Assembly: GCA_035544735.1 (NCBI GenBank) | Contig: DATKCD010000013.1 | Span: 3,412 to 67,411 of the forward strand | Direction: 5' to 3' | Source: Thermoanaerobaculia bacterium | GTDB lineage: Bacteria > Acidobacteriota > Thermoanaerobaculia > Gp7-AA8 | Length of the DNA: 64,000 nucleotides | In this document: positions 1-64,000 of the stretch, piece by piece | Layout: the number at the start of each line of letters is the position of its first letter | Position numbering within the stretch: position 1 is the stretch's first letter | The notes under the pieces: generated by a model | The model's database searches: none | What the model was told of the DNA's origin: nothing | The model's input: only the letters and a program-made list of their open reading frames with translations | Program-made: the position numbers and the translations under genes

Positions 1-546
1 GATCGCGAAGTCCGCGCGGCCGACCCGGCTCAGATCGAGGATCAGAACGATGCCCTGCATCCCTTCGCTCGAGAATCGGATGCCGAGCGCCGATTCGATC
101 CCGAACCGCGAGACCAGATCGGGATGCAGCACGGGGGAACCGATCTCCTCCCGCTCCATCGTGGCCGTGAGGACCTTCGCCGGACTCCGTGCCGCGACGA
201 AGAAATCGCGCTCGTCGAGCGCGGGAGCGACCGGCGGATCGAACCGCTCGGGCGGCTCCTGCGAAACGGCGAACTGGTCGCCGTCGGCGGCGGCCACGTT
301 GAGATACGGCTCGTCGGCGAGCTCCCACAGCATCACGGCCCGCCGCGCCCGGAAGACGTGACGGATCGAAGAGAGCGCCTCGCGAACCAGCGCGACCTCG
401 TCGGAGGGAATCGCATGGGGCCATTCGGCCAGGCGCCGGAGCTTGGCCTCCATCTCGCGCAGAAGCCTCCGCTCGCGCCAGTCGAGCAGACCGTTCAGCT
501 TCGCGAGGGCGCCGAACGCAGGCTTCAGACCGAGGCTCTTCTCCAC
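1..546 (-). CDS. N-terminal part of a GAF-like sensor-domain protein (partial; continues beyond window start)
   Basis: Not in the ORF track because it runs off the edge. The minus frame opens with GTG at 544-546, after an in-frame TGA at 553-555. My own translation, VSVEKSLGLKPAFGALAKLNGLLDWRERRLLREMEAKL...LNVAAADGDQFAVSQEPPERFDPPVAPALDERDFFVAARSPAKVLTATMEREEIGSPVLHPDLVSRFGIESALGIRFSSEGMQGIVLILDLSRVGRADFAI, is protein-like with strongly G/C-biased third positions. The codon boundary falls exactly at position 1. Confidence 0.4.
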   Translation of the reverse strand, partial: MEKSLGLKPAFGALAKLNGLLDWRERRLLREMEAKLRRLAEWPHAIPSDEVALVREALSSIRHVFRARRAVMLWELADEPYLNVAAADGDQFAVSQEPPERFDPPVAPALDERDFFVAARSPAKVLTATMEREEIGSPVLHPDLVSRFGIESALGIRFSSEGMQGIVLILDLSRVGRADFAI

Positions 547-644
547 GGAAACTCATCTTAGCGCGTTCGGCGCCCGGCCGCGCCGCCGGGCACCGGTTCC
601 GACTCGGCACCCGGTGCTATCATTCGCTTCCGCGCGAGAAATCG

Positions 645-1874
645 ATGATGCGACGCACGGAGACGGAGAAGAGCTCCGCGATCCGGGACCACTGGACGCT
701 CGATCCCTCGATCACGTTTCTCAATCACGGCTCGTTCGGCGCGACGCCGGGGGCGATCCTGCGCGTGCAGGACCATTACCGGGCTCGCCTCGAGGCCGAG
801 CCCGTGCGCTTTATGACTCGGGAGCTCGACGCGCTGCTCGACGCCTCACGGGAGGAGCTGGCGCGATTCCTCGGCGCACGACCCGAAGGCCTCGCCTTCG
901 TCCCCAACGCGACCGCCGGCGTCAATGCCGTTTTGCGCTCGCTCGAGCTCGAGCCGGGGGACGAGCTGCTCACGACCACGCAGGAGTACAACGCCTGCCG
1001 CAACGCACTCGAATACGTCTGCGCGCGCTCGGGCTCCCGCCCGGTCGTGGTCGACCTTCCCTTCCCCACGACGGGCCCGGCGGAGATCGCCGGACGGATT
1101 CTCGAGCGCGTCGGCCGCCGGACGCGCCTGGTGCTCGTCGACCACGTCACCAGTCAGACCGCGCTCGTCTTTCCCATCGAGCGGATCGCGACCGAGCTCC
1201 GAGAGCGCGGCGTCGACCTCCTCGTCGACGGAGCTCACGCCCCCGGCATGATCCCGCTCGATCTCGAGACGCTCGGCGCTGCGTATTACACCGGGAACTG
1301 CCACAAATGGATCTGTGCTCCGAAGGGGGCGGCGTTTCTCTCGGTTCGCGGGGACCGGCGCGATTCGGTGCGTCCCGTGTCGATCTCGCACGGTGCGAAC
1401 TCGACGCGCACCGACCGGAGCCGGTTCCTCCTCGAGTTCGACTGGACCGGGACGTTCGATCCGACGGCGTGGCTATCGGTCGGAGACTCGATTCGATTCA
1501 TGGGATCGCTCCTCCCGGGCGGCTGGCCGGAGCTGATGCGACACAACCACGAGCTGGCGCTCCGCGGGCGCGACCTGCTCACGCACGCTCTCGCCATCCC
1601 CAGTCCCGCACCCGACTCGATGCTCGGCTCGATGGCCGCCCTCCCGCTCCCCGACGGCAACGCGGCCACCGCTCCCTCCCTCTACGGCGATCCCCTCCAG
1701 GACGCGCTTCTCGAACGCCACGCCATCGAGGTGCCGGTCGTCCCCTGGCCCGCCCCCCCTGCCCGCGTCCTCCGCATCTCGGCGCAGATCTACAACGCCC
1801 CGAAAGAGTACGAGCGGCTGGCCGCAGCCCTGGTCGAGCTCCTTGGAGAGGAGAAAACGAAGGGCGGACGGTAG
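645..1874 (+). CDS. Class V aminotransferase (isopenicillin-N epimerase / cysteine desulfurase-like PLP enzyme)
   Basis: 409 aa. FLNHGSFGATP near the N-terminus and overall class-V PLP fold-type I layout. Confidence 0.75.
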   Translation: MMRRTETEKSSAIRDHWTLDPSITFLNHGSFGATPGAILRVQDHYRARLEAEPVRFMTRELDALLDASREELARFLGARPEGLAFVPNATAGVNAVLRSLELEPGDELLTTTQEYNACRNALEYVCARSGSRPVVVDLPFPTTGPAEIAGRILERVGRRTRLVLVDHVTSQTALVFPIERIATELRERGVDLLVDGAHAPGMIPLDLETLGAAYYTGNCHKWICAPKGAAFLSVRGDRRDSVRPVSISHGANSTRTDRSRFLLEFDWTGTFDPTAWLSVGDSIRFMGSLLPGGWPELMRHNHELALRGRDLLTHALAIPSPAPDSMLGSMAALPLPDGNAATAPSLYGDPLQDALLERHAIEVPVVPWPAPPARVLRISAQIYNAPKEYERLAAALVELLGEEKTKGGR

Positions 1875-1883
1875 GGCAGGACC

Positions 1884-2294
1884 TCAGTCGTTCAGGATCT
1901 CGACACGGGTCGCGCGCGCCCGCCGGGGATACGATTCCAGGACCGGCCCGGTATACCACGCAACGACCCGCTGGCCGGGCTCCATATCGAAGAATCCGGC
2001 GGCGATCACTCCCTGCGCCGTGCGGCGGAGCACGAGCGTCGAGGCGCCGACCGCGACCACGTCCTTTGCCGAGCCCGACGGCTCGGCAGGATTTTCCTCG
2101 ACGAGAATCGTCCCCGACTCCGCCCCCCCTGCGTCAACGGTGAGAGTCGTGATGGTTCCGCGCACGTCGGGAGGCTCTTCCTGCGGGGCGGCGGCGCACG
2201 CGGCGACGAAAAGGACGGCGGCGAGAACGGCGAGTCGGGCTCTCACGACTCGAGGATGAGCAATGAGCGCGCCAGAGGCTTCCGCCGGCACCAC
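1884..2294 (-). CDS. Small hypothetical lipoprotein
   Basis: 136 aa. Lipobox LFVAAC after a hydrophobic h-region. Confidence 0.5.
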   Translation of the reverse strand: MVPAEASGALIAHPRVVRARLAVLAAVLFVAACAAAPQEEPPDVRGTITTLTVDAGGAESGTILVEENPAEPSGSAKDVVAVGASTLVLRRTAQGVIAAGFFDMEPGQRVVAWYTGPVLESYPRRARATRVEILND

Positions 2295-2305
2295 CTCCGA
2301 ACGCC

Positions 2306-2806
2306 TCAGTCGGTCGGCCGCTTCACGATCCGCTTGACGAGCTGAATCTGCCCGGTGTGATAGAGATCGTGAGCCGCGACGCCGGAGACGAGCTGTCCGA
2401 CGAGCCAGATGCCGCCTCCCGGGGGCTTCCGGTCGAGGTCGGCGTCGCGGAGCGAGGCGACGACCCGCTTCAGCTCGTCATGCTCGCCCTTCAGCAGACC
2501 GACGATCTCCTTCCACTCCCCCGCGGTCAGCGAGCTCGCCGAAAACCAGTTGCTTCCGTCGAGGGCGAAGCTGCCGCGCTTCCGTCCGGTGATCCGCCGG
2601 CGAACCGTGTACTTCCAGTAGGCGGCATGCATCACCAGCTCGGCGACGTTGTGCCGCCCTTCGGAAGGACGTCGGACGGCCTCCGACGCGGTCAGTCCGC
2701 GGATCGAGCCGCGAAGCGTCGTTCCATGCCACGCCTTCCGGTCGAATGCCTCGTCGAGAATCCGCAGGAGCAGCCGGACGGCAGGGGCCGCAGGGGGAGT
2801 CGCCAT
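2306..2806 (-). CDS. DinB/YfiT-like (DinB_2) metal-dependent hydrolase family protein
   Basis: 166 aa. WHGTTL...HAAYWKY...HDLYHTGQI pattern typical of the DinB_2 four-helix family. Confidence 0.75.
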   Translation of the reverse strand: MATPPAAPAVRLLLRILDEAFDRKAWHGTTLRGSIRGLTASEAVRRPSEGRHNVAELVMHAAYWKYTVRRRITGRKRGSFALDGSNWFSASSLTAGEWKEIVGLLKGEHDELKRVVASLRDADLDRKPPGGGIWLVGQLVSGVAAHDLYHTGQIQLVKRIVKRPTD

Positions 2807-3257
2807 GGGTCAGTCCTCCTCGGGCCGCTCCATCGGAGCGGGCGGTGAGCTCCCGGGCGCTCGGGTCGCGCCGGGTCGGGCGATGATCGCGCGCCGGTCA
2901 GTGGTGAAGCGACCGGGTGCGATCACGCCATACGGCGGAAGACGGCCGCCGCCACGGAACGTGACGCCCTGGGCGCTTTCTCTCGAAGCAACGGACTCCG
3001 GTTCCCGGACGTGCAACATCGACCATGAGCATGAAACCCACCTCCCACCCGCGCCGTTCGGCGCGGAGACCACGAAGCTCGGGCAATGCAGCGCCACATC
3101 TCTCCCGGATCGACACGAAGAGCGTGAAAGGAAGGCGACGAAACGGGAGGTCGCTGGAGGAGCGGCAGGCGGCCCCTGCGAGTCCCGCCGGCTGCGGGAA
3201 CCAGCCACTCCCCCCCGAAGACGAATGCGAACGAATCGATGGATCTAGGATACACCC

Positions 3258-3512
3258 GTCTGGAGCGTCTGGAGCGTCTTGGGCGTCTGGAGCGTCTTGG
3301 GCGTCTTGGGCGTCTGGAGCGTCTTGGGCGTCTGGAGCGTCTTGGGCGTCTTGGATCGGTGATACGCCAGAGTCAGAATGCAGAATGCAGAATGCAGAAT
3401 GCAGAATGCAGAATGCAGAATGCAGAAAGATGCTGGCTCACCTCCGGACTTTCGCAACTCTTCAGACACTCCTTGACGCCCTGGACACTCGAGACGCCCG
3501 AGACGCCGCAGC
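3258..3512. repeat. Composite inverted tandem-repeat element A
   Basis: Direct array of the 9-bp unit GCGTCTKGR, about 11 copies (3258-3354). Then CAGAATG heptamer x7 plus CAGAAAG (3374-3429). Then about 4 reverse-complement 9-mers GACGCCNNG (3474-3512). The element ends at the stop codon of the anti-sigma gene. Confidence 0.85.
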
Positions 3513-3979
3513 TATTCGCCCGCGAGGGCGGTATGCACGGTGAGCAGGACGGTGGCGCAGCCGAGGGTGAAGACGGCGGCGAGCAGGGAGGGAGAGACCG
3601 AGGCTCCTTCGATCGCGGAAGCGACGGCCCGGTCGAGTGAGAAATTCGCAATGACGTCCCACTTCCACGTCAGCAGCGCCGCCCAGCAGAATGCGATTAC
3701 GCCGAATCCGACGCGCTGGAGCAGATGGAGCGGCTGGAGGACCTTCTGGTCGGAGATTCGGCTGCCGAACAGTTCCGCCTTGAGCCTCAGAATGCTCGGA
3801 TCGACCGGCGCCGGAGAGCGGGGAGCCTCCGAGGCCATCCGGTTCATCCAGACGGCGACCTTCGCCGCCTCGGAGCAGTCGGCGCACGACCGCGCGTGGT
3901 CGCGCAGCGAATCCGGCAGATCGCCGTGCTTCATCGCGCGGATCAGATCGAGCTCGAGATCGCATCCTTCCCTTCTCAC
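3512..3979 (-). CDS. Anti-sigma factor, zf-HC2 type, membrane-spanning
   Basis: 155 aa. H-x3-C-x2-C motif (HARSCADC) near the N-terminus and a C-terminal TM segment. GTG start overlaps the ECF sigma stop as GTGA. Confidence 0.65.
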   Translation of the reverse strand: MRREGCDLELDLIRAMKHGDLPDSLRDHARSCADCSEAAKVAVWMNRMASEAPRSPAPVDPSILRLKAELFGSRISDQKVLQPLHLLQRVGFGVIAFCWAALLTWKWDVIANFSLDRAVASAIEGASVSPSLLAAVFTLGCATVLLTVHTALAGE

Positions 3980-4527
3980 GAGATCACCTCCGGGCCGAGT
4001 CCGAGAGACCGCAGTGTGTCGCCGAGCTTACGCCGGGCGCGGAACAGGAGAACTCGGACGCTCCCTGGCGCCACCCCGGCGATCGCCGCGATCTCCCGGT
4101 GGTCGAATCCTTCCACGTGGGCGAGCCACAGCAGCGACCGCTCGCGCGGGGTGAGTCTGCGGAACGCCCGCCCCATGTCGTGACGCAGCTCGGCCGATTC
4201 GGTCCGGCGATCGGTCTGGCGCAGGCCGAGCCATCCCTGCCGCTCCCTCCTGACCCTGCGGATGTGATCGATCGCCTGGTTCGTCGCCGTCCTGTAGAGC
4301 AGCCCGCGGATCCGCGACTCCTCCGTGCCGTCGAGCGGCGTGCGGAGGAGCTGGAGGAAGGCCTTCTGCGTCAGGTCGTCGGCCGCGGCGGCGTCGCCCG
4401 TCATCCGCTGCAGATAGGCCCACAACGACCGGGCCGTCCGTCGATAGAAGACCTCGAACTCGGCTTCGCTGAGGACGGCGGTTCCGTCTCGGGCCGCGGT
4501 TCGGGTCAGGGCCACCTCCGTTCGCAT
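3976..4527 (-). CDS. ECF (sigma-70 family, group IV) RNA polymerase sigma factor
   Basis: 183 aa. Region 2 (DLTQKAFLQLL) and region 4 HTH (REIAAIAGVAPGSVRVLLFRARRKL). Confidence 0.85.
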   Translation of the reverse strand: MRTEVALTRTAARDGTAVLSEAEFEVFYRRTARSLWAYLQRMTGDAAAADDLTQKAFLQLLRTPLDGTEESRIRGLLYRTATNQAIDHIRRVRRERQGWLGLRQTDRRTESAELRHDMGRAFRRLTPRERSLLWLAHVEGFDHREIAAIAGVAPGSVRVLLFRARRKLGDTLRSLGLGPEVIS

Positions 4528-4551
4528 CCGGTTCTCCGGGGCGCTCCGATT

Positions 4552-5007
4552 CTACCGCCCCACCGATCCCGGCGACTCGTCGACCCCCCACGCCTTGGTG
4601 AGCCACCAGGAGACGGCCGCCGAGGCGAGGAAGCCGGCGCCGAGGAACAGGCCGAGGAACCCGAACACGAAGGGGGGCTGACGCATCGGGTCGTGGAAGC
4701 CCATCAGGAACGAGATCGGAATCAGGCCGATCGACAGAACCACGATGATCACACCGAGCCGCACCGACGCGATGATCTTCTCCTTCTGCAGCCGCTTCGA
4801 TCCCATCGACACGATCTGGAGATAGTTGCGCCCTTCGGGCGTCTGGAGGAACGAGATGAACTCAGCCGAGTTGCCGAAGCGGTCCAGCATCCGGGAGTGC
4901 GCCTGCAGCCGATGCTCGGACCTCGTAACCCCCGCGCGGACGATCACATAGACGATGAAGCAGATCATCGTGAAGGATCCGAGCGGCGCCAGTATTTCTA
5001 CACCCAT
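4552..5007 (-). CDS. Hypothetical membrane protein, first gene of the ECF sigma operon
   Basis: 151 aa with 3-4 predicted TM segments. AAGGAG lies 5 nt upstream of the ATG. Confidence 0.55.
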   Translation of the reverse strand: MGVEILAPLGSFTMICFIVYVIVRAGVTRSEHRLQAHSRMLDRFGNSAEFISFLQTPEGRNYLQIVSMGSKRLQKEKIIASVRLGVIIVVLSIGLIPISFLMGFHDPMRQPPFVFGFLGLFLGAGFLASAAVSWWLTKAWGVDESPGSVGR

Positions 5008-5294
5008 GATGGCATCTCCTTGTCACGACCGAATTCCTCGATCGTTCCCCGGCATTACGGGCGGGGGGACGCCGGGGTTAACCAGGGACCGTCGCGTCCA
5101 GATCGCCGTCAGGGGCAATTTCGGAACCGTTCGAGAGGTTCATGGACGCCAGCCGCCCCGGATCCGTATCTATGGGTGCAGCAGTACCCGGCAGCACGTT
5201 TCTCCTGCACTTCCGGCCCTCCCTCGCTCCCGCGCCGACGCGATATGATCGCAGCCCGAGGGAGGGCCCGTTTTTTCTCCTCCGATTTGAATCC

Positions 5295-5750
5295 ATGGCT
5301 CGCTATCAGGTCGAAGAGTACGTCCGGTGGGAGGACATCGATGCCGCCGGCATCATCAACTACCAGGCCTATCTCCGGTTCTTCGGCCTCGCGGAGGCGG
5401 AGCTGTTCCGGTCGGCGGGGCTGAGCTACCGCTATCTGTTCGACGTCCTTCACCTCTGGCTCCCGCGCGTCCGGGTGGAGTGCGACTTCCACGTGCCGGT
5501 CACCCTCGACGAGCTGCTGGTAGTCGATGCCTTCTTCGGGAAGATCGGGCGGACCTCGATTCATCTGCAGTTCGAAGTGCGGCGGAAGAGCGACCCGGGA
5601 ACGATCGTCGCAACGGGGAAGTACGTTCTGGTGGCCGTGCGGCAGGGGGAATTCGCACCGGTCGCCGTGCCCGAGGACGTTCGAAACCGGATCGCGCCGT
5701 TCGTGGAGACGACGTCTCCGCGCGGGCGGGACGACCCGAACGGGAGCTGA
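5295..5750 (+). CDS. Hotdog-fold acyl-CoA thioesterase (4HBT/YbgC-like)
   Basis: Start refined to MARYQVEEYVRWEDIDAAGIINYQAYLRFF. Typical 4HBT N-terminal strand and helix. Confidence 0.7.
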   Translation: MARYQVEEYVRWEDIDAAGIINYQAYLRFFGLAEAELFRSAGLSYRYLFDVLHLWLPRVRVECDFHVPVTLDELLVVDAFFGKIGRTSIHLQFEVRRKSDPGTIVATGKYVLVAVRQGEFAPVAVPEDVRNRIAPFVETTSPRGRDDPNGS

Positions 5751-5757
5751 GAGCCCG

Positions 5758-6429
5758 ATGCAACGCAACGACGACGATCTGCGAACGACCAGGCGCTACG
5801 CGTTCGCGACGCCGCTCCAGGCCGTGTTCGGCACCACGCCGATCGGGGTCCGAAACCTCGGATCATACGGGCTTCAGGCGGAGCACTCCGACCCGATCAA
5901 GCTGGGATCGAACGCCAGGATCGTGTTCGACATCCCTGCCGCGCGCGAGAAGATCGCCATTCGCGGCAGGCTCGTCTGGAGCCGTCTGTCGAAGACCCCG
6001 AACGAGAGGGGAAAGTATCTCTACCTGAGCGGGGTGCAGTTCGATGAATCCGCCCCATTCCCGCCTCAGGCCCTCGACACGCTCGTCCAGCTCGGCCTGG
6101 CGGTGCCGGACGACGATTCGCTCCAGAGAAAGCGCGACGAGCTCGCGCGCCGGCAGCAGGAGCGCTCGCAGGTCCGCGTCGTCCAAGTCCCTGCCGAAGA
6201 GCTCCCATCCGATCAGGCCCTGCTGGTCCAGCATGCGATCGCCCAGCTCCGCGGGAATCCCGACGAAGCGCAGAAGTGGTATCAGCGCGCCCGCTTTTCT
6301 CCTCCCGTGGTCGACGGCAAGCCGCTCCCCTATCGCGAAGACGTCGTCGCCATCTGGGAGTATCTGGGGCGCACGATCGCCATCGACGTCGTCGCCCGGG
6401 TCCTCGAGCGCGACCGAGCCCCGGAGTAG
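5758..6429 (+). CDS. PilZ-domain protein (putative c-di-GMP receptor)
   Basis: Start refined to MQRNDDDL. RR...R then NLGSYG about 20 aa later, and a GVQF..L-like end of the domain. Confidence 0.5.
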   Translation: MQRNDDDLRTTRRYAFATPLQAVFGTTPIGVRNLGSYGLQAEHSDPIKLGSNARIVFDIPAAREKIAIRGRLVWSRLSKTPNERGKYLYLSGVQFDESAPFPPQALDTLVQLGLAVPDDDSLQRKRDELARRQQERSQVRVVQVPAEELPSDQALLVQHAIAQLRGNPDEAQKWYQRARFSPPVVDGKPLPYREDVVAIWEYLGRTIAIDVVARVLERDRAPE

Positions 6430-6669
6430 CCGGGGCGTCTGGAGCGTCTGGAGCGTCTAGGGCGTCTTGGGCGTCTTGGGCGTCTAGGGCGTCTCGGGCG
6501 TCTTGGGCGTCTTGGGCGTCTTGGGCGTCTTGGGCGCTCGTCAATAGAACGCGGGACGTAGCAGGTAGAACGTAGAGAGCCTGACGGATCCGCAGACGAT
6601 CTGGACGCCGCAGACGCCGACGCTCCAGACGCTCCAGACGCTCGAGACGCCCTAGACGCCCTAGACGCC
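6430..6669. repeat. Inverted 9-bp tandem-repeat element B
   Basis: Forward GCGTCTNGN array of about 12 copies (6433-6536). Loop with TAGAACG x3. Reverse-complement array of about 8 copies (6596-6669). It spans exactly from the PilZ-gene stop to the murB stop, and the last unit CTAGACGCC contains the murB stop. Confidence 0.85.
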
Positions 6670-7749
6670 GCCGAATCCGATGAAGTTCGGCTCGGGGCGA
6701 AGGGCGATGCCGAATCGGTTCGCGACGGTCCGCTGGATCTCGGCGACGAGGCGCAGGACGTCGGTCGCCTTTCCCCCTCCACGATTGACGATCGCGAGCG
6801 TGTGCTTGGTGGAAAGCCCGACGGCTCCTGCGCCGTATCCCTTGTGGAATCCCGCCTGCTCGATGAGCCACGCAGCCGAGAGCTTGACCCGCCCCTCTCC
6901 GGTGGGCCACGAGGGGATGCGGTCGGCTCGGAGCGACGGCTCGCCGTCGACGGCCCGCCGGAGGAAGGTGTGGAGCTCTTCGGTCGAGATGATGGGATTC
7001 ATGAAGAACGAGCCGTCGCTCCGGGTGTCGGCGTCGGCGGGGTCGAGAACCATTCCCTTGCGCCGGCGGATCTCTAGCACCGCCTCGCGGACCTGAGCGA
7101 GGGTCGGCGCCCCGCCGAAGCGCTCGTCCACGAGCGCCCGCAGCTCGGGATATCGAAGCGCCGCCGCCCCGCCCGGCTGGAGCCGATACGTCACGCTCAA
7201 CACGACGAGCTCGTCGCGGCCCTCCGCCTTGAACATGCTGTCGCGATAGGTGAAGCGGCACTGCGCGTTCGAGAGGGATCGGACCCGTCCCGAGGCGACC
7301 GAGAGCACCTCGACTTCGACGACGCTCTCCGCGACCTCCTGACCGTAGGCGCCGACGTTCTGGATCGGCGTCGCACCGACCGAGCCGGGGATGCCGGAGA
7401 GGGCCTCGAAGCCGGCCCAGCCGCGCTCGCAGGCGAGCGCGGCGATCCGGTCCCACTCCTCGCCGGCGCCGACGCGCAGCCGGACCGCATCCCCCTCGCG
7501 CCCGGTGTCGATCCCGCGCAGCGCGTTGCGCAGGACCAGGCCGTCGAACCCCTCGTCGGCGATCAGGACATTGCTCCCGCCGCCGAGAAGAAACAGCGGC
7601 ACTCCCGCCCTTCCCGCCCACTCGATCCCGGCCCGCACCTGATCGAGAGAAGCCCCCTCGAGAAACCAGCGCGCCGGGCCGCCGATGCCGATCGTCGTCA
7701 TCGGCGCGAGCGGTACGTTCTCGCGCATGCCTGGAAGGAGATCGATCAT
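6661..7749 (-). CDS. murB: UDP-N-acetylenolpyruvoylglucosamine reductase
   Basis: FAD-binding N-domain (GIGGPARWF...LGGGSNVL) and MurB C-domain. Start trimmed to MIDLLPGMRENVPL. The 848-aa ORF overlapping in another frame is an artefact. Confidence 0.85.
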   Translation of the reverse strand: MIDLLPGMRENVPLAPMTTIGIGGPARWFLEGASLDQVRAGIEWAGRAGVPLFLLGGGSNVLIADEGFDGLVLRNALRGIDTGREGDAVRLRVGAGEEWDRIAALACERGWAGFEALSGIPGSVGATPIQNVGAYGQEVAESVVEVEVLSVASGRVRSLSNAQCRFTYRDSMFKAEGRDELVVLSVTYRLQPGGAAALRYPELRALVDERFGGAPTLAQVREAVLEIRRRKGMVLDPADADTRSDGSFFMNPIISTEELHTFLRRAVDGEPSLRADRIPSWPTGEGRVKLSAAWLIEQAGFHKGYGAGAVGLSTKHTLAIVNRGGGKATDVLRLVAEIQRTVANRFGIALRPEPNFIGFGGV

Positions 7750-8000
7750 CGGCGGGACTCGCCGGCGCCGGACCCTGCGCGCCGCGACCCGCGAAGTATC
7801 TCCACAATTCGGCGCGATGCCAAGCCGCCGGCGACCCCCCGCGGATCTCCGCGCCGAAGCCGGAATGAGGCGTTTGCTGGCGATCTGATCCGCAGTCAGG
7901 ACAGACGGACTCGTCCGCACGGCGGCATTGGGCACGCGTTTTGTGTTGCCAATGGGTTGCTCCGCGATCCTGCGGAGCGACGACAAGGAGGAAAGAAGTC

Positions 8001-8438
8001 ATGAGCTTCAATCGAATGATGCGGTTCACTGCCGTAACGGCGGTACTCGTGCTGGCAGTCGCGTGCAGCACCACCACCAGCGACGACGTGACCCGTGCCG
8101 ATGTGATGCAGCCGGCGACGGCCGAGACGCACGACCCGATCGGGCAACCGCCCCGGGTCGTGAGCGACATCGGTGCGACCCATCCCTCGAGCGTGACCGG
8201 AGGAACAGGGAACGTGAATGCCGGCGGCACCAACACGAACCTGAACCAGCCGCCACCCGCCGATGGAACGGCCACCGTGACGACCAGCGAGGTCGTCGTA
8301 ACCGAGGCGCCGGCGCTGATCGAGCCTGCACCGGTCGTGGTCGAGGAGAGGACGGTCATCGAGCGGAGGACCGTCATCGACGAGCCCGCGCCCGTCGTCA
8401 CGACGGTCGAGACCCGCACGCTGATGCAGAAGGACTGA
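8001..8438 (+). CDS. Hypothetical lipoprotein, T/P/V-rich and likely disordered
   Basis: AAGGAGG 6 nt upstream of ATG 8001. Lipobox LAVAC. Confidence 0.55.
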   Translation: MSFNRMMRFTAVTAVLVLAVACSTTTSDDVTRADVMQPATAETHDPIGQPPRVVSDIGATHPSSVTGGTGNVNAGGTNTNLNQPPPADGTATVTTSEVVVTEAPALIEPAPVVVEERTVIERRTVIDEPAPVVTTVETRTLMQKD

Positions 8439-8473
8439 CGCATTCAAACGGGTTTCTGCGGAGCGGGTCCGGT

Positions 8474-9418
8474 TCACCGGGCCCGCTTCGCATTCTCCGC
8501 CAGTACGGTCCCCTGGTTCGCTTCGCACGCCCTCGCCTCGAGCCAGGCCGCGAACCTCCGGAACAGCTCTTCGGCCTCGGCCGGCGTGAAGTCGTGTCGC
8601 GAGCGTTCCGCCACCCACCCCTGGTCGGTCAGCTCCAGACGAGCATCCTCCGTGAGGATCTGGATCAGCATCGTCGAGATCACGAATCGGACCTCGCCTC
8701 CGTCGCGCTCGATCGCCGCACGCGAACACGACCCGAGCTCGACCGACGATCCATGCATCAGCGTCTCGAGATGGCTGTCCTTCCGGCGAAGCAGGCGGAC
8801 TGCGCTCGCCTCCGGATCGAAGCCTCGGGATGCGTTGACGATCCCGAGCGTCGGAGGAAGGAAGAGCGGATCGCCCGGCTCGCGATCGAGCTCGCGATAG
8901 ATCCCGGGGCGGAACAGCCGTCCGGCGTTGCAGGCGGAAACGTAGGCCCGACCGACTCCGGCCTTCTCCAGCGTTTCCTGCAGGCCGCCGATCGAGATGT
9001 ACGAGCGGAGGTCGCCCGGATCCTTCGATCGCTGGAGCTTCAGCCCGTGGCCGTTCGTGCCGTGCGTCTCGAGGACGACTCCGTCGATCGGGCGCCCGGG
9101 CGAGAGGACATTCGCCCGCGCGATCGACCGGGCGACCTCACGCCAGTCGGACGCTTCGAAATAGACGAAGCCGAGCCCCTCGTAGAATCGTCGATTTCCC
9201 GGAAGCGCCAGATCCGGCGTGAACACGATCGCCGTCCCCGAGCCGATCGCCTCGATCGCCGGCCGCGGGGGGGGGACGGTCTCCGGCTCCGCACCGGCGA
9301 GGGGGCGCGGCGGCGGGAGCGCCGGTGCCGGATCGGGGCGGGTCAGCAGCAGCGCGAGAACGACGAGGCCGAACGCCAGCAGGACGGCGGCAATGATGCG
9401 GGAGCGGCGAGCTTCCAT
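8474..9418 (-). CDS. Membrane-anchored protein with putative clan-CD (caspase/legumain-like) cysteine-peptidase core
   Basis: 314 aa. N-terminal TM helix. VVLETHGTNGHG...(about 45 aa)...AYVSACNAG matches the His-Gly...Ala-Cys dyad spacing of clan CD. C-terminal 120 aa has no recognised domain. Confidence 0.55.
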   Translation of the reverse strand: MEARRSRIIAAVLLAFGLVVLALLLTRPDPAPALPPPRPLAGAEPETVPPPRPAIEAIGSGTAIVFTPDLALPGNRRFYEGLGFVYFEASDWREVARSIARANVLSPGRPIDGVVLETHGTNGHGLKLQRSKDPGDLRSYISIGGLQETLEKAGVGRAYVSACNAGRLFRPGIYRELDREPGDPLFLPPTLGIVNASRGFDPEASAVRLLRRKDSHLETLMHGSSVELGSCSRAAIERDGGEVRFVISTMLIQILTEDARLELTDQGWVAERSRHDFTPAEAEELFRRFAAWLEARACEANQGTVLAENAKRAR

Positions 9419-9470
9419 CGAGCAGACACGACTGCAAGGAGTTCGCCGGGCGGCCCGCCGGGCCGGATTC

Positions 9471-9938
9471 TCAGAGCAGCTCTTCGAACCGGGTCAGCGC
9501 CTTCCGTCCCGCGCCGTGCGCTCCGGCGACCGGAGGCGACTGCAGATATCTGCCGTAGGTTCCCGCGAAGGGGTGGGCCGGATCTCCGCTGCCGAGCATC
9601 TGATGGAGGTCCTTCACGAGATTCCGGTACGGAGCCCGATCGGTCTCGGTGGCGAGAAGCTCGTCGAGCTGAGCCACGGCGCCGCTCAGCGGACGCAGCC
9701 ATGCGAACGCCGGATCGTTCACGAGGAGGTCGAACATCCGGACCGGGCTCTGCGGTCCGTGAGTCCGCTCGTATTCGCCGCGGACTTCTCCGAGAAGTGC
9801 ACGGTGGAGTGCGAGCAGTGCCGAGGAGAGCGCGCGGGCCCTGCGCGCGAACTCCGGCTCCTGGGCCGGCCTCGGCATTTTCTGATACAGCGGTTTCAAA
9901 GGGAAGCCGTCCCGTCCTCCTCGAATCGTCGATTGCAA
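9471..9938 (-). CDS. Hypothetical protein (helical); possibly co-transcribed with 8474-9418
   Basis: 155 aa ORF. Alternative start MPRPAQ at 9878. G/C-biased third positions. Confidence 0.4.
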   Translation of the reverse strand: MQSTIRGGRDGFPLKPLYQKMPRPAQEPEFARRARALSSALLALHRALLGEVRGEYERTHGPQSPVRMFDLLVNDPAFAWLRPLSGAVAQLDELLATETDRAPYRNLVKDLHQMLGSGDPAHPFAGTYGRYLQSPPVAGAHGAGRKALTRFEELL

Positions 9939-9999
9939 CCGTTATGCAACCCGACCTCTCTCGTCTCGGCGCGCCGGGGAACCCTACTATACTCGACGC

Positions 10000-11601
10000 A
10001 TGAGTTCGCCAGAGTCATCCGCGGAACCACTCCTCGTGCGAGCCGCCACCATCCGAATCAGCGTATTCCTCGCGGGGGCAGGGCTCATGGCGCTCGAGAT
10101 CCTGGCGTTTCGCGTGATCGGGAAGAACTTCGGGACCGCGCTGCGCGAGACCAGCGTCGTGATCTCGGTGTTTCTGCTCGCAATGAGCATCGGCTACTGG
10201 GCCGGCGGCAGGGTGGCCGACCGGATTCCCCGGCTGGAAACGTTCGCAGCCGTCCTGGCGCTGGCCGGGCTCGCGGTCGTCCCCGTCCCGGTGCTCGACG
10301 TGCTCGTCGCGGACGGGGTGTACGGGTCCGGTCTGCCGCTTCCGATGCACTCGTTCCTGGTGAGCGTGATCCTGTTCACCATCCCGACGATCCTGCTCGC
10401 GAGCGTCTCGCCGATCGCGATCCGCCTTCTCGCACGATCGACGGCGGAGACCGGATCGGTGGCCGGCACGACCTCGTCCATCTCGACGGCCGGAAGCATC
10501 ACCGGGAGCCTGCTCGCGGCCTTCGTGCTCATCGACTGGTTTCACGGGGTGGGCAATTCGATCCTCGCCATCGGGGCGGTGATCATCGCCTGCTCGATCG
10601 GGACGCTCTTGGCCGGGAGCCGGTCCGGAGTCCTCGCGGGCGTCACCGCGAGTCCGGCCCGAGCGGGGCTCGCCGGCCTCTGCGTGGCCGCTGCCGTCGC
10701 GACGATGCTGGCGGTCATCGCCGCCCGTCCCCCGCGCCTCGCCGATTACAGCAATCCCGATCCCCGCCAGGTCACGATTCACGTCCGCGAAACCCCGTAT
10801 CACTCGATCCGCGTCCGCGAGATCGACGGCCGCTATCGCATCCTCTCCTTCGGACGCTTTCACCAGAGCGAGATGGATCTTCAGGACCCGCAGGGGGCGG
10901 GCTTCGAGTACACCGACTTCTTCCACCTGCCGATGGTCCTCCGTCCGGACGCCGAGCGGGTCCTCTTTCTCGGCCTGGGGGGAGGGACCGGACCGAAGCA
11001 GTTTCTGCGGGATTATCCGAATACCGGGATTACGGCGGTCGAGATCGATCCCGGCGTGATCGACGTGGCGCGGGAGTACTTCGCGCTCCACGAGCATCCG
11101 CGCCTGAGGATCGACGTCGGCGACGGCAGGATGTGGCTCAAGAGCTCGAGCGCATCGTTCGACTCGGTGATCATCGATGCGTTCACGGTGAACCGCTACG
11201 GGCTGAGCCTTCCGTGGCACCTCACGACGCGGGAGTTCTTCCGCGAGCTCGATGCGCGGACGACTCCCGATGCGACGATCGTATTCAACTCACCCGGTCC
11301 TCCCGATTCCGCGATCACGCTGGCGCTGATGAAGACGATGCGCGAGAGGTTCCCCTACCAGCTCGCGTTCCGCGCGGGGATCGGGAACACGGCCATTTTC
11401 GCGGCGAAGCAGGGAAGCGGGATGACCGCCGACGCGCTGGCGAAGCGGGTGGCCGAGCTGCGGCTGAGCGGCGAGATCGGCCACCCCGGTCTCGAGGGCA
11501 GGGTGCTTCAGCATGTGGACGTGACGCCGGGAGGAGCGGAGGTGCCGGTCCTCACGGACGATCACGCTCCGGTGGATCAGTTGCTGCGGACGGGAGGATG
11601 A
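10000..11601 (+). CDS. Fused membrane domain + spermidine-synthase-like (polyamine aminopropyltransferase fold) protein
   Basis: 533 aa. About 7 TM segments, then LFLGLGGGTGP...GITAVEIDPGVIDVAREYF...DVGDGRMWL...FDSVIIDAF (SAM-MTase/SpeE motifs). Confidence 0.8.
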   Translation: MSSPESSAEPLLVRAATIRISVFLAGAGLMALEILAFRVIGKNFGTALRETSVVISVFLLAMSIGYWAGGRVADRIPRLETFAAVLALAGLAVVPVPVLDVLVADGVYGSGLPLPMHSFLVSVILFTIPTILLASVSPIAIRLLARSTAETGSVAGTTSSISTAGSITGSLLAAFVLIDWFHGVGNSILAIGAVIIACSIGTLLAGSRSGVLAGVTASPARAGLAGLCVAAAVATMLAVIAARPPRLADYSNPDPRQVTIHVRETPYHSIRVREIDGRYRILSFGRFHQSEMDLQDPQGAGFEYTDFFHLPMVLRPDAERVLFLGLGGGTGPKQFLRDYPNTGITAVEIDPGVIDVAREYFALHEHPRLRIDVGDGRMWLKSSSASFDSVIIDAFTVNRYGLSLPWHLTTREFFRELDARTTPDATIVFNSPGPPDSAITLALMKTMRERFPYQLAFRAGIGNTAIFAAKQGSGMTADALAKRVAELRLSGEIGHPGLEGRVLQHVDVTPGGAEVPVLTDDHAPVDQLLRTGG

Positions 11602-14432
11602 CCCTGAGCGCGCGAACCGCGGAAGGGCTGCGCGACCGGCTCGAACGGTTTCTCGCGCCCGAGCAGGTTCTCGATCGGGAGATCGACCGCATCGCGTGGG
11701 CGTCGGACGCGAGCTTTTACCGCCTGATCCCCCGCGCGGTATTGCGCCCGGCGACGCTCGACGAGATCCGCGGGATCTTCCGATTCGCGCGGGAGAGCCG
11801 GATGTCGGTGACCTTCCGCGCAGGAGGGACGAGCCTCTCGGGTCAGGCGATCACCGACGGACTGCTGGTCGACGTCGCTTCGCGCTGGCGCGGGATCGAG
11901 GTCCTGGACGGGGGGGCGCGCGTCCGCGTCGAGCCCGGCGTGATCGGAGGTCGCGTCAATCAGCTCCTCCGCGCCTTCGGACGGAAAATGGGGCCCGATC
12001 CCGCGTCGATCCACGCCTGCATGATGGGCGGAATCCTCTCGAACAACTCGAGCGGAATGTGCTGCGGGGTCGTCCACAACAGCTACCACACGCTCGATTC
12101 CCTGACGTTCGTGCTCCCGTCGGGGACCGCGATCGACACCGCGAGCCCGAACGCCGCCGCAATTTTCGAGCAGACCGAGCCGGCGCTCGCACGCGGCCTT
12201 CTCGCCCTTCGCCGCCGAATTCTCGACGACGCCCGGCTCGCCTCCCGCATCCGCGCGAAGTACCGGATGAAGAACACGACCGGCTATTCGCTCAACGCGT
12301 TTCTCGACTTCTCGACGCCGGTCGAGATCTTCCGGAACCTGCTGATCGGCGCCGAGGGAACGCTCGCCTTCATCGCCTCGGCCGTGCTGCGGACGCTTCC
12401 CGAGCTCCCCGTCAGGCACACCGGCATTCTGCTGTTCCCGACGATTCGCGCCGCGTGCGACGCGATCGTTCCGCTGTCGGCGGCGGGCGCGGCGGCGCTC
12501 GAGCTCATGGACCGCGCCGCGATCCGCTCGGTGGAGCTCCAGCCGGGGGTTCCGGAGCTCGTCCGCGGGCTGGGACCCGAGGCTGCGGGGCTGCTCGTCG
12601 AGCTCCAGGAGCCGGCCGGTTTCGATGCGCGGGAGCTGGCCGCCCGCGCCGCCGCCGCAGCGGCGGGCCTCACGCTCCTCCACCCTCCCCTCTTCACCAG
12701 CGATCCGGCGGAACAGGAGCTTCTCTGGAAAATGCGGAAGGGGATGTTCCCGTCGGTCGGCGCCGTCCGGAAGAGCGGCACCACGGTGATCATCGAGGAC
12801 GTCGTCTTTCCGGTCGCGTCACTCGCCGATGCGGCCGTCGATCTGATCGCGCTCTTCCGCAAGCACGGCTATCCGGAGGCGATCATCTTCGGCCACGCGA
12901 AGGACGGGAATCTGCACTTCGTTCTGACGCAGGGATTCGGATCGGAGCGGGAAATCGAGCGCTATGCACGGTTCATCGACGAGGTGGTCGAGCTCGTGGT
13001 CCGGCGGTACGACGGCGCGCTCAAGGCCGAGCACGGGACGGGGCGGAACATGGCACCGTTCGTCGAGGCGGAGTGGGGACCGGAAGCGCTCGCGATCATG
13101 CGCGAGGTCAAGCGACTCGCCGACCCCGATGGAATCCTCAACCCCGGCGTGATCCTCGATCCCGATCCTCGCGCCCATCTGCGGCACCTGAAGGATCTCC
13201 CGTCGGTCGAGCCGGAGGTCGATCGCTGCATCGAGTGCGGCTTCTGCGAGCCGCGCTGCCCCAGCCGCGATCTGACCACCACCCCGCGCCAGCGCATCGT
13301 CATCCGTCGCGAGATGGAGAGGCTGGCGGCGGCGGGGGAGGGTCGCGAACGGCTCGCGGCGCTCGAGCGCGATTTCGGCTACGAGGTGCTCGATACCTGC
13401 GCCGCCGACGGACTCTGCGCCACCGCCTGCCCGGTCTCCATCGACACCGGGACCCTGACCAAACGCTTTCGCGAAGCGCGGCACTCGCCGCGGCAGCGGC
13501 GTGTCGCCTCGTGGACGGTCGAACACTTCGCGACGATCGAGAAGCTCGCTCGCGGCGCGCTTCGCGCCGGACAGCTCGCCCGAGCTCTTCTCGGATCGCG
13601 CGCTCTCGCGGCGCTCACCCGGCCGTTCGGTCCGGCCGCCTGGGTCGAGCCGATGCCGCGCCCCGCACCTCCCCTCCCGCGCGGTTCGGGCGCTCGCCCC
13701 ACCGCAGTCTACTTTCCGAGCTGCGTGACGCGAACGATGGGCTCCCTTCGCGGCGAGAGATCGCTCCTACCGCTCGCCTCCGCCTTCGTCGAGGTCGCCG
13801 CGCGCGCCGGCGAGACGCTCTTCGTACCGGAGGACGTCGCGGGAACCTGTTGCGGCCAGCCGTACTCGTCGAAGGGTTACGTGCAGGCTCACGAACGGAT
13901 GCTCGCGCGCAGCGTCGAGCGGGCGTGGCGCTGGTCGGAGCAGGGGCGGCTGCCGATCGTCCTCGACACGACCCCCTGCACGCACGCCCTTCGCTCGAGC
14001 CGGCCGGCCGACGAGTCTCTGGCGGAGAAGCTCGCGCAGCTCCGCCTCGTCGACGGAGTCGAGTTCTTCGAAGCGCTGCTTCCGCGGCTCCCCCTGCGGC
14101 CCGTCGCGGGGCGCGCGGCCGTCCATCCCGTCTGCTCGCTGGTCCGGATGGGAGCGCAGGCGAAGCTCGAGCGGATCGCCGCATCGGCATGCGGGGAGGC
14201 GTGCACTCCCGCGCGCACCGGCTGCTGCGGATTCGCCGGCGACCGCGGCTGGCTCGTCCCCGAGCTCACCGCCGCCGCGATGGCCGATGAGGCGGCGGAC
14301 CTCGAGGCACTGGGGGCGGCCGATCACCTCTCGAGCAGCCGCACCTGCGAGATCGGACTCACTCGCGCCACCGGCCGCCCCTGGCGCTCGTTCATTCACC
14401 TGCTCGAAGAGGCGACGCGTCCCCCGGTCTGA
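11598..14432 (+). CDS. YdiJ-like FAD-linked oxidase fused to an Fe-S/CCG domain (D-2-hydroxyacid dehydrogenase family)
   Basis: ATG at 11598 overlaps the upstream stop as ATGA. FAD_binding_4 (RAGGTSLSGQA), 4Fe-4S motifs (CIECGFCEPRCP, CAADGLCATACP) and two CCG-like Cys clusters. The listed 1737-aa ORF is an upstream in-frame artefact. Confidence 0.8.
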   Translation: MTLSARTAEGLRDRLERFLAPEQVLDREIDRIAWASDASFYRLIPRAVLRPATLDEIRGIFRFARESRMSVTFRAGGTSLSGQAITDGLLVDVASRWRGIEVLDGGARVRVEPGVIGGRVNQLLRAFGRKMGPDPASIHACMMGGILSNNSSGMCCGVVHNSYHTLDSLTFVLPSGTAIDTASPNAAAIFEQTEPALARGLLALRRRILDDARLASRIRAKYRMKNTTGYSLNAFLDFSTPVEIFRNLLIGAEGTLAFIASAVLRTLPELPVRHTGILLFPTIRAACDAIVPLSAAGAAALELMDRAAIRSVELQPGVPELVRGLGPEAAGLLVELQEPAGFDARELAARAAAAAAGLTLLHPPLFTSDPAEQELLWKMRKGMFPSVGAVRKSGTTVIIEDVVFPVASLADAAVDLIALFRKHGYPEAIIFGHAKDGNLHFVLTQGFGSEREIERYARFIDEVVELVVRRYDGALKAEHGTGRNMAPFVEAEWGPEALAIMREVKRLADPDGILNPGVILDPDPRAHLRHLKDLPSVEPEVDRCIECGFCEPRCPSRDLTTTPRQRIVIRREMERLAAAGEGRERLAALERDFGYEVLDTCAADGLCATACPVSIDTGTLTKRFREARHSPRQRRVASWTVEHFATIEKLARGALRAGQLARALLGSRALAALTRPFGPAAWVEPMPRPAPPLPRGSGARPTAVYFPSCVTRTMGSLRGERSLLPLASAFVEVAARAGETLFVPEDVAGTCCGQPYSSKGYVQAHERMLARSVERAWRWSEQGRLPIVLDTTPCTHALRSSRPADESLAEKLAQLRLVDGVEFFEALLPRLPLRPVAGRAAVHPVCSLVRMGAQAKLERIAASACGEACTPARTGCCGFAGDRGWLVPELTAAAMADEAADLEALGAADHLSSSRTCEIGLTRATGRPWRSFIHLLEEATRPPV

Positions 14433-14437
14433 CGCGC

Positions 14438-14461
14438 GGGGCCGCGGCTCACCCGCGGCCC
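14438..14461 (+). terminator. GC-rich hairpin right after the oxidase stop, between convergent genes
   Basis: GGGGCCGCGG-ctcac-CCGCGGCCC. Perfect 9-10 bp stem. No U-tract. Confidence 0.35.
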
Positions 14462-14586
14462 GACGGCGCCCGCCGATCGAGGGGGGCAGCGGAACATTGC
14501 GAGACGAACGTTCTGGCCGTCCTGGACGAGCTGCTCCACCTCGACGAGCCACCTCGACGAGCCGCCGATCGAGCTCGCCGATCAGC

Positions 14587-15144
14587 TCACTCCGGGCCCT
14601 CTCCGGCCGGAGCCGGCCGGTAGATCCCTTCGAACACCGCGCTCCAGCTCTTCCCGCCGTCGCTCGACTGCTCCCAGAGCTGGCGCACGCAGCCGCGGCA
14701 GCGCTCCTGCTCCAGCGGCGTCCAGGTGATCCGGTTCATCACCTCCGTCCCGTCGCGCCGCTGCGACTCCCCCGACAGGCGCATCGAACCGTCCTCGATC
14801 CCCCCGTCCAGCAGCAGCAGCACGCCCGTAGAGTCGATCCAGGTCTGATGCCACCGCTTCTTCGCGCGGCTCCAGACGTTGAAGCTCTCCCCCACCATGC
14901 CACCCGCTCCCTCCCAGTGCTCGTGAAGCACGCAATCGTTCAGCCGGCGAGTGATGCGGTTGGTCCCGAGCAGCTTCCCTTCCGGCGATTCGACGCGCCA
15001 GGAACCGATCCAGAAGTCGAACTGACGGTGCTCGGCCGAGTCGCAGCGGGGCGGCGCGGGGAGTGGGGGGGCGTTCTGCTGATCGGGTCGGGCTGCCGCC
15101 GCGGCGAGGAGCAGAGTGATCGAGATCAGGAGTGTTCGGCGCAT
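14587..15144 (-). CDS. Secreted hypothetical protein (DUF1579-like)
   Basis: 185 aa. Signal peptide, then W-rich motifs (FDFWIGSWRVE...HEHWEG). Confidence 0.55.
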   Translation of the reverse strand: MRRTLLISITLLLAAAAARPDQQNAPPLPAPPRCDSAEHRQFDFWIGSWRVESPEGKLLGTNRITRRLNDCVLHEHWEGAGGMVGESFNVWSRAKKRWHQTWIDSTGVLLLLDGGIEDGSMRLSGESQRRDGTEVMNRITWTPLEQERCRGCVRQLWEQSSDGGKSWSAVFEGIYRPAPAGEGPE

Positions 15145-15270
15145 TCGTGACTCCTCCGCGCAATCTGACGGCCGATCTTCCCGGCGGCCGCCGTCATGAT
15201 CGTGCGATCCTCTCGCTTCCGGAAGCGCGCCCGAGTCACCTTTTCGAAACGGTTTCCCGGGACGGCAGGG

Positions 15271-15942
15271 TCACCCTTCGTCGTCGACGATCGCGAAGGC
15301 GCGGACCGGAAAGCTTCCCATCCCCGCGACTTTCACCGGGACGGCGAAGAAGCGGAACCCTTCGGCGGGGAGCGACCCGAGGCGGGCGAGATGCTCCACG
15401 ATCGGAATCCCCGCCGCCAGCAGGATCGAGTGGGCGGGGCGCGAGGCATCGGCGGGATCATCGACGTTCAGCGAGTCGATTCCGACGAGCGCGGCGTTCT
15501 CCGCGACGAGGTGCTCGGCCGCCTCGCGCGTGAGAAACGGGTTGTTCTCGAAGTAGGCGGCCGATCCCCAGTTCGCGTCGAAGCCGGTCCGGACGAGGAC
15601 CCCTTTCCCGCGGAGCGAGATCCCCTCGAAGTGCCCGGGCGTCACGGCGCGATCCGAACGGCTGTCGACGACTACGGCATCGAGATCGGCGAGGCGCTCG
15701 AGCGGAAGCCGCGCCAGATCGGGGCCGTCCTCGTAACGGTGGAACGGCGCGTCGACGTAGGTCCCGGTGTTGGCCACCATCTCGATCCGGCCGATGTGGA
15801 ACTCGACGCCGGGAGCGTAGCGCTGGCGCGAGGCGGCGCGTGAGACGAACTCTCCGATCACCGGTGCCGGAAGGCCGGGATAGGTGATCAGCCCGTCGCG
15901 GATGGTGTGGCTCAGATCGATCCAGCGCTTCATCCGCGCCAC
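15271..15942 (-). CDS. Cyclase-family protein (kynurenine formamidase / arylformamidase-like)
   Basis: 223 aa. DLSH, VDAPFH and GIDSLNVD motifs of the putative cyclase fold. Confidence 0.7.
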   Translation of the reverse strand: MARMKRWIDLSHTIRDGLITYPGLPAPVIGEFVSRAASRQRYAPGVEFHIGRIEMVANTGTYVDAPFHRYEDGPDLARLPLERLADLDAVVVDSRSDRAVTPGHFEGISLRGKGVLVRTGFDANWGSAAYFENNPFLTREAAEHLVAENAALVGIDSLNVDDPADASRPAHSILLAAGIPIVEHLARLGSLPAEGFRFFAVPVKVAGMGSFPVRAFAIVDDEG

Positions 15943-16033
15943 GATAGCGCGTCACGGCATCGAGCGTCGAGCCGGGACGGGTCGCGTTCGGGCTTGCGGG
16001 TCATCCGCCAATGATCTACGCTCGCGCGCCTGC

Positions 16034-16777
16034 ATGGAACAGTTCCTGATGTTCGTGGCGGTCGGATTCGCCGCGCAGATGATCGACGGGATTCTCGGGA
16101 TGGCGTACGGGGTGAGCGCGACGACGTTCCTGCTCTCGTTCGGCGTTCCGCCGGCGGTCGCGAGCGCGAGCGTTCACGCGGCCGAGGTGGTCACGACCGG
16201 CATGTCCGGCCTCTCGCACCACGTGTTCGGCAACGTCGACCGGACGATCGTGCGCCGCCTGCTGATTCCCGGCGTCGGCGGCGCGATCCTCGGCGCGTAC
16301 GTCCTGGTCTCGTTTCCCGGCGAGGTCCTGCGTCCCTGGATCTCCGGTTACCTTCTGCTGATGGGATTCGTCATCCTCTCGAAGGCGATCGGGAAGCGGC
16401 GGGCCGGCGCGGACGGAGCGCGCCGGCATCTGGTTCCTCTGGGGTTCACGGGGGGGTTCTGCGATGCGGCCGGGGGCGGCGGATGGGGCCCGATCGTGGC
16501 GGGGACGCTGCTGGCGCGTGGAAACTCGCCTCGCCATACGATCGGATCGGTCAATTTCGCCGAGTTCTTCGTGACGCTGGCCGCCACGGCGACGTTCATC
16601 GCGACGATCGGGCTGTCTTACTGGGTAGCGATCGCCGGACTCGCGCTCGGCGGAGCGCTCGCCGCTCCTCTGGCGGCGTGGGCGACGAGCCGCGTTCCGG
16701 CGCGTCCGCTGCTGGCGCTGGTCGGCATCGTGGTGATCGCCCTCAGCGCGCGGACGCTCTGGCGCGCCGTGTCGTGA
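16034..16777 (+). CDS. TSUP-family (TauE/SafE) anion exporter
   Basis: Start at MEQFLMFVAVGF. Two repeated 4-TM halves with G-rich motifs. Confidence 0.75.
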   Translation: MEQFLMFVAVGFAAQMIDGILGMAYGVSATTFLLSFGVPPAVASASVHAAEVVTTGMSGLSHHVFGNVDRTIVRRLLIPGVGGAILGAYVLVSFPGEVLRPWISGYLLLMGFVILSKAIGKRRAGADGARRHLVPLGFTGGFCDAAGGGGWGPIVAGTLLARGNSPRHTIGSVNFAEFFVTLAATATFIATIGLSYWVAIAGLALGGALAAPLAAWATSRVPARPLLALVGIVVIALSARTLWRAVS

Positions 16778-16819
16778 TCCCCCGCGGGCGGCTGGCTCCG
16801 CGGCACGAATCGTGATTCG

Positions 16820-18445
16820 ATGTCGCGCTGCACGATGAGCGGACCCTCCCTCCCCCTCTCCCCCGCGCGGCGGCGCCTGGTCACCGCCGGAATCATGACC
16901 GGCATGTTCCTCGCCGCCCTCGAAGCGACCGTCATCGCGACCGCCATGCCGACCGTCATCGCCGCCCTCGGTGGAATGAGCCGCTACTCCTGGGTCTTCT
17001 CCGCCTACCTCGTCGCCTCGACCGTCACCGTCCCGGTATGGGGAAAGCTCTCCGACCTCTACGGTCGCCGTCTGTTCTACCAGATCGGCATCGCGATCTT
17101 CCTGGTGGGATCGATCCTGTCCGGACTGTCTCATTCGATAAACGCGCTGATCGTCTATCGCACGATCCAGGGGGCGGGAGCAGGAGCGCTCATTCCGCTC
17201 GGGATGACGATCATCGGCGAGATCTTCACGGTGGAGCAGCGGGCGCGGATGCAGGGGTTGTTCAGCGGAGTCTGGGGGGTGGCGAGCATCATCGGGCCGC
17301 TCCTCGGGGGGTTCATCACCGACCAGATCTCGTGGCGCTGGGTGTTCTTCGTGAACGTTCCGTTCGGGATCGCCGCGGCGCTGATCATCGGACTCGCGCT
17401 CGAGGAGCCGGCGCGGCACGGCCGCCCCGCAATCGACTACGCGGGTGCGGTGGCTTTGACCGGGTCGGTGACGATGCTCCTGCTCGCGCTGGTGGGAGGG
17501 GGCGGGACCGTCGCGTCGCTGTTCGGCACGCGGAACGTGGCGCTGATGATCGGGGCGGCCATCGTGTTCGCGCTGTTTCTCAGGATCGAGCGGCGGGCCG
17601 CCGAGCCGATCGTCCCTCTCGATCTGTTCCGCGACAGGGTGGTGTCGGTCGCGATCCTCATCGGGTTCCTGACCGGTGTGGCGATGTTCGGCGCGATCAC
17701 CTACGTGCCGCTGTTCGCACAGGGAGCGCAGGGGACGAGCGCGACCGCGGCCGGCTCCCTGCTGACCCCTCTCATGCTCGCCTGGGTGACGATGTCGGTC
17801 GTCGGCGGGCGGCTCCTGCTGCGGATCGGGTACCGGCCGATGGTCCTCGCGGGGCTGACTCTGATGACGGCGGCGTTCGCGATCTTCTGGACGTTCGACC
17901 GGGAGACGCCCCGCTCGTGGATGATCACCGACCTGGCCCTGCTCGGCGCCGGGCTCGGCCTGACGATGCTCACCCTCCTTCTCGCCGTTCAGCAGTCGGT
18001 CCCGCGCATCCGCCTCGGGATCGCCACCTCGCTGAATCAGTTCTCCCGATCGATCGGCGGCGCCGTCGGCGTCGCCGTCATGGGCGCCGTCCTCTCCATC
18101 GGCCTCCACCTCCATCTCGGCCAGGCCGCCGCCGCGGGCGGCGGAGGTGCGATCTCGGCCCGACAGGCGACCCGCCTCGCCGACGACCCGAGCGCCCTCA
18201 TCGATCCCGCCGAGCGCGCTCTGCTCTCACCCACCGCCCTCGAAATGCTCCAGAGCTCACTCGCCCGCTCCCTCCGCCCCGTCTTTCTCGTCGGCGCCTG
18301 CGTCTCGCTCCTCGCCCTGCTCATCGCGATCTTCCGGATGCCCGCCCGGATTCCCGGCTTCGAGCACTCCTTCGCCGAGGGCGAACGGATGGTGATCGCC
18401 GAGATGGCCACTCTCGATCCGAAGAGCGAGCCGCTCTCCGACTGA
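16820..18445 (+). CDS. MFS transporter, DHA2 (EmrB/QacA) 14-TM drug:H+ antiporter family
   Basis: 541 aa. GKLSDLYGRR motif (MFS motif A) and motif C in TM5. Confidence 0.85.
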   Translation: MSRCTMSGPSLPLSPARRRLVTAGIMTGMFLAALEATVIATAMPTVIAALGGMSRYSWVFSAYLVASTVTVPVWGKLSDLYGRRLFYQIGIAIFLVGSILSGLSHSINALIVYRTIQGAGAGALIPLGMTIIGEIFTVEQRARMQGLFSGVWGVASIIGPLLGGFITDQISWRWVFFVNVPFGIAAALIIGLALEEPARHGRPAIDYAGAVALTGSVTMLLLALVGGGGTVASLFGTRNVALMIGAAIVFALFLRIERRAAEPIVPLDLFRDRVVSVAILIGFLTGVAMFGAITYVPLFAQGAQGTSATAAGSLLTPLMLAWVTMSVVGGRLLLRIGYRPMVLAGLTLMTAAFAIFWTFDRETPRSWMITDLALLGAGLGLTMLTLLLAVQQSVPRIRLGIATSLNQFSRSIGGAVGVAVMGAVLSIGLHLHLGQAAAAGGGGAISARQATRLADDPSALIDPAERALLSPTALEMLQSSLARSLRPVFLVGACVSLLALLIAIFRMPARIPGFEHSFAEGERMVIAEMATLDPKSEPLSD

Positions 18446-18447
18446 CC

Positions 18448-18726
18448 TCAGACGGCGATCTCCGGATCCTCCGGCATCCGCCGCAGCACCTCGGCCGCCA
18501 CGCTCTCGGGCTTCGCGTCGCCGCAGCGGATCGCGATGGCCCGCAGATCCTTCCGGGCCTGATGCATCGCCTCGCCATGCTTCGGAAGCCCGGGGGGGCA
18601 GATCGTCTCGGGAGGTGCGAGATAGAGTGCGAAGATCTGCGCGAATCGCCGGCGATCCTGCTCCAACACTTCGTTGGCGAGAAGCCTCAGCACGGCGAGA
18701 AGCGGCATCCCCGAGAGGTTTCGCAT
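18448..18726 (-). CDS. Small hypothetical protein
   Basis: ATG at 18726 (MRNLSGMPLL...). Strongly G/C-biased third positions. Confidence 0.35.
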   Translation of the reverse strand: MRNLSGMPLLAVLRLLANEVLEQDRRRFAQIFALYLAPPETICPPGLPKHGEAMHQARKDLRAIAIRCGDAKPESVAAEVLRRMPEDPEIAV

Positions 18727-18830
18727 CTGTGCGCTCCCTGCCGAACACAATCGGCTTTTCGCGCGCGATGCGCCAGACCTTTCGATGACGGAGCGCCGCG
18801 GCACACCGATTTACGGAAAGCAGCAGAGCC

Positions 18831-19313
18831 TCAGTCCCCGGCGCAGCGGGGACCGAGGATGGGGCGGTCGCCGCGACGCTGCGCCCGGCGCTCGCGGAAC
18901 TGCTCGTACTTCTCTTTCTGCCCGGGGGTGAGCAGCGCGACGAACTGCGCCTCCCCCTCGCTGCGGATGGCGCAGATCTGGTCACCGATCTCGTGACTGG
19001 CGATGACGAGCCGGCCGATCGCCTCGGCGCTCAGGCTCCCGCCGTCGATCTCGGCTCGGATCGCCTCGCGGTTCGCGCGCCGTTGCGCGGCGAGCGGTTC
19101 GATCGCCGTCCGCGTCGCCTCCCGAATCGCCTTCGACTGGGCGATCTGCTCATCGGTCAGCTCGAGAAATGAGGCGAGCCTCTCGCCCCCGCCCGACCCG
19201 GGCCCGCCATGCGGGCGCCGCGCCCCCGGACGCCCCGGCCCCTGCGCGAGAGCCGCCATCGTCACGGCGAGGATTGCAATGCTGGAGAATGTCGCGATTC
19301 GTACTCTGGTCAT
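18831..19313 (-). CDS. Periplasmic Spy/CpxP-family (LTXXQ) stress protein
   Basis: Start refined to MTRVRIATFSS. Signal peptide. LTDEQ and LTPGQ motifs. Confidence 0.65.
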   Translation of the reverse strand: MTRVRIATFSSIAILAVTMAALAQGPGRPGARRPHGGPGSGGGERLASFLELTDEQIAQSKAIREATRTAIEPLAAQRRANREAIRAEIDGGSLSAEAIGRLVIASHEIGDQICAIRSEGEAQFVALLTPGQKEKYEQFRERRAQRRGDRPILGPRCAGD

Positions 19314-19457
19314 GGTCGATCTCCTCGTCGATTGGACGCCGAGGGCGGCCGCGCGTTTACCCCGTCGAGTCGGAGAAGTCGGATCGAACCGTCCGAACGA
19401 GATCGCGTCCCAACCATCCCGTCGGTCCGGTTTCGGCTCTCTGGTACTCTTGCGCGC

Positions 19458-19841
19458 ATGAACGACAAGCCGAAGACGGGAGCGATCGTCTGGACGGATC
19501 TGACCGTCCCGGATGCCGACGCGATCCGCGACTTCTATTCGAGCGTAGTCGGATGGCGCCCTGAAGCGGTCGACATGGGCGGCTACAGCGACTACAACAT
19601 GGCCGGCGCGAACGGCGAGCCGGCGGCGGGAGTCTGCTGGGCTCGCGGGAGCAACGCCGACCTTCCGGCCCAGTGGCTCGTCTACGTCACGGTCGCCGAT
19701 CTCGACGCGAGCCTGGCTGAGTGCTCGAAGCGCGGCGGGGACCTCGTCGCCGGGCCGAAGTCGATGGGAACGCACCGCTACGCCGTCATCCGCGATCCCG
19801 CCGGCGCGGTCTGCGCCCTCATCGAGCCCGCCGGGGAGTGA
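19458..19841 (+). CDS. VOC-family (glyoxalase/bleomycin-resistance fold) protein
   Basis: Start refined to MNDKPKTGAIVWTDLTV. Single-module VOC pattern. Confidence 0.65.
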   Translation: MNDKPKTGAIVWTDLTVPDADAIRDFYSSVVGWRPEAVDMGGYSDYNMAGANGEPAAGVCWARGSNADLPAQWLVYVTVADLDASLAECSKRGGDLVAGPKSMGTHRYAVIRDPAGAVCALIEPAGE

Positions 19842-19894
19842 GGCGAAACGGAGCGTGAAGACCGGAGGTTCGTGAGAGGGCGAGCTTCGAGGAG

Positions 19895-20445
19895 CGCCGC
19901 TTCGCGGCAAATGCAGAATGCAAAATGTAAAAGAGTGTCGCGATAGTTCGGGCGGTCAGTGCGCTCCCGAATGATCATGACCCGGAAGGCTTCTCACGGA
20001 ATCGGGGGCCGAGTCGTAGGAGTCCGCCGGCCGCAAGGCCGGCCCCTCTCCCGGTGGGAGAGGGTGCCGAGCGAAGCGAGGCGGGTGAGGGGCGCGGGCG
20101 GTGACGGAGTGACCGTACGCACGACGGACGAAGCGGAGCAACTGCGCGCGCCGCGAGCTTCGCGCGAGGCGAGCGGGCGGAGAATCCCCTCACCCGCCTG
20201 CGCCTCCCTTCGGTCGGCTCCGGCACCCTCTCCCAGAGGGAGAGGGGCGTCTCGCGCAGCCTGAGCCGAGTGCGAAAGGGACCTCATGCCACGGAGTCAG
20301 ATCGAGAAGGCGCTGCGCATGCGCGGACGTGCCGAGGCGAAGGAAAGTCATCACACTCGAGCGCGCTGACCGCCGGGAACCAGCGTGACGTCCTTTTACA
20401 TTTTGCATTTTGCATTCTGCATTCTGCATTTGCCGCGAAGCGGCG
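19895..20445. repeat. MITE-like element E
   Basis: Left end CGCCGCTTCGCGGCAAATGCAGAATGCAAAATGTAAAAG. The right end is its reverse complement with two extra heptamer units. The core has nested palindromes: CCCTCTCCCGGTGGGAGAGGG(TGCC) at 20040-20065 pairs with (GGCA)CCCTCTCCCAGAGGGAGAGGG at 20222-20250, and GCGAGGCGGGTGAGGGGCG pairs with CGCCCCTCACCCGCCTGCGC. No plausible ORF inside. Confidence 0.7.
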
Positions 20446-20482
20446 TTCCCGTACCGCCTCCCTCCTCCACAACCCGGAGGGG

Positions 20483-22165
<1,683 letters not shown>

Positions 22166-22334
22166 CGGCTCCCCGATCCCCCGGCCCGCGGGCGCGGAAT
22201 GAATCGGGGAGTCTACAACGCGCCGCCGGACGGCGGTATGCCGGCTCCGTCCGCCAGACGGCGAGGTCAGCCCGATACCGACAATGCGCCCGTTCGACTC
22301 GTATAGAATTCAGGAAACTCCGGAACCCTCCCCC

Positions 22335-24596
22335 ATGCCAAGGCTCTTCGTCCTCGTTCTCCTTCTCGCAGCCACGTCACCGGAACCGCTCCAGGCCGTC
22401 CCGATTCTCACTCCCGTCGGACCCGACCGCCCGCTCTCGATCTCCCCGCCGGCTCCTCATGGGCGCAGCCCGAATCTGGCGAGCAGCGGCGAGGTCGTTC
22501 TCGCCGTCTGGGTCGATCCCCGCTCGCGCGTTCGACTTCCGAACAGCTTCGAAGTCCTCGACCGGGTCCGGGCGGCGCGGTTCACGAGCCGCGGCGAACG
22601 GCTCGACGCGATTCCGATCGAGCTCGGCGAGACCTTTCGCGGACCTGCTCAGGCGCTCTGGACGGGTCGATCGTTTCTCGTGATCTGGCCGACAGGCGCA
22701 CAGACTTCGTGGGCGGAGCTCGACGAGGCTGGCCGAATCATGCGGCGGGGCGCGCTCCCGACCGGCGGAAACGTCGAGCTGACGGCGGCATCCGACGGAA
22801 CGGGGAGTCTCGTCGCCTCCGTCCGAGCCGTCCGTGGAGGGCAGGCCGAGAACTTCACGCTCCTCGATCTTTGGGAGATCCCGTTCGCGGGGGCTCCGCG
22901 CCGGACGGCCGAGGCGGGATTTCCTTCGTTCCTCGCGAGCCGCGCAGTTCTCCGCGCGCGCGGTGAGGAGTACGTCCTGTTCCTGTCGGGGACGAGCTCG
23001 ACGCCGGAAACCCACGCGCTGACGATTTCGGCCGAGGGCGAAGTCGTCTCCCGACACGTCGAAGCCGAGGGACGGCCGTTCGGAGAGAGCTCGTTCGATC
23101 TCGTTTCAATCGCCGAGGGCTTCCTGGTCGCCTCCGAGGGCCTCGAGCTCCGAAAGGTCGATGCGGAGGGGCGCGCGATCGGTGAGGCGTGGACGATTCC
23201 CGCCGCGGACGGTTCCGGGGAGCCGGAGCCCGGTTCGGAGCCGCGGATCGTCGCCGCGGGCGGCGGGTTCGTTCTCGCGTACCAGGTGGTGACCGAGTTG
23301 ATCCTCTGCGGCATCGTATGTGAGCGCCGGTACGACGTGAGGCGGGTCGAGCTCGATGGAGAGGGGCAGCCGCTCGATCTTCCCCGTCCGATCGCAGAAG
23401 GACCCGGATCGCAGCGCCTCGCCGATCTCGTCGGCCTGCACGACCGCGTCGCCGCCGCGTGGAGCGATGGGCTCGACGATACGGTTCGCGCCGCGTTGGT
23501 TCGCGGAGAGGACGTGCAACCGGTCGAGTTCGCTCCCGGGGCGGTCGATCAGGGTGCCGTCGCATTCGAGACCAGCGGCACGCTCTCGCTCGCCGCGTGG
23601 GCCGAGCGTCGCGACGGCACCGAGATCCGCGCCACCCGCGTCGGACCGACCGGGGTCCCTCTCGACCTCGAAGGGATTCTCATCGGATCCACGACGTTCC
23701 CTCGGTTCGAGGAGGCCCGAGCGCCGCGCATCGCACCTCTCCCGGACGGATTCCTGGTCGCCTGGATCGATTCGGACTATTCGGGGCGGGATCTCGTCAG
23801 CAGGACGGTCGGGCTCGACGGGACCGTCGGTCCGGAACGCCGAATCATCGAAAGACCTTCGGGGAACGCGTTCGACGTCGTCGGCCGTGGCGACCGGACC
23901 CTCGTGTTCCATGCACGCCTGGGAGAGGGGATTCTCGCGCGCGACGTATCGAGCACGGCGATCGGCACCGACGAGCTCGTCGTTCCGCTCGCGGGCGCGG
24001 TGGAGGAGATCGAAGCCTCACGCCAGGGTGACCGCATCCTGCTCGTATGGATCGAAGACAACGAGATCGGCGGCCGGCTCCTCGACCTCGACGGAAGGCC
24101 GCTTTCCGCGCCCTTCGCGATCGCGACCGGGCCGGGAGAGAGACATTCGCTCTCCGTGGTGACGGACGGACGGCAGTGGTTCGTTCTCTGGCGGGACCGA
24201 GACGAGATCCGAGCCGCGCCCCTCTCCCTCTCCGGAGCTCTGCTCGACGTCACACCCTCCGTGGGAGGAATCTCGCTGGGGCGATCGATCGGCCCCGCCG
24301 CGCTTCTCTGGGACGGCCGGCATCTGCTCGTGCTGAACGACAACGCCTCGCCGACCGATCTTCGGCTCACGGTCCGCAAATTCGATCCGTCCACCTCGCT
24401 GGCCACCCAGAATCCGGCGACGCTTGTCGTACCGACGGACGGAGCGAACGTCCTGGGAGCCGCCGGAAGGGTGGACGGCGACCGCTGGATCCTCGTCGAG
24501 CGGCGGGCGCCCGGAGAAGCCTCGTTCGACGGAGCGCTCCGTCTGTTCCTGAGGCCCGTCGGCCAGTCGCTTCGCTCGCGCCCCGCTCGTCGATGA
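22335..24596 (+). CDS. Large secreted repeat protein (beta-propeller-like blades, unknown function)
   Basis: Start at MPRLFVLVLLLAATS (signal peptide). A roughly 45-aa unit recurs at least 8 times: hh(A/V)W.D......R..GLDG (e.g. LAVWVDPRS, FLVIWPTG, FLVAWIDSD, ILLVWIEDN, WFVLWRDRD). Confidence 0.55.
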   Translation: MPRLFVLVLLLAATSPEPLQAVPILTPVGPDRPLSISPPAPHGRSPNLASSGEVVLAVWVDPRSRVRLPNSFEVLDRVRAARFTSRGERLDAIPIELGETFRGPAQALWTGRSFLVIWPTGAQTSWAELDEAGRIMRRGALPTGGNVELTAASDGTGSLVASVRAVRGGQAENFTLLDLWEIPFAGAPRRTAEAGFPSFLASRAVLRARGEEYVLFLSGTSSTPETHALTISAEGEVVSRHVEAEGRPFGESSFDLVSIAEGFLVASEGLELRKVDAEGRAIGEAWTIPAADGSGEPEPGSEPRIVAAGGGFVLAYQVVTELILCGIVCERRYDVRRVELDGEGQPLDLPRPIAEGPGSQRLADLVGLHDRVAAAWSDGLDDTVRAALVRGEDVQPVEFAPGAVDQGAVAFETSGTLSLAAWAERRDGTEIRATRVGPTGVPLDLEGILIGSTTFPRFEEARAPRIAPLPDGFLVAWIDSDYSGRDLVSRTVGLDGTVGPERRIIERPSGNAFDVVGRGDRTLVFHARLGEGILARDVSSTAIGTDELVVPLAGAVEEIEASRQGDRILLVWIEDNEIGGRLLDLDGRPLSAPFAIATGPGERHSLSVVTDGRQWFVLWRDRDEIRAAPLSLSGALLDVTPSVGGISLGRSIGPAALLWDGRHLLVLNDNASPTDLRLTVRKFDPSTSLATQNPATLVVPTDGANVLGAAGRVDGDRWILVERRAPGEASFDGALRLFLRPVGQSLRSRPARR

Positions 24597-24650
24597 CGGC
24601 GCCGCGATCGCCCCCTTGCCTCCGCACGCCCCTCTCCCTATCGTGTCGGC

Positions 24651-25247
24651 ATGCGACCGACGATCGCGCTTCTGGTTCCTCTCCTTTTCCTCGGCTGCGC
24701 GGCCGAGGAGCCGCCGGCCGGGGCGCCGTCTGAATCGGCGACCGCCCCGATTCCCCCTCCGCCGACCGTCGACGAGGCGAGGACCCTCATCGCCGAGGCG
24801 CAGGCGTTCGGCGACTACCAGTTCAGCACCGGGGCCTCGTTCTCGATCCCGATGGACTCGACCCGGTTCAACGAGCCCGCCCGCACCGGCGCCCGCGATC
24901 TCGAGAAGGGGGGATGGATCCGCGTCCGCGGCGGCCGGGTCGAGCTGACGCCGAAGGCGGCCGGCGACAAGCGCTTTCTCGTCCGCCCCAACGATTTTCT
25001 CGACATCGTCCCGCTCGCGCGCAAGGAACTGCTCGAGATTCAGCAGATCCGCGCGACCCCGGAAGGAGCGGCGGTCGAGCTCACCTGGCGCTGGATCCCG
25101 AACGAGGTCGGCGAGTCCTTCACGGAAGGAGTGGTGAAGGAGCGCTTCGAGGCTACGCATGCCGCGACGGCGAGCCTTCAGGACCTCGGCAGCGGCTGGG
25201 AAGTCATGCTGATCGAGCGGCTCGCCGAGGAGGCGGCCGAAAACTGA
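24651..25247 (+). CDS. Hypothetical lipoprotein
   Basis: 198 aa. Lipobox LFLGC. Confidence 0.55.
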   Translation: MRPTIALLVPLLFLGCAAEEPPAGAPSESATAPIPPPPTVDEARTLIAEAQAFGDYQFSTGASFSIPMDSTRFNEPARTGARDLEKGGWIRVRGGRVELTPKAAGDKRFLVRPNDFLDIVPLARKELLEIQQIRATPEGAAVELTWRWIPNEVGESFTEGVVKERFEATHAATASLQDLGSGWEVMLIERLAEEAAEN

Positions 25248-25365
25248 CCGCATCGCTCGAGGCTTGCCCCGTTCTTGCACGTGCGATCCCGTTCGCGTAC
25301 CGCGACCGGCGAGACGCCGGCCGTACGAGAGCCCGTCAACAAGAGGATCACGAAGGAGAACGATC

Positions 25366-26166
25366 ATGCGAACGCCCTTCCTCATCGCCCTCGGCCTCTG
25401 GCTCGCCGTCGCCTGCACCAATGCGACCGAGGTCGGCTCGCCCGCTGCGCGCCTCGAGACGACTCCGCGCCATCACGAGTGGGCGGCGATCCCGAGCGCC
25501 GGACGGACGCTCCACGCGTACCTCGCCTATCCCGAGCGCGCCGACCGCGCGCCGGCGGTGCTCGTGATCCACGAGAACCGGGGGCTCACCGATTGGGTGC
25601 GCAGCGTCGCCGACCAGCTCGCCGAGCGCGGCTACCTCGCGATCGCTCCCGACATGCTCTCGGGCGATGCTCCGGGCGGCGGGCGGACGAGCGACTTAGC
25701 CTCCGAGGATGCGGCGCGGGAGGCGATCTCGAGGCTGCAGCCGGCGAGAGTGCGGGAAGACCTTCGCAGGGCCGCCGACTACGTCCGCTCGCTTCCGTCG
25801 GCCAGCGGCACGCTGTACGTCGCGGGATTCTGCTGGGGAGGCGCGCGTACGTGGGAAGTCGCGAACGATTACGACCCGATCGCCGGAGCGTTCGTCTTCT
25901 ACGGAACGGGACCGCGCGAGGCGTCTGGCATTGCCGGGATCGACGCGCCGGTCTACGGTTTGTACGGCGGGAACGACGCCCGGGTCAACGCGACGATCGA
26001 TGCGAGCGCGCGCCTGATGCGCGAGGCGGGAAAGACGTTCGATCCGGTCGTCTACGACGGAGCCGGTCATGCGTTCATGCGCATCGGCGAACAGCCCGAC
26101 GCGAGCGAAGCGAACCGTCGCGCCCGCGACCAGGCGTGGTCGCGCTGGCTCGCCCTCATGCGGTGA
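25366..26166 (+). CDS. Dienelactone-hydrolase-family alpha/beta hydrolase (lipoprotein)
   Basis: AAGGAG upstream. Lipobox LAVAC. Nucleophile elbow GFCWGG. Catalytic His in GAGHAF. Confidence 0.75.
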   Translation: MRTPFLIALGLWLAVACTNATEVGSPAARLETTPRHHEWAAIPSAGRTLHAYLAYPERADRAPAVLVIHENRGLTDWVRSVADQLAERGYLAIAPDMLSGDAPGGGRTSDLASEDAAREAISRLQPARVREDLRRAADYVRSLPSASGTLYVAGFCWGGARTWEVANDYDPIAGAFVFYGTGPREASGIAGIDAPVYGLYGGNDARVNATIDASARLMREAGKTFDPVVYDGAGHAFMRIGEQPDASEANRRARDQAWSRWLALMR

Positions 26167-26202
26167 CGAATTGCCGCGGCCCGATTTCCGCTACCATGGA
26201 CC

Positions 26203-26715
26203 ATGCTTCGGGCCCGGGATGAAGAGATCGGACGCACGCCCGAGCTGGTGATCGCGACCCTGACCGACGCGCGCGAGGCCGACACGGCCCGCGCGGCGCT
26301 CGGCTCGGCCGGAATCGCGGCGCGCGTCACCACCATCGCCACTCCGAAGCTCGGAGCCGGCGGCGAGCGCGTCGACGTCAGGTTCGGCGTCTCCGTCGCA
26401 CCCCACGACGCCCGCCACGCCATCGAGATCCTCCACGCGCGCCTCACCTCGACCGACGGCGACGCCATCGAGCTCGATCTCGACGAGCCCCTCGAGCCTC
26501 CCCGCCACGTCCGTTGTCCCGAATGCGAATCCGAACAGGTCAGAACCACCTCGACCGTCATCGGCGCCCTTCTCGGCGCCGCCGTCCTCGCCGCCGTCGG
26601 CTGGGCCATCGGTCAGGAAGACGTCTTCTACCTCGCCGCCGTCATCGTCGCCCTCATCCTGGTCCTCGGTCCCAACCGCCGATGCCTCCAGTGCGGCCAT
26701 CGCTGGATGGAGTAG
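26203..26715 (+). CDS. DUF2007-like protein with C-terminal TM segment and Cys4 zinc-ribbon
   Basis: 170 aa. CPECES...CLQCGH. Confidence 0.5.
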   Translation: MLRARDEEIGRTPELVIATLTDAREADTARAALGSAGIAARVTTIATPKLGAGGERVDVRFGVSVAPHDARHAIEILHARLTSTDGDAIELDLDEPLEPPRHVRCPECESEQVRTTSTVIGALLGAAVLAAVGWAIGQEDVFYLAAVIVALILVLGPNRRCLQCGHRWME

Positions 26716-27144
26716 GAGCGTCTGGGGCGTCTGGAGCGTCTGGGGCGTCTGGAGCGTCTTGTGCGTCTAGGGCGTCTTGTGCGTCTTGGGCGTCTTGTGC
26801 GTCTCGGGCGTCTTGTGCGTCTAGGGCGTCTTGTGCGTCTTGTGCGTCTTGAGCGTCTAGGGCGTCTTGTGCGTCTTGAGCGTCTGGAGCGTCTAGGGCG
26901 TCTTGTGCGTCTTGAGCGTCTTGAGCGTCTGGAGCGTCTGGAGCGTTTTGAGCGTCTGGAGCGTCTGGACCATCTTGGGCGTCTGGCGCGGCACGGCCCG
27001 GTGCAGGTGAATCGATTCCAGACGCACGAGGAGCACGAGGCGCCCCAGACCCCCTAGACGCACAAGACGCTCTAGACGCTCTAGACGCCCTAGACGCCCT
27101 AGACGCCCTAGACGCACAAGACGCACAAGACGCTCAAGACGCCC
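26716..27144. repeat. Inverted 9-bp tandem-repeat element C (largest copy)
   Basis: About 30 direct GCGTCTNGN units (26716-26990). 60-bp spacer. About 10 reverse-complement units (27050-27144). Runs from the DUF2007 stop to the terC stop. Confidence 0.9.
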
Positions 27145-28138
27145 CATTTCCCGGCTCTTCGGGCTCTTCGATGGGGGGAAAGGCCCGCGGGTCGGGGAGG
27201 ACGTCGGCGGCGGGTCCGAGGCGGCGGGCGCGGATCACGGAGGCGAGCACGGCGAGCAGGAGCACGCCGAGAATCACCGACAAGGACGCGACGATGGGGA
27301 TCTTCACCCACTCGGAGACGACCATCTTGACGCCGACGAAGGTAAGGATGACGGCGAGTGCGGGGCGAAGGTAGTAGAAGCGGTCGATGACGCCGGCGAG
27401 AAGGAAGTAGAGAGCCCGGAGGCCGAGAATCGCGAAGACGTTGGATGTATAGACGATGAAGGGGTCGTGGGTAACGGCGAAGACGGCGGGGATGGAGTCG
27501 ACGGCGAAGATCAGATCGCTCGTCTCGATGACGATCAGCACGAGGACGAGCGGAGTGAGGACGACATTCCCGGCCGCATCCCTTATGTAGAATTTTTCTC
27601 CCTGATAGTCCGAGGTCATCGCGAAGCGCCGGCGCACGAGCTTCACGAGCGGGTTGTCGTCGATGTGGACCGAGTCCTCCTCCTTCTGGACGGCGATCTT
27701 GATTCCGGTGTAGATCAGGAAGAAGCCGAAGACGTAGATGATCCAGTGGAAGCGGACGATGAGGGCCGCGCCGATGCCGATCATGATCGCGCGCATGACG
27801 AAGGCGCCGAGAATGCCCCAGTAGAGGACGCGGTGCTGGAAGGCGGCAGGAACCCGGAACGCCGAGAAGATCAGAACGAAGACGAAGATGTTGTCGACGC
27901 TGAGCGACTTCTCGATGACGTATGCGGTGAAGTACTCGAGGGCGGGCTCGGGCCCCTTCCACCAGTAGACGACGGCGTTGAAGATCAGCGCGAGGGAGAT
28001 CCAGACGGCGCTCCAGGCGATCGCTTCGCGGATCGAGACCGCATGCGATTTCCGGTGGAAAACGCCGAGGTCGAGGGCGAGGACGCCCAGGACGAACACC
28101 GTGAAGATCACCCACGGAAGGACCGTGCTCAGCTCCAT
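27134..28138 (-). CDS. terC: TerC-family integral membrane protein
   Basis: 334 aa. Multiple TM helices with conserved charged residues (EKSLSVDNIFVF). Confidence 0.85.
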   Translation of the reverse strand: MELSTVLPWVIFTVFVLGVLALDLGVFHRKSHAVSIREAIAWSAVWISLALIFNAVVYWWKGPEPALEYFTAYVIEKSLSVDNIFVFVLIFSAFRVPAAFQHRVLYWGILGAFVMRAIMIGIGAALIVRFHWIIYVFGFFLIYTGIKIAVQKEEDSVHIDDNPLVKLVRRRFAMTSDYQGEKFYIRDAAGNVVLTPLVLVLIVIETSDLIFAVDSIPAVFAVTHDPFIVYTSNVFAILGLRALYFLLAGVIDRFYYLRPALAVILTFVGVKMVVSEWVKIPIVASLSVILGVLLLAVLASVIRARRLGPAADVLPDPRAFPPIEEPEEPGNGAS

Positions 28139-28254
28139 CTCGCCGATTCTCCAGTCATCTCGCGGTCCACCCGTTTCAAATCTCGTTCCGTGAAAGGCGT
28201 GCAGGAGGGGCGCGGCGAGCCGCCTGCCGGGGGGCGCCGCGGGCGGATTCTACC

Positions 28255-28596
28255 TCACGCGAGCGTGATGCCGCGGGAGAGATAGTCCGAGAAGGTGAGC
28301 ACGAACAACACGCCGAGCCAGACGAAGCTCCCGATGACGACGACCCAGATCAGATGCGTCGACCACCGGACGTGCATAAAGTAGAGAATCACGAGAGCCG
28401 CCTTGATCGAGGCGATCACCAGCGCGATCGGCGTGCTGAGCCATCCGAGATCGGCGTACGCCACGGCGACCGTCACCGCCGTCAGTGCCATCAGCGCAGC
28501 GAACACGCCGAAATAGATCGCGGGCGGAGTGACGTGGTGCATCCGCGCGGACTCGGTCTCGAGCTCCTGGTTGTGCTTCTGGTGGCGACGCTCCAT
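28255..28596 (-). CDS. ctaF: Cytochrome c oxidase subunit IV (bacterial caa3-type)
   Basis: 113 aa, 3 TM. Sits immediately downstream of subunit III. Confidence 0.65.
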   Translation of the reverse strand: MERRHQKHNQELETESARMHHVTPPAIYFGVFAALMALTAVTVAVAYADLGWLSTPIALVIASIKAALVILYFMHVRWSTHLIWVVVIGSFVWLGVLFVLTFSDYLSRGITLA

Positions 28597-28614
28597 GGCT
28601 CTCTCCTTGGTGGA

Positions 28615-29295
28615 CTACTGATGCCGCCCGATCAGGTAGAGCAGCGGGAACAGGAAAATCCAGACGATGTCGACGAAATGCCAGTACAGCCCCCCCGCTT
28701 CGATCGGCGAGTAGTACTCCGGGCCGAACTCCTTCTTCACGGCCCGGATCAGCAGCCACGCATAGATCCCGAGCCCGATGACCATGTGGAACGCGTGCAG
28801 CCCCGTCATGAAGAAGTAGAGGACGTAGAACATCTGCGCCTGGGCGGCGAGATGCGGCGCGCCCGGGAGCTGAAAGTGGTCGCCCGGAACGAGGTGATGC
28901 TCGAAGTGCTCGTGGTACTCGACGGCCTTGATCCCGAGGAATGCGAGGCCGAGCATCATGGTGATGACGAGCATCCAGACGAGCGCGCGCTGCCGGTTGG
29001 TCTGCGAGAAATAGACGCTCATCGCCACGGTGAGCGACGAGCAGATGAGGACCGCGGTGTTGATGCCCCCCAGAAGGATGTTCTGGTGCTCGCTCGCCGC
29101 GATGAACGCGTCGTAATAGAGCCACCGGTATAAGGTGTACGCCACGAACAGACCGCCGAAAAAGAGAATCTCGGTGGTCAGGAACAGCCACATCCCGAGC
29201 GAGGACGCCTCGTGCTGCTGGGCCATCGACTCGAAGTGATGCTGGAGTCGCGGATGGCCGTGATGCTCCTTCCCGGTGTGTGCCTCAGCGCTCAC
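28615..29295 (-). CDS. ctaE: Cytochrome c oxidase subunit III
   Basis: 226 aa. HHF...GMWLFL...[11 protein letters not shown]...YWHFVD motifs. GTG start. Confidence 0.9.
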
Positions 29296-30940
29296 GCGAA
29301 CCCTCCGTATACCCCGCCTCCGTGAAGCCGTGATAGTCGTACGCCTCCCACGTCACGACCGGAGTCTCGTGAAAGTTCTCCGTCGGCGGAGGCGAAGAGG
29401 TGGCCCACTCCAGCCCGACGGCCCCCCACGGGTTCGCACCCGCCTTCTTCCCGTACTTCAGCGACCAGAGGAAGTACAGCAGCGGAAGCGCGTACCCGAC
29501 GCCGAGGATCGACGCTCCGGCCGACGACATGACGTTCAGGACCTGGAACTCCGGGACGTAGACGTGATAACGCCTCGGCATCCCGAGGTATCCCAGCAGG
29601 AACTGCGGGAAGAACGCCAGGTTGAATCCGACGAAGACGAGCATCGCCGCCAGCCTCCCCCACCACTCCGGATACATCCGCCCGGTCATCTTGGGCCACC
29701 AGTAGTGCATCCCTGCGAAATAGGCCATGACGGTGCCGCCGACCATGATGTAGTGGAAGTGGGCGACGATGAAGTAGGTGTCGTGAACGTGAATGTCGAG
29801 CCCGAGAGCCGCCAGGAACAGCCCGGTCACGCCGCCGACCGCGAAAAGTCCGAGAAAGCCGAGCGCATACAGCATCGGCGTGTGGTACGAGACGGACCCC
29901 CGGTAGAGCGTGAAGGTCCAGTTGAAGATCTTGATGGCCGAAGGGACGGCGACGAACATGCTGAGGAACGAGAAGATCATGGCGCTGTAGACCGAGATGC
30001 CGGCGACGAACATGTGGTGGGCCCAGACCAGAAAACCCAGCAGGGCGATCCCCAGGCTCGAGAACGCGACGAACTCGTAGCCGAACACTCGTTTGCGGCT
30101 GAATGCCGCGATGACGTCGCTGATCACGCCCATCGCCGGGAGGATCATGATGTAGACCGCCGGATGGGAGTAGAACCAGAACAGATGCTGGTACAGGATG
30201 GGATCGCCGCCGATGGCCGGGTCGAAGATCCCGACTCCCAGCAGACGCTCGGCGGCCAGGAGCAGGAGCGTGATCGCCAGCACGGGCGTGGCGAGCAACT
30301 GGATGATGCTCGTCCCGTAGAGGGCCCAGACGAACAGCGGCATCCGGAACCAGGTCATTCCCGGCGCGCGCATCCGGTGCACCGTCACCATGAAGTTGAG
30401 CCCCGTCAGGATCGACGAGAACCCGATGACGAACGCGCCCAGGGTCATCAGCACCACGTGCGAGTTCGAGTACGCCGTCGAGTAAGGCGTGTAGAAGGTC
30501 CACCCCGTGTCGACTCCGCCCAGCATGATGATGACCAGGGTCCCGATCGCGCCGATCATGTACAGATACCAGCTCAGCAGATTGAGCTTCGGGAACGCCA
30601 GATCCTTCGCTCCGATCTGGATCGGGAGGAGGAAGTTCCCAAGCACCGCCGGGATCCCCGGAATCAGGAAGAGAAAGATCATCACGATCCCGTGGAGCGT
30701 GAACATCTTGTTGTAGGTGTCGGAGGTCATCAGGTCGCCCTGAGGGGTGAGCAGCTCGACGCGCATCAGCACGGCGAACAGCCCTCCGACGAAGAACATC
30801 AGCGTGATCGCGATGACGTAGAGAATCGCGATTCTCTTGTGGTCGATCGTCAGGAGCCACGAGGCGACGCCGTACTCCTTGTTGATGTACGTCGTGCGCG
30901 GCTCGGCGCCCGGATTCGTATCGAGGACTGCGCTCGTCAT
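29285..30940 (-). CDS. ctaD: Cytochrome c oxidase subunit I
   Basis: 551 aa. [15 protein letters not shown] and HFHYIM heme/CuB ligand motifs. ATGA overlap with subunit II. Confidence 0.95.
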
Positions 30941-31956
30941 GGTCGTCGGTTTCCTGTCCCCGGCGTCCCGGTGATGGTGCTCCGCGTCGCGTCGTTGCTC
31001 GCTCCCCCGTCCGGCGGCCGTTCCGCCTCCGGTGCGAGCGACTTGATGAAGGTCAGCAGATAGATGAGCTGCTGCTCGTCGACCTGCCCCTGGTACGACG
31101 GCATCAGCGGCTCGTATCCGGCGACCACCTTCGCCGCCGGGTTCAGGATCGACTCGCGGACGTAGTTCTCGTCGGCGACGACCGTCTGTCCGTTGCGGAG
31201 GCGCACCTCGCTGCCGAACAGACCCGTAAGCGCCGGCCCCCGCGCGCGCGGCCCCTCATCGGCGTGGCAGGTATCGCAGGCGAGCGCGGTGAACAACTCC
31301 CGCCCCTGCTCGACCGGTGAAGCGACGGCCCCTCCCGCGAGCCAGCTCTGATATCCCGACTGCGGCATGACCACGATGCTGCCGATCATTCTGGAGTGCT
31401 CGGTGCCACAGTACTCGGCGCAGAAGAGATGGTAGCGACCGACCTTCGTCGGACGGAACCAGACGCTCGTGTAGCGGTGCGGAAGCACGTCCCGCTTCAC
31501 CCGCATCGACGGAAGATAGAAGCTGTGGATCACGTCCTCGGAGGCCATGATCATCCGGATCGGACGGTCGAGCGGGACGTGGAGCTCGTTGATCTCCTGC
31601 TGTCCCCCGACGTGCTGGAACTTCCACATCCAGCGCTTGCCGGTCGCCCAGACCTCGAGCGCATCGTCGGGCGGCCGGTTGATCTCGAAGTAGAGCTTCG
31701 CTCCCCAGAAGTAAATCGCCATGAAGGCGATGAACGGGATCACGATCCAGGCGTACTCCAGATACTTGTTCTCCGGCTCGTGCGCGGGAACCTCGTTCTG
31801 CGGGGTCCGCCGGTACTTGACGGCGAACAGGATGACGAGGATCACCACCAGGGCGGTCGCCGAGCCGGTGACCGCGATGAGGAACCAGTAGAGCTGGTCG
31901 ACCTCGCGAGCCACGCTCGAGGCAGCCTCGGGGAACAGCGGGAAGTCGGTGAACAT
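30937..31956 (-). CDS. ctaC: Cytochrome c oxidase subunit II with fused C-terminal cytochrome c domain
   Basis: 339 aa. CuA site (HSF...[12 protein letters not shown]) and C-terminal CDTCH heme-binding motif. Confidence 0.9.
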
Positions 31957-31963
31957 GACGGTG

Positions 31964-32773
31964 TCAGTCTCGCTCGATCTCTGCGTTCACGCGACCGCGC
32001 CGCGTCAGGATGACGATGAATCCGCCGAGGGCGAGAACCGTGGCCACCCCGCCCAGCCGCACCAGGTTCATCGCCATCGCCGTGTACCTGCCGGTCGACG
32101 CATCGTACTGGTAGCAGAGCAGCAGAAGCTGCTCGGTCACACCGCCGATCCTGTTCTTCGAGGCTTCGACCAGCCCAAGCCGCAGGTCCCGCGGCCCGTA
32201 TTCGATCCCCCAGAAGTACTTCGAGATCCGTCCCTCGGGCGTCGCCACCACCACCATCGCCGCATGCGCGAACTCGCCCGACTTCCCGTCGAACGTATAG
32301 CGGAACCCGAGCGCATTCGTCAGCGCCCGGATCGAAGCTTCGTCACCCGTCAGGAAATGCCAGCCGTCGGCAGAGCCGGGACGTCCGTACTTTTTCGTGT
32401 ACCGCTCCTTCTTCGCCGCGGCCGCCTCCGCCCCGTCCCGCGGATCGAAGCTGAAGGTGACGATCTCGTACTCCTCACCCACCTTGAACGGGATCTCGTG
32501 GATCGCGCTCACCAGGCCGTCGAGCACGAGCCCGCACAGCATGGGGCAGGAGTAGTAGACGGGTGTGATGACGACCGGCTTGTCGCCGAAGTAATCGCCG
32601 AGCCGCACCTGCTTTCCGCTCTCGTCGTGGAGCACGGTCTCGAGCGGCAGGAGCGCGTTGATCCGCGGCTCGACGTTCGCCAGGCCGGCGGGCCCGCGCG
32701 CGGAGAGGTATTCCTGGGCCGCCGCCGGAAGCGCGGCCAGAGCGAAGGCGAGAACGAGAAGTCTCCGGGTCAT
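31964..32773 (-). CDS. SCO1/SenC copper chaperone for oxidase assembly
   Basis: Start refined to MTRRLLVLAFA. Thioredoxin-like fold with CPMLC and downstream His. Confidence 0.85.
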   Translation of the reverse strand: MTRRLLVLAFALAALPAAAQEYLSARGPAGLANVEPRINALLPLETVLHDESGKQVRLGDYFGDKPVVITPVYYSCPMLCGLVLDGLVSAIHEIPFKVGEEYEIVTFSFDPRDGAEAAAAKKERYTKKYGRPGSADGWHFLTGDEASIRALTNALGFRYTFDGKSGEFAHAAMVVVATPEGRISKYFWGIEYGPRDLRLGLVEASKNRIGGVTEQLLLLCYQYDASTGRYTAMAMNLVRLGGVATVLALGGFIVILTRRGRVNAEIERD

Positions 32774-33303
32774 CGTCGTGGGGGCTCCGAGGCCGCAGGC
32801 GGCCGCTCGTCCGGACCTGCCGGTGAGAGCTCGCCGGCCGTGGTCGTGGGTGCGCCGGGCGCGAGGGGGAATCCGCGGCGGAGCTGGAGATCCATCGCGC
32901 GATCGACCGGCATCCGCACCCTCCCCTCCCCCTCGTCGACCCATCCCCAGCTCTCCATCCGCCGCCGCTGCTCGCTCCGCATCCGCTCCATGTCGTGCGG
33001 GGGAACCGAATGGAGAGGGCTGACCGAGGCTCCCGTCGCGGTCGGCGCGGGGAACGGCTGGAGCCGCGGCGCGGGCGGAAGCTTCGCGCCTTCGCCTTTG
33101 ACCAGGGAGATCGGAAGCAGGTCGGGATCCCGCTCGGCGCGGATCAGGAACTGCAGATGAAACCAGAGGAGCACGTGCGAGACGATCGCGAAGACGACGA
33201 AGATGACCGTGAACCAGAGTATGGCGCGGACGTCGACGTCGGTCTGCTCGTGGTGGACCTCGGGGTTGACCGGCTCGGAGTCGCGAGGCGTCTCATCCTG
33301 CAT
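32770..33303 (-). CDS. Small single-TM protein at the ActG position of the ACIII operon
   Basis: 177 aa. One TM helix (ILWFTVIFVVFAIVSHVLLWF). Overlaps the actF stop. P/A-rich tail. Confidence 0.45.
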   Translation of the reverse strand: MQDETPRDSEPVNPEVHHEQTDVDVRAILWFTVIFVVFAIVSHVLLWFHLQFLIRAERDPDLLPISLVKGEGAKLPPAPRLQPFPAPTATGASVSPLHSVPPHDMERMRSEQRRRMESWGWVDEGEGRVRMPVDRAMDLQLRRGFPLAPGAPTTTAGELSPAGPDERPPAASEPPRR

Positions 33304-34516
33304 GGGACAGGGCCTCCTTCACGTGCGGTTCGTAGAGCGGCAGGAGCGCCCGCTTCCGAAGGCTCCCGAGGAAGAGGACGAACCAGAGCGCGAGAAGCGC
33401 GATGAACGCCGCCGGGTCCATCCAACTGACGTGAAACGGCGCGCCGTGGACCGCCGGGTGCGACGCGGCCGCCTCCCCGCCGTGCCCACCGAGCCAGGCC
33501 GGGGCCGCGATCCAGAACACGTCGATCACGCGCATCAGGAGCACGAGCCCGGCGACCGTTCCGAGGGTCGCGGGGCGGTCCTTGATCGGCCGCATCAGCA
33601 GCAGAGTGAACGGAAGGAAAAAGTGGAACATGAGAAGCACGACCGCGATCACGCCCCAGCCGCCGTGCATCCGGGTGAGGTAGTAGGGGGTCTCCTCGCG
33701 GATGTTGCCGTACCAGATCAACAGGAACTGCGAAAAGGCGGTATAGGCCCAGAGCATCACGAACGCGAGCATGAGGTTGCCGAAATCGCGGAAGTTCGTC
33801 GGCTCGACCACGACCGAGTAGGGCTCCGATCGCGCGAGGCGCACGACGACCATCGTGAGCACGGCCCAGCCGCTGAGCAGACAGCCGATCACGAACGAGA
33901 GTCCGTACATCGTCGAGAACCAGTGAGGCTCGAGCGACATGAGCCAGTCGACCGAAGCGAAGGTGAGCGTCAACCCGATCGCGAGGAGGCCGAATCCGGA
34001 GAGCCGCCGCAGCCGCAGCTCCACCCAGGGGTCGTGACGCTCGTCGAGGCCCCGTCCCCACCGCACGATCAGCATCGCGATGACGCTCCAGAGCGCGAAG
34101 AAAGCGATGCCGCGGATCGTGAAGAAGGACGGATTGAGATACGCCTGCTTGTGCTGGAGCAGGGCGTCGTGAGCGAGGACCTCCGGATGGGACCAGACGT
34201 AGATCGACTTCATTCCGATGAGCACGGGGATGAATCCGAGACCGACGATCGGGATGGTCGACGCGGCGGCTTCGGCGGGGCGGCGCATCAGCACGCCCCA
34301 GATCCCGCCCGTGAGGTACTGGATCAGGAGGACGGCGAGGCCCCCGACGGAGATCATGACGAGCAGCACCCACGCCATCAGCCAGGAGCGGAAGAACTGT
34401 TCGGTGTCGGCGAAGGCGCCGGCCAGAAGAGCGACCGACGAGATCGCGCCGAGGATCAGAGCGGGCCTGCGGAGAGCGAAAAGCTCCTCGCCGCCGCCGG
34501 TTCGGCCTGCATCCAT
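33293..34516 (-). CDS. actF: Alternative complex III subunit ActF (NrfD-like membrane subunit)
   Basis: Start refined to MDAGRTGG (ATGA overlap with the actE stop). About 10 TM helices. The N-terminal 200 aa of the listed ORF is an out-of-frame artefact. Confidence 0.8.
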   Translation of the reverse strand: MDAGRTGGGEELFALRRPALILGAISSVALLAGAFADTEQFFRSWLMAWVLLVMISVGGLAVLLIQYLTGGIWGVLMRRPAEAAASTIPIVGLGFIPVLIGMKSIYVWSHPEVLAHDALLQHKQAYLNPSFFTIRGIAFFALWSVIAMLIVRWGRGLDERHDPWVELRLRRLSGFGLLAIGLTLTFASVDWLMSLEPHWFSTMYGLSFVIGCLLSGWAVLTMVVVRLARSEPYSVVVEPTNFRDFGNLMLAFVMLWAYTAFSQFLLIWYGNIREETPYYLTRMHGGWGVIAVVLLMFHFFLPFTLLLMRPIKDRPATLGTVAGLVLLMRVIDVFWIAAPAWLGGHGGEAAASHPAVHGAPFHVSWMDPAAFIALLALWFVLFLGSLRKRALLPLYEPHVKEALSHAG

Positions 34517-35142
34517 CACTCTGAGCCTCCGGTGAACAATTGCGCGCGCTCGGCTTCGGGGACCTCCGCCAGCGGCGCGTCCTGACTGAGCTGCAGCACG
34601 CGAATCCAGGCGACGATCAGCCACCGGTCGCGCACCGGAATCTGCGCCGCATACGGCGGCATGACGCCGAACCCGTTGGCGATCACGTCGTAGAAGTGAC
34701 CGGCCGTACGCTCCCGCAGCAGCTCCGAGTGGAACGAGGGGGGCCGTCGGAAGCCTCGCTCGACGATCATCCCGTCGCCCGCTCCGACCATTCCGTGACA
34801 CGGGCTGCAGAAGATCTCGTAGCGCTCCCTTCCCCGCTCCAGATCCTCCCGGCCGATCTCGAAGGGGTAGGCATCGACCGGGACCCCGCCGATCCTGCCC
34901 GTGTGGAGGAGCGACTCGTCGCGGAGCCCTCCGCGGGGGACGGTTCCGGGGACGGGCTGGCGCGCCGACATGCCGTCGGCGAACAGCAGGCTCGGCTCGA
35001 GCGGCCTGTAGCTCGGCTGATCGGCCATTTTCTGCGGCGGCCTGCAGGCGGCGAGCGCGAGCACGACGCCGAGGGCGAGCGGCGCGATGCGCCTGAGCCT
35101 CGCCGCGGGCGTGCATTCTGTAAACGCGCTACCACGGGACAT
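34516..35142 (-). CDS. actE: Alternative complex III monoheme cytochrome c subunit ActE
   Basis: Start refined to MSRGSAFT. Lipobox ALAAC. Single CSPCH. Confidence 0.75.
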   Translation of the reverse strand: MSRGSAFTECTPAARLRRIAPLALGVVLALAACRPPQKMADQPSYRPLEPSLLFADGMSARQPVPGTVPRGGLRDESLLHTGRIGGVPVDAYPFEIGREDLERGRERYEIFCSPCHGMVGAGDGMIVERGFRRPPSFHSELLRERTAGHFYDVIANGFGVMPPYAAQIPVRDRWLIVAWIRVLQLSQDAPLAEVPEAERAQLFTGGSE

Positions 35143-35668
35143 CGGACACCTCGAGCGGACGGAGCGCTTCCAGGAACCTGCGGGTCTCGTCGCGGCGGAA
35201 CTTCGGATCGCTCGCCTCGATGCTGAGGAAGAACTGATCGCGCGTCGCCAGGACGAAACGGCCGACGTTGAAGACGGGATGGTACGGTTCGGGCAGCCGG
35301 TTGAGCGCGAGCATGCCGAAGATCGCGGCGAACGCCGCGAACAGGATCGCGAGCTCGAACGAGATCGGAATCCACGCGGGCCACGAGTTGAGCGGGCGTC
35401 CACCGATGTTGAGCGGATAGTGGATCACCGTCGCGAAGTACTGCATGCCGAACCCCGTCACGAAGCCGAGAATCCCTCCCGCGAGGACGATCATCGGCAG
35501 CTTCGTGTGGTGGAATCCGATCGCCTCGTGGAGCCCCTCCACGGGGAACGGCGTGAATGCGTCGATCCGCGTATAGCCGGCCTCGCGCGTCTTCTCCGCC
35601 GCCTCGATCAGACTCGTCGGGTCGTCGAACTCGGCCAGCAGCCCCCACGTCTCGGTTTTCGGCCTCAT
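35129..35668 (-). CDS. actD: Alternative complex III subunit ActD (DUF3341)
   Basis: 179 aa. 2 TM. Position and size match ActD. Confidence 0.75.
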   Translation of the reverse strand: MRPKTETWGLLAEFDDPTSLIEAAEKTREAGYTRIDAFTPFPVEGLHEAIGFHHTKLPMIVLAGGILGFVTGFGMQYFATVIHYPLNIGGRPLNSWPAWIPISFELAILFAAFAAIFGMLALNRLPEPYHPVFNVGRFVLATRDQFFLSIEASDPKFRRDETRRFLEALRPLEVSDVPW

Positions 35669-35669
35669 G

Positions 35670-37082
<1,413 letters not shown>

Positions 37083-37085
37083 CGA

Positions 37086-40000
37086 TTATTCCGCCGGCTC
37101 GGTCGAGGAAGCGGGAGCGGCCCGCCGGGCGAGCTCCGGATTCGGATTCTTGAGCGCGCCGAGGTACGAGGTGCGCGGCTGCGTGTTGAGCTCGGTCAGC
37201 ATGCCGTAATTCAGCGGCTCGGCGCGCAGGCGCGCGACGTCCGAATCGGAGTCGTTCAGGTCTCCGAATCGGATCGCACGCGTCGGACACGCCTGCGCGC
37301 ACGCCGTCGTGAACTCGCCGTCCCGGATCCGCCTCCCATCCTTCTCCGCCTCGATTCGATGCTCGTTGATCCGCTGGATGCAGTACGTGCACTTCTCCAT
37401 CACGCCGCGCGAGCGGACTGTGACGTCCGGATTCCGCATCGCCTTGTAGCTCTCCGTCTCGAAGTCCGCATACGAGAGGAAATTGAATCGCCGCACCTTG
37501 TAAGGACAGTTGTTCGCGCAGTACCGCGTTCCCACGCAGCGGTTGTAGGTCATCTCGTTGATGCCCTCGTCGCTGTGCGAGGTCGCCTCGACCGGGCACA
37601 CCGGCTCGCACGGTGCATTCTCGCAGTGCATGCAGGGGATCGGCACGTTGTACATCCCGATGTCGGGGTCGTTCGGGTCTCCCTTGTAGTAGTGGTCCGT
37701 CCGGATCCAGTGCATCTCCCGCCCCACCAGCACCTGCTCCTTGCCGACGACCGGAATGCTGTTCTCCGCCTGACACGCGATCGTGCAGATCCCGCAGCCC
37801 GTGCACACGTTCGTGTCGATCACCATCCCCCACGCGTACGTCTCGTACGGCCATTCGGGATAGAGCGACGGGCCCCCTTTGATCTCGAGTCCCGGAACCC
37901 TCAGAAATTCCGGGTTCTCCCGATAGCGATCGAGCGTCCCCGAGCGGACGATGTTTCGTCTCGCCCCCGCCCCGTCGGCGAGCTCCCAGGCGAGCTCGTG
38001 GTGCATCTGCACCGTCGCGAGCCGCACTCTCCGTCCGGTCTTCCGGACGGTGACTCCGCGCACGATGTCTCCCCCGGCGAGCGTGCGGAACGGATAGACG
38101 TCGGTCCCGGTGCCTCGGCCGACCTCCCCCGTCCGGAGGGCACCGTAGCCGTAGTCCAGAGTGATCGAATCGTCCGCGTGCGCCGGCACGCTCCAGACGG
38201 GCGCCTGCACCGTCCGCCCCCCCGCTTCGATCTCGATCACGTCGCCGTTGGCCACCTTCAGGACGCTCGCCGTCGCCGGGCTCATGAGGGCCGCATTGTC
38301 CCAGGTGAGCTTCGTGACCGGCTTCGGCAGCTCCTGCAACCACGAGTTGTTCGCGAACCGGCCGTCGTGAATCATCGGATCGGGCCGGAGTACGACCTCG
38401 ATTCCGGCGGCGCCGCGCGGCGCCGCGGCCGGGATCGCACCCGAGGCGGGCGCGGAGACCGGAGGGAGAGCGCTGTCGGGAATGACGCCATCGTGCAGCC
38501 AGCGGTTCCAGGTCGCGTCGAAATCCGCGCCCGTTCGGGCGCGCTCGCGCCAGAAGTCGCGCACGATCTCGTGCCCCGTCCGGATGTCTTCGTTCAGCGC
38601 GGCAAGGATCTCGTGAACCGAGGCTCCGTTGTAGAGGGGGCGGATCAGCGGCTGGACGATCGAGACGGTGCCGTCGCAGGCGCGGGTGTCGCTCCACGCT
38701 TCGAGGAAATGGGTCGCCGGAACGTGCCAGTGTGAGCGGGCGGAGGTCTCGTCGTAATAGGTTCCGAGGTGGACGCGGAACGGAACGAAATCCATGGCGC
38801 GGGCGAACTCGAGGTCGGCGGGAGCGGTAAAGGCGGGGTTTCCGCCGAGAATCAGGAGGGCGCGGACGCGCCCGGCCCGCATGTCGGTCGCGAGGCGCCG
38901 CATCGATTCCCCCTGATTGACGGGGTTGGCCTCGACAGGCTCGATGTAATGGACGGTCCGGCCGGCGTTGCCGAGGGCGGCGTTGATCGCATGGACGATC
39001 GCATGGACGGCCGGCGGCTGGTTTTCTCCCGCGAGCACGATCGAGCGGCCGGGATGGGCGCGCAGATCGCGCGCCACGGCCTCCGCCCACGCCGATCGCG
39101 CTCCCGCGTCCACCCTCGTCCCGACGCCGATCTCGCCGGCGATCGCCCGGGCCAGCGTCTCGATCTCCCCGGCGGGAATCGCGACGCGGTGGTCGGCCAT
39201 CGTCCCGGTCGGCGTCGGCATCGACTCGGCGACGTAGAGGCGGTTCATCGTCGCCGCGCCCGCCCGCACGCGCCTCCGGTCCATGAAGTCGCGCGTGTAT
39301 CGGACGAATCCCGGCTCGCGCGCGAGAAAATCGGAGTCGAGCGCGAGCACCACGTCCGCACCGCCGAAATGACGGACCGTCTGCAGCGGCCGGCCGAACG
39401 CCAGCCGCGACCCCTCCAGCACGCTGTCCCGCGTCACCGGCTGCCACGTGTGCCACGCCGCCGCCGGATACCGCTGGAGGATCTCCCTCATCTGGCTCCC
39501 GGCCGTCGGCGAGCTCATCCCCTCGGTCAGGACCCGCAGCCCCTCTCCGCCCGAGCCCCGCAGCGTCTGAAGCGTCGCCTGAAGCGCCGAGACGAACGCC
39601 GCCCAGGTCGAGACATCGCCCGTGTAGCGGACCGTCCCCGAGCGCTCGGGATCGTAGAGCGAGAGAATCGACGCCTGCGCGAAATGATCGGTCGCCCCGA
39701 GGCTTCCCGGGTGATCGGGATTCCCTTCGATCTTCGTGGGGCGTCCCATGTGGCTCTCGACGAGCACGCCGGCGCCGACCCCGTCGAGCTCCATCGCCGA
39801 GGCGTAGAACAACGGCCTGCCCGGGACGAGCTGCTCCGGGGCGTCGACCCAGGGGACGATGGTCTCGGCGGGCGGAGTGCAGGCGGCGAGCCCGCCCATC
39901 GCGACCGAAGCCCCCATCAGACGGAGGAAGTCGCGGCGATCGACGCCCTCCCCCGTCGCCGCCGACTCTCGCGCGAGCTCTTCGCGAAGGACTTCGTGGA

Positions 40001-40112
40001 GCGAAGGATCCTCGGCGAGCTCTTCGAGCGCGCGCCAGTACTCCGGGGCGTTCTCCCCCGAGAGTCGCGCGCCGAAGGCGGCGAGATCGAGATGTCGTCG
40101 TCCTGTGGTCAT
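37086..40112 (-). CDS. actB: Alternative complex III subunit ActB (molybdopterin-oxidoreductase-like domain + 4Fe-4S ferredoxin domain)
   Basis: 1008 aa. Tat signal RRDFLRLMGASVAMGGLAA. Multiple CxxCxxCxxxCP clusters in the C-terminal third. Confidence 0.9.
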   Translation of the reverse strand: MTTGRRHLDLAAFGARLSGENAPEYWRALEELAEDPSLHEVLREELARESAATGEGVDRRDFLRLMGASVAMGGLAACTPPAETIVPWVDAPEQLVPGRPLFYASAMELDGVGAGVLVESHMGRPTKIEGNPDHPGSLGATDHFAQASILSLYDPERSGTVRYTGDVSTWAAFVSALQATLQTLRGSGGEGLRVLTEGMSSPTAGSQMREILQRYPAAAWHTWQPVTRDSVLEGSRLAFGRPLQTVRHFGGADVVLALDSDFLAREPGFVRYTRDFMDRRRVRAGAATMNRLYVAESMPTPTGTMADHRVAIPAGEIETLARAIAGEIGVGTRVDAGARSAWAEAVARDLRAHPGRSIVLAGENQPPAVHAIVHAINAALGNAGRTVHYIEPVEANPVNQGESMRRLATDMRAGRVRALLILGGNPAFTAPADLEFARAMDFVPFRVHLGTYYDETSARSHWHVPATHFLEAWSDTRACDGTVSIVQPLIRPLYNGASVHEILAALNEDIRTGHEIVRDFWRERARTGADFDATWNRWLHDGVIPDSALPPVSAPASGAIPAAAPRGAAGIEVVLRPDPMIHDGRFANNSWLQELPKPVTKLTWDNAALMSPATASVLKVANGDVIEIEAGGRTVQAPVWSVPAHADDSITLDYGYGALRTGEVGRGTGTDVYPFRTLAGGDIVRGVTVRKTGRRVRLATVQMHHELAWELADGAGARRNIVRSGTLDRYRENPEFLRVPGLEIKGGPSLYPEWPYETYAWGMVIDTNVCTGCGICTIACQAENSIPVVGKEQVLVGREMHWIRTDHYYKGDPNDPDIGMYNVPIPCMHCENAPCEPVCPVEATSHSDEGINEMTYNRCVGTRYCANNCPYKVRRFNFLSYADFETESYKAMRNPDVTVRSRGVMEKCTYCIQRINEHRIEAEKDGRRIRDGEFTTACAQACPTRAIRFGDLNDSDSDVARLRAEPLNYGMLTELNTQPRTSYLGALKNPNPELARRAAPASSTEPAE

Positions 40113-40155
40113 CGTCGGTCCAGAATCGAATCGCGCGGCGCGGCCCGCGCAGTCA

Positions 40156-40800
40156 TCAGTAATGGCAGATCGAGCAGTTGGTCTTCGAGCGGATCCCGTA
40201 GTCGCGGACGAGTCGTGGCCCGATCTCGTCCTGATCTTCCGGTTCCCACGTCATGTCGAACACCTTGTCACGGGGGCGGACGAACTCTTCGGGAGCGCGG
40301 TGGCATTCGAGGCACCACGACATCGACAGAGGCTTCTCCTGCCAGACCAGAGGCATCTGGTCGACGCGGCCGTGGCAGGAAACGCAGCCGATTCCCTTCT
40401 GGATGTGAATGCCGTGGTTGAAATGGACGAACTCCGGGAGCCTGTGGACGCGCTGCCAGCGGATCGGCTCGCCCTCGCGCAGGCTCGCCCGGACCGGCTC
40501 GAGCATCGCGGCGCCGGTCCAGATCTGCTTGTGGCAGTTCATGCAGGTGGCGGTCGGAGGTATCCCGGCGAACGAGGAGGTCTCGACGGAGGTATGGCAA
40601 TAACGACAGTCGATTCCGAGGCCGCTGACGTGGTGCTCGTGGCTGAATGGGACGGGCTGAGTCACCACGTCGCGCTGCCCCGTCGCGAACGGCGAGCGGT
40701 TCAACTGATACACGAACCACAGCGCGAACGCGACCAGGAAGACCGCGCCGAAGATGCTGAATCGAGAAAGCGTATTGGCGCTACGATGGAAGACTTGCAT
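40156..40800 (-). CDS. actA: Alternative complex III pentaheme cytochrome c subunit ActA
   Basis: 214 aa. N-terminal TM anchor. Five CxxCH motifs (CRYCH, CMNCH, CVSCH, CLECH, CSICH). Confidence 0.9.
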   Translation of the reverse strand: MQVFHRSANTLSRFSIFGAVFLVAFALWFVYQLNRSPFATGQRDVVTQPVPFSHEHHVSGLGIDCRYCHTSVETSSFAGIPPTATCMNCHKQIWTGAAMLEPVRASLREGEPIRWQRVHRLPEFVHFNHGIHIQKGIGCVSCHGRVDQMPLVWQEKPLSMSWCLECHRAPEEFVRPRDKVFDMTWEPEDQDEIGPRLVRDYGIRSKTNCSICHY

Positions 40801-41096
40801 TTCACGGATTCGGCCCTCGGAGCTCGCGGAGAGTGCGGGAGCGGCCGCGCCCGTAAGGCGGCGCTTACCCTACTCCGAACGACCGGGTTTGTCGAGTGTC
40901 GCGAGACGCGAAACGGCGCCCGTCATTCGCTCGTTCGCGAGCCATCAACTATCCGAAGTCCGCTCCCCGAGTCAATAGATTCGTCGTGCGCGCCGCCATC
41001 CTCGCCGTCCCTCTTACGATCGTGCATCAGGACCGCGTCTGGTCTGAATTCCGGCAGGAAGAGCGAACCTCCGGCCGTGTGTCGGCTCACGGCGGC

Positions 41097-43529
41097 TCAC
41101 TCGATGCCGCGCTCGCCGCGGATCCGCTCGGCGAGCTGCTCGATGTGGAGCGAGATCCGCTCCTTTCGGAGGCGCTCGGCGCGCTCGAGCTCGTCCTCGG
41201 AGGCTCCGGGAAAGGCTCGGCCGAGCGGACTCATCTGACGCGCGAGAAGGACGAAGTTCTTCAGCCACGAGAGGTCGCGATCGATGAGCCGCCCGCTCTC
41301 GTACTCGACCGCCGGAAGGTCATCGACGTGGGGCTCGACTCCTTCGGTCATCGCCGCGACGCCTGCGGCGTCGACCAGAAGCATGCTCGCGAGGTCGATC
41401 TCGTTCTCGACGCCGATCGGCTCGAGCTCGGCGGCGATCTCACCTTCGAGTCTCGCTGCGACGCGGTCGAGCGGGATCGGCCCCTGCTCGAGGCGTCCCA
41501 GAATGATCGTGAACGAGTTCGAGACATTCGGCACGTACCAGATGCTCGCGTCGGGAAACACGTCGCGGAACGCGCGCAGGATCATCAGGTAGTTGCGCTC
41601 GGTGAGGGAGTACATCGGAAGCCACATCGAGATCACGCCGTCGGGGCTCAGCCTCTCGCGGCAGAGCTCGAAGTAATCCTTCGTGTACAGCGATCCGTTG
41701 CCGGCATAGCGGGGATGGATCGAGTCGGAGAGGAGGACGTCGAACGACTCCCGGCTGGCGAGGACGAAGTTGCGCCCGTCGTTGATCTCGACGCGGACGC
41801 GCGGGTCGTCGAGCACCCCGTTGTTGACTTCCCGAAGCATGGAGCTCGAGACCTCGATCACTTCCGGCGAGATCTCGGCGACGACGATCTCCTCGACGGG
41901 ATGGCGGGAGACCGCCCAGGCGGTGCCGCCGCTGCCGAAGCCGATGTGAAGAACCTTCTTCGGCTCGGGATGGATCAGCAGCGGCAGATGACCCTGGAGC
42001 TTCTGCGTCCCGATGAGCTCGGGCGAGGTTCCGGCGACGTTGACGCCGTTGAGCTCGAGAGAGAGGACCTCGGGGCCGAGACGGCGCAGCGTGACCGTGG
42101 CGGAGACGTCCTCGCGGAACAGGAGCACGGGCGCCCGGGCGTCGACGAACAGTCCCGCCGACAGGATGACCTGATCGGGGCGGGCCAGAACGAACGAGAG
42201 ACCGACGGCGCCGACCGCGGCGGCCGCGGTGGCGAGCGCCGCCGCCCCCCGCTCTCTTCCCCGAACGAGGAACCAGAGCCCGATCACGAGATTGATCGCG
42301 GCCATGAGGAACAGGCCGTTCTGCGATCCGAGCAGCCGGATCAGGACGAAGCCGGCGAGCAGCGATCCCGCGATGCTTCCGAGGGTGTTGGCGAAGTAGA
42401 TCACGCCGACCGAGCGCGCCTCACTCCGCTCCGCAGCGAGGCTGTAGATCTTGACCACGACCGGGAAGGTCGCCCCCATCAGTACCGTCGGAATCAGGAG
42501 CGCCGAGAGAACGGCGACCAGCAGCGTCACCAGAGTGCCGAACTGACCGGAGGCCCCGACGGTGCGGGCGATCGCTTCGAGCACGTCGGCGAATCGGGTG
42601 AAGTAGTGGATCTGGGCGGCCAGGGCGGCGGCGAGCGCGAGCTCGAGGATCGCGAGCAGCCTCTCGAGTCGCGCCCGCTCGATGATCCGGTAGACCAGCG
42701 CGCTGCCGATCGCGAGGCCGATGAGGAAACAGAACAGCATCAGCGCGTACGCGTAGACGCTGCTTCCGAGGTGGAGCACCAGAATCCGCGACCAGAACAC
42801 CTCGTCGGCGATCGAGCTGAGGCCCATGAAGAAGGCCGCCACCACCGCCGCCCACGCCGCGATCGGACCCGCCGAAGACTCCTCGAGCGAGGGAGGCTCC
42901 ACCGGCAGGTTCGATCGCGAGGTCCACGCCAGAAACGTCGAGAACGCCGCCAGCCCGAAATTGAGTGCCACCGCGATCCCGATCGTCGCCGTCAGCCCGA
43001 CCGTCGGGATGAGCCAGAACCCCGCGAGCGCCACTCCCGCCGTCGCTCCGAAGGTGTTCGCCGCGTACAGCGACGACACGGCGCGGCCGCTCGCGAGGCG
43101 CTCGCCCGAGAAAAAGCGGACCAGCACCGGCAGAGTCCCTCCCATCAGGACCGTCGGCGGGAGCAGAAACAGCGACGCGGCTCCGATCCGGAACAGGGTC
43201 AGCAGCAGCGGCTGGTCCCCGATCGAGGGATGCGCCGTCACGTAGAGCCGGTCGAGCAGCTCGAATGCATTGGACGAGAACGCGCCGATCGCGCCGATCA
43301 CCGCTTCGAGCACGGCATACAGCACCAGCGGCCGCACGCGATGGAAAAAGCGGCCGAACAGGTATCCGCCGATTCCGAGACCCGCGAGGAAGATCGCGAT
43401 CAGCGTCGCCGCCGCGTGGACCGTGTTTCCGAAGACCAGACCGAGATATTTGAGCCAGGAGATCTGATAGAGGAGGGCGCTGAGACCGGAAACGAAGAAC
43501 ACGCCGAGAACCACGCCTCTGGCCCGCAT
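41097..43529 (-). CDS. Fused polytopic membrane domain (two MFS-like halves) + spermidine-synthase-like domain + C-terminal helical tail
   Basis: Start refined to MRARGVVLGVFF. LHIGFGSGGTAWA...VAEISPEVIEV...DGRNFVLAS...FDVLLSDS. Paralogue of 10000-11601. Confidence 0.8.
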   Translation of the reverse strand: MRARGVVLGVFFVSGLSALLYQISWLKYLGLVFGNTVHAAATLIAIFLAGLGIGGYLFGRFFHRVRPLVLYAVLEAVIGAIGAFSSNAFELLDRLYVTAHPSIGDQPLLLTLFRIGAASLFLLPPTVLMGGTLPVLVRFFSGERLASGRAVSSLYAANTFGATAGVALAGFWLIPTVGLTATIGIAVALNFGLAAFSTFLAWTSRSNLPVEPPSLEESSAGPIAAWAAVVAAFFMGLSSIADEVFWSRILVLHLGSSVYAYALMLFCFLIGLAIGSALVYRIIERARLERLLAILELALAAALAAQIHYFTRFADVLEAIARTVGASGQFGTLVTLLVAVLSALLIPTVLMGATFPVVVKIYSLAAERSEARSVGVIYFANTLGSIAGSLLAGFVLIRLLGSQNGLFLMAAINLVIGLWFLVRGRERGAAALATAAAAVGAVGLSFVLARPDQVILSAGLFVDARAPVLLFREDVSATVTLRRLGPEVLSLELNGVNVAGTSPELIGTQKLQGHLPLLIHPEPKKVLHIGFGSGGTAWAVSRHPVEEIVVAEISPEVIEVSSSMLREVNNGVLDDPRVRVEINDGRNFVLASRESFDVLLSDSIHPRYAGNGSLYTKDYFELCRERLSPDGVISMWLPMYSLTERNYLMILRAFRDVFPDASIWYVPNVSNSFTIILGRLEQGPIPLDRVAARLEGEIAAELEPIGVENEIDLASMLLVDAAGVAAMTEGVEPHVDDLPAVEYESGRLIDRDLSWLKNFVLLARQMSPLGRAFPGASEDELERAERLRKERISLHIEQLAERIRGERGIE

Positions 43530-43649
43530 GCGCCGATTGTAACCGGTTTGTCCGCGCCGCCGGCTCGACCGCGGGCCGCGAATCGCGTTCCACCGCTCCC
43601 GACTCCGATCTATGATCCGCTGCACCGGAGCCCGGAGCCGCCTGCCGCC

Positions 43650-44342
43650 ATGCTCAACCGCTACCATCTCGATGCCGCACTGGAGCCCGGAACGTCGGTC
43701 GTTCTCGAAGGGGACGAGCACCATCACGCCGTGCGCGTGCACCGCGTCCGTGAGGGGGAGGGAGTCGAGCTGTTCGACGGGCGGGGGATTGCGGTCCTCG
43801 CCCGGATCGAATCGATCGGCCCGCGCTCGCTCGGCCTGTCGATCGAATCGCGGATCGTTGAACCGCGCGAGCCGCGGTTGGAGCTCGAGCTCGCCGTCGC
43901 TCTGATCCATCCGGACCGGCTCGAGCTCGTGCTGCAGAAGGCGACCGAGATCGGAGTCGCCTCGTTCCAGCCGATCACGACTTCACGAACCGAGGTCCGA
44001 CCCGAGCGCGTGCTCGGCAGGTCCGAGCGCTGGGCGAAGATCGTGCTCGAGGCGGTCAAACAGTCCGGGAGGTCGGTCATCCCGCGGCTGGAGCCGGTGA
44101 TTCCCCTCGAGCAGGCGCTCGCCCGTCCCGGCGTCAACGTGATCCTCGATCCGAGCGGCGAGTCCTCCCCTCCGCCGGCCGCTTCGGTCCGGCTGTTCGT
44201 CGGACCGGAGGGAGGATGGAGCGAAGAGGAGCTCGACGCCGCGCGCCGCATGGGCGCCCACTCCTGGTCGCTCGGGCACCGGCGCCTGCGCGCGGAAACC
44301 GCGGCGATCGCCGGCGCGGCCCTCCTCCTGCTGCACGAGTGA
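43650..44342 (+). CDS. rsmE: 16S rRNA (uracil1498-N3)-methyltransferase
   Basis: Start refined to MLNRYHL. PUA-like N-domain and SPOUT C-domain (GPEGGWSEEE). The 1148-aa listed ORF is an artefact. Confidence 0.8.
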   Translation: MLNRYHLDAALEPGTSVVLEGDEHHHAVRVHRVREGEGVELFDGRGIAVLARIESIGPRSLGLSIESRIVEPREPRLELELAVALIHPDRLELVLQKATEIGVASFQPITTSRTEVRPERVLGRSERWAKIVLEAVKQSGRSVIPRLEPVIPLEQALARPGVNVILDPSGESSPPPAASVRLFVGPEGGWSEEELDAARRMGAHSWSLGHRRLRAETAAIAGAALLLLHE

Positions 44343-44422
44343 AGCGCTCCCCCTCTCCGGACCGGCATCGCTCGAATCAGCAATCGCGCGCTGCGGAAAA
44401 GAAAGCAGCATGCGCTCTGCGA

Positions 44423-45292
44423 TCAGTTTTCCGACGCACGGCGCGCTCCCTCCGCTCCGAGCACCCCGCACCACCACTCTCCTTTCGATGCCTCTTCGAC
44501 GACGTTCAGTCCGGTGAGCCGTGCGGCGGCGACGACTTCGTCGCGGTACGGAAGCATGATCCCGCTCACGATCGCCCGTCCGCCGGAGGCGAGCATGGCG
44601 GCGAGGCGGGGAAGATTGGGGACGATCACGTCGGGCAGGATGTTCATCGTCACGAGATCGAAGCGGGCGGAGGGGGCGAGGGCGTCGATCGGCCCGATGA
44701 AGAATTCGATCCGGCCCGGGGGGACCTGGTTGCGCTCGAGGTTCTTCGGGACGATCTCCCACGTCACGGGATCGTCGTCGAAGGCGAAGACGCGCGCGGC
44801 GCCGAGACGGAACATCCCGATCGCGAGGATTCCACTCCCCGTTCCGACGTCGAGACCGCGGCGCTCGACCATCTCGATCGTCTCGAGCATCTCGAGGCAG
44901 AGCGCAGTCGACTCGTGCGAGCCCGTCCCGAACGCCCGCTCCTGAGGAATTACGATCGGATCGCGTCCCGGCTCGCGCGGCAGCAGCGAAGCGTCCGGAG
45001 CCACCACGAACCGCCGGCCGATGAAGAGCGGCTCGAGCGACTGCCGGTACAGCTCCAGCCAGTCCTTCCGTTCGCGGTCCTGCTCCTCGAGCTCCAGCCC
45101 CTCGACCTCTCCCAGCACGGCGCGCGCTTCGGCACGCTCCTCCGCCGAGTCGAACCAGCACGCCACGACCGTCCGCCCTCCCCGCTCCCCGATCTCGCAC
45201 CCGCGGCAGCTCGTCAGGAACAGCAGCCCCTCCACGCGATCATCGAGATCCGTCCGCGGCTCGTAGACGATCTCGAGAACAAAGTCGCGCAT
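44423..45292 (-). CDS. prmA: Ribosomal protein L11 methyltransferase
   Basis: Start refined to MRDFVLEI. SAM motif LDVGTGSGILAI and TMNIL. The upstream part of the listed ORF (KTLKTLKT...) is a translated repeat. Confidence 0.85.
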   Translation of the reverse strand: MRDFVLEIVYEPRTDLDDRVEGLLFLTSCRGCEIGERGGRTVVACWFDSAEERAEARAVLGEVEGLELEEQDRERKDWLELYRQSLEPLFIGRRFVVAPDASLLPREPGRDPIVIPQERAFGTGSHESTALCLEMLETIEMVERRGLDVGTGSGILAIGMFRLGAARVFAFDDDPVTWEIVPKNLERNQVPPGRIEFFIGPIDALAPSARFDLVTMNILPDVIVPNLPRLAAMLASGGRAIVSGIMLPYRDEVVAAARLTGLNVVEEASKGEWWCGVLGAEGARRASEN

Positions 45293-45738
45293 GGGCGTCT
45301 TGGGCGTCTTGGGCGTCTTGGGCGTCCTGGGCGTCTGGAGCGTCCTGGGCGTCTTGGGCGTCTTGAGCGTCTTGAGCGTCTTGAGCGTCTTGAGCGTCTT
45401 GAGCGTCTTGAGCGTCGAGTATCGATTCACGTCGAAGATCCGGACCGTCCCCTGCCGTCGGCCGCACCGGGTCGGCCCGAGAGCCCGAGGAGTGAGGAGC
45501 AGGATCGTTCTATCTTCTACGTTCTACGTTCTACGTTCTATGTTCTGCGTTCAAGAAGATCTACAGAGGCTCCAGACGCTCCAGACGCTCCAGACGCTCC
45601 AGACGCTCCAGACGCTCCAGACGCTCCAGACGCTCCAGACGCCCTAGACGCTCCAGACGCCCTAGACGCCCTAGACGCCCTAGACGCTCAAGACGCCCTA
45701 GACGCTCCAGACGCCCTGGACGCCCAAGACGCTCAAGA
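45293..45738. repeat. Inverted 9-bp tandem-repeat element D
   Basis: About 14 direct GCGTCTNGN units (45293-45416). Unique spacer. ACGTTCT-type heptamer x5-6 (45511-45556). About 19 reverse-complement units (45565-45738) that cover the dnaJ stop. Confidence 0.9.
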
Positions 45739-46857
45739 GTCGGTGCCGGTGAAGAACTTCTTCGCTTTCCGGAAGACATTCGGCTCGGGGATTTCTTCTC
45801 CCTCGAGCTTCGCGTACTCCTCGAGGAGCTCGCGCTGACGCCCTTCGACCGAGGTCGGAATCTGGACGGTCACGTGGACGTAGTGATCGCCGCGGCCGCT
45901 GCCGTCGATCCACGGAACGCCCTTCCCCCGGATGCGGAAGATCTGGCTCGGCTGGGTTCCCGGGGGGATCCTGAGCGTCTCCGGGCCGTGAACGGTCTGG
46001 ACGGAGAGCTCGGCGCCGAGGGCTGCGCGCGTGAACGTGAGCGGCTCCTCGGAGTGAATGTCGTAGTCGCGCCGGGTGAACCGCGGATGCTCCTCGACGG
46101 AGATGAAGACGTAGAGGTCTCCCTGAGGGCCTCCGTTGGTTCCGGCCTCGCCTTCCGCGGCGAGGCGTAGGCGGGTGCCGTCGTCGACGCCGGGAGGGAT
46201 CTTGACGGTGATGCCCTTCTGCTCGCGGACGCGGCCGGCGCCGCCGCAGTCGGCGCAGGCGTCGGTGATCACGCGCCCGCTGCCGCCGCACTGGGGACAG
46301 GTGCGGGCGACGGCGAGAAAGCCCTGCGAGTACCGAACCTGTCCGCGGCCGCCGCAGAGGGTGCAGGGGGTCGGAGAAGTCCCCGGCTTCGCACCCGAGC
46401 CGCCGCACGGGGCGCAGGTTGCGGCGCGAGGGACTTCGATCCGGACGTCCTTGCCGAAGACGGCGTCCTCGAAGGCGAGACCGAGATCGTATCGGAGGTC
46501 GGCGCCCCGCATGGCGCGGGTGCCGCGCCGGCGACCTCCGCCGAACAGATCGCCGAAGCCGAACAGGTCGCCGAGGATGTCGGCGAAATCGGTGAACTGA
46601 GAGGGGTCGAAGCCGACGCCGGCGCCGAGGCCGCCGTGGCCGAACCGGTCGTATTTCGACCGCTTGTCGGCGTCGGAAAGGACGGCGTACGCCTCGGCGG
46701 CCTCCTTGAACTTCTCCTCGGCTGTCGCGTCTCCGGGGTTCTTGTCCGGGTGAAACTGGACGGCGAGGCGGCGGTAGGCCTTCTTGATCTGATCGACCGA
46801 GGCGTCGCGGGAAACGCCGAGAACCTCGTAATAGTCTCTTTTCTCGATTGTGGCCAT
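45733..46857 (-). CDS. dnaJ: Chaperone DnaJ
   Basis: J-domain HPD (HPDKNP). G/F region. Four CxxCxGxG zinc-finger repeats. Confidence 0.95.
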
Positions 46858-46870
46858 CGGGGATTCTGGT

Positions 46871-48703
46871 TCACTCCACGACGGGGGGCTGGGTCTTGAG
46901 CGGGTTGTAGAGCATGACGGTGGTCAGGATGCGCGAGGCATTCTGGAGCTCGAAGATGGCGTCGTTGATCGCGTTTCTCTGTTCGCTCGTGACGGCCGCC
47001 TTGCCGGCGTTGATGGCCTTCTGGACCTTGTCGCGGTCTTCATCCGGGAGGAGTTTGCCGAACTCGCGGAAGACTTTCTCGTTGGTGTAGACCATCCCCT
47101 CGAGCTTGTTCTGGAGCTGGCGGATCTCGCGGCGCTCCTGGTCGGCGCGGGAGTGCTCCTGGGCTTCGTTGATGATGCGATCGATCTCGTCCTGAGTCAG
47201 ACCGCCGGCGGGATTGATCTGGACGCCCTGCTGCTGGCCGGTGGCCTGGTCGCGTGCGGTCACGTGCACGATGCCGTTCGAATCGATCGAGAAGGTGACC
47301 TCGATCTGGGGAACGCCGCGGGGTGCCGGAGGGATTCCGACCAGATCGAACTTGCCGAGGGATTTGTTCTCGCGGGAGAACTCGCGCTCGCCCTGCAGGA
47401 CGTGGATCTGCACCTTGTTCTGGTTCTCGGCGACGGTGGTGAAGATGAGGGAGTTCTTGGTCGGAATGGTGGCGTTGCGCTCGATGATCTTCGCGAACAG
47501 CCCGCCGTGGGTCTCGATGCCGAGCGAGAGGGGCGTGACGTCGAGCAGGACCATGTCCTTGATGTCGCCCCGGAGGATCGCCCCCTGCACGGCGGCTCCA
47601 ACCGCCACGACCTCGTCGGGATTGATGTTCCGGTTCGGATCCTTGCCGAAGACCCCTTTGACCGCTTCGATGACCTTCGGCATGCGCGTCTGCCCCCCGA
47701 CCAGGACGACCTCGTCGATCTGACTGGGGGAGAGGGCGGCGGCTTCGAGCGCGTTGCGGACCGGGTCGATCGTCTTCTGAATGAGGTCGTCGACCATCCG
47801 CTCGAACTCGGCGCGGCCCAGGACGCGGTTCAGATGCTTCGGACCCGACTGATCGGCGGAGATGAACGGCAGCGTGATGCGCGTTTCCTCGACCTGCGAG
47901 AGCTCACACTTCGCCTTTTCCGCCGCCTCCTTCAGCCGCTGCAGGGCCATCCGATCGTCGCGCAGATCGATCCCCGCTTCCCGTTGGAATCCCTCGATCA
48001 GCCAGTCGATGATCCGCTTGTCGAAGTCCTCCCCGCCGAGATAGGTGTCGCCGGAGGTCGAGAGCACCTCGAACAGACCGTCCTCGAGCTTCAGGATCGA
48101 GATGTCGAACGTTCCCCCGCCGAGGTCGTAGACGGCGATGATCTGATTCTTCTTGTTGTCGAGCCCGTAGGCGAGTGCGGCCGCGGTCGGCTCGTTGATG
48201 ATCCGGAGCACTTCGAGCCCCGCGATCCGCCCGGCATCGCGCGTGGCCTGCCTCTGGGAGTCGTTGAAGTAGGCGGGAACGGTGATGATCGTCTCCGTGA
48301 TCGCCTCGCCGAGGAACTCCTCGGCGAATGCCCGGATCTCCATCAGGACGAAGGCCGACACTTCCTCGGGCGAGAATTCGCGTTCGCGGATCTTGACCTT
48401 GATGTCGCCGTTGGACGCCGACACCACCTGGTAGGGAAGGACCTGCTTGGCGCGCGAGACTTCCTCGGTGTCGAATTTGCGGCCGATCAGGCGCTTGATC
48501 GCATAGACCGTATTGAACGGATTGGTGATCGCCTGGCGCTTCGCGATCTGTCCGACCAGACGCTCCCCGTCCTCGGTGAATCCGACCACCGAGGGGGTGG
48601 TCCGACTTCCCTCGCGGTTCGGTACGACCTGCGGAGTCGACACGTCGACTACGGCGACGCAGGAGTTCGTGGTGCCGAGATCGATTCCGATGATCTTCCC
48701 CAT
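46871..48703 (-). CDS. dnaK: Chaperone DnaK (Hsp70)
   Basis: Start refined to [39 protein letters not shown]. Confidence 0.97.
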
Positions 48704-48710
48704 GCAATCC

Positions 48711-49364
48711 TCAGGACGGCTCCCCGCCCTCTGTCTCACCACTCCTCGGAGCCGCCGAGACCTTCACGAGCGCCGGTCGCAGCAGCCGGTCGTGCAACAG
48801 ATACCCCTTCTGGAGTACGTCGATCACACGATTCGGCTCCACTTCGTCGGTCTCTTCGCGGGCGATTGCCTCATGGTACGACGGATCGAACGGTTGTCCA
48901 GCGGGATCGTTCGAGCTGAGCCCCGCCCGGGCCAGCACGTCCGCAAGCTGCCTCTGGATCATCTCGACTCCCGTCCGGAAGTCATCGGCCGCCCCTCCCT
49001 CCACCGCGAGTGCCCGCTCGAGATTGTCGAGCACGGGCAGCAGTTCCCGGAGCGTGTCGGCCAGCGCGTAACGGCGGAACTCGCTCCGCTCCCGCTCGGC
49101 CCGTTTTCTGTAATTCTCCAGGTCGGCCCGTGTGCGGAGCAACTGGTCGCGCAGCTTCTCGCTTTCCGCCCGAACGGACTCGGCTCCGCCGCCCGCACCG
49201 CGCCCGGAACCGGCGGGCGGCGAGCTCGAATCCTCCTCACCGACCGGAACCGGGGCCTCCCGATAGCCGGCGAGCTCCTGAACCTCGTCGAGATCGCCGC
49301 TGTCGTCGATGACGTAAATGTCCTCGTCGCCGGAAACGTCGTCCGGCTCTTTTCGATCGCTCAC
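48711..49364 (-). CDS. grpE: Nucleotide exchange factor GrpE
   Basis: 217 aa. GrpE coiled-coil and beta domain. GTG start overlapping the hrcA stop as GTGA. Confidence 0.88.
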   Translation of the reverse strand: MSDRKEPDDVSGDEDIYVIDDSGDLDEVQELAGYREAPVPVGEEDSSSPPAGSGRGAGGGAESVRAESEKLRDQLLRTRADLENYRKRAERERSEFRRYALADTLRELLPVLDNLERALAVEGGAADDFRTGVEMIQRQLADVLARAGLSSNDPAGQPFDPSYHEAIAREETDEVEPNRVIDVLQKGYLLHDRLLRPALVKVSAAPRSGETEGGEPS

Positions 49365-50443
49365 GGTACGCTCTCCCCGGATGATTCCTCGATCTTACGA
49401 CCGAGCGCCTTGCCGAGGTACTCGACCAGCGGAAGGACCCGGCTGTATTCCATCCTCGTGGGTCCAATGACGGCGACCAGGCCCGCCGGCTGAATCATGC
49501 CGTAGCTGGTGGCCACGAGCGCGAAGTTGTAGCTGCCGGTGAACGGGCTTTCCGATCCGACCACGACCTGGAGGCCTTCCTCACCGAGACAGTGATTCAG
49601 GATCTGAACCAGCTTCTCCTTCTCTTCGAACGCGCGGAGGACCTTGCGCATGGCCTCGCCGTCGGCGCTCGCGAACTCCGGCTTGCTCAGGATCGAGCTC
49701 GCCCCTTCGACCCAGATCTCGTGCTCGGACGGAAGGAGCTCTTCGACCGCGCCGGCGCCGACCGCGAGCGTACGCCGCCACATCCGATCGAATCGGGCGC
49801 GCTCCTCGCGCATCAGCGTCACGAGCCGCTCGCGGATCTGAGCCAGGGTCAGCCCGACGAACTCGGCCGACAGATGACGGCCGATCCCCTCGGCTTCCTC
49901 CCGCGTGAGGACGTCGTCGATCTCGATCACCCGGTTCACGACCACGCCGTTGGTGGCGACGATCACGACCATCAGCCGCCGCTCGGCCACCAGGATCAGA
50001 TCGATGCTCCTCATCGCGATGTGCCGGAGGGTCGGCATGAACACCAGACCGACCTGATCGCTCAGCTTCGAGAGCAGGCGCGAAGTCATGTGCATCACGT
50101 CGTCGAGCTCGCCGATCTTCGCCACCTCGCCGTCGATCACTTCCCGCTCGTGCGAGGTCAGCCGTCGCGATCGCATCAGGTGATTGATGAAGAACCGGTA
50201 CCCTCGGTCGGTCGGAACCCGGCCCGCCGAGGTGTGCGGCTGATGGAGATAGCCGAGGTCTTCCAGATCCGCCATCACGTTGCGCAACGAAGCCGGCGAC
50301 AACTGGAACGCTCCCGACTTCGCGAGCGTCCGCGAGCTGACCGGCTCGCCGCTCGACACGTAGATCCGGACGACCTCGCGCAGGACCTCGCGCAGCCGGC
50401 TCTCGAGCTCGTCCCCGTTCGATTCCTGGCGATAGTTCGGCAT
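49361..50443 (-). CDS. hrcA: Heat-inducible transcription repressor HrcA
   Basis: Start refined to MPNYRQES. N-terminal wHTH EPVSSRTLA. HrcA C-domain. Confidence 0.9.
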   Translation of the reverse strand: MPNYRQESNGDELESRLREVLREVVRIYVSSGEPVSSRTLAKSGAFQLSPASLRNVMADLEDLGYLHQPHTSAGRVPTDRGYRFFINHLMRSRRLTSHEREVIDGEVAKIGELDDVMHMTSRLLSKLSDQVGLVFMPTLRHIAMRSIDLILVAERRLMVVIVATNGVVVNRVIEIDDVLTREEAEGIGRHLSAEFVGLTLAQIRERLVTLMREERARFDRMWRRTLAVGAGAVEELLPSEHEIWVEGASSILSKPEFASADGEAMRKVLRAFEEKEKLVQILNHCLGEEGLQVVVGSESPFTGSYNFALVATSYGMIQPAGLVAVIGPTRMEYSRVLPLVEYLGKALGRKIEESSGESVP

Positions 50444-50448
50444 CGGCG

Positions 50449-50475
50449 TTAGCACTCCTCCGCACTGAGTGCCAA
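50449..50475. promoter_or_regulatory. CIRCE operator (HrcA binding site)
   Basis: TTAGCACTC-ctccgcact-GAGTGCCAA. 17 of 18 match to TTAGCACTC-N9-GAGTGCTAA. Lies 6 nt upstream of the hrcA ATG. Confidence 0.85.
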
Positions 50476-50502
50476 ACTACCCGGGCGGCGGGGTGCTGTC
50501 AA
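50474..50502 (-). promoter_or_regulatory. Sigma-70-type promoter of the hrcA operon
   Basis: Minus strand reads TTGACA-17 nt-TAGTTT. The -10 overlaps the distal CIRCE half-site. Confidence 0.5.
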
Positions 50503-50640
50503 GGTGAACGATCTTCGGGCTTTACCTCATTCCGCCCCGCGGCAGGCTCCGTGCAACCCCCCGGACGAGCGCCAGAGCCGCCCGCCCCCGTGATTCCTCT
50601 TCTCACGGCGGGCAAAATCGGCTTTACTGGGGCCGCCGCC

Positions 50641-51285
50641 ATGAACGACCGCCTCCGGCTCGTCCCGCTCCTCCTCGCCCTGCTCACTCCGCCGTCCCTC
50701 GAGGCCGAGATCATCGACCGGATCGCGGCGCTGATCGATCGGCAGGTGATCACCCTCAGCGAAGTCAACCAGGTGGTCGAGATCCGCCTGCGCGCCCCCC
50801 GGCAGGGGGAGGACGAGGGGGAATATCGCCGGCGCGTGCTCGACGCCATGGTCGCGCACACCCTGCGCTACCGCGACGTCGAGCGCTTCGGGGCGGCGGA
50901 CGTCCCGGCGGACTCGATCGAGTCGCGGCTACGCGAGATCATCGCCCGGTTCCCCTCGGAGGAGGCGTTCACCGATACCCTGCTCCGCGTCGAGCTCACG
51001 CTCGACGAAGTGCGCGCTCTGATCAAGCGGCAGCTCCAGGTCCAGGCCTACGTCGACGAGCGGTTCGCGCCGATGATCTTCGTGTCGATCGAGGAGATCG
51101 AGTCGTATTACCGCGAGACCTGGGCGCCGCAGCGCCAGGAGCGCGGCCTTCGCGTCCCCCCGCTGGCAGAAGTCTCGGAGGAGATCCGGCGCCTGGTGCG
51201 CGCCGACCGTCTCCAGGACGAGATCGACCGCTGGACCGAGCAGCTCCGCGCCCGCGCCAACGTCGACATCTTCGTCTACCGGTGA
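50641..51285 (+). CDS. SurA-N-domain-like periplasmic chaperone (no PPIase domain)
   Basis: Start refined to MNDRLRLVPLLLALL (signal peptide). Helical SurA N-terminal-type composition. Confidence 0.45.
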   Translation: MNDRLRLVPLLLALLTPPSLEAEIIDRIAALIDRQVITLSEVNQVVEIRLRAPRQGEDEGEYRRRVLDAMVAHTLRYRDVERFGAADVPADSIESRLREIIARFPSEEAFTDTLLRVELTLDEVRALIKRQLQVQAYVDERFAPMIFVSIEEIESYYRETWAPQRQERGLRVPPLAEVSEEIRRLVRADRLQDEIDRWTEQLRARANVDIFVYR

Positions 51286-51372
51286 TCCGCCCGCCCCGGT
51301 GTGGTCGGGCGTCCCGACCGCCCCCGGGTGGGTGGCTGCGCCGAACCCGGTGTGATCATCGGGAGAGCGCCC

Positions 51373-51510
51373 TCCGGGCAAATGCAAAATGCACAATGCA
51401 AAATAATGCAAAATGGACAATCCAAAAAGGAGCCGACGACCCTCGACCGTCGCCGACCGATTCTGGCTGCTTCTCTTTGGATTGTGCATCGTGCAGTTTG
51501 CATTCGGCCG
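51373..51510. repeat. Heptamer-array hairpin element F
   Basis: Left arm CCTCCGGGCAAATGCAAAATGCACAATGCAAAATAATGCAAAATGGACAATCCAAAAAG. Right arm is its imperfect reverse complement (CTTTGGATTGTGCATCGTGCAGTTTGCATTCGGCCGGAGG). 37-bp loop. Confidence 0.75.
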
Positions 51511-51551
51511 GAGGCCCGCACGACTACGCCGCCGGCTCTCTGCGGGAGGTC

Positions 51552-52028
51552 CTACCTGCGCTCCTCGAGCAGAGCCATCGTGTTTCCCTCCGTGTCGCGG
51601 AACAGCGCGAGCCAGAGCTGGTGATCGGACATCTCCGCCACCATGCGCGGCGCCTCCACGAACGTCACTCCGGCCGCCGCGAGGCGCTCGTGCACCGCCT
51701 CGATCGATTCGGTGCGGAAATAGAGGATCGACGAATGATGCTCCTGCTCCGGCTTTTCCGCCACGCCCAGCAGCAGCCGGATGCCTCCGACCTCGAAGAA
51801 AGCCATCTGCGGAGGAGCGTCGAAAAGAAACGGAATGCCGAGAACGTCGCGATAGAAAGTCCTCGCACGATCGAGATCGCGCACGGTGATCGCGATCTGC
51901 CGGACTCCCAGGATGTCGGTGCTCGCCGCCATGGCAACCTCCCTGGCCGATCGATCGGGGAGCGCCGGACCGTCGGCCGAAGCCACGGCGCCCGTGAACA
52001 ACATGGACGCGACCAGAATCACTTTCAT
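51552..52028 (-). CDS. Secreted VOC-family (glyoxalase-fold) protein
   Basis: Start refined to MKVILVASMLF (signal peptide). VOC beta-alpha-beta modules. Confidence 0.6.
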   Translation of the reverse strand: MKVILVASMLFTGAVASADGPALPDRSAREVAMAASTDILGVRQIAITVRDLDRARTFYRDVLGIPFLFDAPPQMAFFEVGGIRLLLGVAEKPEQEHHSSILYFRTESIEAVHERLAAAGVTFVEAPRMVAEMSDHQLWLALFRDTEGNTMALLEERR

Positions 52029-52086
52029 GAATCGTCCTCCTCCGGCCCCGCCGGGCTGGTGACGATTCTCCGATCCCATTCACCGC

Positions 52087-52965
52087 TCAGTCTGACCGAT
52101 CTTGCGAATTCCGGCGGTGACGTGCGGGCGGGATCCCGAAGCGTGAGCGGAACCGCCGGGCGAGGCCCTCGGGCGAGAGGAATCCGCAGAGAGGGGCGAG
52201 CGTGGCGATTGGCAGCGAGGTCTTTTCGAGCAGGTCGCGGGCACGATCGAGACGGACGCGGGTGAGGTACTCGAGGGGAGTGACTCCTTCGATCGCCCGG
52301 AACGTCCGATGGAAGTGGTACTCGGAGAGCGAGGCGGCGGCGGCCATGGCGCCGAGGTCGATGGGATCGGCATGGCGGGCGTGGATGAAATCGACCGCAC
52401 GGGCGATGCGGCGGTGGAGCTCGATGCGGGTCGAGGCGCGGAGCGCGGGCACCGAGGCGATTCGCAGGCGGACGCTCCGTTCGGCTGCGAGCGCGGCAAC
52501 GCCGGCCTCGAGAAAGCATTCTTCGATCCGGCGGGGGTCGCGTGAGCGGTCGAGCTCTCGCCGCAGGGCGGCGATGGCGGCCGTGAGGGCGGGGGTGCGG
52601 CGGACGTGCGGATCGAACCCGCGATCCGCGCCGGCCGGCGCCTTTTCGAGAAGGGCCTCCGATCCTCTGGTCATGCCGGCCTCGAGGCTGGCGAGCCAGC
52701 CCCGCCGGAAAAAGAGGCAGAGCGTCTCGACCCTCTCGGTGGAATGGATTCGGAGGGCATAGCGGTCGCCCTCGTTGAGCGGCAGCCAGGCGCCCGTCTC
52801 GAGGCGGTGCGTCGCGCCGGCGGCCTCCCACTCGCCCGCTCCCCGCACGACGGTCTTGATCGATGCCGGACCTTCGAAGGCGACCTCGTGGCGGAAAGCG
52901 AAGCCGCGGAGGATCGCGTTCTCCCGCCCGAGCATCGACGCCGGAGGGTTCAGCAGGATCGGCAT
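52087..52965 (-). CDS. AraC-family transcriptional regulator
   Basis: 292 aa. C-terminal double HTH (LSEYHFHRTFRAIEGVTPLEYLTRVRLDRARDLL). N-terminal cupin-like sensing domain. Confidence 0.85.
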   Translation of the reverse strand: MPILLNPPASMLGRENAILRGFAFRHEVAFEGPASIKTVVRGAGEWEAAGATHRLETGAWLPLNEGDRYALRIHSTERVETLCLFFRRGWLASLEAGMTRGSEALLEKAPAGADRGFDPHVRRTPALTAAIAALRRELDRSRDPRRIEECFLEAGVAALAAERSVRLRIASVPALRASTRIELHRRIARAVDFIHARHADPIDLGAMAAAASLSEYHFHRTFRAIEGVTPLEYLTRVRLDRARDLLEKTSLPIATLAPLCGFLSPEGLARRFRSRFGIPPARHRRNSQDRSD

Positions 52966-53017
52966 GGCCGGAGTCTCGAACGCCGGAGCGGGATCGACTC
53001 GTCCGCCTCGACGCGCC

Positions 53018-53758
53018 TCAGCTCATCAGCTCTTCGGGGATGTCGAAGTTCGACCAGACGTTCTGCACGTCCTCGTGATCGTCGAGTGCCTCGAGCAGTT
53101 TGAGCGCCTGCTTCGCCTGCGGCTCCGCGACGCTGACCGAGGTCATCGGAATCATGCCGAGCTTCGCTTCGACCGTCGGGATGCCGACCTTCTCGAGCGC
53201 CTGCCGGACGTGCTCGAACGCCTCCGGCCCGGTGTAGACCTCGTAGGAATCGGCGTCGCCGCTCTGCAGATCGTCGGCCCCCGCCTCGAGGACGATCTCC
53301 ATCAGACGATCCTCGCCGACCGCGCGCTTCTCGATCGAGAAGTAGCCGCGGCGCTCGAACTGGAACCTGACCGACCCGGGCGTCCCGAGATTCCCTCCGT
53401 TCTTTTCGAACATGTGGCGGATCTCGGGAGTCGTGCGGTTGGAGTTGTCGGTCATCGCGTCGACGATGAACGCGACCCCGCCCGGCCCGTAGCCCTCGTA
53501 GATGACTTCCTCGTAGCTGGCGCCCTCGAGCTCGCCCGTTCCGCGCTTGATCGCGCGCTCGATGTTGTCCTTCGGCATGTTGCTCGCCTTCGCCTCCGCG
53601 ACGGCCGCACGAAGGCGCGGGTTCGCATCGGCGTCGCCGCCGCCGAGACGGGCGGCCACCGTCATCTCCTTGATGATCCGCGTGAAGACTTTGCCGCGCT
53701 TCGCGTCCGCGGCACCCTTCTTGTGCTTGATCGTGCTCCATTTGCTGTGGCCGGACAT
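53018..53758 (-). CDS. yebC: YebC/PmpR-family transcriptional regulator
   Basis: Start refined to MSGHSKWSTIKHKKG (hallmark N-terminus). 246 aa. Confidence 0.93.
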   Translation of the reverse strand: MSGHSKWSTIKHKKGAADAKRGKVFTRIIKEMTVAARLGGGDADANPRLRAAVAEAKASNMPKDNIERAIKRGTGELEGASYEEVIYEGYGPGGVAFIVDAMTDNSNRTTPEIRHMFEKNGGNLGTPGSVRFQFERRGYFSIEKRAVGEDRLMEIVLEAGADDLQSGDADSYEVYTGPEAFEHVRQALEKVGIPTVEAKLGMIPMTSVSVAEPQAKQALKLLEALDDHEDVQNVWSNFDIPEELMS

Positions 53759-53886
53759 GACGGACGTGCTCCCTGGCGAGGTAATTCGGATGTTGAGAAA
53801 CCGGGCTCGAAGAATACCATTCCCGTCGACGCCGGGCACCGCCGGCCTCCGGGGCGGTCTTTCCCCTTCCCCCCCGCCGGGCCCGG

Positions 53887-55218
53887 TCACATTCCCCTGC
53901 GGCCGCGGACGACCAGGCGCACGGGGGTGCCGACCAGCCCGAGGGCTTCGCGGAACTGGTTCTCGAGGAACCTCTTGTAGGAGAAGTGGAGCGGCTGTTC
54001 GACGTTCGAGAAGAGGGCGATGGTCGGCGGGCCGGAACGGAGCTGAGTCGCGTAGTAGAACTTCCGCCCCTTTCCGTCGACGGAGGGGGGGGAGTGCTTC
54101 GCGACGGCCGCCGCGAGGATCTGGTTGAGCTCGGAGGTCCGGAACCTCGCCCGATGGGACTCGGCGATCCGATCGATCTGGTCGAACAGCTTGTCGACGC
54201 GGCGGCCCGTTTTCGCGGAGATGAACTCGACCGGGGCGTACTGGAGGAACTTGAGCTTCGAGCGAATCGTCTCTTCGACGCGCTTCGCGGTGTCCTGCTC
54301 CGCCTCGACCAGGTCCCACTTGTTGACCAGGATGAGCGCTCCCTTGCCTTCCTCCTCGGCGTAGCCCGCGACCGTCGCGTCCTGCGCGGTGACGCCCTCG
54401 ACGGCGTCGATCATGACCAGCGCCACCTCGGAGCGGCGGACCGCCTTCAGCGCGGAGATCACGGCGAGCTTCTCCGCCCCGTCGGTCGTCTTCCCCTTGC
54501 GGCGGATCCCGGCCGTGTCGATGACGAGATAGCGCCGGCCCCCTCGCTCGATCCACTCGTCGACGGCGTCGCGCGTCGTGCCGGCGATCGAGGAGACCAC
54601 CACCCGCTCGCTCCCCGCCAGCCGGTTCAGCAGCGACGATTTACCGACGTTCGGCCGACCGATGATCGACAGCCTGACCGGGCTCGTCTCGTCCCCCGCT
54701 TCGGCCTCGTCGGGATCGTGCGGCAGCCGCTTCGCCAGCTCCTGCTCGAGCTCGTCGAGATTGATCCCGTGCTCCGCCGAGACGGCGATGAGACGCTCGA
54801 ATCCGAGCGCGTAGAACTCTCCCGCCGAATCCCGCGCGCTCCCAGTGTCGATCTTGTTGACCACTACGACGACCTTCTCCGCGTGCGGGCGCAGCTCGGT
54901 CGCGATCTCTTCGTCCTCCGGCATCGAGCCGGCGGTCCCGTCGACCACGAACACGATGACGCTCGCCGTCTCGATCGCGCGCAACGCCTGCTCCCGGATC
55001 TCACCGGCGAACGCCGACAGCGGGTTCTGCCCGTATTCCAGCCCCCCCGTATCGATCAGCTCGAAGCTCCGGCCGTCGGCGAGCGAGGAGAGGGCCGAGA
55101 TCCGGTCGCGCGTCATTCCGGGCATGTCGTGGATGAGCGCCCTCCGCCGCCCCGCGAGGCGGTTGAAGAGCGTCGACTTTCCGACGTTCGGTCTCCCGAC
55201 GATGACGACTCGATTCAT
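53887..55218 (-). CDS. der: Ribosome-biogenesis GTPase Der (EngA), tandem GTPase domains + KH-like domain
   Basis: Start refined to MNRVVIVGRPNVGKS. Second GD IGRPNVGKSS. DTAG and NKxD in both domains. Confidence 0.95.
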   Translation of the reverse strand: MNRVVIVGRPNVGKSTLFNRLAGRRRALIHDMPGMTRDRISALSSLADGRSFELIDTGGLEYGQNPLSAFAGEIREQALRAIETASVIVFVVDGTAGSMPEDEEIATELRPHAEKVVVVVNKIDTGSARDSAGEFYALGFERLIAVSAEHGINLDELEQELAKRLPHDPDEAEAGDETSPVRLSIIGRPNVGKSSLLNRLAGSERVVVSSIAGTTRDAVDEWIERGGRRYLVIDTAGIRRKGKTTDGAEKLAVISALKAVRRSEVALVMIDAVEGVTAQDATVAGYAEEEGKGALILVNKWDLVEAEQDTAKRVEETIRSKLKFLQYAPVEFISAKTGRRVDKLFDQIDRIAESHRARFRTSELNQILAAAVAKHSPPSVDGKGRKFYYATQLRSGPPTIALFSNVEQPLHFSYKRFLENQFREALGLVGTPVRLVVRGRRGM

Positions 55219-55320
55219 GACGTTCACGCCGGAGACATCATCGCATTCCGGAACGCCCCTCGACACGATGCCGTCTGCGCGCACCTCCTTCCCTGTCGCA
55301 CGCTTCGCCTCCGGACGCGA

Positions 55321-56661
55321 TCAGAGCGCGACCGCTCCCCAGTACAGCGCGATCGCGATCAGCGCGCCGGCGAGGGTGTTGAAGAAATTGAGCGCGCCGT
55401 TGGGAACGGGGACGCTCCTGTTCCGATTCCAGCTCCCCGCCACGCTCTCGAGCCACGAGGCGAGGATCGCGGCCGTGGTGACGATGAGCGTGCCCGCACC
55501 GAAGCTGACCGCGATCCGATCGTGTGCGAGGGCGACGCCGAGCGCGCCAACCGCCCCTCCCGCCAGCGCCCCCGCCAGCGTCCCCTCCAGCGAGATCGCC
55601 CCCTCGGTGCCTCGCGGAACCTGGCGGAGGCTCAGCGGAAGGAACGTCCTTCGCCCGAACAGCTGGCCGATCTCGGAGGCGGTGGTGTCGGCCGTCGCGG
55701 TGGCGAGCGCGGCAATCGCCCCGAGCCAGAGCGCTCGCAGCGACCCCGCTTCAGCTGCGATCAGGAGCGAGACGATCGCCGCCACCCCGACGTTCGACCA
55801 GGCATGCGAGAACCCCCTCCGCCCGCCCCGCTCCTGGGCGAGCCCGGCCGCCTCCTTCTTCTGCCATCCGAGTCGCGTCACCGCCGTGCCGACGACGAAG
55901 AACGCGACCAGCACCACGTAGAGCTCCCAGCCGGCGAATGCGATCAGGATCGCACCGAGCGCGAACCCTCCTGCCGCGCCGGAGAGGGTCACGCTCCGTC
56001 CGAGCCACCCTCCCAGAGCGAGCGCACCGTTCGCTCCGAGCCAGAGCAACTCCGTCCCGCCGAGACGCGGCTCCGGCTCGCGCGAGATCCGCGTCAGCGC
56101 CGCCAGCAGAAGGGCTCCGACCAGCGGCACCACGAAGTTGTCGTCGAGACGCAGATCGAGACTCTCCGCGATCGCGCAGGCGATCGCCGTCACGACCGCC
56201 AGGGAGATCCAGCCGGCCGCGTACGGAGGATCGGGCTGCACGAACGAGGCGACCTGCCACGCCGCGACGCTCCCGGCCAGAACGAACGTCAGCGAGCCGG
56301 CGACGCTCTTCGAGCGGTTCCACGGCAGTCGCGGTCCCCCGATCAGCCGCCCCGCCAGGGTCGCTCCCCCGTCGCCGAACGCCATGATCGCCCACACCGC
56401 CGCGGCGACCCCGGGATCGCCGGGGAACAGGACGATCAGGAAGAACACCGCAGCGGGATAGAGGACGATTCCGAGGTCCGTGCCGCGCGGGCTGCGCGCG
56501 ATGCGCGTGCCGAACAGGTGCGGGAGCACGAGCCAGTTGTAGAGAAACGCCGCGGCGGCCAGGGCTGCCGCCTGCCAGGGACTCAACCATCGGAGCAGCA
56601 GAGCGCAGAACCCGAACGCCACGTGCACCAGCTTCCGGAGGACCTCCCGATCGAGCGCCAT
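55321..56661 (-). CDS. Fusion of polyprenol/phytol-kinase-like (CTP-dependent kinase) domain with DUF92 (TMEM19-like) membrane domain
   Basis: Start refined to MALDREVLRKLVHV. N-terminal part has FGDGGATLAG...NRSKSVAGS (dolichol/phytol-kinase-like). C-terminal half is polytopic DUF92-like. Confidence 0.6.
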   Translation of the reverse strand: MALDREVLRKLVHVAFGFCALLLRWLSPWQAAALAAAAFLYNWLVLPHLFGTRIARSPRGTDLGIVLYPAAVFFLIVLFPGDPGVAAAVWAIMAFGDGGATLAGRLIGGPRLPWNRSKSVAGSLTFVLAGSVAAWQVASFVQPDPPYAAGWISLAVVTAIACAIAESLDLRLDDNFVVPLVGALLLAALTRISREPEPRLGGTELLWLGANGALALGGWLGRSVTLSGAAGGFALGAILIAFAGWELYVVLVAFFVVGTAVTRLGWQKKEAAGLAQERGGRRGFSHAWSNVGVAAIVSLLIAAEAGSLRALWLGAIAALATATADTTASEIGQLFGRRTFLPLSLRQVPRGTEGAISLEGTLAGALAGGAVGALGVALAHDRIAVSFGAGTLIVTTAAILASWLESVAGSWNRNRSVPVPNGALNFFNTLAGALIAIALYWGAVAL

Positions 56662-56776
56662 CCGCGCGAGTCTAGGGGTCGGGCAGACCCGGAGTCCAGA
56701 AGAGTCGGGGTTCGGGAGTCGGCAGTCTCGCGGTTCCCCGCCCGGCTCCAGACTCCAGACTCTACAATGGGCGGCG

Positions 56777-58210
56777 ATGGCCGAATCCGAGAGCCCCGCC
56801 GAGCCCCGGCCGCTGCTGTCGGTCATCGTTCCCTGCTACAACGAGCGGTCGACGGTGGCGGAGCTTCTGAGACGCGTGAGGAAGGTCCCGGTCGACAAGG
56901 AGATCATCGTCGTCGACGACCAGTCGCGCGACGGCTCGCGCGACATCGTGGCCGCCCTGGCGGCGGAGTGGCCCGAGCTGCGCCAGGAGATCCAGCCGCG
57001 AAACATGGGAAAGGGGGCCGCGCTCCGGCGCGGGATCGAGCTCGCGCGCGGCGAGATCGTCATCATTCAGGATGCGGATCTCGAGTACGACCCGGAGGAG
57101 TACCCGAAGCTGATCCAGCCGATCGTCGACGGGCACGCGGACGTCGTCTATGGTTCGCGATTCGAAGGCTACCCGCGACGCGTCATGCTCTACTGGCACA
57201 GGCTCGGCAACGTTTTTCTCACATTCCTCTCGAACGCGACGACCAACCTCGACCTGACCGACATGGAGACGTGCTACAAGGTCTTCCGCCGCGAGGTGAT
57301 CCAGTCGATCCGGCTCAACTCGAACCGCTTCGGTTTCGAGCCCGAGGTCACGGCGAAGGTCGCGAAGCGCGGGTACCGGATCTACGAGGTCCCGATCGCC
57401 TACTACGGCCGCGACTACTGGGAAGGAAAGAAGATCAACTGGAAGGACGGCTTCTCGGCGATCTGGACGATCCTGCGGTACGGCCTGTTCGAAGATCCCG
57501 CGAGCGAGCCGGCCGGCTATCTCACGCTGCGCCGCAAGTCGACCCTCCGGAATTATCACGAATGGATCTGGGACCGGATCCGGCCGCACGTGGGGCAGCG
57601 CGTGCTGGAGGTCGGAGCGGGGAGCGGGAGTCTGACGCGCCTGCTCTACGGGCGCGATCTGGTGGTCGCGACCGAGAAGGAGACGCCGTATCTGGACCGT
57701 CTGACCAACGCATTCCGGCGGCGGCCGGGGATCGAAGTCGAGGCGCTCGACCTCGATGCGCCGGGAGACCTCTCGCGCTTCATCGAGCGTCGCTTCGACA
57801 CGATCCTGCTGGTCAACGTCCTCGAGCACCTCGGCGACGACGCCGGCGCGCTCCGGCGCGCCCATTCGATCCTCGAGCCGGGGGGAACGGTGATCGTTTA
57901 CGTGCCGGGAGACAGCCGGCTGTTCGGACCTCTCGATCGCGGCGTGGGGCACCACCGGCGCTACGACCCCGAGCAGCTCCGGCAGCTTTTGTCGGAGGCG
58001 GGCTTCTCGACGATCGAGCTCGGATGGCAGAACCGGGCGGGCCGCATCGGATGGAGGGTCAACTCCGGGCTGCTGCGGCGGCGCGAGCTGCCGTCGACCC
58101 AGTCGAAGATGTTCGATCGTCTGGTGCCGCTGCTGCGGCGGCTGGAGGGGGAGCGGCCGCGCAGGGGGCTCAGCCTCGTCGCGGTGGGTCGCAAGGGAGA
58201 ATCGCGATGA
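56777..58210 (+). CDS. Family-2 glycosyltransferase (polyprenyl-phosphate mannosyl/glucosyl-transferase, Dpm1-like) fused to a class-I SAM methyltransferase domain
   Basis: LLSVIVPCYNE...VVDDQSRDGS...IQDADLEYDP (GT-A DXD). Then LEVGAGSGSLT...LLVNVLEHL (MTase motifs I and post-I). Confidence 0.85.
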   Translation: MAESESPAEPRPLLSVIVPCYNERSTVAELLRRVRKVPVDKEIIVVDDQSRDGSRDIVAALAAEWPELRQEIQPRNMGKGAALRRGIELARGEIVIIQDADLEYDPEEYPKLIQPIVDGHADVVYGSRFEGYPRRVMLYWHRLGNVFLTFLSNATTNLDLTDMETCYKVFRREVIQSIRLNSNRFGFEPEVTAKVAKRGYRIYEVPIAYYGRDYWEGKKINWKDGFSAIWTILRYGLFEDPASEPAGYLTLRRKSTLRNYHEWIWDRIRPHVGQRVLEVGAGSGSLTRLLYGRDLVVATEKETPYLDRLTNAFRRRPGIEVEALDLDAPGDLSRFIERRFDTILLVNVLEHLGDDAGALRRAHSILEPGGTVIVYVPGDSRLFGPLDRGVGHHRRYDPEQLRQLLSEAGFSTIELGWQNRAGRIGWRVNSGLLRRRELPSTQSKMFDRLVPLLRRLEGERPRRGLSLVAVGRKGESR

Positions 58211-59226
58211 GCGAGCGCGCGGCGATCCTGCTCGCGGGGGGGGCCGGCACGCGCCTCTGGCCTCTGAGCACCGACGAGCGGCCCAAGCAGTTCCTCCGGA
58301 TCTTCGAAGGACGCTCGCTCCTGCAGATCGCCTTCTCCCGCATGCGGAACCTCCTTCCGGCCGACCGGATCTTCGTCGCGGCCCACGAGCGCCATCGCGA
58401 AGCGATCTTCGCCGAGCTGCCCGAGCTCCCCCCCGACAACGTCCTGCTCGAGCCCGAGCGGCGGAACACCGCGCCCGCGATCGCCGTCTCCTGCTCGCAG
58501 GTCGCGCGCACCCTCGCCGGCGATCCGGTCATCGGGATCTTCCCCTCCGATCACTTCGTCGCGGACGAGGACGCATTCGTCCGCACCGTCGACCGCGCCT
58601 TCCGCTTCGCCGCGACCGAGCCGTTTCTCGTCACGATCGGAATCGATCCCGATCATCCCAACACCGGCTTCGGATATCTCGAGCTCGGAGAGACGATGGG
58701 GGACGAAGTCATCCGGCTGCTCCGCTTCGTCGAGAAGCCGACGCGGGAGCGCGCCGAGGAGTTCGTCCGGAGCGGGCGGTTCGTCTGGAACGGAGGGATG
58801 TTCGTCTGGCGCCGGAGCACCTTCGAGAACGCGCTGGAGGCGACCGCTCCGGAGATCGCGGCGATCGCCCGGAAGCTCGCCGGCGCTTCGGCAGCCGAGC
58901 GGAAGACCCTCTACGCGCAGATGCCTTCGATCTCGATCGACTTCGCCGTGATGGAGAAGGCGCCGAACGTCGCGACCGTCCGGGGATCGTTCGGCTGGTC
59001 CGACGTCGGGTCGTGGAAGGCCGTCGCGAAGATCGTCGGGCAGGGACTGGAGGAGGGAGTGATCCGCGAAGAGTCGCCCGGCTCGCTGGTGCACGCCCGA
59101 GGCGACCGCCCCGTCATCCTCATCGGCGTGCCCAACATCGCCGTCGTCGACGTCCCCGAAGGACTCCTCGTCATCGACCTCGACCGATCCGAGCACCTCG
59201 CCTCGGTCCTCAAGAAGCATGAGTAA
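58207..59226 (+). CDS. manC: Mannose-1-phosphate guanylyltransferase (GDP-mannose pyrophosphorylase)
   Basis: ATG at 58207 overlaps the upstream stop (ATGA). LLAGGAGTRLWPLS nucleotidyl-transferase motif. The listed 1746-aa ORF is an artefact. Confidence 0.85.
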   Translation: MSERAAILLAGGAGTRLWPLSTDERPKQFLRIFEGRSLLQIAFSRMRNLLPADRIFVAAHERHREAIFAELPELPPDNVLLEPERRNTAPAIAVSCSQVARTLAGDPVIGIFPSDHFVADEDAFVRTVDRAFRFAATEPFLVTIGIDPDHPNTGFGYLELGETMGDEVIRLLRFVEKPTRERAEEFVRSGRFVWNGGMFVWRRSTFENALEATAPEIAAIARKLAGASAAERKTLYAQMPSISIDFAVMEKAPNVATVRGSFGWSDVGSWKAVAKIVGQGLEEGVIREESPGSLVHARGDRPVILIGVPNIAVVDVPEGLLVIDLDRSEHLASVLKKHE

Positions 59227-59347
59227 GGCATTGATGATTGATGATTGATGATTGATGATTGACGGCTCGATCATCGAGCATCAATCATAGATCATCAATC
59301 AAAAATGCCTTTCAATCATCAATCATAGATCATAGATCATCAATGCC
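59227..59347. repeat. TGATTGA-heptamer inverted-repeat element G
   Basis: GGCATTGA(TGATTGA)x4...central palindrome GCTCGATCATCGAGC...TCAATCA/TAGATCA units...TCATCAATGCC. Terminal inverted repeats GGCATTGATGA/TCATCAATGCC. The right repeat contains the ATG (59343-59345) of the next gene. Confidence 0.85.
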
Positions 59348-60188
59348 TTCTGGCGTGTTCGACATTCACCTTCACGTGCAGCCCTGGGAGATGCTGCGGG
59401 ACGAAGTGCGGCCGCTCATCGACGACGAGTCGCACCGCGGCGCCGCGGAGATTCTCGCCTCGGCTCCGCGCCTCCTCGACTGGATGGATAAGGAAGGGAT
59501 CGCGCGCGCCTGCTGCATCAACTACGTCTCCCCCGACGTGATGGGATTCCCCGCCGCGGTGAACGACTGGATCGCGACCTTCACGCGCGCCCATCGCGAC
59601 CGCCTCCTCCCCGTCGGCTCGGTCCATCCGAAGACCACTCCCGACCTCCGCTCCGAGATCCTCCGCCTGCTCGACCTCGGCATGCGGATGATCAAGATCC
59701 ATCCGCCGCATCAGCTCTTCGCCGCGAATGCCTACCGCTCCGGCCTGCCGGGCCTCGCCGCCGTCTACGCCGAATGCGAGACGCGCGGAGTCCCGGTGAT
59801 GTTCCATACCGGAACGTCGATCTTTCCGGGAGCGCGGAACGTCTACGCCGACCCGATGCCGATCGACGACGTCGCCGTCGATTTTCCGCGCCTCACGATC
59901 ATCCTGGCGCATGCCGGCAGACCTCTCTACGGCGACACCGCCTTCTTCCTCGTGCGGAGGCATCGCAACGTGTTCCTCGATCTGTCCGGCATCCCTCCGA
60001 AAGCGATCCCGCGATACGTCCCGCGCCTGGCCCACATTTCGGAGCGGGTCCTCTGGGGAACCGACTGGCCCTCGCCCGGCGTGGTCTCGCCCCGCGCGAA
60101 CGTCGAGCAGTTCCGCGCCCTCGGTCTCGGAGAAGAAGTCGAGCGCAAGATCCTCGGCGAAAACGCCGCCCTGTTGTTCCCGACGTAG
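59343..60188 (+). CDS. Amidohydrolase-2-family TIM-barrel metal-dependent hydrolase
   Basis: Start refined to MPSGVFDIHLHVQ (H-x-H metal motif at the N-terminus). HTG and later His/Asp (GTDWP). Confidence 0.7.
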   Translation: MPSGVFDIHLHVQPWEMLRDEVRPLIDDESHRGAAEILASAPRLLDWMDKEGIARACCINYVSPDVMGFPAAVNDWIATFTRAHRDRLLPVGSVHPKTTPDLRSEILRLLDLGMRMIKIHPPHQLFAANAYRSGLPGLAAVYAECETRGVPVMFHTGTSIFPGARNVYADPMPIDDVAVDFPRLTIILAHAGRPLYGDTAFFLVRRHRNVFLDLSGIPPKAIPRYVPRLAHISERVLWGTDWPSPGVVSPRANVEQFRALGLGEEVERKILGENAALLFPT

Positions 60189-60267
60189 CTTCCGAGCTCG
60201 CCCGTCGTCTCCGGCCGCTCCGCCGGCGGTCGATTGGCAGGGGGCTTGCGTCCTCAGCCGTTCGCAG

Positions 60268-61407
60268 ATGACGGCAAAGCCTTCCATTCGCATCGGGATC
60301 TTCGGGTCGTACGGCGGCCTCAACCTCGGCGACGAGGCGATCCTCCATTCGATGCTCCGCCAGATTCGTGAATCGGTCGAGGCGGAGCTGACGGTCTTCA
60401 CGCGCGACGTCGAGGACACCGAGAGGCGGCACGGCGTGCGCGGTCTCGCCCCCGCGAACCTCTCGCGCGACGAAGCACGGGCCGAGATCCAGAAGCTCGA
60501 TCTGCTGATCCTCGGCGGCGGCGGGATCCTCTACGATCGGGATGCCGAGCTGTACCTGCGCGAAGTGAAGCTCGCCCACGAGGTCGGCGTCCCGGTGGCG
60601 GTGTACGCGATCAGCGCCGGACCGCTGAAGAAGCAGGCGATGCGCGATCTGGTCCGCGATGCGCTCGGCCCGGTCGCGCTGATCACCGTCCGCGACAAGA
60701 GGGCGCGCCAGCTTCTCGAGGAGATCGGCATCGAGAAGGAGATCACGGTCACCGCCGACCCCGCCCTTCTGCTCGAGCCTGAGCCGCTGCCGGAGGGAGC
60801 CTTCGAAGCCGAGGGGCTGCCGACCGACGTGCCGATCGTCGGATTCTCCGTACGCGAGCCCGGTCCGGCAGCGCCCGACATCGACGTCGACCACTACCAT
60901 TCATTGATCGCCAACGCCGCTGACTACATGGTCTCGCGTCTGAACGCCTACATCGTCTTCGTGCCGATGGAGCGGCGCAAGATGGACATGCAGCAGAGCC
61001 ACGCCGTGGTGTCGCTGATGAAGAACGCCGATCGGGCGACCGTGCTCAAGGGAGACTATTCGGCGGGACAGCTCCTCGCTCTGGTCGGCCGCATGAAACT
61101 CGCCGTCGGCATGCGGCTGCACTTCCTCATCTTCGCCGCACTACAGCGGGTTCCCTTCGTTCCCCTCCCCTACGCGACGAAGGTCGCCGGATTCATCGAG
61201 GAGATGGGGATGGAGATGCCGCCGCTTCACGACGTCAACGCGGGCGTGCTGATCGCGGCCATCGATCGGAGCTGGGACTATCGGAAGACGCTCGAGAAGC
61301 GGATCGACGAGCACCTCCCCCGGATGCAGGAGAGCGCGCGCACGACGCACCGGCTGCTTCTCGATCTGATCGACCGAATCGAGCCCGAGGCGCGAAAGGA
61401 GGCCTGA
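60268..61407 (+). CDS. Polysaccharide pyruvyl transferase family protein (CsaB/WcaK-like)
   Basis: Start refined to MTAKPSIRIGIFGSYGGLNLGDEAIL. LILGGGG...MRLH. Confidence 0.75.
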   Translation: MTAKPSIRIGIFGSYGGLNLGDEAILHSMLRQIRESVEAELTVFTRDVEDTERRHGVRGLAPANLSRDEARAEIQKLDLLILGGGGILYDRDAELYLREVKLAHEVGVPVAVYAISAGPLKKQAMRDLVRDALGPVALITVRDKRARQLLEEIGIEKEITVTADPALLLEPEPLPEGAFEAEGLPTDVPIVGFSVREPGPAAPDIDVDHYHSLIANAADYMVSRLNAYIVFVPMERRKMDMQQSHAVVSLMKNADRATVLKGDYSAGQLLALVGRMKLAVGMRLHFLIFAALQRVPFVPLPYATKVAGFIEEMGMEMPPLHDVNAGVLIAAIDRSWDYRKTLEKRIDEHLPRMQESARTTHRLLLDLIDRIEPEARKEA

Positions 61408-61495
61408 TCTGCCGCCGCTGACTCGCCCCGCCGAGCTGGAGACGATCGATCTCCCGCCGCGGAAGGGAGCTCTAGCCGCCGAGGCCGACGTCCTG

Positions 61496-62821
61496 GTGGT
61501 CGGCGGAGGTCCCGCCGGACTCGGGGCGGCCGTCGGCGCGGCCGAGGCCGGCGCGGACGTGATCCTCGCGGAGCGTTACGGCTTCCTCGGCGGCAATGCG
61601 ACCGCGGCACTCGTGATGCCGCTCATGTCGTTCTTCACCCAGAAGCCTTCGGCGGGCCAGGCGCCGCCCGACAGCCTGATGCCGTCGGACCACGGCCCCG
61701 GCGATCCGGTGATCGCCGGGGTGCTCCGGCGGCTTCTCGAACGGCTCATCCGCAGCGGCGGCGCGATTCCTCCCGGATCGCGCACCGGCTACACGGTCCC
61801 CTTCGACCCCGAAGTGTTCAAGCTCGTCGCGCTCGAGATGCTCGACGAGTGCGGCGTGAGATTTCTGCTCCACGCGTTCGCCAGCGACGTGGTTCGGACC
61901 GGCGGAAGGGTCGAGGGGGCGGTCTTCGAGACCAAATCGGGGCCGGTCGTGATCCGCGCGCGATGCATCGTCGACGCCACCGGCGACGGCGACCTCGCCG
62001 CCCGCGCCGGCGCCCCCTTCGAGCTCGGACGGCTCGAGGACGGTCTGGTGCAGCCGATGACGCTGATGTTCCGGATCGTCGACTTCCAGCGCCAGGCGTT
62101 CGAGTCGTACATCCGGGAACATCCCGATCAGTGGCGCTCGGTGCACGGGCTGTGGGACCTGATCGGCCGCGCAGCCGAGGCGGGCGAGCTCGACCTCGCC
62201 CGCGAGGACATCCTCTTCTTCGGCACTCCGCACGAGCGCGAGATCGCGGTCAACAGCACGCGCGTGACCCGCGTGCTCGGCACCGACGTCTGGGACCTCA
62301 GTTATGCCGAGTGGGAGAGCCGCCGCCAGCTCCGCCAGATCGCCGCCTTCTTCCGCCGCTACGTCCCCGGATTCGAGGAGGCTTACGTCGCCCAGAGCGG
62401 GGTCCAGATCGGCGTTCGCGAGACGCGGCGGATCGTCGGCGAGTATCAGCTCACCGCCGAGGATCTGCTCTCCGCCCGAAAGTTTCCCGACGTGATCGCG
62501 CGCGGCTCGTATCCGGTCGACATCCACAATCCGCGGGGCAAGGGAACCCTTCTGCGCCGCATCCCGCCCGGAGAGGCCTACGACATCCCTCTGCGGAGCC
62601 TCATTCCCCAGCGTGTCGACCATCTGCTCGTCTCGGGACGATGCATCTCCGGAACGCATGAAGCGCATTCGTCGTACCGCGTCATGCCGATCGCGATGGC
62701 GACCGGTCACGCGGCCGGCGTCTGCGCCGCCCTCGCCTCGGGAAGCCGCAGGCCTCCCCGCGACGTCCCTGCCGAAGAGGTGCAGGCCGAGCTGCGCCGG
62801 CAGGGCGCGAACCTCGGCTGA
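61496..62821 (+). CDS. FAD-dependent oxidoreductase (FAD_oxidored / PF12831-like)
   Basis: GGGPAGLGAA dinucleotide-binding loop. GDGD and a C-terminal FAD-contact region. The only canonical start is GTG 61496, although the motif's beta-strand (ADVLVV) is encoded upstream in frame. Confidence 0.7.
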   Translation: MVGGGPAGLGAAVGAAEAGADVILAERYGFLGGNATAALVMPLMSFFTQKPSAGQAPPDSLMPSDHGPGDPVIAGVLRRLLERLIRSGGAIPPGSRTGYTVPFDPEVFKLVALEMLDECGVRFLLHAFASDVVRTGGRVEGAVFETKSGPVVIRARCIVDATGDGDLAARAGAPFELGRLEDGLVQPMTLMFRIVDFQRQAFESYIREHPDQWRSVHGLWDLIGRAAEAGELDLAREDILFFGTPHEREIAVNSTRVTRVLGTDVWDLSYAEWESRRQLRQIAAFFRRYVPGFEEAYVAQSGVQIGVRETRRIVGEYQLTAEDLLSARKFPDVIARGSYPVDIHNPRGKGTLLRRIPPGEAYDIPLRSLIPQRVDHLLVSGRCISGTHEAHSSYRVMPIAMATGHAAGVCAALASGSRRPPRDVPAEEVQAELRRQGANLG

Positions 62822-62871
62822 GAACGAGGCACGGATTCTGCTCGTCTCCCGGATGAGAGGAGCAGAGCATC

Positions 62872-63642
62872 ATGGTTCGCAATCCCGATCCCGCAGGACT
62901 CGAAGAGCTCGCCCGCGCGCTGCCGCGCAACGTATCCGCCGCCGAGAGGATCGCGAGCGCGGCGGGGGGAATCGCCCTGGTCGCCTGGGGGCTCACGCAT
63001 CGCTCGGTGCCGGCGCGCCTCGGCGCGCTCGCCGGCCTCGTCCTCGTCATCCGCGGGGCCAGCGGCTTCTGCCCCGTCCGTCAGGCGCTCTCCTCGTCCG
63101 ACGAGGAGGGGTTCGGCCAGGCGCGCTCGGCCGTCCTCGAGCACGACGAAGGCCTCACCGTCGAGACCGCGGTGATCATCGAGCGCCCCGCCGAGGAGAT
63201 CTACTCCTTCTGGCGGCGGCTCGAGAACCTTCCTCTCGTCATGGAGCACCTCGAATCGGTCCGGGAGATCGACGCAACGCGCTCGCACTGGATCGCGAAG
63301 GGGCCGGCGCGGAGGTCCGTCGAGTGGGACGCCGAGATCATCAACGACATTCCGGGAGAGATGATCGGCTGGCGCTCGCTTCCCGACTCCGAGGTGGCCA
63401 ATGCCGGCTCGGTGCATTTCTCCCCGTTGACCGGGGGCCGCGGCACGGAGGTGCGGGTGCGGCTGCGCTACGAGCCGAAGTTCGGGCGCGCGGGGGCACT
63501 GGTCGCGAAGCTGATCCGCGAGGAGCCGGGCCAGCAGATCGCGCGCGAGCTGCGGCGGCTCAAGGCGAGGATGGAAGGGAGCGGACGGACGGCGTCGGAG
63601 GCGGTCGCGGCCTCACGGGACGACCGCGCAGCCCGGCTGTAG
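62872..63642 (+). CDS. DUF2892 (YgaP-like) membrane segment + SRPBCC (polyketide-cyclase/START-like) domain protein
   Basis: 256 aa. GFCPV motif region. C-terminal helix-grip SRPBCC pattern. Confidence 0.65.
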   Translation: MVRNPDPAGLEELARALPRNVSAAERIASAAGGIALVAWGLTHRSVPARLGALAGLVLVIRGASGFCPVRQALSSSDEEGFGQARSAVLEHDEGLTVETAVIIERPAEEIYSFWRRLENLPLVMEHLESVREIDATRSHWIAKGPARRSVEWDAEIINDIPGEMIGWRSLPDSEVANAGSVHFSPLTGGRGTEVRVRLRYEPKFGRAGALVAKLIREEPGQQIARELRRLKARMEGSGRTASEAVAASRDDRAARL

Positions 63643-63694
63643 CCGACGGCCCGGGCGTCCTGCGGTGTCATCACCGATCCTGACGCCGGCGGGC

Positions 63695-64000
63695 CTATCG
63701 GGGGACGGCGGCGCGCGACTCCTCGATCCGGCCCGCCACCTCGTCGCTCTCGACGATCTGCACGCCGGCGCGGCGCATCTCCTCGATGGCGCGATCGACG
63801 TCGCCAGGATGCACCTCGACCCCACGCGTACCGTCTCGCACCACCCACGTCCGCAGTCCGAGGCCGACCGCATCGAGCGCCGTGAACTTGACGCAGTAGT
63901 CGGCGGCCAGCCCCGCGATCCAGACGTCGGTCACCTCTTTCTCCTGCAGGTAATCCCCGAGACCGGTCGCCTTCCGGTGCCCGTTGTCGAACAGCCCGGA
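63695..64000 (-). CDS. Isochorismatase-family hydrolase (nicotinamidase-like), C-terminal part; gene continues past window end
   Basis: C-terminal 79 aa (TDVWIAGLAADYCVKFTALDA) carries the catalytic Cys motif. The upstream frame stays open to 64000 (FDNGHRKATGLGDYLQEKEV). Confidence 0.6.
   Translation of the reverse strand, partial: SGLFDNGHRKATGLGDYLQEKEVTDVWIAGLAADYCVKFTALDAVGLGLRTWVVRDGTRGVEVHPGDVDRAIEEMRRAGVQIVESDEVAGRIEESRAAVPR

What the first reader, a model, noticed from the sequence alone, without database searches (positions are those of the whole stretch)
3258..3512. Composite element A joins the 9-mer arrays to a CAGAATG heptamer array, linking two repeat families
At A, a direct 9-mer array is followed by eight CAGAATG-type heptamers and then a short inverted 9-mer arm. 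The same heptamer family (GCARAAT read on the other strand) forms the terminal inverted repeats of elements E and F. A shares this heptamer core with E and F. B and D carry a different heptamer, TAGAACG/ACGTTCT, in their loops, which points to modular assembly. The AT-rich heptamer run in a GC-rich genome lies upstream of the DinB-family gene, after a 430-bp gap (2810-3257). Variation in unit number could change promoter spacing, which would be phase variation by simple-sequence-repeat slippage.
Basis: partly seen in the sequence, partly recalled or inferred. Interest (0 to 1): 0.55.

Follow-up and report, generated by a model that had tools for sequence, protein, structure and literature searches.

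The report
Tandem-repeat hairpin after a stop codon
Element A is one copy of a family of hairpin-forming stretches built from short tandem repeats, which this soil bacterium (class Thermoanaerobaculia) and its relatives place directly behind the ends of genes. Here it is an insertion behind an anti-sigma gene, not a promoter switch for the DinB-like gene, and what such elements do is still unknown.

Summary
A has 10.9 GCGTCTNGR nonamers (3257-3354), 7.7 perfect CAGAATG heptamers (3374-3427) and a degenerate inverted nonamer arm (3463-3507). The same nonamers build palindromes B, C and D. The same heptamer builds the arms of E and F.

The phase-variation reading is not supported. A starts 4 nt after the stop codon of an ECF sigma/anti-sigma operon. 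In three related species the same stop codon is followed within 2-19 nt by a conserved motif, a conserved leader, a conserved 44-aa small ORF and then DinB_2. In the window, A sits exactly between the stop and that motif, so it is a lineage-specific insertion or expansion. The "430-bp gap" is a conserved leader plus an unannotated gene.

Across 80 Thermoanaerobaculia loci, arrays of period 7-10 are common and mostly come in inverted pairs. They begin at stop codons, with the G-rich strand as the sense strand (81:10). Orthologous arrays differ by 0-1 unit between close species. The closest published analogue is the Xanthomonas GGGAATC heptamer repeats, whose function is unknown.

Best reading: A is a dispersed, slippage-evolving repeat palindrome at a gene's 3' end. 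Its role as a stem-loop is inferred, not shown.

The parts
3257..3354 (+). Left arm of A: 10.9 GCGTCTNGR nonamers (GGA and TGG variants, 27-bp higher-order period). It is G-rich on the + strand and is the C-rich 3' arm for minus-strand transcripts.
3355..3373 (.). Unique 19-bp spacer between the nonamers and the heptamers.
   Evidence: no significant similarity to the D or B loops
3374..3427 (+). CAGAATG x7.7, perfect (GCAGAAT in the phase of E/F). It has no inverted partner within A.
3428..3462 (.). Unique spacer in the loop of A.
3463..3507 (-). Right arm of A: five degenerate nonamers, which read GCGTCTCGG GCGTCTCGA GTGTCCAGG GCGTCAAGG on the minus (sense) strand. It begins 4 nt after the anti-sigma stop codon.
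3512..3979 (-). Anti-sigma-like gene (155 aa), stop codon at 3512-3514. Orthologues in 43 of the related loci sit in the same synteny.
3976..4527 (-). ECF sigma factor gene, first gene of the pair whose 3' end A follows.
   Evidence: Sigma70_r2, Sigma70_r4_2
3236..3256 (-). Conserved motif GGTGTAnnnTAnnnnCATCGA. In L003, L204 and L207 it lies 2-19 nt after the anti-sigma stop; in the window it lies directly after A. It marks the insertion point.
3033..3235 (-). Conserved non-coding leader. It has a CCUCC-type stretch predicted to pair with the Shine-Dalgarno sequence of the small ORF.
   Evidence: four sequences only
2898..3032 (-). Unannotated conserved small ORF, 44 aa (MLMVDVARPGTGVRCFERKRPGRHVPWRRP...), with Shine-Dalgarno sequence GGGAGG at 3041-3046.
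   Evidence: same length in 4 species, dN 0.19-0.34 well below dS, differences by codon position 46/39/96; no Pfam hit
2306..2806 (-). DinB_2 family gene.
   Evidence: orthologues at 69% identity in the same position
6433..6669 (.). Element B: nonamer palindrome that fills the gap between the convergent PilZ-like and murB genes, with two TAGAACG in the loop. The murB stop lies inside the last unit.
   Evidence: z=-9.3
26716..27144 (.). Element C: nonamer palindrome (about 30 and 14 units) between convergent genes. Both stop codons lie at or inside the arrays.
45295..45738 (.). Element D: nonamer palindrome that fills the dnaJ-prmA spacer, with CGTTCTA x6.7 at 45506-45552. Read on the minus strand it has the same architecture as A.
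   Evidence: z=-17.4
19891..20449 (.). Element E: 560-nt nested palindrome whose outer arms contain GCAGAAT/GCAAAAT heptamers. It lies at the 3' end of glnS.
   Evidence: z=-12.3
51371..51514 (.). Element F: palindrome with GCAAAAT/GCACAAT heptamer arms between convergent genes.

Best explanation
A is a partly decayed copy of a dispersed, genome-specific family of palindromes whose arms are tandem arrays of a 9-nt unit. In A, B and D these palindromes also carry a block of GYAGAAY heptamers at the inner end of the G-rich arm. The family is one local form of a feature found across the class Thermoanaerobaculia: arrays of 7-10-nt units, usually in inverted pairs, that begin at or within a few bases of a stop codon, with the G-rich strand as the sense strand of that gene. 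In this lineage A was inserted, or grew, exactly between the stop codon of the ECF sigma/anti-sigma operon and the conserved leader of the next transcription unit (small ORF plus DinB_2).

Shown: the anatomy, the insertion point, the family relations, the anchoring to stop codons, the strand polarity, and the slow change in unit number.

Inferred: (a) the arrays lengthen and shorten by replication slippage, and the two arms are kept alike by intrastrand template switching or gene conversion; (b) the copies are spread by some copying process, because the same unit and the same set of variants occur at four sites in 64 kb; (c) where the element has an effect, it acts as a long stem-loop at the 3' end of the upstream transcript, serving as a transcript end, an insulator from the downstream unit, or a double-strand RNA processing site. 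On this reading, unit-number changes alter stem length and not promoter geometry.
For: Anatomy and significance.

Position: A is 4 nt from the anti-sigma stop.

Empty sites: L003, L204-206 and L207 have the same gene order, with the conserved motif 2-19 nt after the stop. The window has A between the stop and the motif.

The gap holds a conserved leader and a small ORF under purifying selection.

Folding: A has z=-5.2 (sense) and z=-7.0 (antisense), B -9.3, D -17.4, E -12.3.

Class-wide survey of 80 murB loci plus the window (1.29 Mb):
- Arrays of period 7, 8 and 9 have inverted partners in 88/171, 26/50 and 14/47 cases, while period 6 and 12 have none in 45.
- Of neighbouring arrays no more than 300 nt apart, 59 are inverse-related and 4 direct.
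- The 5' arm has G>C in 50 cases against 5 (p=2e-10).
- 95 array-stop pairings (92 arrays) lie within -25..+30 nt of a stop codon, with sense-strand G>C in 81 against 10 (p=6e-15). The same holds for unpaired arrays, 33 against 6.
- The same intergenic sites carry different unit families in different species. At the A site these are L002, L007, L063 and L069. At the B site these are L003 and L207.
- Orthologous arrays in close species differ by 0-1 unit.

Local runs of one variant in each arm (D: TGA x6 on the left, GGA x8 on the right) indicate slippage.

Published analogue: Xanthomonas GGGAATC repeats have 70-75 convergent pairs, with the G-rich strand within 50 bp after stop codons on the coding strand, and phase variation was judged unlikely there (PMC4692102).
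Against: There are no expression data, so the stem-loop role is inference.

No terminator-like hairpin with a T-run is found in 2700-3700.

In tandem gene contexts the sense-strand RNA is not more stable than the antisense RNA (20:17). For A itself the antisense strand folds better, so G-U asymmetry gives no support for selection at the RNA level.

A's arms are very unequal (11 against 5 units), so much of the left arm and all the heptamers are left in a large loop.

The unique loop sequences of A, B and D are not detectably homologous, and no target-site duplication can be seen. This is unlike a classical mobile unit, so the mode of spread is open.

Insertion and in-situ growth cannot be told apart at 30% divergence from the nearest relative.

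Array lengths come from a metagenome assembly.
Confidence: 0.55

Rival explanations
1. Phase variation: slippage in the CAGAATG run changes promoter spacing and switches the DinB-family gene on and off.
For: The run is perfect (7.7 copies, 100% identity) and therefore prone to slippage. It lies upstream of DinB_2 on the same strand side. A conserved TAnnnT-like hexamer within the motif at 3236-3256 might be a -10 element next to the array (speculative).
Against: The run is 342 nt from the small ORF start and 568 nt from the DinB_2 start, inside the loop of a palindrome. There is no promoter-like hexamer pair in 2700-3700. Relatives without A keep the whole leader, small ORF and DinB_2 unit. 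If a promoter used the outermost nonamer, unit-number changes inside a periodic array would not change its distance to the motif. The class sits next to housekeeping genes, and orthologous arrays change by 0-1 unit over 6-10% divergence. The same conclusion was reached for the Xanthomonas repeats (PMC4692102).
Confidence: 0.05
2. Selfish non-autonomous mobile element (MITE-like or foldback-like): A-D are copies inserted as units by a transposase encoded elsewhere. They are tolerated at gene ends and have no host function.
For: The same 9-nt unit and the same variant set occur at four sites in 64 kb. A is absent from the orthologous site in three species. The asymmetric heptamer block lies in either orientation relative to the flanking genes, with A and B one way and D the other, as expected for random insertion orientation. 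The arms resemble the tandem-repeat inverted terminal repeats of eukaryotic Foldback elements (own knowledge).
Against: The internal unique sequences are not homologous between copies. There is no target-site duplication and no transposase in the window's flanking genes that were tested. A purely selfish element does not explain the strict strand polarity of unpaired arrays relative to the neighbouring gene (33:6). At the B site a GCGTCT-core array is present next to the PilZ-like stop in a species with 68% identical DinB_2 (L207), which suggests long persistence in place.
Confidence: 0.22
3. DNA-level element: arrays of binding sites for a protein, or G-quadruplex or cruciform-forming DNA on the non-template strand, acting on transcription, replication or chromosome structure.
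For: The polarity is defined by the G-rich strand, as in the Xanthomonas G4 repeats (PMC4692102). B and the outer part of D contain canonical G3N6 quadruplex motifs. Some heptamer unit families recur across species. There is no sense/antisense asymmetry in RNA stability.
Against: Only 8 of 92 stop-adjacent arrays have a canonical quadruplex motif, and A's left arm has none. No motif is shared by the unit families. Periods of 7-10 nt do not match the helical repeat. Anchoring to stop codons points to transcription or translation rather than to replication.
Confidence: 0.1
4. Neutral by-product: a lineage with error-prone handling of short repeats and palindromes lets slippage and template switching build arrays wherever selection is weakest, which is just past stop codons.
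For: Runs of identical variants; unequal, decaying arms in A; abundance across the whole class; heptamer excess in other bacteria has been ascribed to polymerase slippage (Mrazek 2007, as summarised in PMC4679880).
Against: It explains neither the 81:10 strand polarity, nor the same unit at many sites in a genome, nor the recurrence of unit families across species.
Confidence: 0.08

Closest known systems
G-rich intergenic heptamer repeats of Xanthomonas (GGGAATC) and Nostoc (GGGGAYT), Rehm et al. 2015, PMC4692102
   Same: They are tandem arrays of a 7-nt unit, 2-26 copies, spread over the genome in non-coding DNA. There are 70-75 pairs in convergent orientation able to form stem-loops. The G-rich strand lies on the coding strand within 50 bp after, or overlapping, the stop codon. 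The neighbouring genes are of general metabolism. Length varies between related species while position is kept. The function is unknown and phase variation was judged unlikely.
   Different: Here there are many unit families per genome instead of one, and units of 7, 8, 9 and 10 nt. Most units lack G3 tracts (8/92 have a canonical quadruplex motif). Arms reach up to 30 units. Composites of two unit families occur (A, B, D; L038). The host is a different phylum, Acidobacteriota.
REP / BIME / REPIN elements of Enterobacteria and Pseudomonas
   Same: They are extragenic, palindromic and present in many copies. They lie at 3' ends of genes and inside operons, and are thought to act as RNA stem-loops while also being mobile (PMC3333891, PMC3116915, PMC2817692, listed; details from own knowledge).
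   Different: REPs are single imperfect palindromes of 20-40 nt with a conserved 5' tetranucleotide, and they are linked to RAYT transposases. Here the arms are tandem arrays of 7-10-nt units. No such tetranucleotide is present, and no RAYT could be looked for.
Heptamer direct repeats of cyanobacteria (STRR) and marine Beggiatoaceae (TAACTGA), PMC4679880
   Same: They are abundant intergenic heptamer arrays of unknown function, with a sporadic taxonomic distribution.
   Different: TAACTGA repeats are direct (169 sets, one inverted), short (2-6 copies), and sit just upstream of start codons. The present arrays are mostly inverted pairs anchored to stop codons.
Simple-sequence-repeat contingency loci (phase variation in Haemophilus, Neisseria)
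   Same: A perfect tandem repeat prone to slippage in non-coding DNA upstream of a gene.
   Different: Contingency repeats lie between promoter hexamers, in 5' UTRs or in 5' coding regions of surface or restriction genes, and they vary within populations. A lies after a stop codon, far from any start codon, and next to housekeeping-type genes. Orthologous arrays of the class change slowly.
Foldback transposons of eukaryotes and bacterial MITEs (own knowledge)
   Same: Long inverted arms that are themselves made of short tandem repeats (Foldback), and non-coding dispersed inverted-repeat elements (MITEs).
   Different: There is no target-site duplication, no conserved internal sequence, no associated transposase, and a strand polarity tied to neighbouring genes.

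Membership tests
SSR contingency locus (phase variation) | The repeat lies within a promoter (between or next to the -35/-10 hexamers), a 5' UTR or the 5' coding region of the regulated gene. | tested here: not met
   The heptamers lie 342 nt from the next start codon (small ORF) and 568 nt from DinB_2. A begins 4 nt after a stop codon. No promoter-like site is found in 2700-3700.
SSR contingency locus (phase variation) | Unit number is hypervariable between strains or within read sets. | not testable with these tools
   The only other assemblies of this strain break inside the arrays, and the nearest relatives are at most 71% identical. For the class, orthologous arrays differ by 0-1 unit at 6-10% divergence.
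SSR contingency locus (phase variation) | Association with surface, virulence or restriction genes. | tested here: not met
   The flanking genes are ECF sigma/anti-sigma, DinB_2, murB, dnaJ/prmA, glnS and terC.
Xanthomonas/Nostoc-type intergenic heptamer SSRs (Rehm 2015) | Genome-wide intergenic tandem arrays of a roughly 7-nt unit. | tested here: met
   There are 27 arrays of period 6-12 nt in the 64-kb window and 322 in 1.29 Mb of the class. Period 7 dominates (171).
Xanthomonas/Nostoc-type intergenic heptamer SSRs (Rehm 2015) | The G-rich strand is on the coding strand within 50 bp after the stop codon. | tested here: met
   Sense-strand G>C in 81 cases against 10, p=6e-15. A's right arm follows the rule.
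Xanthomonas/Nostoc-type intergenic heptamer SSRs (Rehm 2015) | Frequent convergent (inverted) pairs. | tested here: met
   There are 66 pairs. Of neighbouring arrays, 59 are inverse and 4 direct.
Xanthomonas/Nostoc-type intergenic heptamer SSRs (Rehm 2015) | At least four G3+ tracts, giving a G-quadruplex. | tested here: not met
   A canonical motif is found in 8 of 92 stop-adjacent arrays. It is present in B and the outer part of D, but not in A.
Xanthomonas/Nostoc-type intergenic heptamer SSRs (Rehm 2015) | Under-represented between divergent genes. | tested here: inconclusive
   8 of 50 placed pairs lie between divergent genes, against 22% of all intergenic regions. Gene starts were called crudely.
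REP/BIME/REPIN | A 20-40-nt imperfect palindrome with a conserved 5' tetranucleotide, and a RAYT gene in the genome. | tested here: not met
   The arms are tandem arrays with no conserved terminal tetranucleotide. Presence of a RAYT gene is not testable from a 64-kb window.
MITE / foldback transposon | Target-site duplication and conserved internal sequence among copies. | tested here: not met
   The boundaries of A-D show no common duplication. The loops are not significantly similar.
Intrinsic (Rho-independent) terminator | A short G+C-rich stem-loop followed by a U-run. | tested here: not met
   No such site is found in 2700-3700 on either strand. No T-run follows A, B or D.
Known RNA families (Rfam) | A match at gathering score. 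| tested here: not met
   There are no matches in the whole window, and no tRNA or tmRNA.

The most novel reading that the evidence does not exclude
Stop-codon-anchored, strand-polar tandem-repeat palindromes may be a distinct, actively maintained class of gene-end elements in Thermoanaerobaculia, and perhaps the same thing as the unexplained Xanthomonas repeats. On this reading the cell, or a dedicated copying machinery, writes G-rich 7-10-nt arrays right after stop codons, and these arrays serve as the lineage's transcript-end, insulation or processing signals in place of canonical terminators. A would then be a caught example of a new element arising between a stop codon and a conserved leader. 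Because most units cannot form quadruplexes, the polarity would point to a co-transcriptional mechanism that is not G4-based, for example avoidance of Rho loading on the first arm or a weak hybrid over the C-rich second arm.
Probability: 0.15. Interest if true: 0.8.

Novelty: new variant of a known kind. Interest (0 to 1): 0.5.

Why it matters
Long-unit (5-11 nt) tandem repeats, heptamers above all, have been known since 2007 to be over-represented in scattered bacterial lineages, and no function has been found for them. The Xanthomonas study proposed G-quadruplexes.

The present material shows the same rules (position right after stop codons, G-rich sense strand, inverted pairing) in a different phylum and across dozens of unit sequences, most of which cannot form quadruplexes. 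That separates the rules from the quadruplex idea and makes the question testable. The polarity and the stop-codon anchoring are what need explaining.

Three practical points follow:
- These arrays break short-read assemblies, so contigs end in them.
- They can be mistaken for regulatory repeats of the downstream gene.
- They hide small genes: here a conserved 44-aa ORF and its leader sit in what looked like an empty gap.

Tried and rejected
1. Promoter or terminator in A: the consensus scan found none.
2. Coding repeats: the gap and the arrays have no codon-position G+C signature, and the long ORFs tested across the gap and A have no Pfam hit.
3. Known RNA or tRNA: none.
4. Same nonamer arrays elsewhere:
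- None in 1.2 Mb of related MAGs.
- A viral scan for three GCGTCTNNN units gave more than 120 hits, all direct arrays in unrelated contexts and none inverted.
- The metagenome scan for the composite (two nonamers, a gap, two heptamers) gave one hit with only two units of each repeat, which looks like chance.
5. Homology of the loops of A, B and D beyond the heptamers: not significant.
6. Mirror order of unit variants in the two arms: absent, so the arms evolve by local amplification.
7. G-quadruplex as the general explanation: 8 of 92 arrays.
8. Units supply stop codons in all three frames: 27 observed against 21 expected, z=2.0. Shine-Dalgarno-like units: z=1.9. Both are too weak.
9. A universal motif in the units: none. 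GGTT/GTTG is only the commonest family.
10. G-U asymmetry to find the functional RNA strand: 20:17, no signal.
11. Strain comparison of copy number: impossible. Exact-protein look-ups return only two short contigs of one sample, and both end in the arrays. All other homologues are at most 71% identical.
12. The nucleotide-level conserved block at 5316-5667 turned out to be a 4HBT thioesterase gene.
13. A positional hotspot downstream of murB was considered. Occupancy there is not clearly above what restriction to intergenic DNA gives.
Full report
**Observation**

The sequence at 3257-3507 is as described. It has 10.9 copies of a 9-nt unit GCGTCTNGR (3257-3354), then a 19-bp spacer, then 7.7 perfect copies of CAGAATG (3374-3427), then a 35-bp spacer. 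The last part is a short, degenerate arm of the reverse-complemented nonamer, which Tandem Repeats Finder places at 3475-3507 and phasing extends to 3463-3507. Chance does not produce this. A nonamer dimer with at most 1 mismatch occurs 89 times against 0.06 expected, only in four elements: A, B 6433-6669, C 26716-27144 and D 45295-45738. A GCARAAT dimer occurs 13 times against 0.01 expected, only in A, E and F. E (19891-20449) and F (51371-51514) are palindromes whose arms contain these heptamers. B has two TAGAACG and D has CGTTCTA x6.7 in their loops. Two contigs from an independent k-mer assembly of run SRR8556377 are 99.9-100% identical to the flanks. One ends 3 nt into the nonamers and the other ends inside the heptamers, so the element is not an artefact of one assembler, but short-read assemblies break in it.

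**Surroundings**

The window is 67% G+C and comes from a Thermoanaerobaculia (Acidobacteriota) metagenome-assembled genome. All genes around A are on the minus strand:
- ECF sigma factor, 3976-4527.
- An anti-sigma-like gene, 3512-3979.
- A itself.
- A 450-bp stretch, 2807-3256.
- A DinB_2 family gene, 2306-2806. This is the DinB/YfiT-like helical-bundle family, not DNA polymerase IV.

A's right end is 4 nt from the anti-sigma stop codon (3512-3514).

**A is an insertion relative to relatives, and the "gap" is not empty**

The order murB / PilZ-like / 4HBT thioesterase / DUF6249 / ECF sigma / anti-sigma is conserved in about 43 related loci. Three species also have DinB_2 next: L003, L204-206 and L207, with DinB_2 68-69% identical. 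In all three, the anti-sigma stop codon is followed after 2, 15 or 19 nt by a conserved motif GGTGTAnnnTAnnnnCATCGA. In the window the same motif (3236-3256, minus strand) follows A directly. A therefore lies exactly between the stop codon and the motif, and the relatives are empty sites.

Downstream of the motif all four species share two features. One is a leader of about 200 nt, in which a CCUCC-type stretch is predicted to pair with a strong Shine-Dalgarno sequence (four sequences only). The other is a 44-codon ORF of identical length, at window 2898-3032 (MLMVDVARPGTGVRCFERKRPGRHVPWRRP...). Its pairwise dN is 0.19-0.34 against dS of 0.7-1.5 or saturated, and its differences by codon position are 46/39/96. 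It has no Pfam match. So the DinB_2 gene is preceded by its own conserved unit, which does not need A.

**The family within the window**

B and C fill the whole space between convergent genes, and D fills the dnaJ-prmA spacer. Stop codons lie within a few bases of, or inside, the outermost units. For example, murB ends ...GCG TCT AG within a unit. All four elements have the same intrinsic polarity: the G-rich GCGTCT arm comes first and the AGACGC arm second on either strand. The arms are unequal (A 11/5, B 11/6-9, C 30/14, D 13.5/19 units) and do not mirror each other in variant order. Instead they show local runs of one variant (TGA x6, GGA x8), the signature of slippage. As single strands they fold far better than shuffles: A z=-5.2 and -7.0, B -9.3, D -17.4, E -12.3.

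In A, B and D (D read on the minus strand) the heptamers occupy the same place: the inner end of the G-rich arm, on the same strand as that arm. The rest of the loops is not detectably homologous. The heptamers of A (CAGAATG) and of B/D (TAGAACG, CAGAACA) are variants of one superfamily, because relatives interleave GCAGAAT, GCAGAAC and GCAGAAG in single arrays (L062, L038). A third heptamer palindrome (ATTGATG, 59225-59349) lies after another stop codon.

**A class-wide feature**

None of the 80 related murB loci (1.2 Mb) has the GCGTCT nonamer arrays, but they are full of analogous elements.
- Arrays of period 7, 8 and 9 have an inverse-related partner within 1 kb in 88/171, 26/50 and 14/47 cases. 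Period 6 and 12, which are compatible with coding, have none in 45.
- Of neighbouring arrays no more than 300 nt apart, 59 are inverse-related and 4 direct.
- The first arm has G>C in 50 of 55 informative pairs (p=2e-10). This property is unchanged by reverse complementation.
- There are 95 pairings (92 arrays) of an array starting within -25 to +30 nt of a stop codon. The sense strand of that gene has G>C in 81 against 10 (p=6e-15), and the same holds for arrays without a partner, 33:6.
- Some unit families recur across species. GCAGAAT itself occurs in L062 and L080, as small hairpins at gene boundaries (directly after a stop codon in L062).
- The same intergenic sites carry different families in different species. 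Directly after the anti-sigma stop, L002, L007, L063 and L069 have their own arrays (L024 has one about 106 nt further on), and three contigs end within 50 nt of that stop. Between murB and the PilZ-like gene, L003 has AAGGCAG arms. L207 has GTCGGGGA after murB and a GCGTCT-core 8-mer array next to the other stop. L204 has none.
- In species pairs 6-10% diverged, orthologous arrays persist and differ by 0-1 unit.
- A nested composite of two families also exists in L038.

**What is known**

The closest published description is Rehm et al. 2015 (PMC4692102). Xanthomonas has about 185 GGGAATC arrays, of which 70-75 pairs are in convergent orientation. The G-rich strand lies on the coding strand within 50 bp after, or overlapping, the stop codon. 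Positions are kept but lengths vary between two species. Phase variation was judged unlikely because the neighbours are general-metabolism genes, and "a potential functional role ... remains to be elucidated". Mrazek et al. 2007, as summarised in PMC4679880, found heptamers to be the commonest long-unit repeats and suggested polymerase slippage. The Beggiatoaceae TAACTGA repeats are direct and lie upstream of start codons. I found no paper on such repeats in Thermoanaerobaculia.

**Interpretation**

A is a member of this kind of element. It is a dispersed palindrome built from tandem repeats, placed at the 3' end of the sigma/anti-sigma operon, and partly decayed on one side.

The phase-variation idea fails on five counts: position, lack of a promoter, dispensability in relatives, gene neighbourhood, and slow change of orthologous arrays. 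Variation of the perfect heptamer run itself could not be measured.

What the element does is inferred. The anchoring to stop codons and the gene-relative polarity point to a process coupled to transcription or translation. The strong folding suggests a 3' stem-loop acting as a transcript end, an insulator or a double-strand RNA processing site.

Against this, there is no U-run and no sense/antisense asymmetry in RNA stability (20:17). Quadruplexes (8/92), three-frame stops (z=2.0), Shine-Dalgarno-like units (z=1.9) and a common motif were all tested and do not explain the class.

A selfish mobile element remains a serious rival. It explains the spread and the two orientations of the heptamer block. 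It does not explain the polarity of unpaired arrays, the missing target duplications, or the unrelated loops.

**Caveats**
- Gene calls in the survey are my own codon-position heuristic, and start codons are unreliable.
- Most related genomes are short-read MAGs, which under-represent long arrays.
- Arm lengths above about 140 bp in the window may be collapsed.
- The nearest relative with the A site is about 30% diverged at the protein level, so insertion and in-situ growth cannot be separated.

**Verdict**

The proposed mechanism is not supported. The element is a new variant of a known but unexplained kind of bacterial repeat.

Noticed in passing
window 2898-3032 (minus strand): An unannotated conserved small ORF of 44 aa, very basic (…GVRCFERKRPGRHVPWRRP…), with Shine-Dalgarno sequence GGGAGG. 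It has the same length in four species, dN well below dS, and no Pfam match. It lies between the anti-sigma gene and DinB_2.
   Followed up: partly
window 3033-3256 (minus strand); L003 11036-11292; L204 3497-3738; L207 3538-3781: A conserved leader that starts with the motif GGTGTAnnnTAnnnnCATCGA. It contains a CCUCC-type stretch predicted to pair with the small ORF's ribosome-binding site, so it may be a translational control element. There is no Rfam match.
   Followed up: partly
66 paired elements and 92 stop-adjacent arrays in the window and L002-L081: There is a strict polarity. The arm next to a stop codon is G-rich on the sense strand (81:10), and the first arm of a pair is G-rich on either strand (50:5). 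Most units cannot form quadruplexes. This remains unexplained.
   Followed up: partly
window 19891-20449: E is a 560-nt multi-level nested palindrome (z=-12.3) at the 3' end of glnS. Palindromes this long are unstable in E. coli, which suggests this lineage tolerates them.
   Followed up: partly
window 59225-59349: A third unit family, ATTGATG. It has one G-rich arm followed by two alternative complementary arms, so two mutually exclusive hairpins are possible. It starts right after a TAA stop codon.
   Followed up: partly
L207 541-635: In a species with 68% identical DinB_2, the murB/PilZ-like spacer has (GAGTCGGG)x4.8 after the murB stop and an 8-nt array with the same GCGTCT core as the window's nonamer next to the other stop. 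The two arrays are not complementary to each other.
   Followed up: no
L001 end (window 3260), L202 end (window 3401); L050, L075, L077 contig ends: Short-read contigs end inside or at the edge of these arrays. Three related contigs stop within 7-50 nt after the anti-sigma stop codon, so arrays are probably under-counted in MAGs.
   Followed up: no
L042 7813-7843, L050 6559-6647, L038 5594-5800 and others: Upstream of one orthologous gene (MGEVRLFQICYEG…), different species carry different heptamer families: TTGAAAA/TTTTCAA in several and GCAGAAC/GCAGAAG in L038. The position is kept while the unit sequence turns over.
   Followed up: partly
window 1884-2294 (minus strand): A DUF3221 gene lies between DinB_2 and the class-V aminotransferase in the window, but it is absent from that position in L204 and L207. 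This is a small lineage-specific gene gain next to the locus.
   Followed up: no

Follow-up and report, generated by a model that had tools for sequence, protein, structure and literature searches.

The 240 bases that separate a PilZ-like gene from the convergent murB gene in a Thermoanaerobaculia bacterium (element B, positions 6430–6669) are one member of a little-studied kind of gene-end repeat, and not a one-off. On balance, and with some reserve, I take element B to be a copy of a lineage-specific family of inverted simple-sequence arrays in Thermoanaerobaculia, which would provide the two genes with a shared structured 3′ end and play a REP-like role. The window referred to throughout is the whole stretch of DNA that was analyzed, 64,000 nt from this member of the Acidobacteriota (assembly GCA_035544735.1, contig DATKCD010000013.1, positions 3,412–67,411 of the forward strand), and all coordinates are counted within it.

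Anatomy of element B

Element B takes up the entire gap between the two convergent genes, and consists of (GCGTCTNGR)x11.6, an irregular centre, and (YCNAGACGC)x6–8. Its parts and the adjoining stop codons are as follows.

5527/5758–6429, plus strand: open reading frame of the PilZ-like gene, with its stop TAG at 6427–6429
6430–6536: left arm of element B, a partial unit CCGGG followed by 11 units GCGTCTNGR
6537–6590: centre of element B, non-repeat sequence in which TAGAACG occurs twice
6591–6669: right arm of element B, degenerate inner units and then 6 units YCNAGACGC, the last of which is CTAGACGCC
6661–6663, minus strand: stop of murB (CTA, TAG on the minus strand), within the last unit CTAGACGCC (6661–6669)

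The original prediction, that the element abuts the TAG of the PilZ-like gene and that its last unit holds the murB stop, agrees with these coordinates to the base. The opening CCGGG (6430–6434) resembles the tail of a partial unit, and the first perfect GCGTCT core is found at 6435. Tandem Repeats Finder (TRF) reports a period of 9 for both arms, with 11.6 copies at 6433–6536 (92%) and 7.7 copies at 6604–6669. The variable triplets of the left arm are GGA, AGG, TGG and CGG, and the two arms differ in unit number (11 versus 6–8). The TAGAACG of the centre is the reverse complement of CGTTCTA, the heptamer that forms an array in the centre of element D (see below).

On the minus strand, murB ends with GGC GGC GTC TAG, that is G-G-V-stop, and the identical end is present in NCBI's MurB model (P0001; identity and coverage 100%), which derives from a Thermoanaerobaculia MAG. 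Both this model and the GC3 signal stop at the array, and a coding repeat was thereby ruled out. The facing gene had been described as a PilZ-domain gene; its reading frame and TAG are where they had been placed, but its Pfam match to PilZ is weak (E=0.0026, 18.5 bits) and falls below the cut-off of 22.5 bits, hence the term PilZ-like used here.

A family of inverted nonamer arrays

Four elements, labeled A to D, with the same build and the same polarity are found in the 64-kb window. In addition to element B, these are:

3257–3510: element A, with a left arm of 10.9 units, a nested CAGAATG array (7.7 copies) in the centre, and a decayed right arm
26716–27144: element C, with 31 + 14 units and a 20-nt centre
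45293–45738: element D, with 14 + 19 units and a CGTTCTA array (6.7 copies) in the centre

Element A sits between the stop codon of an anti-sigma gene (3512–3514) and a conserved leader. In element C, the array follows directly on a TAG (26713–26715) and extends to the terC stop (27134–27136). This confirms the earlier suggestion that element C is fitted from stop to stop in the same manner, but not the identity proposed for the gene on its left, for which Pfam gave no DUF2007 match at E≤0.01 and only a weak match to DUF5325. Element D spans the interval from the dnaJ stop (45733–45735, GAC TCT TGA) to the prmA ATG (45290–45292), both genes being on the minus strand. Outside of the four arrays, GCGTCT and AGACGC each occur as 21 single copies, which is about the frequency expected from an estimate based on base composition.

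When a three-unit pattern was run against species-representative genomes, the two-armed architecture was recovered repeatedly in the Thermoanaerobaculia MAG M3-S_maxbin2.bin.118 (12 loci) and in the Acidobacteriota MAG MFD03899.bin.2.39 (5 loci). The GCGTCT arm precedes the AGACGC arm in all four window copies and in at least 12 copies at the related MAG loci, and none of the Acidobacteriota loci examined has the arms in the opposite order. When metagenome contigs were scanned with a four-unit pattern, 102 loci were obtained, none of them two-armed, and most of those inspected proved to be coding or solo arrays from other organisms. The many matches in Symploca sp. SIO2E9 were set aside, as they correspond to an unrelated MITE with GGGTGARCGAAA... 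ends and a central direct GCGTCTGGA array. Because the same architecture is present in independent assemblies with conserved synteny, an assembly artefact was rejected.

The smallest form of the element (locus L094) is a palindrome with 4.5 units on each side of a GGCC loop. Composite centres include a conserved palindromic module of ∼150 nt, GTCATCCTGA...TCAGGATGAC, found in either orientation; others contain heptamer arrays, nested within the nonamer arms (element A and L102), and that of L055 has a hairpin with T-runs that resembles a canonical terminator. Rfam searches at the gathering threshold, covering the window and nine related loci, returned tRNAs only, a full-text literature search with the unit sequence and the GTCATCCTGAG module returned nothing relevant, and exact-sequence look-ups of the MurB, PrmA and TerC of the window led to no further assembly.

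Within its 64 kb, the window thus has four nonamer elements and, in addition, three or four made of heptamers. Two of the latter, at 19895–20445 and 51380–51500, are enclosed by older GC-rich inverted repeats. The element at 59225–59349 overlaps the flanking stop and start codons. Repeats of the nonamer and heptamer kind represent a sizeable share of the intergenic DNA of the window and remodel gene ends. They also break metagenome assemblies, and several related contigs end within such arrays.

Array edges and stop codons

The stop-to-stop fit goes beyond chance and extends to the family as a whole. I counted the array edges, in the window and in the related loci, that are entered by an open reading frame with GC3≥0.78 and GC2≤0.60; at 21 of these 22 edges the stop is positioned at −13 to +15 nt relative to the first unit, with offsets such as −2, −3, −4, +5, +6, +14 and +15. 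A gene that enters an array always meets it in the GCGTCTNGR orientation, and in two of the three entering frames the unit can hold a stop, TGA (GCG TCT TGA) or TAG (GC GTC TAG). In the frame GCG TCT NNN, the protein stops at a TGA variant in unit 1 or 2 (terC, L028, L079, L077), and in the frame GC GTC TNG it stops at a TAG variant (murB, L079, L028, L081, L090). The third frame reads through the array without a stop (Arg-Leu-Gly/Glu), and here the gene's own stop is found 2–8 nt before the first core, often as TA-GCGTCT with a shared G (L059, L066, L096, L103). TAG accounts for 12 of the 21 array-adjacent stops versus 7 of the 38 stops elsewhere in the window (Fisher p=0.0036).

The exact occupation of convergent 3′ junctions, as originally proposed, therefore applies across the family as far as the fit to stops is concerned (21/22), but convergence is not general, since same-strand copies are also found. 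In element D, L006 and L211–L213, the two flanking genes are co-oriented, and the repeat bridges the upstream stop codon and the downstream start codon. The PrmA ATG comes immediately after ...AAGACGCCC, and no Shine-Dalgarno sequence is recognisable there. Solo nonamer arrays also occupy convergent gaps from stop to stop in L126 and L172, which belong to other organisms.

Repeat-derived protein ends

The arrays extend into dispensable C-terminal tails and provide the stop codon, since the ends of MurB, DnaJ and TerC match the repeat unit and since the C-terminal tail of the PilZ-like protein (RDRAPE) is unconserved among its orthologues. MurB was compared to 118 homologues retaining the PEPxxx motif. 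Their modal end is ...NFIGF-stop, with 49 of the 118 stopping exactly at GF and tails ranging from 0 to 20 residues; the GFGGV tail is found in this contig alone. A comparison of the murB C-terminus with its homologues had been put forward as a check of the original prediction, and the finding that the ends differ is the outcome predicted by derivation from the repeat, not evidence against it. DnaJ ends with ...KKFFTGTDA-stop in three relatives and with ...TGTDS-stop in the window, where GAC TCT TGA has 7 of 9 positions in common with the unit GCGTCTTGA. TerC ends with G-A-S-stop, encoded by GGG GCG TCT TGA within the last unit of element C. The terminal codons of MurB, TerC and DnaJ, including their stops, are thus contributed by the repeats, and a start codon lies within one of the heptamer elements. 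For annotation purposes, C-terminal residues and stops located beside such arrays are best treated as lineage-specific.

Turnover and persistence at orthologous junctions

The synteny of the murB neighbourhood is kept in relatives (MurB identity ∼67–71%), and comparison of the orthologous sites shows that the murB/PilZ-like junction is a hot spot of repeat birth and turnover. It consists of a 14-nt gap in L214, and of 138 nt of unique sequence in L105. In L106 and L107, it is filled from stop to stop by GCAGAAG/CTTCTGC heptamer arms with a GTCATCC module between them, and in L216 it holds GTTCTTC/GAAGAAC heptamer arms enclosing a (CCCGSG)n array. In L215, six copies of CTGAGTG are found, the first containing the murB TGA, and on the facing side three GCGTCTNGR units are located right behind the TAG of the other gene, so that the two arms are different, non-pairing repeats. 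The L214, L105 and L215 junctions fold no better than shuffled sequences (z∼0). As these empty and mixed-arm junctions are unstructured, a hairpin is dispensable at this site.

Element A is absent in L105 and L106, and element B in L105 and L214, all from relatives with ∼70% MurB identity. In L105 and L106 the leader that adjoins element A begins 2–16 nt after the anti-sigma stop, and element A therefore looks like an addition at the stop codon, not a remodelled spacer.

The dnaJ/prmA junction is occupied in five lineages (the window, L213, L055, L211 and L212), with a PrmA identity to the window of 60–63%. The periods of the two arms are 9/9 in the window and L213, and 8/8 in L211 and L212 (GTCTAGGA with AGACCCCT); in L055 the contig ends inside the element, and the single known arm has a period of 9. 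Similarly, a private variant, GCGTCTTGT (triplet TGT), is present in both arms of element C and in no other element of the window. The two arms thus change together. A unit-by-unit mirror relation between the arms was not found in elements B, C and D, whose arms are unequal in length. This co-variation (9/9 versus 8/8), along with the turnover of unit types at a single junction, may offer a tractable entry to the question of how long imperfect palindromes are maintained in bacteria.

Predicted folding and termination

Element B is predicted to form hairpins of −163.7 and −142.6 kcal/mol on the two strands (z −9.7 and −8.5). The predicted folds of element D (−299 kcal/mol, z −15.7) and element C (−298 kcal/mol, z −14.5) are larger still. 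Eight of the nine positions of each unit can pair in any register, position 7 being the variable one. Stable predicted folds on both strands, together with the stop-to-stop fit, the stops supplied by the unit and the co-variation of the arms, fit a selected structure at 3′ ends. A role of element B as a putative terminator or insulator is plausible.

The predicted fold of element B provides the GC-rich stem-loop of an intrinsic terminator, but not the U-tract, the stem being followed by GCCGAAUCCGA on the plus strand and by CGGCUACUCCGG on the minus strand; element B is therefore no canonical intrinsic terminator. A terminator consensus scan found no site at 6430–6669, and across the 64-kb window the number of canonical terminator-like sites does not exceed that expected by chance. 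With neither a U-tract nor such an enrichment, any termination would need to be non-canonical.

It had also been suggested that the element inserts into terminator hairpins, which the data for the murB/PilZ-like junction do not support. The unoccupied murB/PilZ-like junctions (L214, 14 nt, and L105, 138 nt) are unstructured, and no sign of an ancestral terminator hairpin as entry site was seen at this junction in the relatives. Where a terminator-like hairpin is present (L055; 51431–51458 in the window), it occupies the centre, with the arrays flanking it on the outside.

A model for element B, and competing explanations

The layout 5′-(GCGTCTNGR)n-centre-(YCNAGACGC)m-3′ is the same in kind on both strands, and both convergent transcripts would therefore carry the same hairpin. 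The observations from which a model can be built are the anatomy of the element, its family, the flush fit to stop codons, the stops encoded by the unit, the predicted folding, the co-variation of the arms, and the persistence or turnover at individual junctions. In the model that I favor, the element would be transcribed from either side, and the PilZ-like and murB transcripts would each form, in vivo, a long imperfect hairpin beginning at their own stop codon. This hairpin would act as a barrier to read-through toward the facing gene and as a block to 3′-to-5′ exonucleases, a role analogous to that supposed for REP/BIME elements and for U-less 'I-shaped' hairpins. In same-strand copies, the base of the stem would bring the upstream stop beside the downstream start.

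Unit number would be altered by replication slippage, and the arms may be kept complementary through arm exchange or through selection for pairing. The flush fit would arise if the array occupies all of the DNA that is free of coding constraint. As two of the three frames through the unit contain TGA or TAG, an array that grows into a dispensable tail would give the protein a new stop after no more than two units; a gene entering in the remaining frame would retain its own stop as near as possible, often as TA-GCGTCT. Outward growth of the arrays is suggested by analogy with quasi-palindrome template-switch and slippage mutagenesis, both of which are known mutation processes.

Among the alternatives, it is conceivable, if unlikely, that element B is a non-autonomous mobile element of the MITE or REPIN kind, whose terminal arrays would represent a transposase-binding nonamer, with the enzyme encoded elsewhere and a preference for stop-adjacent sites or hairpins. 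Copies with one unit and one polarity are indeed dispersed in at least three genomes, element A resembles a clean insertion when compared to L105 and L106, and nested structures are found, namely the GTCATCCTGA module in either orientation, heptamers inside nonamer arms, and enclosed heptamer elements; moreover CGTC, present in every unit, is the tag of one REP superfamily (PMC3733652). Yet the ∼23 outer flanks that were read show neither a target-site duplication nor, at the array edges, a conserved target motif or any conserved terminus apart from the array itself, the two arms differ in unit number (11 versus 6–8, 31 versus 14, 14 versus 19), and no copy flanks a transposase-sized open reading frame at the loci examined (those of the window being screened in part). 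The heterologous arms of L215 also argue against mobility, and the dnaJ/prmA copy is orthologous over a deep divergence, with both arms switching period together, which points to vertical persistence. I attribute a similarly low probability to a functionless, self-expanding microsatellite, produced by inverted duplication of a slippage-prone array and harmless in noncoding DNA, its fit to stop codons reflecting tiny ancestral gaps. The murB/PilZ-like junction, empty and unstructured in L214 and L105 and holding other units in L106/L107 (GCAGAAG), L216 (GTTCTTC) and L215, implies that such repeats turn over rapidly and are dispensable, the arms vary freely in unit number and in the order of variants, and if the ancestral gap was ∼14 nt, any growth would have been bounded by two stops. 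Against this, the arms retain a common period and complementarity across species divergence (9/9 versus 8/8), the dnaJ/prmA copy is kept at 60–63% PrmA identity, the polarity does not vary, none of the Acidobacteriota loci having a reversed copy, and the in-frame stop is found in the outermost unit more often than the mix of variants suggests (by estimate). In bacteria, long near-palindromes are as a rule unstable, and persistence therefore suggests a benefit or active maintenance.

It is far less likely again that the arrays act as non-B DNA or RNA (a G-quadruplex), or as a reiterated protein-binding site, and not as a hairpin. A canonical G4 motif (GGG with 6-nt loops) is carried by the left arm of element B, on the plus strand, and by a short part of element D, and the analogous Xanthomonas arrays were read in that way (PMC4692102); an invariant hexamer with a variable triplet also looks like a reiterated binding site. 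But the motif is absent from elements A and C and from the murB-side arm (minus strand) of element B, which rules out a G-quadruplex as a shared feature of the family, and the common variants GGA, TGA and TGT interrupt the G-runs. Spacings of 9 bp and 8 bp are no helical repeats, and the hexamer is unenriched outside the arrays, as estimated from base composition. The same estimate led me to reject a role akin to that of a DNA uptake sequence, which had been raised by the resemblance of GCGTCTGGA to the Neisseria DUS, GCCGTCTGAA.

A further alternative bears on the hairpin itself. It is improbable, though less so than a G-quadruplex or binding site, that the arrays are not primarily hairpins and are made by a polar process at the end of each gene, which would receive an array of its own right at the stop codon, in sense orientation, with the inverted pair as a by-product. 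The hairpin would then arise where two array-bearing genes face each other, or where a stop faces a start. The mixed arms of L215, the solo stop-to-stop arrays of L126 and L172, and the polarity rule of the Xanthomonas arrays are pointers in this direction, and the non-pairing arms and solo arrays indicate that a hairpin is not strictly required for the flush fit. A functional form of this by-product reading would be a ribosome-gated stem, in which the terminating ribosome melts the base of the stem; in stop-to-start copies (dnaJ/prmA; 59225–59349), melting would unmask the downstream start codon.

Comparison with known repeat families

The closest described kind of repeat consists of the intergenic heptamer simple-sequence arrays of Xanthomonas (GGGAATC) and Nostoc (GGGGAYT), which in Xanthomonas are often paired in inverted orientation (Rehm et al., 2015; PMC4692102). 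Each Xanthomonas genome is reported there to have 70–75 inverted ('convergent') array pairs, which are potential stem-loops. The arrays show a strong bias toward the sense strand close to stop codons, with the G-rich strand as sense and the stop overlapped or no more than 50 bp away, and toward the antisense strand upstream of open reading frames; most are located between co-oriented or convergent open reading frames, and they are transcribed, with no linked transposase (PMC4692102). Elements A–D similarly consist of a head-to-tail unit, within the 6–9 nt range and in at least four copies (as detected by TRF), in intergenic DNA. As in Xanthomonas, close inverted pairs are frequent, both in the window and in the related MAGs, and proximity to stops is combined with a polarity rule (21 of 22 flanks, −13 to +15 nt).

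In contrast to the Xanthomonas and Nostoc arrays, the window elements show no conserved G4 potential, and their units are nonamers (octamers in some relatives), in another phylum, with much longer arrays of up to 31 units. Their edges are at or inside a stop or start codon, and not merely within 50 bp of it, and their centres are nested. The available portion of the report describes neither orthologous persistence nor arm co-variation for the Xanthomonas and Nostoc arrays (PMC4692102). If the arrays set the 3′ ends of genes or couple neighbours, they would represent a principal means of marking gene boundaries in a phylum where experimental genetics is almost absent, and would constitute a second, independent case beside the unexplained heptamer arrays of Xanthomonas.

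REP, BIME and REPIN sequences are likewise high-copy, extragenic hairpin-formers located mostly between convergent or co-oriented genes, and roles in transcription termination and mRNA stabilisation have been hypothesised for REPs (PMC3733652). REP inverted dimers can also form larger hairpins. However, the REP unit is an imperfect palindrome of 20–40 nt with an unpaired GTAG/CGTC tag at one end, whereas the window unit is a non-palindromic 9-nt GCGTCTNGR, the hairpin results from two opposed tandem arrays, and CGTC is internal to every unit and not at the foot of the hairpin. As the window unit is no tagged palindrome, element B does not belong to the REP class. Nor was a RAYT, the IS200/IS605-type tyrosine transposase that accompanies REPs, found at the loci examined or among the open reading frames of the window that were screened, and no array pair at these loci encloses an insert the size of a gene. 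Liang, Rudd and Deutscher reportedly found in 2015 that REPs within ∼15 nt of a stop codon affect translation of the upstream gene.

With MITEs, such as the Correia element of Neisseria, the window elements have in common a short non-coding sequence, inverted ends and a dispersed intergenic location. Correia elements can overlap the ends of open reading frames and act on transcripts. The ends of the window elements, in contrast, are defined by the repeat alone, the length of the arms varies, and at least one site is orthologously persistent; the MITE class is not retained, since no target-site duplication was seen at the ∼23 outer flanks. Intrinsic terminators, and the U-less 'I-shaped' hairpins proposed for high-GC bacteria, are also GC-rich stem-loops directly after stops and can be common to convergent genes, but their stems are of 5–15 bp, whereas those of the window elements comprise 60–170 nt per arm, with no U-tract.

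Finally, the MIRU of Mycobacterium tuberculosis and the heptamer STRRs of cyanobacteria are also intergenic tandem repeats. STRRs differ in being described mostly as direct arrays, and MIRUs in being direct repeats of 46–101 bp with small open reading frames, not inverted 9-mer arrays. In operons, MIRU units extend over the stop and start codons of the genes beside them, and element D and the 59225–59349 element likewise overlap stop and start codons.

Heptamer elements in the window

Heptamer arrays were identified at several positions in the window, including within the nonamer arms of element A (window 3257–3510; inverted arrays of GCGTCTNGR / YCNAGACGC):

Window 51380–51500: decayed inverted pair of AATGCAA heptamers, with a terminator-like hairpin in its centre
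Window 19895–20445: inverted AATGCAR / YTGCATT heptamer arrays around a core of ∼460 nt
Window 59224–59349: inverted heptamer element, ATTGATG ×4.7 followed by CATCAAT/TCAATCA arrays
Window 3374–3427: in element A, a perfect CAGAATG ×7.7 array nested between its nonamer arms

The hairpin at the centre of the decayed pair (51431–51458) has its T-run on the minus strand, and a terminator scan placed it among the two longest-stemmed terminator-like sites in 40001–60000. The AATGCAA arrays flank this hairpin from outside, an arrangement also seen in L055, a locus from a related assembly.

The core of the element at 19895–20445 contains additional CCCTCTCCC...GGGAGAGGG hairpins. Around the entire element lies a GC-rich inverted repeat (CGCCGCTTCGCGGC / GCCGCGAAGCGGCG), as though the element occupied the loop of a hairpin that was there before it. 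Its edges do not abut the neighbouring stop codons; the spacers measure ∼40–50 nt.

The element at 59224–59349, whose outer ends are AAGGCATT / AATGCCTT, runs from stop to start: its left edge is inside the TAA stop (59224–59226) of the upstream gene, and its right edge is just beyond the ATG (59343–59345) of a downstream amidohydrolase-like gene. This start codon lies within the last repeat unit, and the stem would therefore sequester it.

The nesting found in element A recurs in another genome (L102 4090–4230), with the nonamer outside and an AATGCAG heptamer inside, and AATGCAG inverted arrays are also present at the prmA|citrate synthase junction of the syntenic loci L211–L213.

Modules and hairpins in related genomes

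Two further palindromic features were found in related genomes:

L059, L060, L066, L103, L028, L050, L106, L107, L211, L212 and L077, either orientation: nested palindromic module of ∼150 nt
L211 2170–2195 and L212 2142–2167: small REP-like hairpin starting GTAG, overlapping the dnaJ TAG stop

The module (GTCATCCTGAGCGAGCG...GAAGGATCTCCTCAGC...GCTGAGGAGATCCTTC...CGCTCAGGATGAC) recurs at the centre of tandem-array hairpins, and a search across the window found no copy. In L050, the TGA stop of a gene appears to come from the module's GTCATCCTGA end. The GTAG hairpin (GTAGCCGCG-TCA-CGCGGCTAC in L211, GTAGGCGCC-GCA-GGCGCCTAC in L212) is located immediately outside octamer arrays.

In related assemblies, a contig start or end falls within a nonamer array (L055, L060, L066, L090, L096), and many of the closest PrmA homologues (P0121–P0129) are on contigs that hardly exceed the gene in length, suggesting that these arrays break up short-read assemblies.

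Nonamer arrays in unrelated organisms

L126 6750–6900 and L172 1120–1195: single nonamer arrays (CCAAGACGC or GCGTCTYGA type), without inverted partner

In these unrelated high-GC metagenome contigs, the solo arrays occupy a convergent-gene gap from stop to stop. The window's nonamer also forms a direct array (GCGTCTGGA) at the centre of a MITE of the cyanobacterium Symploca sp. SIO2E9 (ends GGGTGARCGAAA...TTTCGCTCACCC; loci include L019, L043, L082, L098 and L099), which is probably a coincidence.

Conserved stretch beyond element A

Window 2807–3256, minus strand: 450-nt 'non-coding' stretch past element A, with a small ORF at ∼2898–3032

This stretch is conserved in the syntenic loci L105 and L106. 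Its minus strand carries a Shine-Dalgarno-like GGAGG followed by the short conserved ORF (MLMVDVARPGTGVRCFERKRPGRHVPWRR...), which lies downstream of the sigma/anti-sigma pair.

Follow-up and report, generated by a model that had tools for sequence, protein, structure and literature searches.

What kind of DNA fills the 641-bp spacer separating the convergent VOC-family and glnS genes of a Thermoanaerobaculia MAG is the question raised by this locus. The preliminary description of positions 19895-20445 of the window (the whole 64-kb stretch of DNA that was analysed) had proposed either a single 551-bp MITE or a structured non-coding RNA gene. The sequence at these positions agrees with that description, the span of the element coming to 551-559 bp (about 560), and its flanks are convergent as stated, with the VOC stop at 19841 and the stop of glnS, on the minus strand, at 20483. 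The GlnS protein is 100% identical to a Thermoanaerobaculia MAG protein. The flanking genes are as follows:

19209 to 19841, plus strand: VOC/glyoxalase-family gene (Pfam PF00903 and PF18029, together with the open reading frame list); its stop lies 49 nt ahead of the element.
20483 to 22165, minus strand: glnS, glutaminyl-tRNA synthetase (Pfam PF00749, PF03950 and PF20974); its stop lies 33 nt from the element.

The spacer proves to be a compound nested palindrome in which three kinds of repeat DNA form three layers. In the outermost layer, the heptamer AATGCAR forms two tandem arrays of opposite orientation, each capped by a GC clamp, and the pair makes up a bracket:

19891 to 19908, no strand assigned: left GC clamp, the outer part of inverted repeat I1, with a 13-nt mini-hairpin GCCGC-TTC-GCGGC at 19896-19908.
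19909 to 19933, plus strand: left heptamer array, the 5' arm of the bracket, reading AAATGCAG AATGCAA AATGTAA AAG (TRF, pattern search, inverted repeats I1, I4 and I6).
20393 to 20431, minus strand: right heptamer array, the 3' arm of the bracket (TRF, pattern search, 14-nt gap in the arm alignment).
20432 to 20449, no strand assigned: right GC clamp, with a mini-hairpin GCCGC-GAA-GCGGC at 20432-20444 (inverted repeat I1).

In I1, positions 19891-19932 pair with 20408-20449 over 42 nt at 93%, and the arms, CGCCGCTTCGCGGC-AAATGCAG-AATGCAA-AATGTAA-AAG, pair perfectly once a 14-nt gap is allowed. This gap represents one extra AATGCAG and one extra AATGCAA, both on the right arm, so that the termini are indeed reverse complements apart from two additional right-hand heptamers, as had been claimed. 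Read on the minus strand, the right array is AAATGCAG AATGCAG AATGCAA AATGCAA AATGTAA AAG, two units longer than the left; by TRF, the array at 19909-19932 has 3.4 units and that at 20394-20431 has 5.4. From the outside inward, the unit variants are mirrored between the arms (CAG, then CAA, then TAA). Each clamp carries the 7-mer GCTTCGC/GCGAAGC, located at 19899-19905 on the left and, as GCGAAGC, at 20435-20441 on the right.

The second layer is an imperfect inverted repeat of about 48 nt that is specific to this locus and was absent from the list of the preliminary description. It is accompanied by spacers and by the central loop of the nest:

19934 to 19981, no strand assigned: left arm of the second-tier inverted repeat (inverted repeats I2 and I5, arm alignment).
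20347 to 20392, no strand assigned: right arm of the second-tier inverted repeat (inverted repeats I2 and I5, arm alignment).
19982 to 20041, no strand assigned: left asymmetric spacer, with weak symmetry in the arm alignment, holding a local hairpin CCGGCCGCAAGGCCGG at 20027-20042.
20249 to 20346, no strand assigned: right asymmetric spacer (arm alignment), with no counterpart elsewhere in a BLAST of the related and viral loci.
20093 to 20185, no strand assigned: loop at the centre of the nest, in which the folds show small local hairpins, one of them on GCTTCGC at 20157-20163.

The two second-tier arms pair at about 85%. No homologue of the left arm is found in 1.5 Mb of related and viral loci, and the mismatches between the arms, inspected by eye for a G:U bias, show no strand bias. 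The hairpin CCGGCCGCAAGGCCGG of the left spacer appears in the predicted fold and also in a chance-level Rfam match.

At the centre, the third layer is an inverted pair of BoxC/PIT/"TM" motifs, each consisting of a C-block, a G-block and a second G-block:

20044 to 20091, plus strand: left BoxC/PIT/TM-like motif, CCCTCTCCC-GGT-GGGAGAGGG, an 18-nt loop with a GCGAAGC mini-hairpin, then GGGTGAGGG (regex scan, alignment A1, plasmid BLAST).
20187 to 20246, minus strand: right BoxC/PIT/TM-like motif, the inverted partner of 20044-20091, CCCTCTCCC-TCT-GGGAGAGGG, a 30-nt loop, then GGGTGAGGG (regex scan, inverted repeats I3 and I8, alignment A1).

The second long-range stem reported earlier is present here with slightly shifted limits, 20042-20069 pairing with 20221-20248 (I3; 28 nt, 93%) and 20079-20092 with 20186-20199 (I8; 14 nt, 100%). 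Both local palindromes of the form CTCTCCC-N-GGGAGAG are found as well, at 20044-20064 and 20226-20246; the right stem partner, quoted as CGCCCCTCACCC, actually reads AATCCCCTCACCCGCCTGCGC. The BoxC/PIT/TM consensus comprises a 9-nt C-block CCCTCNCCC, a loop of 3-6 nt and a 9-nt G-block GGGNGAGGG, followed by a second loop of 3 nt and a second G-block GGGNGAGGG (PMC4666352). A C-block, a first loop of 3 nt and a G-block occur at 20044-20064 on the plus strand and at 20246-20226 on the minus strand, and the second G-block GGGTGAGGG is present too, but the second loop, 3 nt long in the consensus, is expanded to 18 nt in the left copy and to 30 nt in the right one and carries a GCGAAGC-type mini-hairpin, and a triplex is only putative. 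All three blocks are identical to the blocks of E. coli TM_ECO in alignment A1, which also holds alphaproteobacterial copies. As in BoxC/PIT/TM_ECO (Bachellier et al.; Hoyne and Maher; PMC4666352), the blocks keep the same order, the motifs are strictly intergenic, in this case between convergent genes, and they form an inverted pair, an arrangement seen at 5 of the 18 E. coli TM_ECO sites (Holder et al. 2015, PMC4666352). TM_ECO has been reported from 262 proteobacterial genomes (PMC4666352), whereas the present host belongs to the Acidobacteriota. Since the published search accepted only loops of 1-6 nt (PMC4666352), it would have missed the long-loop variant, which is common to L052, Sphingobium and Azospirillum. 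With respect to function, BoxC/PIT elements lacked promoter or terminator activity in the E. coli assays cited in PMC4666352, and TM elements have been linked with genomic instability (PMC4666352). Strings resembling CCCTCTCCC at 23.9-24.6 kb of the window lie inside coding regions and were set aside as coincidences.

In agreement with the preliminary description, the core is non-coding. ORFs of 61-101 aa exist, as is expected of DNA with a GC content of 67%; none of these ORFs matches Pfam, and a concatenated six-frame translation of the element gave no match among 5.8 billion proteins, where copies are detectable only if called as ORFs. Readings as a CRISPR, an integron attC site or a protein-coding tripeptide repeat were dropped because the units are 7-nt tandem repeats, glnS is no cassette, and the arrays lie outside ORFs and are paired in inverted orientation. 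The RNA of the whole region is predicted to fold with a minimum free energy of -342 kcal/mol on the plus strand (z -11.4 against shuffles) and -323.8 kcal/mol on the minus strand (z -14.2), the minimum-free-energy structure being multibranched. Such a structure and such very low energies are compatible with the proposed RNA gene with its own terminal hairpin; however, a DNA palindrome folds equally well as RNA from either strand, and what had been called a cloverleaf-like core is instead a nest of inverted repeats. Rfam yields no gathering-score match in the window, and even at E<=10 nothing beyond chance level is obtained for the region (E of 1.7 or more). ARAGORN detects neither a tRNA nor a tmRNA in the element, and no promoter-like site was found. 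The sole conserved part, and the only module with homologues, is the BoxC/PIT/TM DNA repeat, and the rest of the element has no homologue, so no covariation can be shown. It is thus highly improbable that the spacer encodes a structured RNA.

The bracket, in turn, is one copy of a dispersed family, which is shared by this genome, by relatives (in the form of sister units) and by GC-rich phage contigs. In the window, the pattern AATGCARAATGCA (at most 2 mismatches) has 16 matches, against 0.3 expected, and the AATGCAR-type heptamer is located at four sites (3374, 19909, 20393 and 51380). Two features lie outside the spacer:

3374 to 3427, plus strand: single AATGCAR-family array, (CAGAATG) x7.7, 100% identity (TRF, pattern search, sequence).
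51373 to 51510, no strand assigned: element F, the second bracket of the AATGCAR family, with an AATGCAA-type arm, about 45 nt of cargo and a TTGCATT-type arm (sequence, pattern search).

With 3.4, 5.4 and 7.7 units, the arrays each contain at least three tandem 7-nt units in non-coding DNA and exceed chance length, as do heptanucleotide long simple sequence repeats (LSSR/STRR type). The single array at 3374-3427 occupies the loop of a hairpin made of inverted 9-mer arrays. Element F, suspected earlier to be kin, is a hairpin of the same AATGCAR-type heptamer; it sits between convergent ORFs, and its RNA is predicted to fold at -71.4 kcal/mol (z -5.8). Several repeat units, namely AATGCAR, ATTGATG, TAGAACG and 9-mers, coexist in one genome.

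Of six close relatives (about 80% GlnS identity), five have a related array immediately behind the stop codon of glnS. The unit differs from one to another: ATTGCAG in L001 and L002, TTTCAGA/TTGCAGA in L003, GATCGCG in L087 and CACAGATT in L004. Each relative's own unit recurs at other intergenic sites of its genome, with five loci in L003. The relative L091 has no such arrays within 18 kb, and the arrays are therefore dispensable. A GlnS-based scan of metagenome contigs returned relatives at 62-75% identity that, among the matches listed, mostly lack such elements; synteny around glnS varies between relatives. Paired arrays read (AATGCAR)n and then (YTGCATT)n around a cargo of 10 to about 1030 nt that is unrelated between copies, which bears out, for AATGCAR and ATTGCAG arrays alike, the earlier suggestion that the same termini can enclose different DNA. 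Varied cargo of this kind is found in element F, at L001 4140-4352, at L003 1681-2486 and in viral contigs; in L001 the cargo is a canonical TM pair, and that of L003 1681-2486 consists of five GTCATCC-type palindromes. Classical terminators form the cargo at L003 7165-7370 and L001 5620-5700.

In viral contigs, AATGCARAATGCARAATGCA occurs in 89 stretches and ATTGCAG arrays in 15 more. Two of the array-bearing stretches are real tailed-phage structural operons with portal, capsid and tape-measure genes, in which several arrays per contig lie at many gene junctions; the phage contigs are GC-rich. Simple (AATGCAG)4-loop-(CTGCATT)4 hairpins stand between phage structural genes. A comparison of the capsid protein with isolated phages and with the protein database gave no host for the heptamer-bearing phages. 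In one phage contig, L121, some heptamer-plus-cargo composites are multicopy.

The composites of L121 speak for the proposal that the element is one 551-bp non-autonomous MITE, with terminal inverted repeats of roughly 40 bp, that is mobilised in trans. The same proposal draws on the terminal repeats themselves, the small size (the criterion being less than about 600 bp), the absence of an ORF and the intergenic position. MITEs of the Correia/NEMIS and ERIC types are small and non-coding, possess terminal inverted repeats and form long RNA hairpins, and MITEs in general are multicopy, with conserved interiors and target-site duplications. In contrast to Correia/NEMIS and ERIC, neither a target-site duplication nor a further copy of the core was found here within the searched loci: no direct repeat of 2-10 nt is common to the flanks ...GCTTCGA(GGAG) and (TTCC)CGTACCG..., and the 455-bp core has no second copy in the 64-kb window or in the 1.5 Mb of loci from relatives and viruses that were searched in addition. 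Further copies of the whole 551-bp unit may exist elsewhere in the source MAG. A genome-wide search for the terminus had been proposed earlier as a check; the 21-nt terminus has only two matches among 185,579 species genomes, a set in which the source MAG is evidently not included. Both are unrelated and consistent with chance, one lying in an Acidaminococcales coding region and the other in a different tandem hairpin repeat of a Kiritimatiellae MAG, and the terminus is absent from the related genomes of the set. Rather than being specific to the element, the supposed terminal repeats are tandem arrays of a genome-wide heptamer that bracket many unrelated cargos, and the interior is itself built of separable repeat families. 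A single MITE is therefore a very unlikely description of this DNA.

Eleven pairs of arrays have the polarity X..rcX and two have rcX..X; in both of the latter the paired arms belong to separate neighbouring arrays, at distances of 603 and 1045 nt, and do not make up a single hairpin. Single arrays just after a stop codon are in sense orientation in 24 cases and antisense in 6, counts that rest on crude ORF calls and include some contigs related to each other; the gene context of the arrays was read by hand.

A role as a 3'-end RNA hairpin for both convergent mRNAs is likely. The fuller account preferred here, to which an even chance is given, is that of a compound repeat grown by slippage and palindrome insertion that serves as such a hairpin. 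Comparisons between loci suggest that the heptamer hairpin downstream of glnS is old, that its arms may gain and lose units through slipped-strand mispairing yet remain mutually complementary, and that further palindromic repeats have probably piled into the hairpin centre, palindrome inside palindrome. Two signs of slippage are seen: the arms of the bracket differ by two units, and, when two assemblies of one population are compared, 3 of their 6 differences are confined to a single array, an 8-nt insertion (about one unit) among them. A transcript from either gene would copy an A-rich arm, then the GC-rich core, then a U-rich arm, and the arms would pair as a 38-bp duplex closing a hairpin of a predicted -340 kcal/mol or so. 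This hairpin would mark the 3' end of both convergent mRNAs, providing a processing site for a double-strand-specific nuclease (RNase III-type) and a barrier to exonucleases, and it might also act as a weak bidirectional terminator; the element would then function neither as a gene nor as a transposon.

A canonical intrinsic terminator (a short GC-rich hairpin with a loop of 3-8 nt plus a U-tract) is absent from both strands within 19700-20600, and the long-range stem is followed by UUUUACAUUUUGCAUU, a tract that is only moderately U-rich. Against a logic of A-tracts and U-tracts, the inverted 9-mer arrays of the same genome are GC-rich. In five of six co-directional hairpins the sense strand gives a more stable fold than the antisense strand, by 1-9 kcal/mol, a difference that is not significant with so few cases. 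Functional parallels for the preferred 3'-end hairpin can be drawn from known systems. The RNase III hairpins of phage T7 are long RNA duplexes between cistrons, from which protective 3' hairpins remain after processing; they resemble the simple phage heptamer hairpins, an analogy that is purely functional and implies no sequence relation. The best functional analogy for a putative 3'-end hairpin is provided by REP/BIME/REPIN elements, REP hairpins acting as 3' mRNA stabilisers. Like the DNA described here, these elements are intergenic imperfect palindromes, often located after a stop codon and between convergent genes, and they occur in mosaic clusters with a genome-specific sequence flavour (Bertels and Rainey 2011, PMC3116915). 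REPs, however, are single palindromes of 20-40 nt (inverted doublets in REPINs, which are associated with the RAYT transposase), whereas tandem heptamers are found here.

The same compound repeat might instead have no function in the cell, and its interpretation as neutral or selfish DNA is possible, if tentative. Heptamer hairpins would then be either foldback units that spread or products of slippage, and other palindromic repeats would use them as landing pads, with the TM pair adding local instability; the position after stop codons would merely reflect where such DNA is tolerated. The highly variable cargo, the varying unit numbers, the lack of arrays in L091 and the differing glnS synteny between relatives are consistent with this idea, as is the association of TM elements with instability and, in the assays cited by PMC4666352, their lack of promoter or terminator activity. 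Even the constant X..rcX polarity would be expected of any dispersing palindromic unit, because palindromes read alike in both orientations. What argues for more than tolerated DNA is the sense bias of single arrays after stop codons (24 versus 6), the recurrence of arrays at many junctions of compact phage structural operons, the retention of a heptamer array behind glnS in five of six relatives whose protein identity is about 80%, and the perfect complementarity of the arms, with unit variants in mirrored order.

It may also be considered that the arrays are DNA- or RNA-level sites for a trans-acting protein that co-evolves with the unit, the bracket marking intergenic boundaries. Such binding sites would account for the strict unit sequence and polarity, the genome-specific unit flavour across loci, the retained post-glnS position and the presence of the same units in phages, and analogies could be seen in REP sequences with RAYT transposases and in iterons with their binding proteins. 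However, this proposal lacks a candidate protein, one genome holds many different units, and, with a spacing of 7 bp, consecutive sites do not face the same side of the DNA helix; the proposal is considered unlikely.

Heptamer repeats as such are familiar from other bacteria. Those of the cyanobacterial STRR type were reportedly described by Mazel et al. in 1990. Heptanucleotide LSSR (Mrazek et al. 2007), to the extent that they are summarised in PMC4679880, are likewise tandem intergenic 7-nt units, and they share with the present family the use of one unit at many loci per genome and a copy number that slips. Unlike LSSR and STRR, the arrays here form inverted pairs of fixed polarity that bracket other DNA, and the same units are present in phage operons. 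GGGNATC repeats of Xanthomonas and Nostoc (Rehm et al. 2015, PMC4692102) are also heptamer tandem arrays enriched in non-coding DNA, and most of them are transcribed; they are G-rich, with proposed G-quadruplexes and a preference for four units (PMC4692102), whereas the genome described here, at 67% GC, has A/T-rich units that pair with an inverted partner. The TAACTGA repeats of marine Beggiatoaceae, Cyanobacteria and Bacteroidetes (MacGregor 2015, PMC4679880) similarly represent one heptamer at many intergenic sites in distant lineages, and a post-transcriptional role has been suspected for them. In contrast to the brackets, they are located just upstream of start codons, with 169 direct sets versus 1 indirect (PMC4679880). 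In the searchable literature on heptamer repeats, the Thermoanaerobaculia lineage and the units AATGCAR and ATTGCAG are absent, and no description of a fixed-polarity inverted heptamer-array family was found.

More speculatively, and with considerable doubt, inverted short-tandem-repeat brackets could constitute an undescribed system of punctuation used by GC-rich bacteria of soil and sediment and by their phages, or else a new foldback class of mobile DNA shared by host and phage. As punctuation, AATGCAR, ATTGCAG and their kin would form a 7-nt code peculiar to each genome, written on the sense strand immediately behind stop codons and repeated in mirror image ahead of the next gene. A host factor, either a dsRNA nuclease or a dedicated binding protein, would read this code and define mRNA ends, and palindromic repeats, of the BoxC/TM type and others, would also use the hairpin centres as landing pads. 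If brackets do mark mRNA ends, they would offer a simple sequence signal for annotating transcript boundaries and perhaps also for linking phages with hosts among uncultured GC-rich bacteria. For annotation, such regions are best masked as repeats rather than recorded as novel RNAs or ORFs.

The element between the VOC gene and glnS is itself not a new machine; it draws attention to two things, a long-loop BoxC/PIT/TM motif and a family of inverted heptamer arrays. The BoxC/PIT/TM motif has been studied for 30 years without an assigned function and has been reported from proteobacteria, and its occurrence in Acidobacteriota in a long-loop form widens, in phylogenetic terms, the puzzle of why exact 9-nt blocks are conserved. 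DUF559 is absent from the 64-kb window and flanks TM composites in one viral contig.

The element fills 559 bp of the 641-bp stop-to-stop spacer between two convergent genes, in a window of 67% GC, and consists of nested palindromic layers. GlnS, encoded on its right, is 100% identical to a protein annotated in a Thermoanaerobaculia (Acidobacteriota) MAG, with the next relatives at ~81%. The flanking genes and components of the element are as follows:

19209-19841, + strand: glyoxalase/VOC-family protein gene
20483-22165, - strand: glutaminyl-tRNA synthetase gene (glnS)
19891-19932 with 20408-20449: outer inverted repeat, 42 nt, 93%
19934-19981 with 20347-20392: intermediate tier, ~85%
20042-20069 with 20221-20248: second long-range stem, 93%
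20079-20092 with 20186-20199: second long-range stem, 100%
20044-20091, + strand: left core motif, CCCTCTCCC-GGT-GGGAGAGGG-(18 nt)-GGGTGAGGG
20246-20187, - strand: right core motif, CCCTCTCCC-TCT-GGGAGAGGG-(30 nt)-GGGTGAGGG
19899-19905, 20071-20077, 20157-20163 and 20435-20441, alternating strands: GCGAAGC/GCTTCGC

The sequence of 19895-20445 matches the preliminary description, which had also reported termini that are perfect apart from two additional units on the right. When the left half is aligned, gaps allowed, with the reverse-complemented right half, the arms are indeed identical save that the right one carries an additional AATGCAG and an additional AATGCAA (3.4 and 5.4 heptamer units according to Tandem Repeats Finder), and the order of unit variants, CAG, CAA and TAA from outside to in, is mirrored between them. 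The pattern AATGCARAATGCA, with up to 2 mismatches, yields 16 matches in the window versus 0.3 expected from shuffles. The second long-range stem likewise proved real, with the correction that its right partner reads AATCCCCTCACCCGCC... rather than CGCCCCTCACCC...; the intermediate tier had not been described. The predicted RNA fold has an energy of -342 kcal/mol for the + strand (z -11.4) and of -323.8 kcal/mol for the - strand (z -14.2), an equal foldability that is expected of any DNA palindrome. The GCGAAGC/GCTTCGC 7-mer, known to form an exceptionally stable DNA mini-hairpin, is present in four copies within the element, among them both end clamps and the second loop of the TM motif, versus 43 in the whole 64 kb (~11-fold enrichment by our own Poisson estimate).

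The stem at the centre consists of two inverted copies of a three-block motif. A BLAST search of plasmids gave ~85% matches to it in Sphingobium, Azospirillum and Phyllobacterium replicons, where the DNA carries no annotation, and the same composite palindrome recurs in the Sphingobium and Azospirillum regions inspected and in a relative with 67% GlnS identity (L052). A text search with the blocks led to the BoxC/PIT/'TM_ECO' intrastrand-triplex motif (Holder et al. 2015, PMC4666352), which, judged by sequence, is what the core contains. The published consensus is CCCTCNCCC N3-6 GGGNGAGGG N3 GGGNGAGGG, with 3610 occurrences in 262 proteobacterial genomes; in E. coli the motif is always intergenic and forms inverted pairs at 5 of 18 sites, promoter or terminator activity was absent in earlier assays, and a link to local genome rearrangement has been reported (PMC4666352). 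All three blocks are conserved across an alignment of eleven arms, two E. coli copies included. In the copies from the window, L052 and the Alphaproteobacteria the second loop has lengthened to 16-34 nt, and it usually contains a GCGAAGC-type mini-hairpin, as in the element. Loops were limited to 1-6 nt in the published search (PMC4666352), under which the long form would have escaped notice. The core is a variant of this motif whose long hairpin-bearing second loop and Acidobacteriota host are new. For the spacers between the bracket of inverted heptamer arrays and this TM pair (19934-20041, 20249-20392), 1.5 Mb of related and viral loci yielded no homologue.

These comparisons bear on two proposals about the nature of the element. 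That it is a structured RNA gene is highly unlikely, as there is no Rfam match, tRNA, tmRNA or promoter-like site, and the sole conserved homologue is a DNA repeat motif; the reported lack of a plausible ORF holds, with five ORFs devoid of Pfam matches and an empty six-frame search. Inverted termini and small size would suit a single MITE, and this part of the suggestion stands, but target-site duplications are absent, the core is single-copy throughout the sequence searched (the 64-kb window, 1.5 Mb of related and viral loci, and 5.8 billion proteins), and the terminus, for which a genome-wide search had been proposed, is missing from related genomes in a search of 185,579 species genomes, making a MITE very improbable. 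Separately, among ~46-nt tandem repeats of GC hairpins followed by AAATGAC in a Kiritimatiellae MAG from goat abomasum (L005 720-870), one unit contains GCCGCTTCGCGGCAAATGCAG, a 21-nt identity to the terminus that reflects either chance or a common mini-hairpin module.

In the nearest relatives compared (~80% GlnS identity), synteny is broken on both sides of the site, and the sequence after the glnS stop is as follows:

L001 and L002: (ATTGCAG)2.7...(CAATCTG)3-4, enclosing ~160 nt
L003: (TTTCAGA/TTGCAGA)4.5
L004: CACAGATT hairpin
L087: (GATCGCG)2.7 with remnant GAATCTGCGA

L088 alone among these relatives bears a different palindrome directly after the stop. A downstream promoter-proximal block, GTAAACGC...GTCCAATCG, is conserved in L001, L003 and L087, with unrelated bracket interiors; that of L001 holds a canonical short-loop TM pair. 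Every genome uses its particular unit again at further intergenic sites (five in L003, two in L004), where inverted arrays surround five tandem GTCATCC-type palindromes (L003 1681-2486) or flank classical hairpin-plus-T-run terminators (L003 7165-7370, L001 5620-5700). Unit number varies within a population: L001 and L002, two independent assemblies from one soil population, differ at six positions in 8.1 kb, three of them inside one 35-nt heptamer array (two substitutions plus an insertion of 8 nt, roughly one unit, at 5654-5663). Several arrays occur in L092 and none in 18 kb of L091, in which they are dispensable. Upstream of glnS, (GTTCTCA)4...(TGAGAAC)3 bracket a conserved promoter-like block, TTGTAAAGT, in L087 (1625-1757); just (CCGAGAA)3 remains in L001 (2421-2442), immediately before the ATG, while the window retains the block (TTGTAGAC, ~22210) with arrays absent there.

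Further arrays are found in the window:

51373-51510: element F, hairpin of the same heptamer, fold z -5.8
3374-3427: CAGAATG x7.7, perfect, of the element's family
3257-3507, 6433-6669, 26716-27144, 45295-45738: 9-mer inverted tandem arrays
59230-59344: (ATTGATG)4.7...(CATCAAT-type)n hairpin

The kinship proposed for element F is therefore borne out. By manual comparison with the ORF list, at least four of the seven array sites are flanked by convergent ORFs and begin 0-90 nt past a stop codon. The 9-mer arrays, in which (GCGTCTTGG)n invariably precedes (CCAAGACGC)n and unit numbers reach 30 + 12, occupy entire intergenic spacers from the stop codon, one of them reaching right to the start codon of the following minus-strand gene (ATG; CAT on the + strand at 45290-45292). 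Three carry a heptamer array in the loop, namely CAGAATG and the mutually reverse-complementary TAGAACG x4.6 (6545-6576) and CGTTCTA x6.7 (45506-45552); arrays thus nest within arrays, the converse of the arrangement in the element. The ATTGATG hairpin is located between the stop of a 1746-aa ORF (59226) and the ATG of the gene that follows (59343), and ATTGATG arrays recur in 19 viral-contig stretches.

The element's own heptamer is likewise shared with phages. The 20-nt pattern AATGCARAATGCARAATGCA matches 89 stretches in IMG/VR, against ~1 expected by chance on our own estimate, many on contigs of 56-66% GC with several arrays each; ATTGCAG arrays add 15 stretches, again hairpins, on contigs of 68-70% GC. 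Two of the contigs matching AATGCARAATGCARAATGCA (L142, L121) carry genes for portal, major head, tail-completion and tape-measure proteins. Simple intergenic hairpins, (AATGCAG)4 and (CTGCATT)3-4 around 10-17-nt loops, occur in L142 and L161. In L121 and L158 arrays start right at the stop codon (gagTAAATGCAGAATG...), with multicopy palindromic units behind them. As had been suggested, the same termini enclose differing cargo: 127-128 nt (L168/L176), 165-166 nt (L110), 269-270 nt (L153, where a TM-like motif bearing a GCGAAGC hairpin loop lies alongside palindromes of GTCATTCC type) and 1031 nt (L098). Array pairs in viral contigs have the polarity X...rcX in 11 cases and rcX...X in two, the latter made up of arms from separate neighbouring arrays, at distances of 603 and 1045 nt, and not of a single hairpin. 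Single arrays no more than 40 nt past the stop codon of a long ORF on the same strand are sense in 24 cases versus six antisense, a heuristic count from crude ORF calls on partly related contigs that is suggestive only.

The arms are a new addition to the known class of heptanucleotide simple-sequence repeats (LSSR, STRR, GGGNATC, TAACTGA), beyond which they form fixed-polarity inverted pairs surrounding other DNA, have units particular to each genome and occur in phages as well. Neither the repeat strings nor a description of such pairs was found in the literature searched. As the core is a variant of a known motif and the arms come from a known repeat class, the element overall is not categorically new; the bracket family merits a proper survey. 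That the arrays constitute a binding code for a trans-acting factor seems improbable.

The anatomy, family relations, polarity, variation in unit number and variable cargo are directly observed; beyond them, the element may be a compound repeat with a 3'-end role, an analogy-based reading to which we give roughly even credence. An old heptamer hairpin after glnS would have had its arms altered by slipped-strand mispairing with complementarity retained, and other palindromic repeats, the TM pair included, would have gathered in its centre. Transcripts from either convergent gene would comprise an A-rich arm, a GC-rich core and a U-rich arm (CUUUUACAUUUUGCAUU...), and pairing of the arms would close the structure with a 38-bp duplex, of a size suited to a double-strand-specific ribonuclease; a protective 3' hairpin would remain. 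Known parallels are REP elements, by which upstream mRNA is stabilised, and the intercistronic hairpins of T7, which RNase III cuts. The same anatomy might instead carry no function, which we consider somewhat unlikely: constant polarity would also arise from a palindromic selfish unit and L091 manages without arrays, but identical hairpins at phage structural-operon junctions, the post-stop sense bias and retention after glnS make a role at the RNA level more credible than pure junk. The former two points limit that role, as do the lack of PIT terminator activity in E. coli and of a canonical terminator at the element (19700-20600 scanned on both strands).

Other composites accompany these repeats. 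In viral contig L184, direct copies (105-215, 598-705) of a unit combining two TM/BoxC-like motifs flank a DUF559 gene (Vsr-like endonuclease fold; 219-560, - strand; Pfam E = 1.3e-34). On this single case, DUF559 may be an autonomous partner of TM elements or provide them with a homing context; the window has no DUF559 gene. In the structural operon of L121 (1280-1400, 4780-5160, 10770-11700), stop-codon arrays precede ~100-nt tandem units bounded by GTAGGGGCGG...CCGCCCCTAC, a composite present at least five times in 14 kb. Palindromes of the form GTCATCC(C/T)GAGCG...GGGATGAC, ~150-190 bp, are multicopy in single short contigs (L088 1-264 and 3801-3990; L003 1790-2460, five tandem copies) and also serve as cargo beside heptamer arrays in viral L121 and L153; a similar GTCATCCC...GGGATGAC palindrome adjoins the TM pair in Sphingobium (L089 480-570).

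Follow-up and report, generated by a model that had tools for sequence, protein, structure and literature searches.

Opposed tandem arrays of a 9-bp unit form a dispersed family of predicted long hairpins in intergenic spacers of Thermoanaerobaculia

The four array loci and their surroundings

The stretch of DNA analysed here (the window) comprises 64 kb of chromosomal sequence, with a G+C content of about 68%, from a Thermoanaerobaculia MAG. The host is an uncultured soil bacterium of this class. Tandem Repeats Finder calls arrays with a period of 9 bp at four loci of the 64-kb window, where they occur in opposed pairs (Table 1). At all four the left arm consists of GCGTCTNGN units on the + strand and the right arm of GCGTCTNGN units on the - strand, and the order of the arrays is in each case 5′-(GCGTCTNGN)n ... 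(NCNAGACGC)n-3′ around a heterogeneous centre. The arrays are intergenic, with flanking genes that are either predicted by GC3 or backed by Pfam. A preliminary description of this DNA had reported four loci with a common opposed 9-bp architecture; this is borne out, and the coordinates given there were correct to within a few bases.

Locus 1 comes downstream of two genes, one for an ECF sigma factor and the minus-strand gene after it (3512-3979), whose stop codon is 4-5 nt from the 3′ arm. At locus 2, a gene to which no function is assigned (5527-6429) and murB (6661-7986, minus strand) converge on the array pair, as do a small membrane protein gene and terC (27134-28138, minus strand) at locus 3. 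Locus 4 is internal to a hrcA-grpE-dnaK-dnaJ-prmA gene string, and here the prmA start codon (complement of 45290-45292) stands 2 nt from the last full unit. A small fifth inverted pair, made of degenerate units, is found 4 nt before an ATG at 56767 whose reading frame is uncertain and about 14 nt ahead of 56777, where the listed ORF starts.

Table 1. Coordinates of the inverted-array features in the window
Feature	Position	Strand	Description
Locus 1, 5′ arm	3256..3354	+	11 units of GCGTCTNGN (10.9 copies at 3257-3354 by Tandem Repeats Finder); triplets GGA and TGG; 27-nt higher-order period
Locus 1, centre	3355..3474		about 120 nt; (CAGAATG)x7.7 array at 3374-3427
Locus 1, 3′ arm	3475..3507	-	about 3 units (3.7 copies)
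Locus 2, 5′ arm	6433..6536	+	11.6 units; begins 5 nt past the TAG stop (6427-6429) of gene 5527-6429
Locus 2, centre	6537..6603		about 67 nt; two dispersed TAGAACG heptamers (6540-6580)
Locus 2, 3′ arm	6604..6669	-	7.7 units; outermost unit contains the murB TAG stop
Locus 3, 5′ arm	26716..26984	+	29.9 units; begins 2 nt past the TAG stop (26713-26715) of gene 26203-26715
Locus 3, centre	26985..27040		about 56 nt; degenerate units and a short loop
Locus 3, 3′ arm	27041..27144	-	11.6 units; outermost unit has the terC TGA stop as its variable triplet
Locus 4, prmA-side arm	45295..45416	+	13.6 units
Locus 4, centre	45417..45563		about 147 nt; (CGTTCTA)x6.7 at 45506-45552, which is TAGAACG on the mRNA strand
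Locus 4, dnaJ-side arm	45564..45738	-	19.4 units; dnaJ TGA stop (45733-45735, minus) inside the outermost unit
Small fifth degenerate inverted pair	56668..56765		GAGTCYNGA units; in a divergent spacer
ATTGATG hairpin	59225-59349		inverted tandem arrays

The two-unit pattern GCGTCTNGNGCGTCT, with no more than one mismatch, has 95 matches in the 64-kb window against 0.52 expected from 100 dinucleotide-preserving shuffles, the largest count in any shuffle being 3. All but one of these matches (94/95) fall inside the four loci, and no isolated GCGTCT..AGACGC seed was found in the window outside them. Seven positions of the unit are fixed (GCGTCT-G-), in that positions 1 to 6 and position 8 are almost invariant and positions 7 and 9 are free, so that the variable triplet takes the values TGG, GGA, AGG, TGT, TGA, CGG, GGG, AGA and CGA. 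An invariant core with variation only at positions 7 and 9 is seen in all the genomes examined that carry the 9-mer family. The arrays show the features by which long simple sequence repeats (LSSR) and short tandemly repeated repetitive (STRR) sequences are recognized, namely a head-to-tail unit of 5-11 nt repeated beyond chance in non-coding DNA. Copies per arm range from 3.7 to 29.9 (Tandem Repeats Finder, four window loci); the earlier estimate of about 10-30 copies per run needs correction for the right arm of locus 1, with its approximately 3 units. Higher-order periods are present as well (for example 27 nt in locus 1), which indicates that blocks of units have been duplicated.

Three of the centres contain a second repeat, the 7-mer YAGAAYG, which is in tandem in loci 1 and 4 and present as two dispersed copies in locus 2. 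The term "unique spacer" used previously for the centres is thus only partly apt, since two of them hold a tandem heptamer array and a third two dispersed heptamers, although they are otherwise unrelated. When compared with each other the locus centres had nothing in common except these heptamers, and so hold no conserved cargo or small gene. A tRNA/tmRNA scan of the window was negative, and no promoter was predicted in the centre of locus 4. Rfam searches of the window and of seven related loci gave no match at the gathering score, tRNAs apart, and locus 3 had none at E ≤ 1. A coding origin of the arrays was considered and rejected: although frame 2 of the unit is open (RLG/RLE/RLV), the arrays are found in both orientations and outside ORFs, and no conserved protein is interrupted by them.

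Related genomes, sister families and orthologous sites

A repeat-pattern search was run over a collection with one genome per species, the matches of which depend on the pattern used. Many pattern-bearing contigs came from two genomes, MAG JBOGJQ01 (Thermoanaerobaculia) and MAG CAWCBB01 (Acidobacteriota), and the GCGTCTNGN family is present in at least three other assemblies of the group. The TerC protein encoded beside locus 3 is 100% identical to HVR42065.1, a protein of a Thermoanaerobaculia MAG. The nearest PrmA homologues of the window reach only 65% identity, and those that are named all belong to Thermoanaerobaculia. Fifteen two-armed loci were examined, of which four are in the window and 11 in relatives (eight in JBOGJQ01, two in CAWCBB01 and one on JGI contig Ga0415153_0003273, referred to as L147); all are convergent pairs, that is, opposed arrays at close range, with arms 6-210 nt apart. 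The arm that reads GCGTCT comes first in 15/15. Because a structure of this kind is its own reverse complement, the fixed orientation represents a real handedness, by which the family can be told apart from the opposite palindrome. The recurrence of the arrays in other Thermoanaerobaculia/Acidobacteriota assemblies supports the earlier suggestion of a real, dispersed family, and the concern that they might be absent from relatives no longer applies.

The matches in the genome collection, at least 95 in number, consist for the most part of single arrays or coding repeats, in Streptomyces, Paraburkholderia, cyanobacteria and other groups. These single-array matches are no sign of kinship, because the search pattern was bound to pick them up. 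A metagenome scan with a 6-unit pattern gave no two-armed copy and no autonomous element among the matches listed, only homogeneous single-arm arrays on unrelated contigs, and a viral scan gave seven unrelated direct arrays and no autonomous element among the matches listed. Similarly, no array pair enclosing an ORF was seen among the fetched genome-collection loci (2-8 kb each) or the metagenome and viral loci listed.

The 9-mer family is not the only one of its kind. Pairing of Tandem Repeats Finder arrays with reverse-complementary units revealed at least 12 sister families of inverted tandem arrays in the same genomes, with units of 6-10 nt that include AATGCAR/GAACGCA, ATTGATG, TAGGGAC/GGGGTTAG, ATAGGACGN, GTAGCTG, TCGTTGT, CGTGAA and GAGCCC. 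Here, AATGCAR/GAACGCA is the heptamer of the locus centres, and it forms further hairpins in the window at 19895-20445 and 51378-51510. Each sister family examined has a single orientation (9/9 loci for AATGCAR). In relatives such as L097 and L150 an inverted-array hairpin occupies most of the longer spacers; arrays are nearly missing from L096 and L152, which belong to a single other Thermoanaerobaculia genome (GCA_035525215.1). In 13/16 unit families G outnumbers C in the 5′ arm (p = 0.02), which is a hint only, as the unit families are not independent.

Orthologous sites were compared across lineages. The dnaJ-prmA spacer contains an inverted array in 5/5 lineages with this gene pair (PrmA identity 60-82%), yet the units differ: 9-mers in the window and in L147, 8-mers GAGTCTNG in L097 and L145, where a palindromic core is inserted as well, and the GGGGTTAG type in L148. 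At the 3′ end of terC the window has GCGTCTNGN units, whereas three relatives (TerC identity 79-83%) have (ATAGGACGN)n, where the stop codon is again inside the first unit. Both sites keep hairpins made of differing units, so the sites persist while the unit families are replaced. Presence also varies between relatives, in that two hairpins by the rsmE stop in L097 are absent from the same spacer in L145, and a cox4-terC hairpin present in L150 and L160 is absent in the window. An orthologous 7-mer hairpin between prmA and gltA has nearly identical arms in three genomes and loops that are unalignable. Between L097 and L145, a 7-mer hairpin differs by a G:C to A:U change that runs through the repeated units of both arms, and this could reflect either selection for pairing or the copying of one arm from the other. 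The order of unit variants is not alike in any two loci, and there is accordingly no sign of recent copy-and-paste.

Predicted folds and gene boundaries

The 9-mer itself is not self-complementary, and pairing requires the opposite arm. The two arms are 80-88% complementary over 120-130 nt, and RNA folding predicts hairpins with arms of 100-130 nt and approximately one mismatch per 9 nt, with energies of -298 kcal/mol for locus 3 (z = -14.5), -299 kcal/mol for the mRNA strand of locus 4 (z = -15.7) and -171 kcal/mol for locus 2 (z = -10.6). The very long imperfect hairpin previously proposed for each locus is supported by these predictions. In the minimum-energy folds positions 1-6 are paired in 81-97% of units and position 7 in only 52%. 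Variants at the variable positions are no more similar between the two arms of one 9-mer locus than between arms of different loci (similarity 0.24 versus 0.31). As the arms have no excess of shared variants, each 9-mer arm appears to homogenize independently, leaving positions 7 and 9 usually mismatched, and the same comparison gives this family no covariation support for the stem beyond its fixed core. Co-evolution of the 9-mer arms, which had been entertained, was dropped on these grounds.

Arrays and coding regions are in direct contact. At about 19 junctions the distance from the stop codon to the outermost unit is between -9 and +9 nt, and terC, murB and dnaJ take their stops (TGA or TAG) from the first unit's variable triplet. 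Other convergent genes of the window are only 2-9 nt apart; since the genome is compact and its spacers tiny, elements will abut stop codons in any event, and target specificity need not follow. Operon copies span exactly from the upstream stop to the downstream start (four independent junctions). The dnaJ/prmA junction reads TGA[GCGTCTTGG..CCAAGACGC]CC-ATG in the window and TGA-C[...]CC-ATG in L147, and the same 9-mer array occupies the gyrB/gyrA junction of another relative (L001), which reads TGA-C[...]TT-ATG. The same stop-hairpin-start layout, with other unit families, is found at cox4/terC in L150 and L160, and it recurs between the NTP-transferase and amidohydrolase genes at 59224-59336, where the AUG pairs with the bases directly after the UAA. 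N-terminal alignment of homologues, one of them from an array-free genome, confirms the prmA start, and the C-terminus of DnaJ at locus 4 is native. The use of Shine-Dalgarno sequences is moderate in this organism (20/51 crude starts versus a background of 21%), so that their absence before prmA is weak evidence for coupling.

A specific preference for convergent junctions, raised as a question in the preliminary description, is contradicted by locus 4 in the dnaK-dnaJ-prmA operon, by the gyrB-gyrA copy of the relative and by sister families in divergent spacers. Divergent spacers filled in this way include rsmE/speE (L097, L145), 12175-12414 in L150 and 56668-56765 in the window. The proposal of a bidirectional terminator fails as a general role for similar reasons: copies that are internal to operons, where read-through is required, or that lie between divergent genes indicate that the elements are not simply terminators, no T-tract follows the arms and no terminator-like site was found at locus 4. 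Canonical terminators in the window are not above chance (10 found versus 7.9 expected).

Possible origin, role and relation to described repeats

The arrays were compared with known classes of repeats. The absence of a match to REP, BIME, ERIC, CRISPR, RUP or NEMIS noted earlier is upheld, and extends to Rfam families; the caveat that a described family might exist was also justified, in that analogues are known in Xanthomonas, as convergent (GGGANTN)n pairs, and in cyanobacteria, as LSSR/STRR. With regard to CRISPR, the 9-mers are contiguous without spacers, the arms are inverted and the window proteins include no cas domains. The genomes of Xanthomonas campestris and X. axonopodis contain 70-75 convergent (GGGANTN)n heptamer pairs each, at an average of 28 nt from the upstream ORF and close to its stop codon (Rehm et al. 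2015, PMC4692102). [quoted passage not shown] The arrays described here resemble them as intergenic tandem arrays that have a conserved core with two free positions, face each other and could form a stem-loop. They differ in having a 9-nt unit of another sequence in a host of another phylum, in the coexistence of many unit families, in filling the whole spacer so as to touch stop and start codons, and in arms that are far longer, ranging here from about 4 to 30 units and showing no mode at four, in contrast to the mode of 4 in Xanthomonas. Only some units here are capable of forming G-quadruplexes, and G-tracts are unevenly distributed, with GGG in about 9/11 units of locus 2 versus about 8/28 of locus 3.

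A broader class comprises LSSR (Mrazek et al. 2007), the cyanobacterial STRR heptamers and the TAACTGA repeats of Beggiatoaceae, the last of which number 169 direct sets and one indirect set (MacGregor 2015, PMC4679880). These share with the present arrays tandem units of 5-11 nt, an intergenic excess in particular lineages, slippage and, in some cases, a position near start codons; they are mainly single direct arrays, whereas the opposed two-arm arrangement in fixed orientation is the rule here. The Xanthomonas pairs and the cyanobacterial STRR/LSSR are the closest described relatives. REP sequences are single imperfect palindromes of 20-40 nt headed by GTAG or CGTC, of which the GTAG class is associated with a RAYT transposase (Di Nocera et al. 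2013, PMC3733652). Like REP, BIME and REPIN elements of E. coli and Pseudomonas, the arrays are abundant extragenic palindromes, often inverted dimers that give larger hairpins, enriched after genes and inside operons and lacking target-site duplications; 3′ stabilization and termination are the roles proposed for REP. Unlike REP, the unit is a non-palindromic 9-mer in tandem: a palindromic unit of 20-40 nt is absent, and CGTC occurs inside the 9-mer without a REP-type head, stem, loop or tail. Among the approximately 50 window proteins, no transposase and no HUH-type or RAYT protein was seen. MITEs and the eukaryotic Foldback transposons are likewise non-coding, dispersed and bounded by terminal inverted repeats. 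In Foldback elements, short tandem subrepeats make up the long inverted arms, which enclose a variable centre. The present elements do have inverted termini, but a target-site duplication was absent at 14/14 loci, no related transposase was found among the window proteins and no autonomous copy among the matches listed, and the centres are unrelated between loci.

The reading preferred here, to which a probability of about one in two is given, is that of a dispersed, non-coding palindromic element of REP/REPIN- or MITE-like type with arms built as tandem arrays. The 9-mer family and a dozen sister families would have been copied into many intergenic spacers by REP/REPIN- or MITE-type dispersal, through an enzyme that is hypothetical. 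Copying from existing elements is favoured over independent local birth because one and the same unit, with identical free positions and handedness, recurs at many unrelated spacers in several genomes. Each arm would then gain, lose and homogenize units separately by replication slippage, and such arm-by-arm slippage explains the patterns of length and of variants. On transcription, a long and very stable hairpin would form at the end of the upstream message, and its most likely effect would be that of a REP/BIME-like RNA structure defining or protecting the 3′ end of that message. Within operons, the hairpin would hold the stop and start codons side by side, and a ribosome terminating at the stop may unwind the foot of the stem and so uncover the following start, such that translational coupling is kept. 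We infer the dispersal mechanism and the RNA-level functions from the patterns described above, and coupling from geometry only. Points against this reading include that no mobility signature was found, that some copies are in divergent spacers, where a 3′-end role makes no sense, and that Shine-Dalgarno use is only moderate.

It is also conceivable, although somewhat unlikely, that the hairpins are host-selected structures and not mobile DNA. Here, strong stems would end or insulate transcripts and block 3′ exonucleases in a compact, GC-rich genome without canonical terminators, and tandem repeats would simply be how stems lengthen. The retention of a hairpin at the same sites across lineages despite unit change is in keeping with this account, as are the conserved arms, diverged loops and compensatory unit changes of the 7-mer orthologues, the finding that canonical terminators are no more frequent than by chance, and the lack of target-site duplications and of a transposase. 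Local birth nevertheless leaves unexplained why the same 9-mer, free positions and orientation are found at 15/15 loci in four assemblies, and why hairpins are gained or lost at several spacers between relatives; moreover, transcription has to pass through the operon copies, and between divergent genes no 3′ end is in need of protection. An array of binding sites for a DNA- or RNA-binding protein is decidedly improbable; such a protein could be a ribbon-helix-helix polymer on 7-9-bp direct repeats, or gyrase or IHF as at E. coli BIMEs, with a nucleoid or topology role at gene boundaries. Ribbon-helix-helix proteins such as omega and MetJ bind tandem boxes of 7-8 bp, and a unit with 7/9 positions invariant and two floating looks more like a recognition motif than pairing in a stem would need. 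Yet at least 12 unrelated unit families with the same architecture in the same genomes would each need a protein of their own, no candidate gene is near the arrays, and the constant opposed pairing would be left without explanation.

There is only a slim chance that G-quadruplexes are what the arrays are for. Where units end in GG, the G that follows completes a GGG run, so that such runs recur at 9-nt intervals (G3-N6); quadruplexes have likewise been proposed for the GGGAATC repeats of Xanthomonas, a case discussed by Rehm et al. (PMC4692102). The 5′ arm of locus 2 has nine consecutive GGG runs with 6-nt loops, while locus 4 has runs of four; the G excess of the 5′ arm in most unit families points the same way. 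Against this, no more than roughly a quarter of the units of locus 3, the largest array, give GGG, the AATGCAR and ATTGATG sister families are without G-runs, and the complementary arm competes by hairpin formation. Assembly artefacts, in the form of collapsed or chimeric repeats or of de Bruijn-graph hairpin chimeras, deserve mention because short-read contigs of relatives often end inside arrays (L027, L050, L067, L098 and L146), and for this reason copy numbers may be inexact. An artefact is nonetheless very unlikely, to the point of being negligible, because the family is found in independent assemblies, apparently from different assemblers, the arrays are contig-internal and bordered by different intact housekeeping genes, and the orthologous dnaJ-prmA site carries 9-mers in both the window and L147. 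Two assemblies of one sequencing run (L145 and L146) have the same right arm, and three assemblies (L149-L151) have identical copy numbers of a sister array. The recurrence in other assemblies largely disposes of the artefact that the preliminary description had named as a risk.

A more speculative and unlikely extension of the dispersed-element reading is that these hairpins belong to a previously unrecognized prokaryotic "foldback" class, in which self-propagating hairpins with tandem-array arms colonize the nucleotides between a stop and the next start or stop, persist in essential operons (gyrB-gyrA, dnaJ-prmA) by stop-start bridging, and are succeeded by other unit families at the same sites. 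If this were true, a terminating ribosome would unwind the stem at its base and resume initiation beyond an insert of 200-450 nt. A limited literature search found no prokaryotic foldback-type element and no publication linking Thermoanaerobaculia with tandem repeats. Paired tandem arrays near gene ends have long been noted in Xanthomonas and cyanobacteria, where no function has been found. The present lineage offers an extreme and informative form of them, with arms reaching 30 units, many unit families, wedging between stop and start codons in essential operons and family swaps at sites that are kept, and this combination gives testable predictions that separate a selfish palindrome from an RNA 3′-end structure or a coupling device. 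For those working with these organisms, it is also a warning that short-read assemblies break at almost every array spacer.

A further element is associated with some of the hairpins. At least six 9-mer loci of MAG JBOGJQ01 carry in their centres a palindromic core (GTCATCCTGAG...) of about 150 nt, which is found in both orientations and has differing junctions. Either hairpin centres attract this second element or the composites have themselves spread. The core is absent from the window, and a variant of it is found in L097 and L145.

Arrays within arrays

Heptamers of the AATGCAR family form two hairpins of their own in the window, with mirrored arms that are complementary at 95% over 38 nt. 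The same family also occurs inside the 9-mer loci, the four predicted hairpins built from opposed tandem arrays of a 9-bp unit, where it makes up tandem arrays in the centres (the stretches between the arms) of loci 1 and 4 and is present as two heptamers in the centre of locus 2. Further members are found in the Thermoanaerobaculia metagenome-assembled genome JBOGJQ01 and in three loci fetched from other assemblies (L097, L145 and L147). A second inverted repeat, GCCCCTCTCCCGGTGGGAGAGGGTGCCG, lies nested in the centre of a 7-mer hairpin, which suggests the insertion of elements into elements.

In relatives, many 9-mer or 8-mer hairpins carry a central core, quasi-palindromic and about 150 nt long (GTCATCCTGAG..GAAGGATCTCCTCAGC..GCTGAGGAGATCCTTC..CTCAGGATGAC), which lies in either orientation and with junctions that differ between hairpins; the window lacks it. 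In the cyanobacterium Symploca sp. SIO2E9, three to five copies of GCGTCTGGA lie in the middle part of a MITE-like repeat that is about 150 nt long and ends in an inverted pair (GGGTGAACGAAA / TTTCGCTCACCC); its 9-mer is identical to that of the window loci but its architecture is different. At further cyanobacterial loci, GCGTCTGGT is intermixed with arrays of 7-8-mers.

Positions of the repeat features (L-numbers denote loci or contigs from other assemblies)
Feature	Window	Other assemblies	Setting
AATGCAR heptamer hairpins	19895-20445; 51378-51510		
Inverted repeat GCCCCTCTCCCGGTGGGAGAGGGTGCCG	20042-20069; 20221-20248		nested in 7-mer hairpin centre
terC stop in repeat unit	27134-27144	L150 6976-7050; L160 4730-4860; L161 1143-1250	
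Small degenerate inverted pair, GAGTCYNGA units	56668-56765		occupies whole divergent spacer
(ATTGATG)n / (CATCAAT)n hairpin	59225-59349		between NTP-transferase and amidohydrolase genes
Quasi-palindromic core, ~150 nt		L026, L027, L028, L054, L057, L083 (JBOGJQ01); L097 3780-3890; L145 2745-2920	
Symploca MITE-like repeat		L019, L030, L041, L052, L053, L078	

Repeat units at gene boundaries

In all the lineages compared (the window, L150, L160 and L161), the first repeat unit contains the terC stop codon, which is the TGA of GCGTCTTGA in the window and the TAG of ATAGGACG in relatives. A stop triplet is present in about 8 of 14 unit families by a rough, uncontrolled hand count from the unit sequences. 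The ATTGATG hairpin spans the junction of two genes: the NTP-transferase stop TAA (59224-59226) stands at its 5′ edge and its last 3′-arm unit contains the amidohydrolase ATG (59334), and in the predicted fold (z = -5.1) this AUG is paired with bases directly 3′ of the NTP-transferase stop.

The GAGTCYNGA pair stops 4 nt short of an ATG at 56767. The glycosyltransferase ORF, whose listed start at 56777 is about 14 nt from the pair, uses a different reading frame from this ATG; space for promoters in the filled spacer is not obvious. Within window positions 20001-40000, canonical hairpin-plus-T-tract terminators were no commoner than in shuffled sequence (10 versus 7.9), all 10 sites falling within genes, and sigma-70-like promoters numbered 0 against 1.5 expected.

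Assembly breaks and strand asymmetry

Short-read contigs of related genomes start or stop within the arrays (L027, L050, L067, L098 and L146), and several prmA homologues reside on contigs of about 1 kb with prmA as the sole gene; inverted-array repeats systematically break up assemblies of the window's clade. Across the window and L001-L161, G exceeds C in the 5′ arm for 13 of the 16 unit families (p = 0.02, the families not being independent), the same handedness that the Xanthomonas repeats, convergent pairs of (GGGANTN)n heptamer arrays, show in their G-rich arm.
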